Positions 1 to 64,000 of a DNA stretch of 64,000 nt are shown one piece after another. Where the stretch lies: positions 836,008,001 through 836,072,000 of the forward strand of contig NC_091283.1 in assembly GCF_032444005.1 (NCBI RefSeq), in the 5' to 3' direction. The position numbers were made by a program, and so were the translations under genes. This DNA is from Ranitomeya imitator (taxonomy: Eukaryota). Below the pieces are notes generated by a model, which saw only the letters and a program-made list of their open reading frames with translations, had not been told where the DNA came from and did not search any database. Numbering within the stretch: position 1 is the first letter of the stretch; every line of letters begins with the position of its first letter.

Positions 1-1141
1 CTGCCAACGATGCCATCATCAGCATCACTATTCTGGACATCTACATGCTGGAGCAAATTTTGAACAGCCTGTAGGTGGAGGTGGTGGTCCAAGAGAAAGA
101 GGAGGAAGCAGAGAAGGATACGGAAAGGATAACATAGTCTCAAAGTTCCAGACTGTCATCACACAGGCGGGTGCCAAGGGAGGGTGGATTACTGCAATCA
201 AGGGGGCTGGTGATACCAGGCATACTGTTAATGAAGGTGCGAGAGCCAAGGAACAAATGGACGAGGAAGAGGCGATGGGCTTACAACTGTAAGGAGATGA
301 AGAGGATAACTATCCCCTCTCTGTTGTTCATGTTTGGCGGGAGGGGATGGAGGAAACAAGCATCGTTGTTATCAAGCCAACACAGCATGGGTTGGACTTA
401 TGGTAGAGCCTGACATATGAGTGCCTTCTTGCTGCACTACCTCCAACATGATTCCCTTATAGTTATGATTCAAAATAATGCTGACTACTGGGTTGACACT
501 TTGTTACATCTACATTGTAAGACAAAATTTTGCCAAATGCTTCCCGTCCTGGAAAGTGACCGCAAATGCCGGATTGTCAAAACATGCTTTTTCACAAGCT
601 TAAGAGAGGTTTTCCCCAAAACAGCAGTGAGGCACACAGCGTGGATCGCAGCTCTAGATGTCTAACCTCAGGCACGTCAATTTGTCAACGCCAAAACATT
701 AGCAGCAGCTGCAGCAGCAATGGTATAAGAGGCAGAAGCAATTTCAGTGAGTCCTTTGACACTTTTTTTTACACCAACTCATGCACCAGCACAACAGAGT
801 CCAAGTCTGACACGTGGTGAATGAATGGAGAGGATGGTGCAGGAGTATTTAGAACTCAATATTAATACCATCTGGGAGGGTTTGGACCATTTCAAATTTT
901 GTTATTTTGGTATGCAAAAATGTATGAGTGGTCTGATCTCGCCTCTCACACCTTGGAGGTTTTATCATGCCCGGCAGTAAGTGTTCTCTCAGAACATGTC
1001 TTCAGCGCTGCTGGTGGTGTTCTGATGGATATGCACAGCCAGCTGTCTCCTGAAAATGTTAACCACCTTAATTTCATCAAGATGAACAAGTCATGGATCT
1101 CCAAGGACTTATGCACCTCAATCGCAGACTGTGCAGACTAG
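1..1141 (+). pseudogene. hAT-superfamily transposase relic, C-terminal part including dimerization domain
   Basis: ORF 899-1141 reads WYAK..EWSDLA...LSCPAVSVLSEHVFSAAGG....LSPENVNHLNFIKMN, a typical hAT dimerization motif. Upstream frames are broken; the region is homologous to 34200-35240. Confidence 0.85.
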
Positions 1142-1259
1142 GCGCTGTTGAAGTTTTAAGTGTGCTGCATTGATTTTGCATGATTGCTGTCTCTGATATC
1201 TTTGTTGTGGCTTCAGCGCCTTCTGTTTCTGCAGCAAATGTTGACACAAGTTTGTGAAA

Positions 1260-3230
1260 ATGTGAACTGTCAGGGATGGTCTCAATCTGCTTAGTTTGCT
1301 GTAGTGGAATACGTGTCGGTCACTATTATACTATTTCTAGTCTCATGAAATTGATGCCACTTCGGTGTCAGGCCCTCATTTTTTGAAATTTGAAATTTCT
1401 TTGTTGAGTGTCCATCTACTGGGTTGGCGGTAGTGGAAGATGTGTATACTATTTCTACTGTGGGGAAATTGATGCAACTTTGGTTTTGTCTGCCACTAAT
1501 TTTTGGAAATGTCAACACTCCTGGTTGGGTGTCCATCTGCTCAGTTGACTGCAGTGGAAAAGATGTCGGTCCCTAATGTATTTTTTCTAGTCTCGTGAAA
1601 TTGATGCCAATTTGGGGGTGTCTTCCAATAATTGATTGAAATGTGAACGGTCCTGGATGGGAGTCCATTTGCTGGGTTGGCTGTCATGGAAATAATGTCT
1701 CTCCCCATTACACTATTTCTCCTGCGGTGAAATTGGTACCACTTTGGTGTTGTCTGCAGCTAATTTTTGGAAATATGAACACACCTGATTGGTTCTCTCC
1801 ATCTGCTTGGTTGTTTGTAGTGGAAGATGTGTCGGTCCTTTTTATACTACTTGTACTCTGGTGAAATTCGCGCCACTTTGGAGGTGTCTGCCACTAAATT
1901 TTTGAAAATGTGAGCATTCCTGGTTGGGTGTCTATCTGCTGGGTTGGCTGTCGTGGAAAAGATGTCGCTCCCCATTATAATATTTCTGATGTAGTGAAAT
2001 GGGAAACCACTGGGTAAATCTGACAGGGAGAAGGACTTGGGGATCCTAGTTAATGATAAACTTACCTGGAGCAGCCAGTGCCAGGCAGCAGCTGCCAAGG
2101 CAAACAGGATCATGGGGTGCATTAAAAGAGGTCTGGATACACATGATGAGAGCATTATACTGCCTCTGTACAAATCCCTAGTTAGACCGCACATGGAGTA
2201 CTGTGTCCAGTTTTGGGCACCGGTGCTCAGGAAGGATATAATGGAACTAGAGAGAGTACAAAGGAGGGCAACAAATTTAATAAAGGGGATGGGAGAACTA
2301 CAATACCCAGATAGATTAGCGAAATTAGGATTATTTAGTCTAGAAAAAAGACGACTGAGGGGCGATCTAATAACCATGTATAAGTATATAAGGGGACAAT
2401 ACAAATATCTCGCTGAGGATCTGTTTATACCAAGGAAGGTGACGGGCACAAGGGGGCATTCTTTGCGTCTGGAGGAGAGAAGGTTTTTCCACCAACATAG
2501 AAGAGGATTCTTTACTGTTAGGGCAGTGAGAATCTGGAATTGCTTGCCTGAGGAGGTGGTGATGGCGAACTCAGTCGAGGGGTTCAAGAGAGGCCTGGAT
2601 GTCTTCCTGGAGCAGAACAATATTGTATCATACAATTATTAGGTTCTGTAGAAGGACGTAGATCTGGGGATTTATTATGATGGAATATAGGCTGAACTGG
2701 ATGGACAAATGTCTTTTTTCGGCCTTACTAACTATGTTACTATGTTACTATGTTACTATGAAATTGATGCCACTTTGGAGGTTTCTGCCACTAATTTTTG
2801 TAAATGTGAACACTCCTGGTTGGTTGTCCATCTGCTGGTTTTTTTTGTAGTGGAGGAAGTGTTGATCTCTTTTATACTATTTCTACTGTGGTGAAATTGA
2901 TTCGACTTTTGTGGTGTCTGCAATAAATTGTTTAAAATGTGAACACTCCTGACTGGGTTTCTTCATCTGCTGGATTGGCTGTAGTGGAAGATGTGTCGGT
3001 CCCCATTAACTATTTCTACTCTGGTGAAATTGGTGCCACTTTCTTGGTGTTTGACACAAATTTTTGGAAATCTCTACGTTCCTGGTTGTATCTCCATCTG
3101 CTGGGTTGGCTGTAGTGGAATAGGCGACGGTCCATATTATACTATTTCTACTCTGGTGAAATTGATACCACTTTGTTGGTGTCTGCCTGTAATTTTTGGA
3201 AATGTGGGTCTCCTTCATGTGTGTTGCCTG
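1260..3230. repeat. ~133-bp tandem array (about 10 units) within hAT-derived DNA, interrupted by a CR1
   Basis: The GAAATTGATGCCAC-type motif recurs at 1465, 1597, 1729, 1863, 1996 and, after the CR1, at 2760, 2893, 3026, 3158. Confidence 0.85.
2001..2760 (+). mobile_element. 5'-truncated CR1 LINE (RT C-terminus, 3' UTR, (CTATGTTA)n tail)
   Basis: ORF 2037-2642 has LYKSLVRPHMEYCVQFWAP and LEKRRLRGDLI, typical CR1 ORF2 motifs. Octamer tail at about 2732-2760; TGAAAT is shared at both junctions. Confidence 0.93.
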
Positions 3231-4299
3231 TAGCAGTAGGCCTCCGAGACCGACAGGCCTCCACTTACTTTGAGTCAACTAGCTGTGCTACTATCCTTAC
3301 ATTTTTCTGACAATAGTAATCTACAAAACTAATATTTGTTCCACCTGAGTGTGGCATAGCATCAAAGCAGGTTGAGCTGTTACAACTTGTATCAAGGCTC
3401 CCAGCACAGCTGGCCTACACCGATCCCTCACCCACCTCGTCCTTATTTGACATTCAATTCTATTCTGTAAGTGATGGCCCATGTTATGTTCTGGTGCTTA
3501 GAACAAATAGTGGACCTGATAGTTAGAGCACCAGAAAAGACCTGATAGCACATTAATACAGGACAAGCTCTGGGAAGTGGAACCTCTGCTGACCGCAATC
3601 CCTAATCCTATCACATACACTAGAAATAGCCGTGGAGCGCTCCTATCATGACCTAGGCGCCTCGTCACAGCCTCAGAACTAGCTAGCCCTAGAGATAGGA
3701 AAAATAAGCCTATCTTGCCTCAGAGAAAATTCCCCAAAGGAAAAGGCAGCCCCCCACATATATTGACTGTGAGTAAGATGAAATCACAAACACAGAGATG
3801 AAATAGATTTAGCAAAGAGAGGCCCGACTTACTAAACAGACAGAAGATAGGAAAGGTCACTTTGCAGTCAGCACAAAACCCTAAAAAAGCCACACAGAGA
3901 GTGCAAGGAAAAATACCTTCCGCACCGACTAACGGAGCGGAGGCGCCCCTCTGCGCTTCAGAGCTTTCAGCAAGCAAGGAAATTCACATAAGCATGCTGG
4001 ACAGAAAAAATAGCAAACAAGAAAAAAGCAAAGCAAAACTTAGCTTCAGCTGGAGAAAACAGGTAACCAGGAAGATCCAGGAGCGAACTAGACCAATGCA
4101 ACAACATTGACAGCTGGCATCGGACAAGGATCCAAGTGGAGTTAAATAGAGCAGCCCACTAACGAATTAGCCTCGTCACCTGTGGAAGGAAACTCAGAAA
4201 CACCCACAGGCATCAGAGAAAGTCCATGGACAGAACCAGCCGAAGTACCATTCATGACCACAGGAGGGAGCCCGAAAACAGAATTCACAACAGTACCCC

Positions 4300-7200
4300 T
4301 GTCATGATCCCAATGGCAGGGGATCACAAAAGGACAAGCTCAAAAACAAAACAAGCTCTAGGGTGATGGAAACTGAGCTGACCGCGCTCCTGAACTTAAC
4401 CACACAACTAACAGTAGCCGGGGAACGTGCCTACGATGATCCTAGACGTCTCGCTCCAGCCGAAGGACTAACTTCCCCTATAAGAAGAAACACAGACCTC
4501 ACTTGCCTCCAGAGATACACCCCACAGAAATAGCAGCCCCCCACATGTAATAACGGTGAAATGAGAGGAAATCACAAACGTAGAGATGAAAACAGAATCA
4601 GCAAAAATGAGGCCCGCTAAAGCTAGATAGCAGAGGATACAAAAGTAAACTGCGCGGTCAGCGAAAAACCCTTCAAAAAACCATCCTGAAATTACTTGAA
4701 CTCATGTGCCAACTCATGGAACATGAGGAGTAATTTCAGCCCACTAGAGCAACCAGCAGAAAAAAATCACATAACTGCAAGCTGGACTAAGACAAAATGA
4801 AAACAAAACATAGAACCGGAAAATCAAAACTTAGCTTGTCCAGAAGATCACAGACGCAGGGAGCAGAGGTAAACAGACACGCTGATTACATTGATAGCCG
4901 GCGAGGAAATGACAAGAAAGCCAGGTTAAATAGGAAACACCCATAACCTGATGGAACAGGTGGACACCAGAGACTGCAGAGAACACAAGTCACCCAGTAC
5001 CATCAGTAACCACCAGAGGGAGCCCAAAAACAGAACTCACAACAGTACCCCCCCCCTTGAGGAGGGGTCACCGAACCCTCACGAGAACCACCAGGGCGAC
5101 CAGGATGAGCCCTATGAAAAGCACGGACCAAATCGGCAGCATGAACATCAGAGGCAATCACCCAAGAATTATCCTCCTGACCATAACCCTTCCACTTAAC
5201 CAAATACTGGAGTTTCCGTCTGGAAACACGAGAATCCAAGATCTTCTCCACAACATACTCCAATTCACCCTCCACCAGCACCGGATCAGGAGGCTCAAGA
5301 GAAGGAACGACAGGTACCTCATACTTCCGCAACAACGACCGATGGAACACATTATGAATAGCAAACGATGCTGGGAAATCCAAACGAAACGACACAGGGT
5401 TAAGAATTTCCAAGATCTTATAGGGACCGATGAACCGAGGCTTGAACTTAGGAGAAGAGACCTTCATAGGAACAAAACGAGAAGACAACCACACCAAGTC
5501 CCCAACAAGAAGTCGAGGACCCACGCGGCGACGGCGATTAGCAAACTGCTGAGCCTTCTCCTGGGACAACTTCAAATTGTCCACCACATGACTCCAAATC
5601 CGATGCAACCTATCCACCACCATGTCCACTCCAAGACAATCAGAAGGCTCAACCTGACCAGAGGAAAAACGAGGATGAAACCCCGAATTACAAAAGAAAG
5701 GAGAAACCAAGGTAGCAGAACTAGCCCGATTATTAAGGGCAAACTCGGCAAGCGGCAAAAAGGAAACCCAGTCATCCTGATCAGCAGAAACAAAACACCT
5801 TAAATAAGTTTCTAAAGTCTGATTAGTTCATTCCGTCTGGCCATTCGTCTGGGGATGAAATGCAGACGAAAAGGACAAATCAATGCCCATCTTAGCACAA
5901 AACGTACGCCAAAATCTAGACACAAACTGGGATCCCCTGTCAGAAACGATGTTCTCCGGAATGCCATGCAAACGAACCACGTTTTGAAAAAACAGAGGGA
6001 CCAACTCAGAGGAGGAAGGTAACTTAGGCAAGGGTACCAGATGAACCATCTTAGAGAAACGGTCACACACAACCCAAATGACGGACATTTTTTGAGAGAC
6101 AGGGAGATCCGAAATAAAGTCCATGAAAATGTGCGTCCAAGGCCTCTTTGGAATAGGCAAAGGAGACAACAATCCACTGGCCCGAGAACAGCAAGGCTTA
6201 GCCCGAGCGCAAACTCCACAAGACTGCACGAAAGAACGCACATCCCTCGACAAGGAAGGCCACCAAAAAGACCTGGCCACCAAGTCTCTAGTACCAAATA
6301 TTCCAGGATGACCTGCCAACACAGAAGAATGAACCTCCGAGATGACTCTACTGGTCCAATTATCCGGAACAAACAGTCTTTCCGGCGGACAACGATCAGG
6401 TTTATCCGCCTGAAACAAAATCACTCCATCCCTAAGGATACCAGTAGGCTCAGAATTTCCAGGGGAGTCAGGCAAAACTCCTAGACAAAGCATCCGCCTT
6501 CACATTCTTTGAACCTGGCAGGTATGAAACCACAAAATTGAAACGAGAGAAAAACAGTGACCAACGAGCCTGTCTAGGATTCAGACGCTTGGCAGACTCA
6601 AGGTACATCAGATTTTTGTGATAAGTCAAGACCACCACACGATGTCTAGCACCCTCAAGCCAATGACGCCACTCCTCAAATGCCCATTTCATGGCCAAAA
6701 GCTCCCGATTACCAACATCATAATTTCGTTCAGCGGGCGAAAACTTTCTAGAAAAGAACGCACATGGCTTCATCACTGAGCCATCGGGACTTCTCTGCGA
6801 CAAAACCGCCCCCGCTCCGATCTCGGAAGCATCAACCTCAACCTGAAAAGGAAGCGACGTATCTGGCTGACGCAACATAGGAGCGGAAGAAAACCGGCGC
6901 TTAAGTTCCTGAAAGGCCTCCACAGCCATAGGAGACCAATCAGTAACATCAGCACCCTTTTTAGTCAAATCCGTCAAAGGCTTAACCACACTAGAAAAAT
7001 TAGTTATGAAGCGACGATAAAAATTAGCAAAGCCCAAGAACTTCTGCAGACTCTTAAGAGATTTAGGCTGCGTCCAGTCACAAATAGCCTGAACCTTGAC
7101 GGGATCCATCTCAATAGTGGAAGGGGAAAAAATATACCCCAAAAAAGAAATCTTCTGGACTCCAAAGATACATTTAGAACCCTTTACAAACAAAGAATTG

Positions 7201-9938
7201 GCCCGCAGGACCTGAAACACCTTCCTGACCTGCTGAACATGAGTCTCCCAGTCATCAGAAAAAACCAAAACATCATCCAAATACACGATAATAAATTTAT
7301 CCAGATATTCACGGAAAATATCATGCATAAAAGACTGGAAGACAGAAGGAGCATTAGAAAGTCCAAAAGGCATCACCAAATACTCGAAATGGCCCTCAGG
7401 CGTATTAAATGCGGTTTTCCACTCATCACCCTGCCTTATCCGCACAAGATTATACGCACCCCTAAGATCAATTTTAGTGAACCATTTAGCCCCCTTAATG
7501 CGAGCAAACAAATCAGTCAACAATGGCAAAGGATACTGATATTTGACTGTAATCTTATTCAAAAGACGATAATCTATGCAAGGCCTCAAGGAACCATCTT
7601 TCTTAGCCACAAAAAAGAAACCTGCTCCCAAAGGGGATGAAGATGGACGGATATGCCCCTTTTCCAAGGACTCCTTAATATAATTCCGCATAGCAGCATG
7701 CTCTGGCACTGACAGATTGAACAAACGACCTTTAGGGAACTTACTGCCAGGAATCAAATCTATAGCACAATCGCAATCCCTGTGAGGAGGAAGCGAACTG
7801 AGCTTAGGCTCCTCAAAAAGCTCCCGATAATCAGACAAAAATACCGGAACCTCAGAAGGAGTAGATGAAGCGATAGAAATCGGAGATGCATCATCATGAA
7901 CCCCCTGACATCCCCAGCTTAACACAGACATTGTTTTCCAGTCCAGGACTGGGTTATGAGTTTGTAACCATGGCAGACCAAGCACTAAGACATCATGTAA
8001 ATTATACAGTACCAAAAAGCGAATCACCTCCTGATGAGCGGGAGTCATACGCATGGTCACTTGTGTCCAGTACTGAGGTTTATTCATAGCCAAAGGTGTA
8101 GAATCAATTCCTTTCAAAGGAATAGGAACTTCCAGAGGTTCTAGACTAAACCCACAGCGTTTGGCGAATGACCAATCCATAAGACTCAGGGCAGCGCCTG
8201 AATCCACATAGGCATCGACGGAAATGGATGATAATGAACGAATCAGCGTCACAGACAGAATGAACTTAGACTGTAAACAGACTTATCAACCTTTTTTGTG
8301 CGTTTAGAGCATGCTGATATAACATGAGCTGAATCACCACAATAAAAACACAATCCATTTTTCCGCCTATAATTTTGCCGTTCACTTCTGGACTGAATTC
8401 TATCACATTGCATTATCTCAGGTGCCTGTTCAAAAGACACCGCCAAATGGTGCACAGGTTTGCGCTCCCGTAAACGCCGATCAATCTGAATAGCCATAGT
8501 CATGGACTCATTCAGACCTGTAGGCGCCGGGAACCCCACCATAACATCTTTAATGGCTTCAGAAAGACCATCTCTGAATTTTGCAGCCAGAGCGCACTCA
8601 TTCCACTGAGTAAGCACCGACCATTTCCGAAATTTCTGACAATATATTTCTGCTTCATCTTGCCCCTGAGAGAGAGCTAATAAAGCTTTTTCAGCCTGAA
8701 TCTCAAGGTTAGGTTCCTCATAGAGCAAACCCAATGCCAGAAAAAACGCATCCACATTGAGCAACGCAGGATCCCCTGGTGCCAATGCAAATGCCCAATT
8801 CTGAGGATCCCCCCGCAGGAAAGATATAACAATCTTGACCTGCTGAGCAGGGTCTCCAGAAGAGCGAGATTTCAAGGAAAGAAACAACTTGCAATTATTC
8901 CTAAAATTCAAAAAACTAGATCTATCTCCAGAAAAAAACTCTGGGACAGGAATTCTAGGTTCAGAGATAGGCGTATGTACAACAAAATCTTGTATATTTT
9001 GAACCTTAGAAGCAAGATTATTCAGGCTAGAAGCCAAACTCTGGACGTCCATGATAAACAGCTGAAGTCAGAGCCATTCAAAGATTAAGAGAAGGAGGAA
9101 AAAAAAAAAAAAAATATCCTCAGACTACATTTCCTCCTACTTCAGCCAAAACGAAGACCAATTTATTTTTTATGGCCGGCTATACTGTCATGATCCCAAT
9201 GGCAGGGGATCACAAAAGGACAAGCTCAAAAACAAAACAAGCTCTAGGGTGATGGAAACTGAGCTGACCGCGCTCCTGAACTTAACCACACAACTAACAG
9301 TAGCCGGGGAACGTGCCTACGATGATCCTAGACGTCTCGCTCCAGCCGAAGGACTAACTTCCCCTATAAGAAGAAACACAGACCTCACTTGCCTCCAGAG
9401 ATACACCCCACAGAAATAGCAGCCCCCCACATGTAATAACGGTGAAATGAGAGGAAATCACAAACGTAGAGATGAAAACAGAATCAGCAAAAATGAGGCC
9501 CGCTAAAGCTAGATAGCAGAGGATACAAAAGTAAACTGCGCAGTCAGCGAAAAACCCTTCAAAAAACCATCCTGAAATTACTTGAACTCATGTGCCTACT
9601 CATGGAACATGAGGAGTAATTTCAGCCCACTAGAGCAACCAGCAGAAAAGAATCACATAACTGCAAGCTGGACTAAGACAAAATGAAAACAAAACATAGA
9701 ACCGGAAAATCAAAACTTAGCTTGTCCAGAAGATCACAGACGCAGGGAGCAGAGGTAAACAGACACGCTGATTACATTGATAGCCGGCGAGGAAATGACA
9801 AAAAAGCCAGGTTAAATAGGTAAATAGGAAACACCCATAACCTGATGGAACAGGTGGACACCAGAGACTGCAGAGAACACAAGTCACCCAGTACCATCAG
9901 TAACCACCAGAGGGAGCCCAAAAACAGAACTCACAACA
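4300..9938 (-). mobile_element. Ty3/Gypsy chromovirus LTR retrotransposon B, nested in the PPT of A
   Basis: LTRs at 4300-5044 (745 bp) and 9186-9938 (753 bp). TACCCC is duplicated at 4294-4299 and 9939-9944. Own PPT next to 5045. Confidence 0.96.
5003..9052 (-). pseudogene. Element B gag-pol, frameshifted (gag 8249-9052; PR-RT-RH 6468-8252; IN 5828-6493; IN-end/chromodomain 5003-5758)
   Basis: CFYCGDSAHVISAC knuckle, VDSGA protease, YLDD RT, integrase core and YVVEKILDSR..YLVKWKGY chromodomain are split over several frames. Confidence 0.9.
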
Positions 9939-12118
9939 TACCCCCCCTTGAGGAGGGGTCACCGAACCCTCACGAGAGCCCCCAGGCCGACCAGGATGAG
10001 CCAAATGAAAGGCACGAACTAGATCGGCCGCATGAACATCAGAGGCAAAAACCCAGGAATTATCCTCCTGACCATAACCCTTCCACTTGACCAAGTACTG
10101 GAGTTTCCGTCTCGAAATACGAGAATCCAAAATCTTCTCCACCACATACTCCAACTCCCCCAACACCGGAGCAGGAGGGTCAACGGATGGATCCACAGGC
10201 GCCACGTATCTCCGCAACAACGACCTATGGAACACATTATGGATGGCAAAAGAATCTGGAAGGGCCAAACGAAATGACACAGGATTGATAACCTCAGAAA
10301 TTTTATACGGACCAATGAAACAAGGCTTAAACTTAGGAGAGGAAACCTTCATAGGAACATAACGAGACGACAACCAAACTAAATCCCCAACACGAAGTCG
10401 GGGACCCACACAGCGCCGGCGGTTAGCGAAACATTGAGCCTTCTCCTGGGGCAATGTCAAATTGTCCACCACATGAGTCCAAATCTGCTGCAACCTATTC
10501 ACCACAGTATCTACACCAGGACAGTCCGAAGACTCAACCTGCCCTGAAGAGAAACGAGGATGGAAACCAGAATTGCAGAAAAACGGCGAAACCAAAGTAG
10601 CCGAGCTGGCCCGATTATTAAGGGCAAACTCAGCCAATGGCAAAAAGGACACCCAATCATCCTGATCAGCAGAAACAAAGCATCTCAGATATGTTTCCAA
10701 CGTCTGATTAGTTCGTTCGGATTGGCCATTTGTCTGAGGATGGAAAGCCGAGGAAAAAGACAAATCAATGCCCATCCTAGCACAAAAGGATCGCCAAAAC
10801 CTCGAAACAAACTGAGAACCTCTGTCCGAAACGATGTTCTCCGGAATGCCATGTAAACGAAACACATGCTGGAAAAACAATGGCACCAAATCAGAGGAGG
10901 AAGGCAATTTAGACAAGGGTACCAAATGGACCATCTTAGAAAAGCGATCACAAACCACCCAAATGACCGACATCTTTTGAGAGACGGGGAGATCCGAAAT
11001 AAAATCCATAGAAATATGCGTCCAGGGCCTCTTCGGGACCGGCAAGGGCAAAAGCAACCCACTAGCACGAGAACAGCAGGGCTTAGCCCAAGCACAAGTC
11101 CCACAGGACTGCATAAAAGAACGCACATCCCGTGACAAAGAAGGCCACCAAAAGGATCTAGCCACCAAATCTCTGGTACCAAAGATTCCAGGATGCCCAG
11201 CCAACACCGAACAATGAAGCTCAGAGATAACTCTGCTAGTCCATTTATCAGGGACAAACAGTTTCTCCGCTGGGCAACGGTCAGGTCTATCAGCCTGAAA
11301 TTTTTGCAGCACCCGCCGCAAATCAGGGGAGATGGCAGACAAAATTATCCCCTCTTTGAGAATACCTGCCGGCTCAGAAACACCCAGAGAGTCAGGCACA
11401 AAACTCCTTGACAGGGCATCAGCCTTCACATTCTTAGAGCCCGGAAGGTACGAAACCACAAAATCAAAACGGGAGAAAAATAACGCCCATCGAGCCTGTC
11501 TCGGATTCAACCGTTTGGCAGACTCAAGATAAGTCAAATTTTTGTGATCTGTCAAGACCACCACGCGATGCTTGGCTCCTTCAAGCCAATGACGCCACTC
11601 CTCGAATGCCCACTTCATGGCCAACAATTCTCGATTACCAACATCATAATTGCGCTCAGCAGGCGAAAACTTTCTAGAAAAGAAAGCACATGGCTTCATT
11701 CCTGAGCCATCAGAACTTCTTTGCGACAAAACAGCCCCTGCTCCAATCTCAGAGGCATCAACCTCAACCTGAAACGGGAGTGAAACATCTGGCTGGCACA
11801 ACACAGGGGCAGAAGAAAAACGACGCTTCAATTCCTGAAAAGCATCCACGGCCGCAGAAGACCAATTGACCACATCAGCACCCTTCTTGGTCAAATCAGT
11901 CAACGGTTTAGCAACACTAGAAAAATTAGCGATGAAGCGACGATAAAAATTAGCAAAGCTCAGGAACTTTTGCAGGCTCTTCACAGATGTCGGCTGAATC
12001 CAATCATGAATGGCCTGGACTTTAACAGGGTCCATCTCGACAGTAGAAGGGGAAAAAATGAACCCCAAAAATGAAACCTTCTGAACTCCAAAGAGACACT
12101 TTGACCCCTTCACAAACA
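9897..12118 (-). CDS. Element A pol 3' part (end of RT, RNase H, integrase, chromodomain)
   Basis: Open frame of the 767-aa ORF; its first residues come from the CR1 insert. Contains RH, HHCC/DDE integrase and chromodomain. Confidence 0.9.
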
Positions 12119-12377
12119 TAGTAACATAGTAACATAGTAACATAGTTAGTAAGGCCGAAAAAAGACATTTGTCCATCCAGTTCAGCCTATATTCCATCAT
12201 AATAAATCCCCAGATCTACATCCTTTTACAGAACCTAATAATTGTATGATACAATATTGTTCTGCTCCAGGAAGACATCCAGGCCTCTCTTGAACCCCTC
12301 GACTGAGTTCGCCATCACCACCTCCTCAGGCAAGCAATTCCAGATTCTCACTGCCCTAACAGTAAAGAATCCTCTTT
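12119..12377 (-). mobile_element. ~260-bp CR1 3' end inserted into the RT of element A
   Basis: Reverse complement of 2500-2760 with a (TAACATAG)n tail at 12119-12145. AACA occurs at both junctions; removing the insert restores [11 protein letters not shown]. Confidence 0.92.
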
Positions 12378-14254
12378 AACAAGGAATTAGCACGAAGGAC
12401 CTGGAACACCATTCTGACCTGCTTCACATGAGACTCCCAATCATCCGAAAAGACCAAAATATCATCCAAATACACAATCAGGAATTTATCCAGGTACTCT
12501 CGGAAAATGTCATGCATAAAGGACTGAAATACTGATGGAGCATTGGAAAGCCCGAATGGCATCACCAGGTACTCAAAATGGCCCTCGGGCGTATTAAATG
12601 CTGTTTTCCATTCATCGCCCCGTTTAATACGCACAAGATTATACGTCCCTCGAAGGTCTATCTTGGTAAACCAACTAGCTACTTTAATACGAGCAAACAA
12701 GTCGGACAGCAACGGCAAAGGATACTGAAATTTGACAGTAATTTTATTAAGAAGGCGGTAATCAATACATGGTCTCAAAGAACCATCCTTCTTGGCCACA
12801 AAAAAGAACCCTGCTCCCAACGGTGATGACGATGGGCGAATATGGCCTTTCTCCAAGGATTCCTTTATATAACTCCGCATAGCGGCGTGTTCTGGCACAG
12901 ATAAATTGAACAATCGGCCCTTAGGAAACTTACTTCCAGGAATCAAATTAATTTCACAATCGCAATCCCTATGAGGAGGTAGGGCACTGGCTTTGGGCTC
13001 ATCAAATACATCCTGATAATCCGACAAAAACTCCGGAACTTCAGAAGGAGTAGAAGACGAAATTGACAAAAATGGAACATCACCATGTACCCCCTGGCAA
13101 CCCCAGCTGGACACAGACATAGATTTCCAGTCCAATACTGGATTATGGACCTGTAGCCATGGTAACCCTAAAACGACCACATCATGCAGATTATGTAACA
13201 CCAACAAATGGATATCCTCCTGATGTGCAGGAGCCATGCACATGGTCAGTTGGGTCCAGTACTGAGGCTTATTCTTGGCCAAAGGCGTAGCATCAATTCC
13301 TCTCAATGGAATAGGATACTGCAAGGGCTCCAAGAAAAAACCACAGCGCCTGGCATACTCCAAGTCCATCAAATTCAGGGCAGCGCCTGAATCCACAAAT
13401 GCCATAACAGAATAGGATGACAAAGAGCAAATCAGTGTAACGGACAAAAGAAATTTAGACTGTACCGTACCAATGGTGGCAGACCTAGCGAACCGCTTAG
13501 TGCGCTTAGGACAATCGGAGATAGCATGAGTGGAATCACCACAGTAAAAACACAGCCCATTCCGACGTCTGTGTTCCTGCCGTTCAGTTCTGGTCAAAGT
13601 CCTATCACACTGCATAGGCTCAGGCCCATGCTCAGATAGTACCGCCAAATGGTGCACAGTTTTACGCTCACGCAAGCGCCGATCGATCTGAATGGCCAAG
13701 GACATAGACTCATTCAGACCAGCAGGCATGGGAAATCCCACCATGACATCTTTAAGGGCTTCAGAGAGACCCTTTCTGAAAATTGCTGCCAGGGCACATT
13801 CATTCCACTGAGTGAGCACAGACCACTTTCTAAACTTCTGACAATATATCTCTGCTTCATCCTGACCCTGACACAGAGCCAGCAAGATTTTCTCTGCCTG
13901 ATCCACTGAATTAGGTTCGTCATAAAGCAATCCGAGCGCCAGGAAAAATGCATCCACATCACGCAATGCCGGATCTCCTGGCGCAAGGGAAAATGCCCAG
14001 TCTTGAGGGTCACCACGTAACAAAGAAATAATGATCCTTACTTGTTGAGCAGGATCACCTGAGGAGCGAGGTTTCAAAGCTAGAAACAATTTACAATTAT
14101 TTTTGAAATTCAAGAACTTAGATCTATCACCAAAAAACAAATCAGGAATTGGAATCCTAGGCTCTGACATCGGATTCTGAACCACAAAATCTTGAATGTT
14201 TTGTACCCTTGTAGTGAGATTATCCATCCAAGAGAACAGACCTTGAATGTCCAT
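12378..14254 (-). CDS. Element A gag-protease-RT 5' part (single frame)
   Basis: Probable ATG at 14254 (MDIQ). CFYCGDSTHAISDC knuckle, VDSGA, YLDD. Confidence 0.9.
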
Positions 14255-16786
14255 GTCTACACCTGTGTTCTGAACCACTCAGAGGTAAAGGGGAAAAGTG
14301 AGACAGAACACGCTGCAAAGAAAAAAAAATGGTCTCAGAGCTTCACTTATCCCTCTATTGAGATGCATCAATACTTTTGGCCAGCTGTACTGTTATGTTC
14401 TGGTGGTTAGAACAAATAGTGGACCTGATAGTTAGAGCACCAGAAAAGACCTAATAGCACATTAATACAGGACAAGCTCTGGGAAGTGGAACCTCTGCTG
14501 ACCGCAATCCCTAATCCTATCACGTACACTAGAAATAGCCGTGGAGCGTTCCTATCATGACCTAGGGGCCTCATCACAGCCTCAGAACTAGCTAGCCCTA
14601 GAGATAGGAAAAATAAGCCTATCTTGCCTCAGAGAAAATTACCCAAAGGAAAAGGCAGCCCCCCACATATATTGACTGTGAGTAAGATGAAATCACAAAC
14701 ACAGAGATGAAATAGATTTAGCAAAGAGAGGCCCGACTTACTAAACAGACAGAAGATAGGAAAGGTCACTTTGCAGTCAGCACAAAACCCTAAAAAAGCC
14801 ACACAGAGAGTGCAGGGAAAAATACCTTCCGCACCGACTAACGGAGCGGAGGCGCCCCTCTGCGCTCCAGAGCTTCCAGCAAGCAAGGAAATTCACATAA
14901 GCATGCTGGACACAAAAAATAGCAAACAAGAAAAAAGCAAAGCAAAACTTAGCTTCAGCTGGAGAAAACAGGTAACCAGGAAGATCCAGGAGCGAACTAG
15001 ACCAATGCAACAACATTGACAGCTGGCATCGGACAAGGATCCAAGTGGAGTTAAATAGAGCAGCCCACTAACGAATTAGCCTCGTCACCTGTGGAAGGAA
15101 ACACCCACAGGCATCAGAGAAAGTCCATGGACAGAACCAGCTGAAGTACCATTCATGACCACAGGAGGGAGCCCGAAAACAGAATTCACAACAGGCCCAG
15201 ACCCTGATACCTCATGCCTGGCTGAGTGCTGCCGCGCCATTCCAAAATTTGTACTGTGCGTGAACTGAGGCCACTTTCCTGGTGTCTGCCCCTAATTTAA
15301 TATGTTTTGGCAGCTTTTGGGCCCATTTGAAGGTATTGTGTATGCGTTTCTTTTTGCCTCCCAATGACCGTGTGCACACAGCCTTAGTGGAAACTCGAAT
15401 ATTTACTGAACTTTGGCCAAATTTTGCCAATTTTGAGGAAAATGCTCGGGAATCCAAACATGAATCCAAATATGCAAGGTTCTTACCAACTTTGACATTG
15501 GCAACATTTTCCGAACAAGTTCACTCATCTCTAGTGAAATTCAGGTAATCCCTTGGATTCAAGGATTCAACACCTTAGTTTAGTCTGAAGTCACATTTGT
15601 TCCAACCTCTCTTCTCAGGTTTGTTTGGGGTTCCTCAGAGATAAGTGCTCGATCATCTCCACTTTATTTTCTATGAAGCCCCTACTGTTATTTGCCATAA
15701 CATTTCTATGTTGATAACATTAAAATACATACTTCTTTTTGGTTTCGTCACGTCTGCACAACCACAAAACTTTTCAGATCAATCCTGATATGCTAAAATT
15801 TGTACATACTAAAAATAGAGGTCCCAAAAATCCAGCCGTTGATAACCCCATTTAGAGGTGACTTTGGAGCCAATAATTGGGGTCTATCTTTTATAGGATG
15901 ATTTATAAATAATATTACAGATCTTATTGATGATCTGTACTGTGTGTACAATGATTAATTTAGTACAAAGTCTATGATGCTATTAAAAGTGGATGTACAC
16001 GTACTTTGCATGCTCTAAATTTATTCAAGTCAGGCTTTACCCCAGTTTCTGTTACCTCTCATCAATTCTAGGTGATTGCCAGCACATATCCGATGGTATC
16101 TTAAGTCCTGACTACATGGATTCCTTTTAACATTTTGGATGGAAGCTATTAGACAGTCATTTGTCAATCAATGTGAGGTAGATGTTGCCCAGGCAAATAA
16201 AATGATGAGATGCACATGATTAGATCATAGTATTACTCTTTACTGAGCAGTCTCACTATAGAACCCAGTGCTCCATGATGTGGTCATTCAAGACTTAAGT
16301 CAATAATATGTTATATTTTTCCAAAAAAGCTGTCTTGGCACTCTCTGCAAAGGAAAATGGTCCTCCTTTAACCACTAGTCAGAGGCACCTCACCTAGACA
16401 CATTAGATGTAACACTTTTCACTGAAGAAGGGCAACACCCCAAAACATGTGAAAGTGGAGTTTCTGTTTTGATTCTTAACCTAAGTCATGTGGCAAGGCT
16501 CGTTAAGGGATTGACATTGACTTTTAAGATTGCTACATCCAATGAGTGGCACCACAGATCATGCCATCTTCCTTCTGAAGAAGTTATTTGCATATCAAAA
16601 ATAACAAAAATTGGAAACAGTTCAATCTCATATGAACTAAATGGAAATGGCTTTCAACTTTCCAAGAATGAAAAACTGAAGCTTTTCTTTGGTTTAACTT
16701 TTTATTGGTTGCGAACCTCCACAATGTTGTGAACTACAATAAGGTAGCAGAGTAAGAGAAGATGACAATCAGAAGATGGAAAATGT

Positions 16787-19360
<2,574 letters not shown>

Positions 19361-19919
19361 GATGGATCCAGAGACAATATGGACTGAGCACAATCCACAG
19401 ATATTTATACCCAAAAATTATCACCCCTCTACACCCTCCTCAGCCTAGAGAAAGTTAATTATTATCCACATAGCCTAAAATATACATGATAATCTATGGA
19501 TGAAGGTCACTTATATAGAAATGTTCTTCTGGTGGTTTGATTAGATATACCCATAGTTTCCTAGTATTTATGGTTAAAAGTAGACATATGTCCATTGAGT
19601 GTAACATGTTGATCCAGAGTTAGGCATAAAAAAACCTGAGGTAGATGTTGATTAACTAATATTGGGGGTAAACTCTTTCTTGACTCCACATACCGCAATC
19701 ACACGAATTCTCAGGATCAATTCTCCATCACAGAATGTAGTATTCATAAACTATAATGTTATATAAAACCCCAAGTTTAATTACCTGTCTTGTTATTGAG
19801 TCCACCCATTCCCTTAATAATCTTGCTCGCTCTTCTGTGCACCGCTCTTCTTCAGCTACGTCCTTCTTATACACTTCTTATACACTGGAGCCCAAAATTG
19901 TACCCTGTACTCTATGTGC

Positions 19920-20225
19920 TAACTATGTGATAACTATCCCCTCTCTGTTGTTCATGGTTGGCGGGAAGGGATGGAGGAAACAAGCATCGGTGTTACCAAG
20001 ATAGCACAGCATGGGCTTGGTTCTCATGGTGGAGCTTGACATATGAGTGCCTTCTTGCTGCACTACCTCCAACATGATCCCCGTATAGTTATGATTCAAA
20101 ATAAGGCTGACTACTGGGTTGCCACTTTGTTAGATCCACATTGTAAGACAAAATATTGCCAGATGCTTCCCATCCTGGAAAGTGACCGCAAATGCCAGAG
20201 TACCGAAACGTGCTTTTACACAACC
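19920..20225 (+). pseudogene. hAT transposase fragment
   Basis: Close match to 305-600 (FLLHYLQHD..IQN.ADYWV). Cut off by a TTAA element at 20226. Confidence 0.75.
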
Positions 20226-20229
20226 TTAA

Positions 20230-22340
20230 CCCCTTTACCCCCAAGGGTGGTTTGCACGTTAATGACCGGGCCAATTTTTACAATTCTGACCACTGTCCCT
20301 TTATGAGGTTAAACTCTGGAACGCTTCAACGGATCTCGGTGATTCTGACATTGTTTTGTCGTGACATATTGTACTTCATGATAGTCGTAAAATTTCTTTA
20401 TTATCACTTGCGTTTATTTGTGAAAAAAATGGACATTTGGCAAAAATTTTGAAAATTTCGCAATTTTCCAAATTTGAATTTTCATGCCCTTAAATCACAG
20501 AGATATGTCACACAATAATAATAGGGAGTTATAAGGGTTAAAAGTTGACCAGCGATTTCTCATTTTTACTACACTATTTTTTTTTTAGGGACCACATCAC
20601 ATTTAAAGTCACTTTGAGGGGTCTATATGATAGAAAATACCCAAGTGTGACACCATTCTAAAAACTGCACCCCTCAAGGTGCTCAAAACCACATTAAAGA
20701 AGTTTATTAACCCTTCAGGTGCTTCACAGGAATTTTTGGAATGATTAAAGAAAATGAACATTTAACTTTTTTTCACAAAAAAATTACTTCAGATCCAATT
20801 TGTTTTATTTTACCAAGGGTAACAGGAAAAATTGGACCCCAAAAGTTGTTGTACAATTTATCTTGAGTACGAAAATGCGCCATATGTGGGGGGGGGACCA
20901 CTGTTTGGGCGCAAGGCAGAGCTTAGAAGCTGAGGAGCGCCGTTTGACTTTTCAATGAAAAATTGGCTGGAATTGAGATAGGACGCCATGTCGCGTTTGG
21001 AGAGCCCCTGATGTCACTAAACAGTAGAAAACCCCCACAAGTGACACCATTTTGGAATGTAGACCACCTAAGGAATTTATCTAAATGTGTGGTGAGCACT
21101 TTGAACCCCCAAGTGCTTCACATAATGTAGAGCCGTAAAAATAGAAAATCATATTTGTTTCACAAAAATCATTTTTTTGCCCCCAATTTTTTATTTTCCC
21201 AAGTGTAAAGAGAAATTCGACCCAAAAAGTTGTTATGCAATTTGTCCTGAGTACGCTGATACCCCATATGTGGGGGTAAACGATTGTTTGGGCGCATGGC
21301 AGAGCTCGGAAGAGAAGGAGCACCTTTTGACTTTTTCAACGCAGAATTGGCTGGAATTGAGATCAGACGCCATGTCGTGTCTGGAGAGCCCCCGATGTGC
21401 CTAAACAGTGGAAACCCACCCAATTCTAAATCCAACCCTAACCCAACACACCCCTAACCATAATCCCAACCCTAAGCTCACCCCTAACCCCAACACACCC
21501 CTGACCCTAATCCCAACCCTAATGATAACCCTAACCTGAACACATCCCTAACCCTAATCCCAACCCCAACACACCCCTAACCCTAATCCCAACCCTAACC
21601 ATAACCCTAACCACACCACTAACCCTGACACTCCCCTAACCCAACCGTAAACGTAATCCAAACCCTAACCCCCACTCTAACCCTAACCCTAACTTTAGCC
21701 CAAACCCCAACCCTAACTTTAGCCCCAACCCTAACTTTAGCTCCAACCCTAGCCTTAACTTTAGCCCCAACCATAACCCTAAGGGAAAATGAAAATAAAT
21801 ACATTTTTTATTTTATTATTTTTCCCTAACTAAGGGGGTGATAAAGGGGGGTTTGATTTACTATTTATAGGTGATTTTTATAGCGGATTTATGTTTGGCA
21901 GCTGTCAAACTAAAAGACGCTTTTTATTGCAAAAAATAGTTTTTGCGTCACCACATTTTGAGAGCTATAATTGTTCCATATTTTGGTCCACAGATTCATG
22001 TGAGGTCTTGGTTTTTGTGGGACGAGTTAACATTTTTATCGGTACCATTTTCAGACACATTACATTTTTTGATCACTTTTTATTCCGATTTTTGTTAGGC
22101 AGAATGAACAAAAACCAGCAATTCGTGAATTTCTTTTTGGGGGCGTTTATAAGCCACCTCCCTGCAGGACCCGGAAAAGACCCCACGGGCATCTCGGATC
22201 TGGGGGCCTGCAGGGAGGAGGATGGAGAAAACCCTCGGAACAACGTGTATTTCTGAGGGTCTCAGGGAAGCTCACAGGGAGCCCCCCTCACTGCGCGATG
22301 CTTCCCTATGCCACCGGAACACTGCAAATGTGCTCGCAGG
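20230..22340. mobile_element. Probable TTAA-targeting non-autonomous DNA transposon (piggyBac/T2-like); right end uncertain
   Basis: Starts TTAA|CCCCTT and interrupts the hAT fragment. Internal direct repeats at 20800-21420. No ORF. Confidence 0.5.
21425..21785. repeat. Degenerate telomere-like (AACCCT)n array
   Basis: Many CCCTAA/AACCCT units interleaved with variant units such as AACACAC and AACTTTAGCCCC. Confidence 0.85.
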
Positions 22341-22656
22341 ATGCGTTTTTTACCCATAGACTTGTATTAGCGACGGATGGCCACACGTCGCTTCCATCGT
22401 GCAACGGATCCGTCGTAATTTGGCGAACCGTCGGCATGAAAAAACGTTCAAGTGAAGTTTTTTTGTCTGTCGCATCTGCCATGTTCTACCGCGCATGCGC
22501 AGCCGAAACTCCACCCCCTCCTCCTCAGAATGGGCAGCAGGTGCGTTGAAAAACTGCATCCGCTGCCCATGTCGTGCACAAATTTCACCATGTACGTCGG
22601 TACGCCGGCCCGACGCATAACGACGGACCCGTACTGACACAAGTGTGAAAGAGGCC
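22340..22656. mobile_element. PIF/Harbinger-like MITE, left end truncated
   Basis: Ends TGTGAAAGAGGCC|TTA, the reverse complement of the TTA|GGCCTCTTTCA end at 62433. Confidence 0.55.
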
Positions 22657-23454
22657 TTAATGAGCGTTGAATTAAAAAAAAAAACGGAAAAAAACGGCTT
22701 GTGCTCCCGCACAATTTTCTGCACCAGAGGGAGAAAGCCGACGGCCGGGGGCCAATATCTGTAGCCTGCTATGAATATCAGCCCGCAGCTGTCTGCATAG
22801 CCTTTACTGGCCATTAAAATAGGGGGACCCCCCCAAAAAATGACGTGGGGTACCCCTATATTTTATAGCCAGAAAGGCTATGCAGACAGCTGCGGGCTCA
22901 TAACCATAGCCTAGAGAAGGGCCATGGATATTGCTCCCCCCCCCGGCTACAAATACCAGTACGCAGCTGTAAAATAATAAACCGCATACTACCTGTCCGC
23001 CGTAGTCCAATTAATAGCGAGTGTCCCACGACGATCTCCCCTATAGAACAGTGATGTCGGGTGATGTCACTGCTCTATAGGACCCTCAGTGACACACTGA
23101 CAGGAGACAATGGCTCCTGCAGTGCATCACTAAGAGGTTACCTTAGGACAAAGTCTCACTTTATGGCAATTGCTGCGTGGGAAAATTTCTCACACAGCAA
23201 TGCCAAAAGTGAGACTATGGACTATTTTTTTTACAGCGGCAGAGGAATACAGTGCGGAAGGATACCTTCCTCCCGTCATTGTGTTCCTGGAGCCCCTGGA
23301 GAGCGGTCACATCAGCTGATGTTGTCGTTCTCCACGGGAGATCGTCGTGGGACACTCGTGGATTTCTGGGGACAGGGAGTATATTGGTTGTTTGTTATTT
23401 TCATATTTTTTTACAGATGACACTGGCTTCGGGGAACAAAGTGACAAGTAATGG

Positions 23455-23720
23455 TGAGTATGTACTCTATGTTATATGTTCTGTATGTCTGTATGTATGT
23501 ACTGTATGTAATGTATGAATATGTATGTAGTATGTATGTAGTATGTCCTGTATGTAGTATGTATGTATGTAGTATGTATGAATGTAGTATGTATATATGT
23601 AGTATCTATGTAGTATGTATATATGTAGTATGTATGTAGTATGTATGCAGTATGTATGCAGTATGTATGTAGTATGTGTTATGTATGTAGCATGTATGTA
23701 GCATGTATGTAGTATGTATG
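23455..23720. repeat. Compound (TATG)n/(TAG) microsatellite
   Basis: Directly visible TATGTATGTAG-type run. Confidence 0.95.
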
Positions 23721-23809
23721 GTTTTTTTTTCATTCAACACATTAGCCAGATGATGGGACTACTACTGTCCCATCATTGGCTAATGTGTCAATCACTGTCA
23801 CTGTAGTAG

Positions 23810-24851
23810 GCATCGTCATCTGCTGGGTTGGCTGTCGTGGAAAAGATGTTGCTCCCCATTATGATATTTCTTCTGTGGTGAAATTGGTGCCACTTTGGAT
23901 GTGTCTGCCACTAATTTTTGGAAATGTGAACACTCCTGGTTGGTTGTCCATCTGCTTGGTTTTTCTGTAGTGGAGGAAATTTTAGTCCCATTTATACTAT
24001 TTCTACTGTGGAGAAATTGATTCCAATTTGTGGTGTCGGCAAAAATTTTTTAAAATGTGAACACTCCTGATTGGGTTTCTCCATCTGCTGGATTGGCTGT
24101 AGTGGAAGATGTGTCGGTCCGCATTAACTATTTCTAGTGAAATTGGAGCCACTTTGTTGGTGTTTGACACAAATTTTTGGAAATCTGTACGTTCCTGGTT
24201 GTATCTCCATCTGCTGGGTTGGCTGTAGTAGAAGAGGTGTCGGTCCCTATTATACTATTTCTGTTGAAATTGATGTCACTTTGTTGGTGTGTGCCTGTAA
24301 TTTTTGGAAATGTGGGTCTCCTTCATATGTGTTGCCTGTAGCAGTAGGCCTCTGAGAACGACAGGCCTCCACTTACTTTGAGTCAACTACCCGTATTACA
24401 GTCCTTACATTTTTCTGACAGTAGTAGTCTACAAAACTGATATTTGTTCCACCTGAGTGTGGCATAGCATCGAAGCAGGTTGAGCTCTTACATGTTGTAT
24501 CAAGGCTCCCAGCACAGCCGGCCTACACCGATCCCTCACCCACCTCGTCCTTATTTGACATTCAATTCTGTAAATGCTGACCCAGACACTGATACCTCAT
24601 GCCTGGCTGACTGCTGCCGTGCCATTCCAAAATTTGTACTGAGGCCACTTTCCTGGTGTCTGCCCCTAATTTGATGTGTTTTGGCAGCTTTTGGGCCCGT
24701 TTGAAGATATTGTGTATGCATTTCTTATGCCTCCCAATGACTCCTATGGCATTCGACCATGTTTCGTGAATATTCGACAAATAAATAGGCGAATATTGAA
24801 AATGTGTCCATTCACTGTAATACAAACCGAACATATATTCGCTCATCTCTA
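23810..24851 (+). mobile_element. hAT element right end: ~4 units of the 133-bp array, conserved spacer and TIR
   Basis: Homologous to 2760-3481 plus 15194-15360; ends TTCGCTCATCTCTA at 24851. Confidence 0.75.
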
Positions 24852-25881
24852 CTCAGCACTACACAATGTAGGAGTGATTAGACGCTCGTGTCAGTTTGTC
24901 GACGGCTGTTGGCAGAGCAGTTGCATCAGCTGATGTGACTGCTCTACAAATGATTCAGATCGTCATGGCACTGTATGGATTATGGCAGATAGGTGAGGGT
25001 TGTGGTGGTCTATTATTTTTTCTCTTTTCCAGATGACATGTTTTTTTCTTATTTTTTACAGGAGACAAAAGCTTCAGAGATTAAGTGTAAGGTAAATATA
25101 TACTGTGGTTCTTATTTCAATATTTATTTTGTTATTTTAACTACTTTTTTCTTTTCCTCCAGCACAGGTACCAGCTGATGACTATGCCCATCAGCCACTG
25201 CCTGCTCCCGCATTTAATCAGTGACAGAAGGCATATGCTGATCAGAGTAGTAGACTCTCATCATCTGTGACCTGCAGTAAGCTTTTTATCGCGGGTCACA
25301 GTCACAGCTGTGTGGTCACGCTGACATCTGACAGCATGACCCTGCAGCTCTCTAACCAATGCTATTGACCTTACCGCCGATCAGAGATACCGTATGCTCA
25401 CAGCCTTAGTGGAAACTCGATCATTTACTGAATTTTGGCTGAATTTTGCTAACTTTGAGGAAAATACTCAGGCATCCAAACACAATCCAAATATTCAAGG
25501 ATTCAACACCTTAGTTTAGTCTGAAGTCACATTCGTTCCGACCTATCTTCTCAGGTTTGCTATGGGGTTCCTCAGAGATAAGTGCACGATCATCTCCACT
25601 TTACTTTCTATGAAGCCTCTAATGTTAATTGCCATAACATTTCTATGTTGATAATATTAAAATATATACATCTTTTTGGTTTCGTCACGTCTGCACAACC
25701 ACAAAACTTTTTACATCGATCCAGATATGCTGTGATTTGGACATACTGAAAATAAAGGTCCCGAAGGTCCAGTACTTGATAACCCCATTTAGAGGTGACT
25801 TTGGGGCCAATAATTGGGGTCTATCTTTTATTGGATAATTTATAAATAATATTTCAGATCTTATTGATGATCTGTCCTGTG

Positions 25882-26171
25882 TAGTGATGAGCGAGTATGC
25901 TCTTGTTCGGGTCTCCCCAAGCATGCAAGGGTGGTCTCCGAGTATTTGGATGTGCTCGGAGAATTAGTTTTCCTTGCCTCAGCTGCATGATTTACGGCTG
26001 CTAGACAGGCTGAATACATGTGAGGAATGCATGTTTGTTAGGGAATTCCCACATGTTTTCAGGCTGTCCAGAAACCGTAAATCATGCAGCTGAGGCGATA
26101 TAAACTAAATCTCCGACCACATCCAAACACTCGAAGAACACCCGAGCAACAATGCTACTCTCTCATCACTA
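25882..26171. mobile_element. hAT MITE (290 bp)
   Basis: TAGTGATGAG..CTCATCACTA termini. 8-bp TSD GTCCTGTG/TTCCTGTG; the paralogous site near 15938 is empty. Confidence 0.88.
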
Positions 26172-27029
26172 TTCCTGTGTGTACATTGATTAATTTACTA
26201 CAAAGTCTATGATGCAATTAAAAGTGGATGTACACGTACTTTGCATGCTCTAAATTTAATCAAGTCAGGCTTTATCGCAGTTTCTGTTACCTCTCATCAA
26301 ATTTTAGGTGATTGCCTGCACAGATCCGGTGCTATCTAAAGTCCTGACTACATACAATGGATCCCTTTAAACCTTTTGAATGGAAGCTATTAGGCAGTCA
26401 TTTGTCAATCAATGCCAGGTAGATGTTGCCCAGGCAAATAAAATGATGAGATGCACATGATTAGATCATAGTTTTACCCATTACTGAGCAGTCTCACTAT
26501 AGGACCCAACATGATGTGGTCATACAAGACTTATTAAGTCATTAAGATGTTTTACTTTTACAAAAAAGCTGTCTTGGCACTCTCTGCAAAATAAAATGTT
26601 CCTCCTTTAACCACTAGTCTGAGGCCTCTTACCTAGACACATTAGATATCATTCTTTGCACTGAAGATGGGCAAAACCCCAAAACATGTGAAAATGGAGT
26701 TTTTGGTCTGATTTCTTCCCCTTAAGTCATGTGGCAAGGCTCGGTTAGGGGGTTGACATTGACTTTTAGGATTGCTACATCCAATGAGAGGCACCAGAGA
26801 TCATGTCATCTTCCTTCTGAAGAGGTGATTTGTATAATAAAAAATACCAAAAATTGGAAACAGTTCAATCTCATATGAACGAAATGGAAATGTCTTTCGA
26901 CTTTCCAAGAATGAAAAACTGAAGCTTTTCTTTGGTTTAACTTTTTATTGGTTGTGAACTGCCACAATGTTGTGAACTACCATAAGGCAGTAGAGTAAGA
27001 GAAGATGACAATCAGAAGATGGAAAATGT

Positions 27030-30811
<3,782 letters not shown>

Positions 30812-31277
30812 GATGGATCCAGAGAGAATATGGACTGAGCGCAATCCACAGATATTTATGCCCAAAAATTATCACCCTTCTACACCCTCCTCAGCCTAGA
30901 GAAAGTTAATTATTATCCACATAACCTAAAATATACATGATAATCTATGGATGAAGGTCACTTATAAAGGTTTGATTAGATATAACCAGTTTCATAGTAT
31001 TTATGGTTGAAAATAGACATATGTCCATTGAATGTAACATGTTGATCTAGAGGTAGACAATAAAACCCTGAGGCAGATGTTGACTAACTAATATTAGGGG
31101 GATACCTCCTTTTTGACTTCACATATGGCAATCACATGTATTCCCAGGATCAATGCTCCATCACAGAATGTAATACTCATAACCTATAATGTTATATACA
31201 ACCCCAAGTTCAGTAACATAATTATACATTTTATTTCCAAATGCATAACTTTACATTTATCTACATTAAACTTAAAT

Positions 31278-31940
31278 TGTTATGGCCTCCTTCCGCCTTC
31301 CCCCCAAGACTGTGGAGGAATGACTGAATGAGAATTGTGACCTATATAAACGAGGATCTCCTTGTGTTCAGAGAGTCTACATTACAGAAGTCATGGCATC
31401 ATCACTCCAGCTGAAATAATACAGAGCTACCACATTTGAACATCGCTGAACCATGGATAAGTTTGGAGAAAGCCTTGATTGGAACCTGCCATTCACCTGG
31501 TTCCATAGAGATGTTTGGAGAAGCCAGTTTGTGATTATTTGATCAACTGGCCTAGTACTTTGTATGGGCTCAATGGATTGTCATCTTCCTACGGTTGGCG
31601 TTACCTCCTCTCTATGAGCGTGCCACAGGTGGGGTAGCGACCCTGGAAGATCTGAAGTCACAGCTGCTATTATCCCAGCCAGTCAGCTGAAGGGTGAGAT
31701 TCTGTAGTTTGCCCCATCTTGGATATTTGCTGGGAATGTTCTGTTTGCTATTGTGTGTTATGGTTCAATAAAGTATTGCCACACTGTCTTACCCTCACCC
31801 TGTGTTGTCTGAGTAGTATTCTGCCCACGGGAAGAGAGAGCGGGTGTTCAGTGGTATGAGCCCTGGAACATGCCATCTTGCTAAAGACAGCCGGGCCAGT
31901 GGACGAGAGCACCCACTGACCCCCCGTATCTTCCCCGGTG
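31278..31940 (+). mobile_element. Possible solo-LTR-like insertion
   Basis: Begins TGTTATGG near where homology to the trypsin upstream flank ends. TATATAAA near 31343 and AATAAA near 31767. Right end and TSD not identified. Confidence 0.35.
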
Positions 31941-32299
31941 TTAATGTTAATGAAAGCTCATGAAGGCCAGAAAAAGCATGTGCTCCAGTGCATGGCAAGC
32001 GCTGCATCAAGTGGCCTCACCCCCTCTTCCTCCAAATTAACATCACTCACAGTACAGACCTCAGAGGTGGCACCCCATTCACCCTTGCTTCCCCCGTGTT
32101 AAAAATGCCCTAACGACCAACTGACTATGAGGAACCAGGGATGGGCCTTTCTGCTGAGCTGTTAACACATTCTATTCCATGGGCTTCAAAGGACTGCTCC
32201 AAAGAATCACAGAATCAAGAAGAGGAAAGCATTTGTCCAAAATTTTCATGACGAAGTAGAATCCGAGCAGAATCCAGACCCTCATCATCAGACATTAAA

Positions 32300-35240
32300 C
32301 ACCAAGGGTGGAGGTAATCCTGATGAGACTCAGATACCAGAGACTCACACGGACTGTAATGTGATGTCAGAGCAGGAAGAGGAGGAGGGTGAATCTCAGG
32401 CTGAGGAGTGTGAGAACAGAGAGGATGACGGTGAGGTTGTAGATCCCAATTGATTTGAACCCAAAGGTATGCAGCTGAGTAACTCAGCAGAGGATTTTGA
32501 GGAGGAAGATGATGAGGTTACGTTGTGGCTTCCCACACGAATTGATGCAACCATGACAAGCACTGCATCCTCAGCCCCAACTCTGGCTGTGGCCAACAAT
32601 GTTCATGAGTGTGCAGTTCACAGGTGAGGCAATGGTTGCCTAGCCTGGGCCTTTTTTGAGACCTCAAAGGATGACCCAACACATGTTATCTGTCAAATTT
32701 GCAAAGAAAAACTCAGAAGGGTAAAAAATTGCAATAATTTGACAACTCCATGCATGAACCAACACAAGCGCCATCAACATGCCTTACTCTGGGACTCTCA
32801 CTATGCTAAAATGCAGATTAGCAGGCCTTCCCAAACACTGGCCATCCCATCAACCCATCTGCTGTTTCTTCCTCCTCTGCCACCATGACAAGTTTTGTCA
32901 CACACATCTCCGCCCGCAGAAAGTACACTTGTTAGCCCCCTACAGTCGGGTTTAGTGAGAGCCTGTCCGCTGTTACGGAAGTGGACACTGCTTTTGCGTC
33001 TCCTAGCACAATACATCTTTCTCAATCCACCATAATATCTCCGCCTGAACCTCACTCACAGTTCAGCAGTTTGTCCTGTTCTCTGTACTCCACCCTCTTT
33101 CTGCCAACCCTCAGTCCCACACTTGTGGTCACTTAAAAGAATATTTCCTCCTACACATGCCAAAGCTAAGAACTTGAACTCCACTATCTTCAATCTGTTG
33201 ACCACAGAAATGCTGCATTTCCGCCTGGTGGATACAGACGGTTTTAGAAAGTTGATGGCTGCTGCAGTCCTCCAGTACCAGTTACCTAGTCGCCATTAAG
33301 AAAGCTGTGTCTGTGCTACACCAGCATATCACCTGTTCACTGAAAAAAATCCACATATGTCTACCAGAGTGCATTTCACTACTGACACCTGGACAAGAAA
33401 ACATGGACAGTTGAATTATATCTCACTGACTAGGCACTGGATGACTCTGGTGGCTCTGGGGGCAAGAGGTCAAGGGATCTGCTCCCTAAGTCTTTGAATC
33501 CCCAAAGCTTATGGGGCAAATCTCTGTATGTACCAGTTACTCCACTGCTTCTGGCTTCTTCACCTCCTCTATGTCCTCCAACCTCTCTCTTAATCTAACG
33601 CACATTACAACAGTGCAGATAGAATACCGCTCACCTCCGTACTGAGCAGCCACAGCTCACCACAATCAGACAGTGTTCAAATAATATGCCTTTGGGATTG
33701 CAGTCAAACAGCTGAAGAGTTGTGGACAGCTATGCAGGCCGATTGCAATGGCTGTCTCCACTGAAACTAGAGCCTGGGAAGGCCGTATGCGATAATGGTG
33801 CAAACCTGTTGGCGGCCCTACCACACATGTGCCTTGCAGAGCTCACATCCTCAACCCGGTGGTACAGCAATTTCTCTGCCACTATCCTGGCCTGGATGTG
33901 CTGCTGCGGAAAGGACAGTCACTGTGTGCTCACTTCCAATGATTGCACCCCGTAGGTCATCGACTTGCATCGCTACAGAGGTCTTTCTGCCTAACAGTTA
34001 ACCGTTTGGATTACGATGTTCCCACAATGTGGAATTCCACTCTGCACATGTTGCAGTGACAGTGGCAACAAGCCCTGGTGCAGTATGTCATTTTATGTTG
34101 CCTGGGCTGATGCAGTCCGGACGTGGTGCAAATCACGCTTGCGGAGTGGGCACAGATGAAGCAACTCTGCACCCTTCTGCACAGTTTTGAAATGGCTACT
34201 AAGATGTATAGCGCTTACAATGCCATCATCATCATCACTATTCCGGTTATCTACATGCTGTAGTACACTTTGAATAGTCTGTGTGAGTAAGTGGTGGTCC
34301 CAGAGGAAGAGGTAGAAGCAGAGGAGGATGTGGAAGGGATAACAATATTTCAAATTTCTGGACTGTCGTCCCACAAGCAGTTGCCATGTGTCTTACACCG
34401 AGGGGGCTCATGTTACCAGACAAGTTGCTAGTGAAGGTGCAGGAGCTGAGGAACAAATGAAGGAGTACTAGATGATGGATGCCACACAGTCAGGAGATGA
34501 AGAGGATAATGATCCTCTCTCTGTTGTCCGTGGTTGGCGGGAGGGGACGGAGGAAGCAACCTTGAGTGTTACCCCGCCACTAGCACATAAGCCCTTCTTG
34601 CTGCACTATCTTCAACATGATGCCCATATTCATAGGGTTAGAAATATTGCTGACTACTGGGTTGACACTCTGCTAGATCCACTGTACAAGAGTAATTTTA
34701 GTCAGATGCTTCCCCCCTGGAAAGGGATGTGTGCATGCTGGAGTATCAAAACACACTTGCAGACCATCTTAAGAGGTTTTCCCCAAGACAGCAGTGAGGC
34801 ACTCAGTGTGCATCCCAGTGGTAGACGTCCAACCCCAGTAATGTCAAGGCGTCATTGCAATAACATTAGCAGGAGCAGAAGCAGCAGCAGGGTGAGTGGC
34901 ATAAGCAATTTCTGTGAGTCGTTTCACACATTTTTTAGATCAACCCGTGCACCAGCAGAACAAAGTACAAGTATGACATGTTGTGAAAGACAGGAGAGGA
35001 TGGTGCAGGAGTACCTGGAGCTCAATAACAACGCCATCGGGGGATTTGGACCCTTTTGCATTTTGGTCTCCAAAAATGTAATAGTGGCCTGGCCTTCGCC
35101 TGTCATGCCTTGGAAGTTTTGTCATTACCGGCCGCCAGTGTTCTCTCAGGACATGTCTTTAGCGCATATCCGGCTGCCCACTGAAAGTGTAGACTGCCTA
35201 ACTTTCATCAAAATGAACAGGTCATGTATAAATCCCTGCC
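32300..35240 (+). pseudogene. Near-full-length decayed hAT (Ac/ZBED-like) transposase
   Basis: BED finger (AWAFF..VICQICK..NLTT..MNQH..HQH, about 32640-32790), VHFTTDTWT, VCDNGANL, DVPTMWNSTLHML and C-terminal LTFIKMN. Many stops and frameshifts. Confidence 0.85.
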
Positions 35241-36480
35241 GGCATCACTGTATGGTTTCCCATCCCCCCAGCAGGCAGATACACACACTTACTCGCCTCC
35301 CCAGGTTATGCAATTAATTCTGTCCTCTGCTTGCTTTTTGCTGTCAGTGTGCATACTTCCTGGCTGTATGCATAGGACAGCTGCGCCTGACCTTCCTGAT
35401 TATTAGAGAGAAAGTGTGCGCATTCCTAATTTGTCCCCAACCTATTGCTAAGAGGCACTTGGTACTTGACGCACCTACACCAATGGGAAGGTGCCTGAGT
35501 AACATCCTCTTTCAGTCTCTGTGCAGCTAATGAGTAGCCAGGTCCTATCTATTTTCTGATCTTGCCTTTTCCTGTTTCCAGACATGTAATCTGTTCTCCT
35601 GTTGCACGGGCTAGTCTCATAAATGGGCATTGGTGCAGATGCTTTCCTCCTCTAGATTCTGTAAATCTTTGGAGCAGATCTCTGATGCCCATGGAATATA
35701 ATGTGCTAACAGCTCTTCAGAATGGCTACTTTGAGGTTCCCCACAGTCAGTTGGGCATTTGGAAGTTTTTGATGCAGGAGGAAACAGGGGTGATTTGCCA
35801 CCTTTGAGGATTGTGTGAGGTTAAGGTGAAGGAAGAGGATGAGAGACCATTTGATGCAGCTCTTGCCATCCACTGGAGCACATACTTTTTCTGAGCCTCA
35901 TCTACTAGGCGTTTCAAAACAAAGGTAGTCGAGTAGGTAGTCCAGTAATGTTGTCAGTGGTTGTTTGAATAAGACGAGACGCTACATCATGAATCTCCAA
36001 TGACTTTTGCACCCCAGTCACAGACTGGCTAGACTAGGCAATGGTGTTGTTTTTTAGTGTCATGCATTGATCTTGTGTGTTTGCAGTCTGTGCATTTTTG
36101 TAGAGTCTTCTGCACCTGCTGTTGCTACTGCTGCTGATGTTTCAAACGATTTTTTAAAATGTTTAGACTCCAAGTCGGGTCTCCATCTGGTGGGTTGAAT
36201 GTGGTGGAAGGTGTGTTAGAGGCGTATTATACTGTTTCTACTCTGTGGAAATTGATGCCACTTTAGTGGTGTGTGACAAATACTTTTGGAATGTAGAGAC
36301 TCTAATTTTGGTCTCCATCTGGTGGGTTACCTGTGTAAGTAGGGCTCGCAAACAGACAGGCAGGCCTGCACTTAGTTTCACTCAACTACCAGTGTTACTT
36401 TCCTTACATTTATCTTATATAGTATGAAACTGATATTTGTTCAAATCCGACCCGAACCGAATCTTGAAAGGTTCGCTCAT

Positions 36481-36879
36481 CTCTACTTGTATATACGTTT
36501 GGATTGGCTTTCTGTTGAATCTAGTGGCGCTCGAGTACGTTCGTCGAACCGTTCGGCAAACGTCTCAATGTTCGGCGAATCAAACCAAATCGAACCTTGA
36601 AAGGGTCGCTCATCTCTAGTTGTATATACGTTTGGATTGGCCTTCTGTTGAATCTAGTGGCGCTCGAGTACGTTCGTCGAACCGTTCGGCAAACGTCTCA
36701 ATGTTCGGCGAATCAAACCAAATCGAACCTTGAAAGGTTCGCTCATCTCTAGTTGTATATACGTTTGGATTGGCCTTCTGTTGAATCTAGTGGCGCTCGA
36801 GTACGTTCGTCGAACTATTCGGCAAACGTCTCAATGTTCGGCGAATCAAACCAAATCGAACCTTGAAAGGGTCGCTCAT
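36481..36879 (+). repeat. Three tandem 133-bp copies of the hAT terminal segment, including the TIR
   Basis: Units start at 36481, 36614 and 36747; each ends ...GAACCTTGAAAGG(G/T)TCGCTCAT. A single-copy relative lies at 55660-55783. Confidence 0.92.
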
Positions 36880-37440
36880 AGTAATCACATATTTGGATAA
36901 GGGACAATGTGCAATCGGATATCTGCACACTGATTATTACATCTACTTAAGGGGCTTTGTGCAATATTGGTATTTTGATATCGGATACTAGACATTTTCA
37001 GTACTATTTACTATACCTAGATTAATACCTGCGATATATGTAAAATGTGATTTATTGTAAGAGGCATTTTTACAACATTCATACCTAAATATAAGCAGTG
37101 TTATTATGCCGGTATTGAAACCCCTCTATTCTTTTGTCTAGTATACTATTTGTATCAATTAAAATACCAATTATTTTCTTCTTTCTAGGATTTCCTTCCC
37201 AATAATATAGGGATGTCACCATAACATAAATATCGTATTTTATTTTTAGCCACTGAGCATTATTGGTAATTTTCCCCTTTTTGTATATTAATTGTTTGGA
37301 CAGGATTTATGGAAATTATGATGATTATTAATCGTTATGTCAACCCCAGTGCCCTCTAGAAGCATTACTGTTTTTTGGAGATCATATGTATTGATCATAC
37401 ATTTTGTTTTTAATAAATTTGAATAAAGATTATATATTCT

Positions 37441-37850
37441 TAACCCCTTCACGACATGCGCCGTACTAGTACGGCGCATGTCATGTCTCCCCCTTTGATG
37501 TGGGCTCCGGCACTGAGCCCACATCAAAGTTGCGACATGTCAGCTGTTTTGTACAGCTGACATGTGCGTGCAATAGCGGCAGGTGGAATCGTGATCCACC
37601 CGCCGCTATTAACTAGTTAAATGCCGCTGTCAAACGCTGACAGCGGCATTTAACTACCGCTTTAGGCCGCGCGGCCGGAAATGCTCGCATCGCCGCCCCC
37701 TGAATCTGAGGTTTCCTTGAGACCTCTATGGTCGCTGATGCCGGCTTGCTGTGAACGCCACCCTGTGGTCGGCACTCGTAGCAAGCCTGCAATTAAGCTA
37801 CAAGAGTGTGCAAAGCAGTTATCAAAGCCAAAGGTGGCTACTTTGAAGAA
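37441..37850. mobile_element. Left end of a TTAA-targeting DNA transposon (piggyBac/T2-like)
   Basis: TTAACCCCTTCACGAC start followed by a palindrome-rich subterminal region. Confidence 0.5.
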
Positions 37851-37859
37851 CCTAGAATA

Positions 37860-38026
37860 TAAGACATATTTTCAGTTGTTTCACACTTTTTTTGTTAAGT
37901 ATATAATTCCACATGTGTTAATTCATAGTTTTGATGCCTTCAGTGTGAATGTACAATTTTCATAGTCATGAAAATACAGAACAATCTTTTAATGAGAAGG
38001 TGTGTCCAAACTTTTCGTCTGTACTG
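37860..38026. mobile_element. Tc1 terminal fragment
   Basis: Ends GGTGTGTCCAAACTTTTCGTCTGTACTG|TA, a Tc1-type TIR followed by TA. Confidence 0.7.
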
Positions 38027-38246
38027 TATGTCTGCTTTCAACCATAAATACTATGGTTATATCTAATCGAACGTTTAGAAGAACATTTCTATATAATTGA
38101 CCTTCATCTATAGATTATCATGTATATTTTAGGCTATGTGGATAATAATTAACTTTCTCTAGGCTGAGGAGGGTGTAGAGGGGTGATAATTTTTGGGTAT
38201 AAATATCTGTGGATTGCGCTCAGTCCATATTCTTTCTGGATCCATC

Positions 38247-40275
<2,029 letters not shown>

Positions 40276-40444
40276 ACATTTTTTATCTTCTGATTGTCAT
40301 CTTCTCTTACTCTGCTACCTTATTGTAATTCACAACATTGTGGCAGTTCACAACCAATAAAAAGTTAAAGCAAAGAAAAGCTTCAGTTTTTCATTCTTGG
40401 AAAGTTGAAAGACATTTCCATTTCATTCATATGAGATTGAACGG

Positions 40445-43400
40445 TGTTAGGACTGGCGGAACGCACCAAGACAGGTGACAAAGATGCGTTCGCAGTCCGG
40501 GGTCCACCGTGCAGGTGAGAACCTGCTGCTAGCAATTTGCAGACTATATAGCGGTACACTAAAGTAAACACGCGTGGGTTAAACCTCACCCAGCGTGAGG
40601 AAAACGATCCTGTTAATTCACAGGACCGCAATACCGCACTAGAGTGCGAGCAAGTGGCCAGCGGACTTAACCCCAGAAGGGATTGAAGCCCGATTAGGCC
40701 CTTGCTGGCACAACACCGCAACTGGGTGTGTAGAGAACCTTCAGAAATATAAGCGCACAAGTGCGCGAGCGATGCCGCACTAACGGACGCCACTAACCAC
40801 CCAGACTTGGGTATGGAAAGCGCAAGGCAGGCGCACGGCGCCGTACTGGCAGGCACAGCTACAGGACGCTGTGATGTGTGTTTAGTGTAGTAGGCCAAGT
40901 CGGGCGCTAGATAGCAGCCGTACACCTTCCGCGAACAGACATTCAATAGGGAAGGGGTAACCAAGAACGACTTGCACTCACACATACACACATATCAATT
41001 GTAAGACAATACTAGCGCATGGCCGTGCGGTCATGCGCAGTTTATATAGCTGCAGCACAGGAAATGGCTATAGAACTTTTGCCCTTCTAGGACCTGCCAA
41101 GAGGACCAATGGAATGTGCCGCAGAGCCTGAGCACATGACCCTCGATCTCCAACGGGAGATCTTGCCCTGGGCATGCTCAGTGTGTGCAGATAAGGACTT
41201 AGTCCCAGAGAAGTCCGCTCGCTGCTGACCAGAATAGGCTTCAAAGGCAGAAGCTGGAGAAGCAGCAATAACTCTTCTCACAGAGTCAGACTGAGCGAGA
41301 CGCTGGGATCGACGTCCCTGCTGAGCAGACTCCACTGCGGCTGGAGGGGAATGGGAGACCGCAGCGGAGACGGATCGAGATTCCCCCTGTGCAGCAGAGG
41401 AAACTCGACTCCTAACATTACCCCCCCTCCTAGGGCCCCCCCCTCCTTGGGCCTCGCTACGCTCGAAGGCAGCAATGAGCTGTGGGGCCCGAATGTTTTC
41501 AGCAGGCTCCCAAGACCTGTCCTCTGGACCATAACCCTTCCAATCCACCAAATAAAACTTTTTGCCGCGTACCACCTTGCACCCCAAAATAGCGTTCACC
41601 TCGTAATCGTCCGTAGACGAACCCGATGTCCCGGCAGATGACTCGGAAAACCGGGACATGTATACGGGTTTCAAGAGGGACACATGAAAGGTGTCGGTGA
41701 TACCCAAGCGTGGAGGAAGAGCCAGGCGGTAGACCACGGGATTAACCTGCTCGAGGACCTTGAATGGGCCCAAGTAGCGAGGAGCAAACTTAGTGGACTC
41801 AACTCGCAGCCTGATGTTACGGGCGGAGAGCCACACCAAGTCGCCAGGAGCAAAGGCCGGGGCAGGGCGCCGATGTGCATCGGCGGAGGACCTCATTCTC
41901 TCCTTCGAGGCCCGAATGGCATCCTGAGTGCGGTCCCAAATGTCCCGTGCCTCCACTGCCCAGTCTGCCACCCTGGAGTCAGCAGAGGACACGGGCATAG
42001 GCACAGGAACCCGCGGATGCTGGCCGTAATTAAGGAGGAAAGGAGTCTGACCGGTGGAATCGGCTACAGCGTTATTAAGGGCGAACTCTGCCCATGGTAA
42101 TAAAGATGCCCAGTCATCCTGCCTGGCAGAAACAAAATGTCGCAGATATGTGACCAGAGTCTGATTGGCCCTCTCTACCAACCCATTCGTCTCGGGATGA
42201 TATGCGGAAGAGAGATTTAACTCAATGCTGAGAAGACGACAAAGCTCTCTCCAGAACCGAGACGCAAACTGGGGACCCCGGTCACTGACAATTTTGTCTG
42301 GCATGCCGTGTAGGCGGAAGATGTGTCTTATGAACAACGCTGCCAAGGCCCGTGCAGAAGGTAACCGTGGGAGCGGCACCAAGTGCACCATTTTCGAGAA
42401 ATGATCGGTAATTACCCAAATGACGGTACAGCCGCGAGACTTGGGCAAACCCACCACAAAGTCCATCCCGACCATCTCCCAGGGCCTGTCTGCCACCGGC
42501 AAGGGATAGAGTAACCCAGACGGCCGTTGTCGAGGAGACTTATTTTTGGCGCATGAGACACACGCCAGAACGTAGTCCCTGACATCTCGCAGCATATGCG
42601 GCCACCAGTACGTCCTCGCCAGCAGCTCAGATGTCCTTTTAGTCCCAAAGTGTCCACCCACCCTGGAGGAATGAGCCCAAGAGAGAACCTCCGGTCGCAA
42701 ATTTATGGGCACAAAAGTCTTGCCCGGAGGCACAGACTCAAGCGACACCGGAGCCACGGTTCTCAAGCTCTCAGAAGGAACAATAAGCCGAGGCTCTCCT
42801 TCCTCCTCCTCAGATGACACAACAGAGCGAGAAAGAGCATCAGCTCGAATGTTCTTCTCCCCAGCGACATAATGGAGGGTGAAGTGGAATCGGGAGAAGA
42901 ATAAGGACCATCTGGCCTGGCGAGAATTTAGCCTCTGGGCTGTTTGCAAATATAGCAAATTTTTATGGTCTGTAAATACTTGAAAGGGAAAACGAGCCCC
43001 CTCCAAGAGATGTCTCCACTCAGAGAAAGCCAATTTCATCGCCAGCAACTCCCTGTCCCCGATGGAATAATTCCTCTCCGCTGGTGTGAAGGTCTTGGAG
43101 AAGAAAAAGCACGGATGCTTCCGACCTTGAGCATCCTTCTGGAAGAGGACTGCTCCAGCACCAACGGAAGAGGCATCCACCTCCATTATAAACGGCTTAT
43201 CGACATCGGGACGATGTAGGATGGGAGCGCTAGCAAAATGAGACTTAGTAGAAGAAAAGGCCTTGGAGACCTCTTCAGACCACACTTTGGGATTTGCTCC
43301 CTTCTTGGTGAGGGCTACCAAGGGAGCTACCAAAGTTGAGAAATGGGGGATGAACTGGCGGTAATAATTAATGAACCCCATAAAGCGCTGCACCGCTTTA

Positions 43401-46400
43401 AGTGAATGGGGTTCTTGCCAGTCCATCACAGCCTGTAGTTTGGCAGGATCCATAGCCAATCCTTGGGCAGAGATGATATAGCCCAGGAAAGGTAAAGACT
43501 CCTGCTCAAACACACACTTCTCCAACTTTGCGTAAAGAGAGTTTGCCCGTAAGAGGTCGAAGACTCTGCCAACATCTCTCCGGTGGGAGTCAATATCTGG
43601 AGAGAAGATGAGAATATCATCCAGATAGACTACGACCGAGGTGGAAAGCATATCCCGGAAGATGTCGTTGACAAAGTCTTGGAAAACGGCTGGGGCATTA
43701 CAGAGCCCGAAGGGCATCACCAGATACTCATAATGCCCATCTCTGGTGTTAAACGCCGTCTTCCATTCGTCCCCCTCACGAATGCGAATCAGGTTATAAG
43801 CTCCCCGCAGGTCTAATTTGGTAAATACCTTAGCTCCCCGTAGCCTATCAAAAAGCTCAGAAATCAGGGGCAGCGGGTACTTATTTTTAACGGTGATGGC
43901 GTTAAGACCCCTGTAGTCTATGCAAGGACGCAACTCTCCATTCTTCTTCTGTACGAAGAAGAACCCTGCCCCAGCTGGTGACACTGACTTCCTAATAAAT
44001 CCTCTTGCCAAATTCTCCTGGATGTATTGGGACATAGCCTCCGTTTCCGGGAGAGAGAGGGGATAGACACGTCCCCGAGGAGGTTCTGCTCCAGGCAAGA
44101 GATCTATAGGACAGTCATAGGGACGGTGAGGCGGAAGGGTCTCCGCGGCTTTTTTGGAAAAGACGTCTGCATAAGACCAATAGTGTTTGGGGAGAGTAGA
44201 GAGATCTGCGGGTATCTCAGTGGTGGAAACCTGAACGCACTCTTTCACACATCTGCCCTTGCAGGATTCACTCCAACCCAATATCCTCCCAGAGGTCCAC
44301 TCAATATGTGGGGAGTGGAAACGAAGCCAGGGCATTCCCAGCAGAATCTCATCCATTCCCTCGGGAAGGACAAGAAGGGAAATAGTCTCCTGGTGGGATG
44401 GGGACATGGCTAACGTGAAAGGGACAGTCTGATGTGTGATCTGTAATGGAAGTGTCGACCCATTCACCACTCTCACGGTTACTGGTCTGGCTAGCATAGC
44501 CAGAGGTATTGCGTGGCGCTGAGCAAAAGCAGAAGACATAAAATTTCCCTCTGCTCCTGAATCCACACAAAGCTCTACTGTAAGAGTGGATGTGCCTAAC
44601 AGGATTGTCCCTTTAAAGGACAATTTTGAGGAAAATGCCGCGGTGTCCAGTGAACCTCCTCCAATGGACACTAGACGCGATCGTTTTCCCGACCGCCGTG
44701 GACATGTATTAGCGAAATGTCCCGGTTGCTGGCAATTTTTACATAACACAGGTACTCGAGCGGTCTGAGACCTAGATCCCGCTCGAGAAACCTCCATGGC
44801 CTCATGGGAGTCGGACGCCATAACAGGAGATTCTAGAGGTTTGGCAAAGATGGGAGCCAGCCGAAACCTCTGCCTACACTGGGTCCGCTCCAACCTCCGC
44901 TCGTTAAAACGGAGATCGATGCGGGTAGCTATAGTAATGAGCTCCTCCAGTGTGGCGGGAATCTCCCTGGTGGCCAAGGCGTCCTTCACATGATCTGCCA
45001 GTCCTCTCCAGAACACCGGAATAAGGACTTTATCCGGCCATTCCAGCTCAGAAGCTAGAGTCCGGAATAGGATGGCAAACTGGCTGACCATGGACGAAGC
45101 CTGAGTAATTGCCAACAATTGGAGCGCGGTATCGTGGGTGACACGAGGTCCCAGAAAGACCTGCCTCAGAGCGTCCAGGAAGATAGGAGCACTCTGCACC
45201 ACACGATCACCACGTTCCCAAAGCGGCGTTGCCCACTCCAACGCCCTGCCCGACAAGAGAGATATAATGAATCCCACTTTCGCCCGTTCCGTAGGAAAAC
45301 GTGCAGCCAGCAGCTCGAGATGTATGGAGCACTGGCTCACGAATCCCCGACATGGCTTACTGTCACCAGCAAACTTGTCTGGAAGCGGGAGACGGGATAA
45401 AGTCGGAGCAGGGGTGGCAGCGGACAAACTGGCTGCAGCTGCACTTGCAGCCTGAACAGCGACAGCAGTAACGTCCACAGCTGAGGTTGTGCGCTCGAGA
45501 GCCGCCAACCTACCCTCCAGCTGCTGGATGTACTGCTGTAGACGCTGACCGTCTGCCATTTACTAGCCAGACCCTGGCGCTAGTATTATGTTAGGACTGG
45601 CGGAACGCACCAAGACAGGTGACAAAGATGCGTTCGCAGTCCGGGGTCCACCGTGCAGGTGAGAACCTGCTGCTAGCAATTTGCAGACTATATAGCGGTA
45701 CACTAAAGTAAACACGCGTGGGTTAAACCTCACCCAGCGTGAGGAAAACGATCCTGTTAATTCACAGGACCGCAATACCGCACTAGAGTGCGAGCAAGTG
45801 GCCAGCGGACTTAACCCCAGAAGGGATTGAAGCCCGATTAGGCCCTTGCTGGCACAACACCGCAACTGGGTGTGTAGAGAACCTTCAGAAATATAAGCGC
45901 ACAAGTGCGCGAGCGATGCCGCACTAACGGACGCCACTAACCACCCAGACTTGGGTATGGAAAGCGCAAGGCAGGCGCACGGCGCCGTACTGGCAGGCAC
46001 AGCTACAGGACGCTGTGATGTGTGTTTAGTGTAGTAGGCCAAGTCGGGCGCTAGATAGCAGCCGTACACCTTCCGCGAACAGACATTCAATAGGGAAGGG
46101 GTAACCAAGAACGACTTGCACTCACACATACACACATATCAATTGTAAGACAATACTAGCGCATGGCCGTGCGGTCATGCGCAGTTTATATAGCTGCAGC
46201 ACAGGAAATGGCTATAGAACTTTTGCCCTTCTAGGACCTGCCAAGAGGACCAATGGAATGTGCCGCAGAGCCTGAGCACATGACCCTCGATCTCCAACGG
46301 GAGATCTTGCCCTGGGCATGCTCAGTGTGTGCAGATAAGGACTTAGTCCCAGAGAAGTCCGCTCGCTGCTGACCAGAATAGGCTTCAAAGGCAGAAGCTG

Positions 46401-46561
46401 GAGAAGCAGCAATAACTCTTCTCACAGAGTCAGACTGAGCGAGACGCTGGGATCGACGTCCCTGCTGAGCAGACTCCACTGCGGCTGGAGGGGAATGGGA
46501 GACCGCAGCGGAGACGGATCGAGATTCCCCCTGTGCAGCAGAGGAAACTCGACTCCTAACA
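40445..46561 (-). mobile_element. Full-length Ty3/Gypsy chromovirus C (Tf1/sushi-like)
   Basis: 973-bp LTRs at 40445-41417 and 45589-46561 with no differences noticed. TGTTAGGA..TCCTAACA termini; GAACGG TSD at 40439-40444 and 46562-46567; PPT at about 41420-41430. Confidence 0.98.
41087..45559 (-). CDS. Element C single gag-pol polyprotein (1490 aa): Gag, CCHC, protease, RT, RNase H, integrase, chromodomain
   Basis: Uninterrupted ORF with [30 protein letters not shown] integrase and [27 protein letters not shown]. Confidence 0.97.
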
Positions 46562-47039
46562 GAACGGTTTCCAATTTTTGTTATTTTTGACATGCAAATA
46601 ACTTTTTCTGAAGGAAGATGACATGATCTCCGATGCCTCTCATTGGATGTAGCAATCCTAATAGTCAATATCAACCCCTTACCGAGCCTTGCCACATGAC
46701 TTAGGGGAGGAAACCAAAACAGAAACTCCACTTTCACATGTTTTGAGGTGTTGTCCATCTTCAGTGCAAAGCAGGATATCTAATGTGTCTAGGTGAGAGG
46801 CCTCAGACTAGTGGTTAAAGGGGGAACATTTTCTTTTGCAGAGAGTGCCAAGACAGCTTTTTTGGGAAAATAAAACATATTATTGACTTAATAAGTCTTG
46901 TATGACCACATCATGGAGCATTGGGTTCTGTAGTGAGACTGCTCAGTAAAGGTTAAAACTATGATCTAATCATGTGCATCTCATCATTTTATTTGCATGG
47001 GCAACATCTACCTGGCATTGATTGACAAATGACTGTCTA

Positions 47040-47385
47040 GGTTCACATTACGTTAATGGGTTAATGCTAGCAGACTCCGTTACATGGCGAAATTGTCGCA
47101 ATTAACGCCATGCAACGGATCTGTTAGCGCACCCATTGACGGCAATGTGCTAACGGATCTCTAGCGCATCGCTAGCGCATGGCATTTTCGGCACGCGCTA
47201 GCGATGTCCCGTTAGTTCCGGATGGACCGCGGACACTGCTTGCAGCATCCAAGGTTCGTTCCTCGCTAGCACAGATCGGGTATCTGCGCTAGCGGGATCG
47301 GCAAACGCGATCCCTTTTGGGACATTGCGTTAGCGCAGTCCGTAGCGCTATCCGCTAAACGGACTGCCCTAACGCAATGTGAACC
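47040..47385. mobile_element. Palindromic MITE (Harbinger-like ends)
   Basis: GGTTCACATT..AATGTGAACC termini with internal symmetry; absent from the paralogous flanks of genes 1 and 2. Confidence 0.7.
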
Positions 47386-47807
47386 AATAGCTTCCATCCA
47401 AAAGGTATAAAGGGATCCATTGTATGTAGTCAGGACTTTAGATAGCACCGGATCTGTGCAGGCAATCACTTACAATTTGATGAGAGATAACAGAAACTGG
47501 GGTTTAGATCATGCAAAGTACGTGTACATCCACTTTTAATAGCATCATAGTGTTTGTTGTAAAGTAATCATTGTACACACAGGTCAGATCATCAATAAGA
47601 TCTGAAATATTATTTTTAAATCATCCTATAAAAGATAGGCCCCAATTATAGGATCGAAAGTCACCTATAAATGGGGTTATCAACTACTGGACCTTTGGAG
47701 CCTATTATTTTTTCAGTATGTACAAACTACAGCATATCAGGTACAGAAAAGTTTTGTGGTTATGCAGACAGGACGAAACCAAAAAGAAGTATATATTTGA
47801 ATGTTGC

Positions 47808-48441
47808 TGTAAGGCGGTGGTGGGGACCCTCATCTGCCCCCTCTCCCTTGTCTTATGTGGTGCCCCAGATGGTGTATCTGTATGCTAGAGTCAGGGATAG
47901 CAAGAGTTAATTCGGTGGGCTGGACTTGCAGCCTCAAAGGGACAGGAAGTTCCTGTCTCCTGAGCATAGCCAGGGCAGGTCTGCCCGTGGCAGGACATGT
48001 GTCCCCATCTACGACAGAAAGGACCCCTGGCTGAGGAAAGGATTGCCACAGGAATGTCGGGCAATAAAAAAGGGCACTAGGATTAAGGAGGTGCCCTCCA
48101 AGAGACGGTTAGCTTCCAGGAGCCGATTGGGAGCTTCTACTTCTGCTGCTGCTGTTGTCGATGGAACAGCATCTTTGAATAGGGACAGCTCAGGAATTGT
48201 TATCTTCTTCTCCACTTCATCTTCATTAATAAGTTGCCACTGTTGAGCTCTAAAAAGTGTGACATGTGGTGCATCCAGAGGATTGCGTTCCAGCATGGAG
48301 AGCAGCCGTGTGACAGAGGTAACCAACTGTGCCATAGGGCTGGGACTTGAAGTGTCTGTTCATGTGCAAGGGGCCAAGGTGCTCACAGACTGTGACCTAG
48401 TGGACTCGCCCATGACTACCACCCTGTGCCACCTTGTTACA
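47808..48441. mobile_element. Probable solo LTR of an unrelated family (634 bp)
   Basis: TGTAA..TTACA termini; interrupts sequence that is contiguous in the gene 1 flank. TSD not convincing. Confidence 0.55.
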
Positions 48442-48683
48442 TTATCAACATAGAAATAGTTTGGCAAATAATTGTAGAAGCTTCGTAGAAAGTAAAGTGG
48501 AGATGATCGAGCACATATCTCTGATTAACCCCAAAGTAAACCTGAGAAGATAGGTCGGAACAAATGTGACTTCAGACTAAACTAAGGTGTTGAATCCTTG
48601 AATCCAAGGGATTACCTGGATTTCACTACTGTAGATATGAGTGAATTTGCTCAGAAAATGTTTGCCAATCTCAAAGTTGGTAC

Positions 48684-50420
48684 TAGAGATGAGCGAATAT
48701 TTCAATATTCGACTTGGATTACTACGTTCGCTGAATTTGCAATATTCGCCTATTAATTCCTCGAATATTCGCCGAACATAACTGTTGTGAATTCTGTTGT
48801 CGGGCTCCTTCCTGCGGTCATGAATGGTACTTCGGCTGGTTCTGTCCATGGACTTCCTCTGGTGGGTGTTTCTGAGTTTCACAGGTGACGAGGTTAATTC
48901 GTTAGCTGCTGCTCTATTTAACTCCACTTAGATCTTTGCTCCATGCCACCTGTCAATGTTCCAGTATTGGTCTGTTCACTCCTGGATCGTTCTTGTGACC
49001 TGTCTTCCCATCAGAAGCTAAGTTCCAGCTTGTATTTCTTTGGTTTGCTATTTTTCTGTCCAGCTTGCTATTTAATTTGTTGTCTTGCTTGCTGGAAGCT
49101 CTGGGAAGCACAGGGAGCGCCTCCGCACCGTGAGTCGGTGCGGAGGGTCTTTTTGCGCCCTCTGCGTGGTCTTTTTGTAGGTTTTTGTGCTGACCGCAAA
49201 GTAACCTTTCCTATCCTCGGTCTGTTCAGTAAGTCGGGCCTCACTTTGCTAAATCTATTTCATCTCTGTGTTTGTATTTTCATCTTTACTCACAGTCATT
49301 ATATGTGGGGGCTGCCTTTTCCTTTGGGGAATTTCTCTGAGGCAAGGTAGGCTTTATTTTTCTATCTTCAGGGCTAGCTAGTTTCTTAGGCTGTGCCGAG
49401 TTGCATAGGGAGCGTTAGGCGCAATCCACGGCTATTTCTAGTGTGTTTGATAGGTTTAGGGATTGCGGTCAGCAGAGTTCCCACGTCCCAGAGCTCGTCC
49501 TTATTATCAGTAACTATCAGGTCATTCCGTGTGCTCTTAACCACCAGGTCCATTATTGTCCTGACCACCAGGTCATAACACATAACCGAACACCATTATA
49601 GTCAATGGGAGGCAAAAACAAATGCATGCACAACACCTTAGAACGTCCCCAAATGGTGACAAAAGGCATCAAATGAGGGACAGACACCAGGAAAGTCGCC
49701 TCAATTCACCCACAGTACAAATACAAATTGCAGCATGGAACTGCAGCAATCAGCCAGGCATGAGGTATCGTGGTCTGGGCCAGCATTTACAGCTTTCCAA
49801 TGAACATCACAGTAAAATGAGTGGGTGAGGGATCAGTGTAGGGCCCCTTTGCTGGGATACCACATGCAACAGCTCTACCTGCTTTCATGCTGAGCCACAC
49901 TCAGGTGGCACAAATATCAGTTTTGTAAACTACCATTGTCAGAAAAATGTAAGGATAGTAACATGGGTAGTTGAATGCAAGGAAGTGGAGGCCTGACGGT
50001 CTCAGAGGCCTACTGCTACAGGTAACACACGTGAAGGAGACCCAACCAGGAGTGTTCACATTTCCAAAAAATATTGGCAGACACCACCAAAGTGGCATCA
50101 ATTTCACCACAGTAGAAATAGTCTAATAGGGACAAACAGGTCTTCCACTACACCCAATCCAGCAGATGGACACCCAACCAGGAGTGTTCACGTTTCCCAA
50201 AATTATTTGCAGACACCACCAATGTGGCATCAATTTCACCACAGTAGAAATAGTAGATTAGGGACGACAGGTTTTTCACTACACCCAATCCAGCAGATGA
50301 ACACCCATTCAGGAGGGTTCACATTTAAAGAAATGAGGGCCTTACCCCACAAAAGTGGCATCAATTTCACCACAGTAGAAATAGTCTAAAAGGGACCAAG
50401 AGGTCTTTCGCTACACCCAA
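48684..50420 (-). mobile_element. hAT element right end, inverted (TIR, spacer, ~3 units of the 133-bp array)
   Basis: TAGAGATGAGCGAA at 48684; 49590-50420 is the reverse complement of the spacer and array seen at 23810-24850. Confidence 0.75.
48783..49580 (+). mobile_element. Solo LTR (798 bp) related to element A
   Basis: TGTTGTGAATTC..CATAACA termini; CATAAC TSD at 48777-48782 and 49581-49586; aligns to the reverse complement of the A LTR. Confidence 0.93.
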
Positions 50421-50524
50421 TGCTATGCTCATGCGTGGAGCACAATAGAAGCAGTGCACAACACACTTGTATGACATATGCCCTGCTGCCTTTGTCTGTG
50501 GACCTCAGTAATGGCAAATATATA

Positions 50525-52062
50525 CACTGCTCAAAAAATAAAGAGCACACTTAAACAACAGAATATAACTCCAAGTAAATCAAACTTCTGTGAAATCAAA
50601 CTGTCCACTTAGGAAGCAAGACTGATTGACAATCAATTTCACATGCTGTTGTGCAAATGGAATAGACAACAGATGGAAATTATTGGCAATTATCAAGACA
50701 CACTCAATAAAGGAGTGGTTCTGCAGGTGGGGACCACAGACCACATCTCAGTATCAATGCTTTCTGGCTGATGTTTTGGTCACTTTTGAATGTTGGTTGT
50801 GCTTTCACACTCGTGGTAACATGAGACGGACTCTACAAGCCATACAAATGGCTCAGGTAGTGCAGCTCATCCAGAATGGCACATCAATGTGAGCTGTGGC
50901 AAGAAGGTTTGCTGTGTCTGGCAGTGTAGTGTCCAAAGGCTGGAGACGCTACCAGTAGACAGGCCAGTACACCAGGAGATGTGGAGGGGCCGTAGGAGAA
51001 CAACAACCCAGCAGCAGGACCGCTACCTCAGCCTTTGTGCAAGGAGGAACAGGAAGAGCACTGCCAGAGCCCTGCAAAATGACCACCAGCAGTCCACAAA
51101 TGTGCATGTGTCTGCACAAATGGTTAGAAACTGACTCCATGAGGATGGTCTGAGTGCCCGACGTCCAGAGATGGGGGTTGTGCTCACAGCCCAACACCGT
51201 GCAGGATGCTTGACATTTGCCACAGAACACCAGGATTGGCAAATTCGCCACTGGCGCCCTGTGGCAGACGTGACAGAGTCTGGAGACGCCGTGGAGAGCA
51301 ATCTGCTGCCTGCAACATCCTTCAGCATGACTGGTTTGGCAGTGGGTCAGTATTGGTGTGGGGTGGCATTTCTTTGGAGGGCCGCACAGCCCTCCATGTG
51401 CTCATCAGAGGTAGCCTGACTGCCATTAGGTACCGAGATGAGATCCTCAGACCCCTTGTGAGACCATATGCTGGTGCTGTCGGCCCTGGGTTCCTCCTAA
51501 TGCAGGACAATACCAGACCTCATGTGGCTGGAGTGTGTCAGCAGTTCCTGCAAGATGAAGGCATTGAAGCTACGGACTGGCCCGCCCATTCCCCAGACCT
51601 GAATCCTATTGAACACATTTGGGACAACATGTCTCGCACCATCCACCAACGTCACCTTGCACCACAGACTGTCCAGGAGTTGGCGGATGCTTTAGTCCAG
51701 GTCTGGGAGGAGATCCCTCAGGAGACCATCCGCCGCCTCATCAGGAGCATGCCCAGGCATTGTAGTGAGATCATACAGGCACGTGGAGGCCATACACACT
51801 ACTGACCATCATTTCCTTGTCTTGAGGCATTTCCACTGAAGTTGGATCAGCCTGTAACTTCATTTTCCACTTTGATTTTGAGCATCATTCCAACTCCAGA
51901 CCTCCATGGGATATTAGTTGTGATTTACGTTGATCATTTTTAGATTTTATTGTTCTCAACACATTCCACTATGTAATTAATTAAGATTTACAACTGGAAT
52001 ATTTCATTCAGTGATATCTAGGATGTGGGATTTTTGTGTTCCCTTTATTTTTTTGAGCAGTG
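50525..52062 (+). mobile_element. Tc1 (DD34E) element with a decayed transposase (about 50821-51805)
   Basis: CACTGCTCAAAAAA TIRs with TA TSDs. QDNTRPH...SPDLNPIE gives D34E spacing. Premature stop near 50890; the first catalytic Asp region appears deleted. Confidence 0.93.
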
Positions 52063-53745
52063 TATAAATATATTGCTGAAGGGTCGATTTCACAGCCACA
52101 CAGGACGCTACCTAACTAAACTATCTGAGTAAGAAACAACCGCCTAATTAGCTACCTAAAATCTAGCTGCTAACACTGCCAGCATCAGGAGCAGCTTCTC
52201 TGCGCTGTTACAGTGTCAACATGGCGCTAAAACAAGATGTCTGCTCTTTATATGGAGAGGTACATGCCAACCCAGCAGCCAGTGACACAAGCCATTGTGT
52301 CAGGACACTGTGGATGTTTCCTGCACCCGGATTGGCTAGCCGCAATGTGCACACATAAAGTTAGAAGAAAAAAATGACTGTTTACAAGCACGTGGCGCCT
52401 CTGAGCTCTGCAACCCCCCTCCCCTCATCAAACACGTGCCAAACGCTCATGATACACCACCATTATCATAGCCAAAGTGCTGAAAATACTTTAGTTGCAG
52501 CACAAATATTTTCCCACATTTTTTTACCAAATGTTTCTGATTTTATAAAAATGTGCTCGTGTTTCCGATCACGATGTGAAATGTGCTATATTCGTGCCGA
52601 ATTTATGCTTGGTGATCCCTTTCGCTCATTACTAGTCATAAATATGTATTATATATATTACAGAGGTCCAATCTGTACCATCTTAAACAGAATGCGCCAA
52701 AATCCTAATGTCACAGGTGTGACCGTGAAGCAGTCTATCATGAGCATTAGCACGGCCTGTCATCAAAGCGTACCTGTCAGCTTATCTTCACCTCCCTCTC
52801 ATTCCCCAGTGACTGATCTGTGTGCACATCGCCATAGAGAATTACGTGGGCGGGGTCACATGACATGGATCACATGACCAAAAATGCCCCATGATGCGCA
52901 AGCACGGTGCGCATGCGCGATCGGTGCATAGTAATGAGTCTCAGCGGGGAGCGTCATTCCGGCCACAGTGGTAACCATGGCATCGGGACTGCCCCCATGA
53001 CATCAAGGAAGCAACCCAACTGGGTCACATCATTGCGGCATACTCAGGGTCACTCACTAGCCCTATACATGCATAACACACACATACATAGCCCTACACA
53101 AACATAACCACCATAATGATCCGCATAACAGTATTGTAGGAAAAGAAAAAGGAAGAAGCAGAAGGTAAGGGGATGAGTCAAGGAAAGACATATGGACAAT
53201 CAAAGTCACAAAAACAACACTGTCAATCATGTATATATCAATATTCTCTTGTCTATCGTAGGAACCCCCTCTCCTCTTTGTACTTTCAACATTGGTATAT
53301 TTTAATTACATATCTCTGTTGGTGTTTTTTGTCTTTAGATATTTATTCGCATTTTATGGAATAACAGGAGGGCATGGGGACTGAGATTGATGGAAGACAT
53401 TAAATATGTAGGGCTCTTTGCCCTGAGTATCCCACGATCATGTGACCCATATGGGTTGCTCCCTTGATGTCATGGGGTCAGTTCAATGTTAATGCTCATG
53501 ATTGGCCGCTTCACGGTCACACATATGACATTAGAATTTTGCCACATTCTGTTCTTGAAGGTTCGGATTGGACCTCTGTAATCTATGTGATACATATTCA
53601 TGACTCACCTTATGATTATTGGCTTCTGGTATCCATGAAGATAGGGATGCCATGATTCGATTGGCTGATCACTTTTTGCAGTATTTCATAAACAACTCAT
53701 ACATCACGCTATGGAGGTGCCAATTTTCAACCAGTTTAATATATA

Positions 53746-54273
53746 CAGCTCTGGCAAATATTAAGAGACCACCACATGAAACCCCTGTCATGGCCGCCCA
53801 ATCTCGAGACCTGAACCCCATTGAAAACCTCTGGAATGTAATCAAGAGGATGATGGATAGTGACAAGTCATCAAACACAGAAGAACTGCTGACATTATTG
53901 TACCAGGAGCCGTGTGAGAGACTGATGGAAAGCTGCCAAGACGCAAGAAAGCTGTGATTAAAAATCATGGTTATTCCACAAAATATTTATTTCTGAGTTA
54001 AAACATTAGTATTGTTGTTTCTAAATGATTATGAACTTGCTTTCTTTGCCTTATGTGAGGTCTGAATGCACTGGGTTGTTTTTTTTAAATTTTAACCATT
54101 TTTCTTTGTCAGAAAAAAAATACAAAATTTATTGCTTGAAAATTCGGAGACATGTTGTCTGAAGTTTATCGAATAAATGAGCAATTTACATTTTACTCAA
54201 AAATATACCTATAAAGAGAAAAATCAGACACACTGAACATTTTGCAGTGGTCTCTTAATTTTTGCCAGAGCTG
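53746..54273 (+). mobile_element. Internally deleted Tc1 element (528 bp)
   Basis: CAGCTCTGGCAAA.ATTAAGAGACCAC TIRs with TA TSDs; SRDLNPIENLWNVIK fragment. Confidence 0.9.
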
Positions 54274-54619
54274 TAGGTATGGTTCATGCTGCTCAGAGAA
54301 ATTGTGTGTGTATTTCCTTTGAATTTGTATATAAATTATGTAATTTATGTTTGTGGTGTCGGCTTCTGTGGTGATTGGTGCAGATTGGGTCTCCACGCTA
54401 TATAAACCAGCCCTGTATAATATGCTTTTTGGACTCTATCACTTGGACTGGACGTTATTCTCAATCTATATTGAAAGTTGCTGGTTTTCTGAGTGGGTTC
54501 CTTGGATCGTTAACGGCCGTCCATAATTGGTGAGTGCTGTCAGCCCTTTCTCATGTCTTTGGTGTCAATTTTAGTGTCATGTATTGATATTGCGTTATTA
54601 CAGTCTGTGCCGCCTTTGT

Positions 54620-55783
54620 CGTGGCTTCTGTGGCTGCTGTTGCTACTGCTGCTGATGTTGCAAACAGTTTTTTGAAATGTGGAGACTTCAGGTTGGGTCT
54701 CCGTCAGGTGGGTTGCCTGTGTAAGTGGGCTTCCAGATTGGCAGGCCTGCACTTACTTTCAGTCAACGACCTGCATTACTATCCTTACATTTTTGTACCA
54801 GTAGTACTGTATGAAATGTTTGTGCCATCTGAGTATGGCTGGAAGAAAAAAATGTGTAGCATGAGGTATCAGGGCTCCCAGAGTTTTTAGTAATACTGTT
54901 TTTTTTATCAAAAAATAGCACAAAACCCATCTCACCGCGTCAAGGTAACTCTGATAGGGACAGTCCTACACTGTCTAATATTAAAACCTTTCCATGTGTC
55001 AATGTTGACCTCAGTGTGAATAAGGGCAGACACCCCGGGGTGTGGCCTTCCTGTTTCTAAGCTAGAGACTATATAAGGCTTCCCCAGTCTGGTGTTTCAC
55101 TGGTTGGGCCCAGTCCTTTCGTCTGCCCTTATTCACACTGAGGTCAACATTGACACAATGTAAGGTTTTAATATTAGATAGTGTAGGACTGTCCCTATCA
55201 GAGTTACCTTGACGCGGTGGGATGGCTTTTGTGCTATTTTTTTAATCAAAAAACAGTATTACTAAAAACTCTGTGTTATTTAAATGCACTTTTCCTTTTT
55301 TGCTTAGTTACATCAGGGTTTTCGCTTACTTTTTTCTCTTGTAGGTTATAATGTTTTGTGGCCAATGTGAACATGCGTTTAACCTCTGCATGTGTACCAA
55401 CTCAAGTGAAGCTCAATTTTTGTGTTTTTTTTTCTCCCAGATAAGAAGGCTTACACTGCTCCCTCAGCCACCACGTCTTAATTGTAACTTCAAAGCTGTA
55501 AATGCTGGGCCAGACCCTGATAACTCATACATGGACCATGGCTGACTGCTGCTGTGCCATTTGCAAATTTCTACTGTGGGTCAATTGATGCCACTATTCA
55601 TGGTGTCTGCCCCTTATTTTAGCTGTTGGTTGAGCTTTTTGTCAGCCCTTGAGTTGTTGTGTATAGGTTTGGTTTGGCCTCCCATTGAATCTAATTGTGT
55701 TCGGGTGCGTTCGGCGAAACATTCAACGACCATCTAAACGAACGGCGAATTGAACAGAACCTTGAAAGGGTCGCTCATCTCTA
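54620..55783 (+). mobile_element. hAT element right end (partial array unit, spacer, TIR) carrying a fold-back insertion
   Basis: Homologous spacer; ends GGGTCGCTCATCTCTA at 55783. Confidence 0.7.
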
Positions 55784-56378
55784 GTCAACAGCAGTGCAAG
55801 TTTATGTGATCAATATATTCAAAGTACACATATTTGTTATACAGTACTTCTTGTAGTACAAAGTTTGGAATCTTTCTCTCTCGCTTTTCCATCACCTCAC
55901 ACCCCCCCCTAAGGTTATTTTAACAAGAAAACATATTGGATACAGTATTGGGAAATTATAAAATATTCTAAACACTGTTCCAAAGGAAATGGACTACTTG
56001 AGATTCACCGCAAATAAATTCGCCACAAATTGAATTTTTTATTTTTTTAAGATTTACCAAACCTGGCAAATTTGAATTTCAAAAGTTTTGATGATTCTAA
56101 TCATTAGTGAAGTGGAGGGGGCAGATATTTTTCAATCAATTAGAAAAGCCTTACTTTTGGAATATAAAATTGGAATCAGTTCAGCCTCATATGGGATATT
56201 TGGCTCCGTAGGAAATTAAATCGAAGAAAATGGACCTTCCCATGTCCGGTGCATTATAAACTGAAGCAGTGATTTTGTTTTATTCTTTTTATTGAAACGT
56301 GAATTGCCACAAAGTTGGGAATTACAATAAAGTTAAACGAGTAAAGTAACGAGATGACCATCACAAAAGGGAAAATGT

Positions 56379-59019
<2,641 letters not shown>

Positions 59020-60396
59020 GATGAATCCAGGATGAGTATGGAGGGTAAACCACAGATATTTATACCTAAAAAGTTATCACCCCTCTAACACCTCGTCACT
59101 CAAGTAAAAATTAATCAATACCTACATAACCTAAAATATACATGTAATCTATGGATGAAGGTCACTTATATGGAAATGTTCTACTGACCTGTTCAGTAGA
59201 TACAACTTTGGCAATAATTTTCCTTCCCGGGAAGTAAATCAGCATTATTTTGTTTGTCTTAGGTTGTGTTCTTTATGTTCTTTGGTTGTGTACTGTTAGT
59301 GATACATTTAGATGCATGAGTGGTTGCACATGTCCCACCACTACCACCACCATAAATCTAGATACTTTCCTTGCAAGCTGAATTGAAATAATTGAGTTGT
59401 TTGCTGCCATTTCCCAAAATATCCTTCGAAATTCCATCTCGATTTTGCAAAGTTTGAATTTGTCCTACTGCATTTTTTCTAAAATGATTTTTAATGGGTT
59501 CATTCTATTTTTAGTAATGGTGCCTCTCTCTTTTCAACCCCTTGGTCCCCTAAGCCGTAGCACAAGGACGGTAATTCACAACACCTAGCTATTTTGGTGA
59601 CTCCGTCAGCCATGAAGAAATAGACGCTGACGGAAGCCTGGGAATTTTTTTGCCCTTTTGAAAAGGAGCCAAAATTGATGCATGGACAGGGTAAGCTGTG
59701 TTCACTGCTTGGTGAAGCTTTAGTTGAGCTGATGCCTACTGACTGCATGTTTGGCTGGAAGACCTCTATATGCCCCTTTAGCGCCAATGCTCCCCAAACT
59801 GTGCCAGAGGAAACATCAGCAAGGATTACAGTATATACGAAATGATGGACCAGATGTCTGCTGTGCTAACCTGACCCACATCAGCAAACACTGGACGAAG
59901 AAGTCATACATTTTTGTGGGACCTCCAATTGGGTTACGGCAGACCGCTGTGGATTGTTTTTTTTGGAATAAATGGGTGAAAGAAGGAATTTGACAGGAAA
60001 TTATTTTTTTTCAAATAAAGGAATTTTATGTGTGCGTTTATTTCTTTTGACCACAGGGTTAGTAATTTGGGTGTCTGGCAGATTCTTTTGACCACAGGGT
60101 TAGTAATGGGGGTGTCTGGCAGATACCTCTCCATTATTAACCAGATGGTTTCATGTTAGCGATATCAGTTATGTCAGACCTTCCCAGTCTATTAATATCA
60201 ACATCCACCTGTCTAATTTGCCTTAGCTGGTTATTAAAAATAGGGGGAATCTCCTCGCGGGCAGGATCCTCCTTCCCCCTGTACTAGTCAATAACTCATT
60301 TTGTTCAAGATTATTGTACTTGTTTTTTATTATGTACACCCCTCTTCACATGTAAAGCGCCTTGGAATAAATGGTGCTAGAATAATAAATAATAAT

Positions 60397-60818
60397 TAGC
60401 GATGAGTGAGTATACTCGCTGCTCGGGTTTTCCCGAGCACGTTCGGGTGACCTCTGAATATTTGTTATGGCTCGGAGATATAGTTTTCATCGCCTCAGTT
60501 GCATGATTTACGGCAGGGGTGCAAAACTGCATTCCTCGAGGGCTGCAAACAGGTCATGTTTTCAGGATTTCCTTGTACTGCACAGGTGATAATTTAATCC
60601 CCTACACAAATAATGAGTTGGTGATTAAAGTATCACCTGTGCAGTACAAGGAAATCCTGAAAACATGACCTGTTTGCAGCTCTCGAGGAATGCAGTTTGA
60701 CACCCCTTCATCATGCAACTGAGGCGATGAAAACTATATCTCCGAGCAATGACAAATACTTGGAGGTCACTCGAGCGTGCTCGGGAAAACCCGAGCAACG
60801 AGTACACTCGTTCATCAC

Positions 60819-60820
<2 letters not shown>
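60397..60820. mobile_element. hAT MITE in an (AAT)n tract, with a second palindromic MITE as its core (60514-60708)
   Basis: TAGCGATGAG..TTCATCACTA termini; ATAATAAT 8-bp TSD; inner CAGGGGTG..CACCCCT palindrome. Confidence 0.85.
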
Positions 60821-60849
<29 letters not shown>

Positions 60850-61109
60850 GTGCTTTACCTCAATCCCATGCCAAATCTACACTGCTCTGAACTGCTGTAT
60901 AAAGTCGTCCGTACGTCTGCTCTGGGTAGGCTCACACAACCGTTTTCCTTCCATCGAAGAAAAACGGTCCGATTATGCTAATCAGACTGTGATCATAGTT
61001 TGATGACAGTGGGATGGAGAGAGACTGGGTGGAGAGGAAAAAAAAGTCTCTTCATCTTTACCATTATGTCAGTCCCTGAAAATCAGACTGCACTGGAATA
61101 TCATCTGAA

Positions 61110-62200
61110 ATGTAATTAATACTTCATACAAAAGCCTTTGTTGGCGATGACGGTTTCAAGAAAACTAGTATCATGTATTGCTCAGGTGGGATTTTGGTCC
61201 ATTCTTCCAAACATTCTTCAAATGCTGAAGCTTCCGTGTGCTACTTCTATGAAGTCTGAGCTTTAGGTCCATACATTTTCTATTGGATTCATGATTAGTT
61301 GAGCCATTCTAGCAGATTTATTTTCTTTCTCTGAAAAAAATTGAGTGTTTCATTGGTTGTGTATTTGGAATAAATTTCTTGCTGAAGTGTCCACCCTCGC
61401 AGTATCTTCACCATCCTGGCAGATGACAGCAAATTTTTATCAAGAATGTCTCTGTAAATTTGTCCATTCATCCTTCATTCAATCATATGAAGTTTGCCAG
61501 TGCCATATGCTGAAAAACAGCCCCACATGATGTTCCCACCTCCAAATTTCTCTTTTGGTATGGTGCTTTTGGTATGATATGAGGTTTTGGTATGATATGC
61601 TGTTCCTTTTGACCTCCAAACATGGTGTGTATTATGACATCCTAAGAGTCAACTTTTGGTCTCAACTGACCAGACTATATCCTCCCAGTGTTTCGCAGAC
61701 TTGTCTAAATGTTCTTGAGCAAACTTTAAACATGCTTGAACATGCTTTTTGTTCAGCAATGGAATGTTGCATGGTGAGCATACATGCAGGCAATGGAGGT
61801 TGCGTGGTGAGAGTGCATACAGGCAATGGAAGTTGAGTGCATTACTTACTGTTTTACTTTAAGTAATTGCACCTGCTGATTTCATGGCTTTTGGTAGCTC
61901 CACAAATGGTCCATGGCTCTTGGACAACTCTTCTGATAGTTATTTTTCAATCCTCTGACTGAAATCTTGCGAAGAGCACCTGGTCATGTCCAATTTATGG
62001 TGAAATGATGTTCTCCCACTTCTGGATTATACAGTGCTCACTGGAATCTTCAATAGTTTAGAAATTCTTCTGTAACCAATGCCATCAGTATGTTTAGCAA
62101 TAATAAGGTTGCAAAGGTTTTGAGACAACTCGCTGGTTTTACCCATCATGATGTTTATTGTGTGGCACCTTAGTAATGAGACACCTTTTTATATGGCTGT
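61110..62200 (-). mobile_element. Highly decayed Tc1-like remnant
   Basis: Recalled Tc1-like sequence stretches (ATACTTCATACAAAAGCCTTTGTTGG, CCCACATGATGTTCCCACC). No intact ORF or TIR pair; boundaries approximate. Confidence 0.45.
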
Positions 62201-62360
62201 TGGGCCAATTTATGAGCTAAGTACCTTCATGAAGACCTTGTGTCATGACGTTGTGGGTGGTTTCTGTGCCCTGATTAGTTGCTGGAATGAAAAATATTTA
62301 GAATTGAGAGTCCTCAGTGGTTGATACCTTTTAATGGCTAAGTGAAAAGATGGTAACAAA

Positions 62361-62401
62361 TTGCAAGCTTTCGAGACTACATACGTCTCTTCATCAGGCA
62401 A
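62361..62401 (-). ncRNA. Minimal type I hammerhead ribozyme motif
   Basis: Minus strand reads UUGC-CUGAUGA-A-GAGAC-guaugua-GUCUC-GAAAGCUU-GCAA. Confidence 0.75.
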
Positions 62402-62432
62402 AGACAGATAAATTTCTTCAATTTCTGCTTTA

Positions 62433-63339
62433 GGCCTCTTTCAGATGTCAGTGTGTCTGGTACGTGTTGTGACAGTTTTCACACGTATCGGAGAAACTTA
62501 CACACGTCGACCCATTCAAGTGAATGGGTCTGTGCACATGTCAGTGTGTATCCAAGTTCCGTATGTCCTTGGGCAAAACATGCTGACATGTCCATTTTTT
62601 ACCAACAGCACAGGACACAAAACACCCCACACACGTGCACACGGATGACACACAGAAATGTTATCCATGTGAACCGCACCACCGCCTGAGAAGCAGTGGT
62701 ACAGTTAGCTCTGTTCCCCAGCGCCTGGAGATGAAGACGGCTCTCATCATTCTCCCCTGCTCTGCCGGCGATCAGTGCGAGCGCAGCATCAGTGACCGGC
62801 AGTGACTTCATTGAGGTTACAGCGGGTCAGTGAGGCTGTATTCTCATCGGGCTGAACTGCGGTGATCTCAGCACTGTGGGAAAAATTCACTGAGTTCAAG
62901 GTGATCTGTTGGTAACTCACTGAGCTTGATCTGCGATGGCCTCATCACTGACTTTTCCCATGGAGCTAGGGTCACCGCAGTTTACCCTGGCTGGGAACAC
63001 AGCCTCAGTAACCGGCAGTAAACTCGATGATGTCATCACCGGTCACTAATGGTGTGCTAGCACCAGCTCATTCACCAGTGGTTCTCAGCTTGGACGGTTG
63101 CATCTTGGCACCGCCCAGGTTGAAAATTATTTTTCCCAAGACATGGATTATGGCCTGGGACAGAACAATGGAGAGGTGAGGAATATTGTTGTTTTTCTAT
63201 TTTTGTTTAATTACAGGAGACAAGGGATTCAGTGTATTTAAGTGTAAGGTGAGAATAACTGTAATTGTCATTTTTAAATAAAAATGGAAAAGTGTGTTTT
63301 GTATTTATCTCTAATAAAATACTTTATTCTGGCTGTGTG
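62433..63339. mobile_element. Left part of a Harbinger-like non-autonomous element
   Basis: Starts TTA|GGCCTCTTTCA; interrupted by the LTR at 63340, so internal extent is uncertain. Confidence 0.5.
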
Positions 63340-64000
63340 TGTTAGGTGTCGAGTTCCCACCACTGCACAAGGGGAATCTCAAACCACCTCCGCTGCGGTC
63401 TCTGCCTCAAGGAGAAACTGTGCGCTTGGTTACTGCCGCCCTTCCAGGCTCAGCCATTGTAACCAGCACTGATCAGCGGCGAGCAGACGCTCCTGGGACT
63501 AAGTCCTGCTTTTCCTCTACTGAGCATGCCCAAGAGATGACCTCTCATTGGAGGTCGGGGATCACATGCCCAGGTCCTGTAGCAGCTCCTATTGGACCAC
63601 ACGGCCATGAGCTAGTATAAACTTGCTAACATGTGTGTGTAGATGAATGCCTGTCGATGGATGAAAGCTCCTAATCATTCCCATCCCTAGTGTTGTTGCC
63701 TGTTCGCGAATGGTTGAAGCTACATAGCGCCTGACAGTGCTATCCTGCACACCTAGCACACGATATAGCGTCTCTCAGCAGCAACCGCCAGTGCGGCGCT
63801 GTGCGCTTAGTGCGCTTTCCTAGCCCTAGTTAGGGTGGTTAGTGGCATCCGCCAGAGCGTTGCTGTACGCACTGTTGTGTGGTAAATTATTAGCTCAGTT
63901 CTATCCCTGACACCACTGTAGCGGTGTCGAGCGTAAGAGGTCTAGAGGAACTCTTTCCCCGAGTCTTGGGACAGAGTTCTATGACTCTTTGCTTGCGCTC
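63340..64000 (+). mobile_element. LTR related to element C (5' or solo LTR, runs off the window)
   Basis: TGTTAGGTGTCGAGTT..GGGGAATCTC..CCGCTGCGGTCTC aligns to U3 of C; no PPT upstream. Confidence 0.85.

Follow-up and report, generated by a model that had tools for sequence, protein, structure and literature searches.

Three LTR retrotransposons of the frog Ranitomeya imitator, the nested elements A and B and a further element, C, most likely begin reverse transcription by Tf1-type self-priming, a reading to which we assign a probability of about 0.8 on the basis of their sequence motifs. All three lie in the window, by which we mean the whole stretch of 64,000 nucleotides analysed here, and they are chromodomain Ty3/gypsy elements with the chromovirus domain set. 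The Pfam domains were found in the order gag, protease, RT, RNase H and integrase, in one ORF in C and in ORF pieces in A and B, and a chromodomain (PF00385) follows SH3_Tf2-1 in each of them with E-values of 3e-13 to 7e-14. Their proteins are 40-50% identical to those of fish elements with the same signature, some of which have been automatically named Tf2 polyprotein, and a protein from Takifugu flavidus (L013) shares 46% identity with that of C. The nearest proteins are those of R. imitator itself, many of them 74-96% identical to the A/B family.

Structure and predicted priming motifs of the nested elements A and B

The nesting was confirmed by the insertion of B within the polypurine tract of A, 1 nt before the 3' LTR of A. 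The parts of both elements are as follows:

3482..4292, minus strand: element A 3' LTR, with the primer stretch repeated at 4118-4110
4300..5044, minus strand: element B 3' LTR, with the primer stretch repeated at 4902-4894
5045..9185, minus strand: element B internal region, gene order as in A, several ORF pieces
9186..9938, minus strand: element B 5' LTR, 98.4% identity to 5044-4300
9939..14390, minus strand: element A internal region, with gag, protease, RT, RNase H, integrase and chromodomain
14391..15193, minus strand: element A 5' LTR (TGTTGTGAATTC...AACATAACA), 97.5% identity to 4292-3482

Element A is flanked on both sides by the target duplication TGGGCC, and that of element B (9938-4300) is GGGGTA. 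The coding frame of A is broken, and a 260-bp foreign insert is located at 12117-12376. Both 5' LTRs end in ACA, at 14391 in A and at 9186 in B, followed by GT and then by the PBS. The motifs assigned to transcription and priming are:

15057-15051, minus strand: TATA-like box of A, TATTTAA, its first T 30 nt ahead of the self-primer
15027-15019, minus strand: predicted self-primer of A, GCCAGCTGT, taken as RNA +1 to +9
14388-14380, minus strand: PBS of A, ACAGCTGGC, 2 nt (GT) past the LTR and followed by C
9818-9812, minus strand: TATA-like box of B, TATTTAA, its first T 30 nt ahead of the self-primer
9788-9780, minus strand: predicted self-primer of B, GCCGGCTAT, which pairs with the PBS in RNA folds
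9183-9175, minus strand: PBS of B, ATAGCCGGC, 2 nt (GT) past the LTR and followed by C

The 9-nt primer stretch is in both elements the perfect complement of the PBS located 2 nt past the 5' LTR, and its copies in the 3' LTRs of A and B are unchanged (4110 and 4894 as plus-strand positions). The initial annotation had placed these six motifs on the minus strand with exactly 30 nt between the start of TATTTAA and the primer, and all six were found where it put them, with that spacing in both elements. The primer follows the sole TATA-like site of the LTR in B and one of two such sites in A. From A to B, primer position 4 changes from A to G together with the paired PBS position 6 from T to C, and primer position 8 changes from G to A together with the paired PBS position 2 from C to T, in agreement with the claim that both differing positions are compensated and the 9-bp pairing is kept. 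Inspection of the LTR borders also bore out the absence of a tRNA-type PBS in these two elements, as no TGG start was detected within 6 nt of the LTR end in A or B. A canonical (AATAAA-type) poly(A) signal was not found in the R-U5 segment of the LTRs of A, B or C, which counts against the self-priming reading.

Elements C and D and covariation across families

Element C, unrelated to A and B, carries an 11-nt primer/PBS pairing with the same geometry, and a solo LTR, D, lies beyond it:

40445..46561, minus strand: element C, a distant chromovirus family, with LTRs of 973 nt that are 100% identical and the target duplication CCGTTC
46192, minus strand: TATATAA of C, 30 nt ahead of the self-primer
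46162-46152, minus strand: predicted self-primer of C, GCGCTAGTATT, 11 nt
45587-45577, minus strand: PBS of C, AATACTAGCGC, 1 nt past the LTR, with a C base next
48783..49580, plus strand: solo LTR D, 82% identity to the LTR of A, target duplication CATAAC
48915-48921, plus strand: TATTTAA of D, with GCCACCTGT 30 nt on, at 48945-48953

Element C contains a single 1490-aa ORF, and the distance from the TATA-like box to the pairing stretch is exactly 30 nt in A, B and C alike. In D, GCCACCTGT represents a third primer variant; as a solo LTR, D has no PBS for comparison. The PBS predicted for its subfamily (ACAGGTGGCC) was absent from the 64-kb window, and under self-priming full-length copies of the subfamily would be expected to carry ACAGGTGGC. 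When the LTRs of A, B, D and the Xenopus element were aligned, TATTTAA and GCC appeared at a fixed spacing as invariant islands amid diverged sequence.

Covariation was analysed in a set of ten elements, drawn from no fewer than seven sources and formed by A, B and C plus seven fetched relatives (Xenopus, Engystomops, Takifugu, Pimephales, Hemibagrus and two assembled contigs). The initial annotation had proposed comparing the LTR start with the PBS across all subfamilies, where broken complementarity would speak against self-priming, and in these ten elements the complementarity proved unbroken: each element's own primer and PBS matched at 9/9 anchored positions (10/10 elements), compared with a mean of 4.4/9 when primers and PBSs were swapped between elements. 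Compensated changes numbered two between A and B, four between A and the Xenopus element L015, and one between L011 and L012. The pairing ends sharply at the predicted +1 in all ten elements, this base is always G, and the base at -1 is T or C, resembling a pyrimidine-purine start site, with the TATA-like box at -28 to -30 among the relatives. In the T. flavidus element L013 the primer and the PBS pair over 10 nt, and an ATAAAAG box is located roughly 30 nt upstream. The motifs, their spacing and the perfect pairing are observed features, and the pairing is preserved across families of differing sequence.

With the seven relatives included, the geometry consists of a TATA-like box at about -30, a pyrimidine at -1, G at +1, 9-11 paired bases and a PBS 1-2 nt after the CA of the LTR, followed by C. 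It is precise and testable, predicting exact start sites at 15027 (A), 9788 (B) and 46162 (C), and it provides a simple annotation rule for elements missed by tRNA-based PBS finders.

Logan contigs of public runs, compared with 9150-15100 and 14372-15036, were fragmented (70-400 nt), showed no reported pile-up of starts or ends, and had an RNA depth that followed DNA depth, an outcome that speaks neither for nor against the predicted transcript starts. In the A-like copies that they contain, none of the variants listed (at least 12%) fell in the primer or the PBS, depth being low at the ends of the stretch. In another family, P0246 (L001-L010), a search for a self-primer found none; a contig start, TGTTGTTCC, shared there by four runs resembles an LTR edge, not a transcript start.

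Proposed priming mechanism and rival explanations

In the mechanism that we propose, which follows the Tf1 model, RNA polymerase II would start at a G with a pyrimidine before it, some 30 nt downstream of the TATA-like box. The leading 9 nt of the transcript (11 nt in C) would fold back on their complement, located 1-2 nt beyond the 5' LTR. The RNase H of the element would then cleave directly after the paired stretch, and from the released 3' end minus-strand synthesis would proceed through U5 and R. The PBS of Tf1 cDNA is a copy made from the primer (PMC11042837). Because the plus strand of Tf1 receives a copy of the primer, a mutation there can reach the PBS within one cycle, and paired changes of the kind seen between A and B would therefore fix easily. 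The self-priming reading of the initial annotation passes the sequence tests run; its description of the covariation as direct support goes too far, as the support is comparative and the transcript start is a predicted one.

Minimum-energy and centroid folds joined the RNA 5' end to the PBS in A, B and C, for RNAs that began at the predicted +1, a choice that favours the closing helix. Such a helix might instead be a conserved long-range 5' leader structure closing R-U5, with a function in packaging, dimerisation or translation control, while another primer, for example a host RNA fragment, starts synthesis. We regard this as distinctly unlikely. We know of no biochemical priming data for vertebrate elements, which counts in its favour, as does the closure by the helix of a large structured domain in A, B and C (fold z-scores of -2.9 to -5.5). 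The side duplexes of the three-duplex pretzel needed by Tf1 (PMC10085805) were also no better than shuffles in A and B, where 0.58-0.84 of shuffles were as good or better; the duplex downstream of the PBS beat shuffles in L014 (0.003) and L015 (0.017). However, the paired site occupies the place of a PBS, 1-2 nt after the terminal CA of the LTR, in all ten elements, in which no other PBS candidate is present, and the helix always starts at the predicted +1 of the RNA. Moreover, the fungal relatives Tf1 and Tf2 prime with exactly such a pairing (PMC10085805, PMC5341516).

Binding of a host tRNA to the PBS, whether through the tRNA 3' end or through an internal fragment, with the match to the LTR being incidental, is highly improbable. 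Priming by tRNA is used by most LTR elements, and a TGG does occur inside the PBS of A, 7 nt after the LTR; nevertheless, the sequences that follow the LTR (GTACAGCTGGCC in A, GTATAGCCGGCC in B, TAATACTAGCGC in C) lack the tRNA-type TGG border. In addition, the PBS varies at most positions between families and yet always matches the LTR of its own element, a pattern that a fixed host tRNA cannot explain. No tRNA genes were found within the 64-kb window.

Shuffled LTRs were searched at any position for a complement of at least 9 nt to the 16 nt that follow the LTR, and a match appeared in 58/3000 cases for A and 60/3000 for B, about 2% with position ignored, whereas the corresponding chance for C was 0.07%. 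Chance complementarity inherited through common descent of A and B has a negligible probability: inverted 9-mers within 250-1300 nt are indeed common (with position ignored, the 9.6-kb locus L012 contains some 45), but here both ends are fixed, one at 30 nt from the TATA box and the other at 1-2 nt from the LTR end, changes on one side are matched by compensating ones on the other, the arrangement recurs in unrelated families, and 0/100,000 permutations reached the total observed for the ten elements.

Relation to known systems and the base after the PBS

Elements A, B and C are probably new families of a known self-priming group and do not point to a new mechanism. Self-priming is a common feature of Tf1/sushi elements, vertebrate ones included (PMC10085805, PMC4600332, PMC6317226), and passages in PMC4600332, PMC6317226 and PMC10085805 credit Butler et al. 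2001 (J Mol Evol 52:260) with vertebrate Tf1/sushi self-priming. The signature that the initial annotation recognised in a vertebrate stands, and self-priming is no novelty for vertebrates, having been proposed since Butler et al. 2001. From the window come three clear examples in a frog, two of which differ by compensated changes, and they leave the known mechanism of self-priming unchanged. To our knowledge, experimental proof of self-priming comes from fission yeast only, vertebrates being represented by sequence signatures.

Like Tf1 and Tf2 of Schizosaccharomyces pombe, the frog elements are chromodomain Ty3/gypsy elements in which the PBS past the 5' LTR complements the start of their own RNA, and C further resembles Tf1 in its one gag-pol ORF and 11-nt pairing. 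Tj1, Tosmo and Tcry1 of other fission yeasts are grouped with Tf1 and Tf2. In contrast to Tf1, where self-priming has been demonstrated experimentally, it is predicted in A, B and C; the frog primers begin with GC, and the pairing of A and B extends over 9 nt, shorter than the eleven of Tf1, which is a caveat for self-priming in these two elements. Sushi-ichi (Takifugu) and its relatives share with them the vertebrate host, the chromodomain and the self-priming signature, whereas A, B and C constitute new frog families of very high copy number, among them a nested pair whose members differ at two compensated positions. Self-priming has also been predicted for the plant lineages Tcn1 (Ty3/gypsy) and TAR (Ty1/copia) (Neumann et al. 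2019, PMC6317226), which likewise lack a tRNA-type PBS and have a PBS complementary to their own LTR, but belong to other hosts and lineages; there too it is a prediction only.

The base 3' of the PBS is C in 10/10 vertebrate elements, and the LTR base at -1 is never G, a combination that may be new. As this C is invariant while -1 is never G, it lies outside the templated helix. One possible explanation, which we consider unlikely, is a footprint left by the RNA cap: the cap guanosine may pair with the C, or RT may insert a C across from the cap while copying the retained self-primer. In the version with an RT-added C, only elements with a C at this place could extend after second strand transfer. 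If the cap footprint were real, the sequence of the PBS region alone would show exactly where the capped RNA begins.

Pairing between the LTR and the PBS in elements A and B

Two chromodomain Ty3/gypsy LTR retrotransposons, A and B, are nested in the window:

Element A: 15193-3482, minus strand; LTRs 15193-14391 and 4292-3482, 97.5% identical; target duplication TGGGCC
Element B: 9938-4300, minus strand; LTRs 9938-9186 and 5044-4300, 98.4% identical; target duplication GGGGTA

B was inserted within the polypurine tract of A, 1 nt before the 3' LTR of the latter, with duplication of GGGGTA (4293-4299, 9939-9944). Their internal regions are 76-81% identical, and the LTRs could be aligned only partly (~71%). 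Both carry the coding order gag, protease, RT, RNase H, integrase and C-terminal chromodomain, with reading frames broken in each, and the closest protein matches came from Ranitomeya imitator itself, with identities reaching 96%.

The initial annotation had proposed a self-priming signature in these elements, and a check on the minus strand confirmed that it had located all the motifs of A and B exactly. The predicted 9-nt primer is GCCAGCTGT in A and GCCGGCTAT in B, in both cases with the first T of TATTTAA 30 nt upstream, as had been claimed, and it is the same in the 5' and 3' LTRs of each element. Both primers are a perfect complement of the 9 nt starting 2 nt (GT) past the terminal ACA of the LTR, where the primer-binding site (PBS) lies. 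A and B were said to differ at two positions that change together in primer and PBS, with the 9-bp pairing kept, and both compensations were found: from A to B, primer position 4 and PBS position 6 change from A:T to G:C, and primer position 8 and PBS position 2 from G:C to A:T.

When the LTRs were shuffled, a stretch of at least 9 nt complementary to the 16 nt past the LTR arose somewhere within them in 58/3000 shuffles for A and 60/3000 for B, and position-free inverted 9-mers are frequent (~45 in one 9.6-kb locus). What counts against chance is the position fixed at both ends, not the inverted 9-mer alone. B has one TATA-like site and A two, and the real primer lies exactly 30 nt after the only one in B and after one of the two in A.

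An 8-bp duplication, CCTATTTA, directly precedes the TATA-like box in the 5' LTR of B (9812-9826) and is absent from its 3' LTR (4929-4935); the distance from box to primer is the same despite it.

Element C, solo LTR D and relatives from other hosts

Two further features of the window carry comparable motifs:

Element C: 46561-40445, minus strand; distant family, ~65% identity in patches; one uninterrupted 1490-aa gag-pol ORF
Solo LTR D: 48783-49580; 82% identical to the LTR of A; TATTTAA, then GCCACCTGT 30 nt later

The 973-nt LTRs of C are 100% identical and flanked by a 6-bp target duplication, which, together with the intact ORF, marks it as a very recent insertion. Its TATATAA starts at 46192 and is followed 30 nt on by an 11-nt primer, GCGCTAGTATT, the complement of a PBS, AATACTAGCGC, 1 nt past the LTR; such a match was reached in 2/3000 shuffles. 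The sequence in D adds a third variant of the primer; a solo LTR offers no PBS for comparison.

Relatives were obtained as loci encoding homologous proteins, and their primers and PBSs were taken from the LTR/PBS junctions. In each of them the primer lies 28-30 nt downstream of a TATA-like box, and the PBS 1-2 nt past the CA of the LTR.

Predicted primers and PBSs of the relatives
L011, Logan contig: primer GCTGGCTAAT, PBS ATTAGCCAGC; one compensated change relative to L012
L012, Engystomops pustulosus: primer GCTGGCTATT, PBS AATAGCCAGC
L013, Takifugu flavidus: primer GCTTGATCTA, PBS TAGATCAAGC
L014, Tara scaffold: primer GCTCGTTCGTC, PBS GACGAACGAGC
L015, Xenopus laevis: primer GCCTGGTTAT, PBS ATAACCAGGC; TATTTAAA at -30, GT spacer
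L016/L017, Pimephales promelas: primer GTCAGATCGTT, PBS AACGATCTGAC
L018, Hemibagrus guttatus: primer GCGAAGTAAT, PBS ATTACTTCGC

When the comparison of primer and PBS was extended in this way from A and B to ten elements, pairing held throughout: all 9 anchored positions were complementary in 10/10 own pairs, against a mean of 4.4/9 (maximum 8) in the 90 cross-pairs, and 0/100,000 permutations equalled the observed total. G occupies position +1 in every case, and T or C position -1; pairing therefore ends sharply at the predicted first RNA base, at a pyrimidine-purine step of the kind usual for start sites. When the LTRs of A, B, D and Xenopus are aligned, conservation is poor apart from two invariant islands, TATTTAA and GCC, whose spacing is fixed. 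All ten elements have C directly 3' of the PBS, often as CAA (14379, 9174 and 45576 in the window). As LTR base -1 is always T or C, never G, this C falls outside the templated helix, and base pairing with the template does not explain it; speculatively, it may be a footprint related to the cap.

A second, older Hemibagrus element (L018, 12699-13135) has a 9-nt pair, CGAGATATT with AATATCTCG, and A at +1, compared with G in its relative; it may be a decayed copy. Separately, Logan contigs of the P0246 family from 10 runs (L001-L010) comprise a transcript-like contig with gag (304 aa) and pol, identical in many runs, and four of them share their first base, TGTTGTTCC. A CA-GT-AGCAGACAGCC junction was seen in these contigs, and a search in them for a complementary LTR stretch found none.

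Probable self-priming of the Tf1 type

The best reading, to which we give a probability of about 0.8, is that these elements self-prime in the manner of Tf1, and the perfect own pairing across ten diverged elements supports the interpretation first put forward for A and B. On the model for Tf1 (outlined in PMC5341516 and PMC10085805), transcription would yield a capped RNA beginning at the G 30 nt past the TATA-like box; the 9-11 nt at its 5' end would anneal to the PBS, RNase H would cleave after the primer/PBS duplex, and the freed 3' end would prime minus-strand synthesis. A host tRNA as primer does not account for a PBS that changes with its own LTR, and TGG is lacking at the LTR border, as the initial annotation had also noted for A and B.

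Roughly half of the Tf1 cDNA terminates in a PBS for which the retained primer was the template (PMC11042837), so a primer mutation can enter the PBS within one cycle; such transfer, we infer, would ease the fixation of compensated differences like those between A and B.

RNAs of A, B and C were folded from the predicted +1 to just beyond the PBS, a start that itself favours pairing of the 5' end with the PBS, and this pairing appeared in both minimum-energy and centroid structures of all three. The Tf1 "pretzel" contains two extra duplexes (PMC10085805); these were no better than shuffles in A and B, and the one downstream of the PBS beat shuffles in L014 and L015.

In public sequencing runs, RNA depth tracked DNA depth over the A/B region, and no pile-ups of contig ends were reported among Logan contigs that are 70-400 nt fragments of a very high-copy family. 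Among the variants listed for A-like copies, none at 12% or above fell within the primer or PBS of A.

Published accounts (PMC10085805, PMC4600332, PMC6317226) describe self-priming as a trait common among Tf1/sushi elements and trace its implication "from fungi to vertebrates" to Butler et al. 2001. A, B and C are therefore new members and not a new mechanism; what they add is three frog families and a tidy example of covariation.

Other repeats in the window

The RT region of A is split by a 260-bp insert (12117-12376, minus strand), of which an inverted, 99% identical copy lies at 2501-2760 (plus strand). It is missing from other genomic copies of the family, in which 12114 joins 12378; in RNA-labelled runs it was covered 10-50x as deeply as the flanks, and an Rfam search with it gave no match. 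The insert is probably a short, abundant, non-autonomous repeat.

A several-kb repeat (families D1-D6, D14, D15, D18) is present in three copies, at 16594-19518, 26837-30969 and 56352-58891, with 75-99% identity. Families D7, D9 and D10 are tandem units of ~133 bp, 96% identical at 36452-36879, with relatives at 1452-1777, 2759-3206 and 23879-24029; they look like a satellite.

Follow-up and report, generated by a model that had tools for sequence, protein, structure and literature searches.

A putative 11-nt self-primer in an apparently intact chromovirus of the poison frog Ranitomeya imitator

Which primer starts the reverse transcription of the LTR retrotransposon that we call element C, located in a 64-kb stretch of Ranitomeya imitator DNA (the window, which contains no N positions and nothing resembling human sequence)? 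The element carries, in its LTR, an 11-mer that is perfectly complementary to its primer binding site (PBS), at the place where its RNA is expected to start. We consider it highly likely that element C primes itself with the 5' end of its own RNA, although where the RNA starts, how it is cut and that it primes are inferences. The complementarity, the position, the conservation with covariation among relatives and the protein family membership are established at the sequence level.

Element C (46561-40445, minus strand) is an intact Ty3/gypsy chromovirus. Its 5' LTR (45589..46561, minus strand; 973 nt, TG...CA) is 100% identical to the 3' LTR (40445..41417, minus strand), which carries the second copy of the primer 11-mer at 41018-41008. 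Both LTRs are flanked by the 6-bp target-site duplication CCGTTC (minus strand; 5' copy at 46562..46567, 3' copy at 40444-40439). The element is inserted in a repeat longer than 1.4 kb (flanks 47039-46562 and 40442-39462), and the other copies of this repeat in the window (16150-17513 and 26391-27826, 90-92% identical) are both empty at the exact insertion point (near 16620 and 26863), where they present CAGTTC once, versus CCGTTC in the flanks of element C. Since these paralogous copies are uninterrupted there, the borders of the insertion are independently fixed.

A single open reading frame of 1,490 aa (41087..45559, minus strand) encodes gag-PR-RT-RNase H-IN-SH3-chromodomain, with the catalytic motifs visible in the alignments. 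The Pfam search on this frame identified gag-asp protease (327-413), RVT_1 (536-696), RT_RNaseH (785-891), Integrase_H2C2 (950-1008), rve (1025-1122), SH3_Tf2-1 (1239-1299), and Chromo (1319-1367), and the RNase H domain is intact. The gag is of the PEG10/RTL type (matches to DUF4939/RTL1-8_LDOC, Retrotrans_gag, and Ty3_capsid), and a zinc knuckle is also present. The polypurine tract AGGAGGGGGGG (41421..41431, minus strand) is followed by TAA and then by the 3' LTR (3 nt gap), an order found identical in two related frog loci, L002 and L003. The frame enters the 3' LTR by 330 nt (41087-41417, minus strand), and U3 thus encodes the last ~110 residues, past the chromodomain. In a word search, the best protein matches came from Ranitomeya imitator, at 81-94% identity, and next from fish (~45%); the names of the best matches, in frog and fish, were Tf2 polyprotein, Tf2-9 polyprotein, and GIN1-like. 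On the basis of its domain set and of these names, element C is placed in the Tf1/sushi group, within its vertebrate branch, as a young and apparently intact chromovirus. The identical LTRs, the intact frame and the known empty site are evidence of recent activity, and the element is probably active.

The TATA box TATATAAA lies at 46185..46192 (minus strand; LTR position 370), and its first T is 30 nt ahead of the putative self-primer GCGCTAGTATT (46152..46162, minus strand; LTR position 400), which we take as RNA nucleotides 1-11. At the predicted start, the minus strand reads ...GCAGCTATATAAACTGCGCATGACCGCACGGCCAT/GCGCTAGTATTGTCTT..., with T and G at -1 and +1. The LTR ends with CA at 45589, and a single T (45588, minus strand) separates it from the PBS AATACTAGCGC (45577..45587, minus strand), the perfect reverse complement of the primer, so that the junction is ...CCAGTCCTAACA/T/AATACTAGCGC/CAGGG... 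Perfect complementarity spans exactly 11 nt; as RNA, the pairing can be extended to 13 bp, with G12.U45588 (the spacer base, which is G in relatives) and U13-A45589 (the last LTR base). An earlier note on this DNA had placed the TATA box at 46192-46185, the 11-mer 30 nt further on at 46162-46152, and its perfect complement one base past the LTR at 45587-45577; we recovered all of these on the minus strand, exact to the base. The note had also read the 11-mer as a self-primer, and the missing TGG, the position of the 11-mer at the start expected from the TATA box, the fold of the 5' UTR onto the PBS and the pairing kept in relatives, all described below, agree with that reading.

The start of the RNA at G 46162 is only predicted from the TATA spacing. 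It is the key point for element C, because in Tf2 the choice of the transcription start decides whether the RNA contains the self-primer (PMC5341516). Only two TATA-like motifs are present in the LTR of element C: transcription from the second, TATATAG at LTR position 868, could yield a shorter RNA that lacks the primer.

The proposed pathway would proceed as follows. RNA polymerase II would start ~30 nt past the TATA box of the LTR, at G 46162, producing an RNA that begins with GCGCUAGUAUU. The 5' end of this RNA would fold back over the 574-nt R-U5 and pair with the PBS one base past the LTR, which would be kept in an open loop by the conserved U5 helices. As in Tf1, by analogy, the RNase H of the element itself would then cut after about nucleotide 11, and the freed 3'-OH of the primer would be extended into minus-strand strong-stop DNA, to be transferred to the 3' R. 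The length of the primer-PBS loop (574 nt) counts against self-priming.

This pathway is modelled on a known one. In Tf1, the RNA's first 11 bases anneal to the PBS, and RNase H cleaves between nucleotides 11 and 12 (PMC7175516). PMC10085805, PMC6317226, and PMC4600332, with reference to Levin 1995/1996, Lin & Levin 1997, and Butler et al. 2001, present self-priming as common in the Tf1/sushi group, vertebrate members included. Thus, the probable self-priming of element C is an already known habit of this group, ordinary rather than a new mechanism. Element C shares with Tf1 and Tf2 of Schizosaccharomyces pombe, the founding self-primed LTR retrotransposons, a primer of 11 nt with which the RNA begins (as predicted in element C) and a complementary PBS just past the 5' LTR, as well as the single gag-pol frame, the chromodomain integrase, and the Tf2-type SH3 domain (PMC7175516, PMC10085805). 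It differs from them in its unrelated primer sequence, its long LTR (973 nt), its long primer-PBS distance (574 nt), and its vertebrate host.

Other counterparts are found among the vertebrate sushi-like and Amn-like members (the "V-clade"), whose hosts include fishes, amphibians, and amniotes (PMC2774666). Sushi-ichi of pufferfish, Amn-san of Xenopus tropicalis, and their relatives resemble element C in the PEG10/RTL-type gag, the pol, the chromodomain, and the LTR ends TGT...ACA (for the LTR features of sushi, see PMC3601003). Self-priming is predicted for vertebrate members, as for element C, according to Butler et al. 2001 (through PMC6317226, PMC10085805, and PMC4600332). Element C differs from the V-clade elements in belonging to a dendrobatid-frog family and in having its own primer sequence.

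For comparison with element C, we considered two further elements of the window (A and B), three frog loci (L001-L003), and five fish loci; these are reported here as nine relatives, or ten elements with element C. We also asked how the leader RNA folds. The RNA from 46162 to 45550 reached a minimum free energy of -252 kcal/mol, with z = -11 against shuffles for the whole leader, and its first 13 nt are placed on the PBS. The minimum-energy fold of the full leader also pairs primer and PBS in L003 and L006; in L002, L004, and L005, it lacks this pairing.

An RNAalifold consensus was built from element C and L001-L003 (four sequences, two of which are close) over the last ~120 nt of U5 and 60 nt downstream. 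It contains, on the minus strand, a terminal U5 hairpin just upstream of the PBS (45594..45642), with compensatory pairs and also found in the single-sequence fold; a long-range helix between U5 positions 45672..45687 and 45567-45552, with the gag AUG inside; and a second short helix between 45649-45644 and 45574-45569. Within the consensus fold, a 19-nt unpaired loop holds CTAACA, the spacer, and the PBS. Compensatory changes affect 7 of the 45 pairs, and 97% of the cells are paired; in controls where the 3' partners were shifted by 1-3 columns, the corresponding values are 0-1 pairs and 30-41%. Derived from four sequences, two of them close, the covarying U5 helices of the C family are suggestive only. 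An analogous helix occurs in the fish loci L005 and L006, between a CACTCGC segment of U5 and the sequence just past the AUG. The consensus fold (45552-45687, minus strand) competes with the local hairpin ACTAGCGCCAGGGTCTGGCTAGT.

A leader of this kind raises the strongest of the alternatives, namely that the complementarity is real and selected, but that instead of priming it serves leader folding, closing the 5' UTR into a circle for packaging, for dimerisation, or to control the translation of gag. The strong structure of the leader (z = -11) and the conserved covarying helices, which enclose the PBS and mask the gag AUG, speak for such a role. Against it, the site lies exactly where LTR elements all have their PBS, 1-2 nt past the LTR, no other candidate PBS is present, and experiments showed the homologous pairing in Tf1 to be the primer (PMC7175516, PMC4600332). 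Moreover, a structural role and priming can coexist. We therefore regard folding in place of priming as unlikely, and self-priming as the better supported function of the pairing.

The U5:post-PBS helix of element C is similar to the duplexes on either side of primer:PBS in the Tf1 "pretzel", which PMC10085805 describes as three duplexes: primer:PBS plus two in which PBS-adjacent sequences pair with LTR sequences. In element C, the additional "pretzel" duplexes obtained by RNAduplex on long inputs were mostly at the level of shuffles (-51.9 vs -47.9 +/- 3.3), so that information came from the alignment-based fold alone. Between the post-primer bases and the LTR end, the duplex is weak, with 3 bp past a 1x1 loop.

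Element C differs from its frog relatives in the poly(A) signal. Between its putative start and its LTR end (45589-46162, minus strand), neither AATAAA nor ATTAAA was found, only ACTAAA, at +133 (46030). In the frog relatives, AATAAA sits in the U5 hairpin loop, ~36 nt before the LTR end (L002:3930-3971, L003:6550-6589); V-clade chromoviruses also have AATAAA close to the LTR 3' end, whereas element C itself does not. A rather speculative possibility, which we hold as doubtful, is that the covarying long-range helices of the C family are a vertebrate version of the Tf1 "pretzel" acting as a switch, with the PBS open and the gag AUG (45559-45557) buried with U5, and that in element C something else may have taken the place of the canonical poly(A) signal found in its relatives, with transposition nonetheless recent. 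If such a switch existed, the priming-competent fold would be translationally silent, and the local hairpin that hides the PBS would be the translated form.

The comparison among the ten elements bears on the identity of the primer. The nine relatives share the geometry of element C, with seven other primer sequences, giving eight distinct primer sequences in all, each with its own matching PBS. In 10/10 elements, a pyrimidine at -1 precedes G at +1; the PBS begins 1-2 nt past the LTR, and a TATA-like box lies at -28 to -30 in most of them. Across the clade, the primer is 9, 10, or 11 nt long, and 11 is the commonest value. The equality in length with Tf1 pointed out in the earlier note thus holds as a measurement and loses its special character: it is the commonest value of the clade, not a coincidence calling for a separate explanation.

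The R. imitator elements L001-L003 present ~84% nucleotide identity to element C in the body, and their LTRs are partly different. In these loci, TATATAAA, the 21-nt spacer, and the primer are near-perfectly kept, the LTR diverges a few bases past the primer, and the PBS lies one or two bases past the LTR end ...CCCTAACA. The primer 11-mer of L001 and L003 is that of element C; in the 5' LTR of L003, a C-to-T change falls in the primer pairing, which is still possible as G.U. In L002, GCGCTAGTATC faces TATACTAGCGC with 10 bp, both position-11 partners being changed without compensation. The conservation of the primer within this close family could partly reflect promoter constraint, and covariation within it is uninformative; distant relatives are needed.

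Such relatives were found in fish, with 39-46% protein identity to element C and different primers, each fitting its own PBS. In L004, the primer GTGAGTAGATT pairs with the PBS AATCTACTCAC over 11 bp, and in L006/L007, from Pimephales promelas, GTCAGATCGTT pairs with AACGATCTGAC, again over 11 bp. L005 has the same PBS as L006, and its primer GTCAGATCATT is an 11-mer with one CpG-type mismatch. The pairing spans 10 bp both in L008, from Takifugu (GCTTGATCTA with TAGATCAAGC), and in L009, from Hemibagrus (GCGAAGTAAT with ATTACTTCGC). The bases right after the primer (46152-46147 in element C) are also alike, ...TT/GTCTT in element C and L004 and ...TT/GTTTG in L006; this similarity between frog and fish elements with 45% protein identity might mark the cleavage site.

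Within the window, elements A and B carry TATTTAA ahead of primers that are 9 nt long, GCCAGCTGT in A and GCCGGCTAT in B, with the PBS ACAGCTGGC and ATAGCCGGC, respectively. Two primer positions differ between A and B, and for each of them the PBS carries the compensating change. The two elements are like element C in the distance of exactly 30 nt from the TATA-like box to a primer that begins with G, and in the place of the PBS, which in A and B lies 2 nt past the LTR; they differ in the length of the primer (9 nt, not 11), in its unrelated sequence, and in their LTRs, which cannot be aligned with that of element C. The protein of element A is 40-48% identical to that of element C, which confirms a separate lineage. 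The earlier note had described the A/B primers as unrelated to that of element C with the same geometry, and element C as a separate lineage; each A/B primer fits its own PBS, and both descriptions stand.

The same comparison weighs on a second alternative, in which a host RNA binds the PBS as primer, whether an internal or half tRNA of the kind seen in copia or some other small RNA, and the LTR 11-mer is irrelevant to priming. The post-LTR sequence of element C, TAATACTAGCGCC, lacks the TGG expected for the CCA at a tRNA 3' end. ARAGORN found no tRNA gene in the 64-kb window, and no Rfam family was detected in 45400-46700 at E <= 1. With neither a TGG in the PBS nor a tRNA gene in the window, priming by a tRNA 3' end was rejected. 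More in general, the PBS varies among the ten elements and in each case fits the LTR of the same element where the RNA is predicted to start, which disfavours a shared host primer, since such a primer would hold the PBS constant. An internal-tRNA primer would be excluded by this covariation argument only. Taken as a whole, a host primer appears very improbable to us, and the self-primer is the reading best supported by the sequence comparisons.

The window holds three occurrences of the 11-mer (one per LTR, plus the complement at the PBS), while none is expected on the basis of 100 dinucleotide shuffles. When the LTR was shuffled, a complement of at least 11 nt to the first 25 nt past the LTR appeared in 17/5000 shuffles, and to the first 14 nt in 0.15% of them; these rates (0.15-0.3%) impose no requirement that the site be 30 nt past a TATA box. 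Chance complementarity between primer and PBS, which gains some credit from the complements of 7-9 nt that are common between the post-LTR sequence and a shuffled 973-nt LTR, was rejected on the comparative data and is in our view practically negligible, as 11 nt are reached in just 0.15-0.3% of the shuffles, the site is here also 30 nt past the TATA box, and nine other elements repeat the arrangement with different sequences.

From fish to frog, element C and its nine relatives keep the geometry of primer, PBS, and TATA box while the sequence drifts. Since the geometry is conserved despite this drift, the start of R becomes predictable from sequence alone when the family of element C is annotated. 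Gypsy elements are a large share of the giant poison-frog genome (PMC6278860), and element C offers in such a genome a clean, datable case of a probably active self-primed chromovirus.

Some further features of the window were observed. Elements A and B are nested (3482-15194, minus strand), with B located between the internal region of A and its 3' LTR (3482-4293). The LTRs of B, starting from 4299 and 9185, are about 640 nt long with 3 mismatches, and those of A are 97.5% identical; a third A-like LTR, 84% identical, lies on the opposite strand at 48781-49580. Finally, a tandem repeat with a 133-nt unit occupies positions 36452-36879 (at least three copies, 96% identity), and similar units occur near 2759-3042 and 23879.
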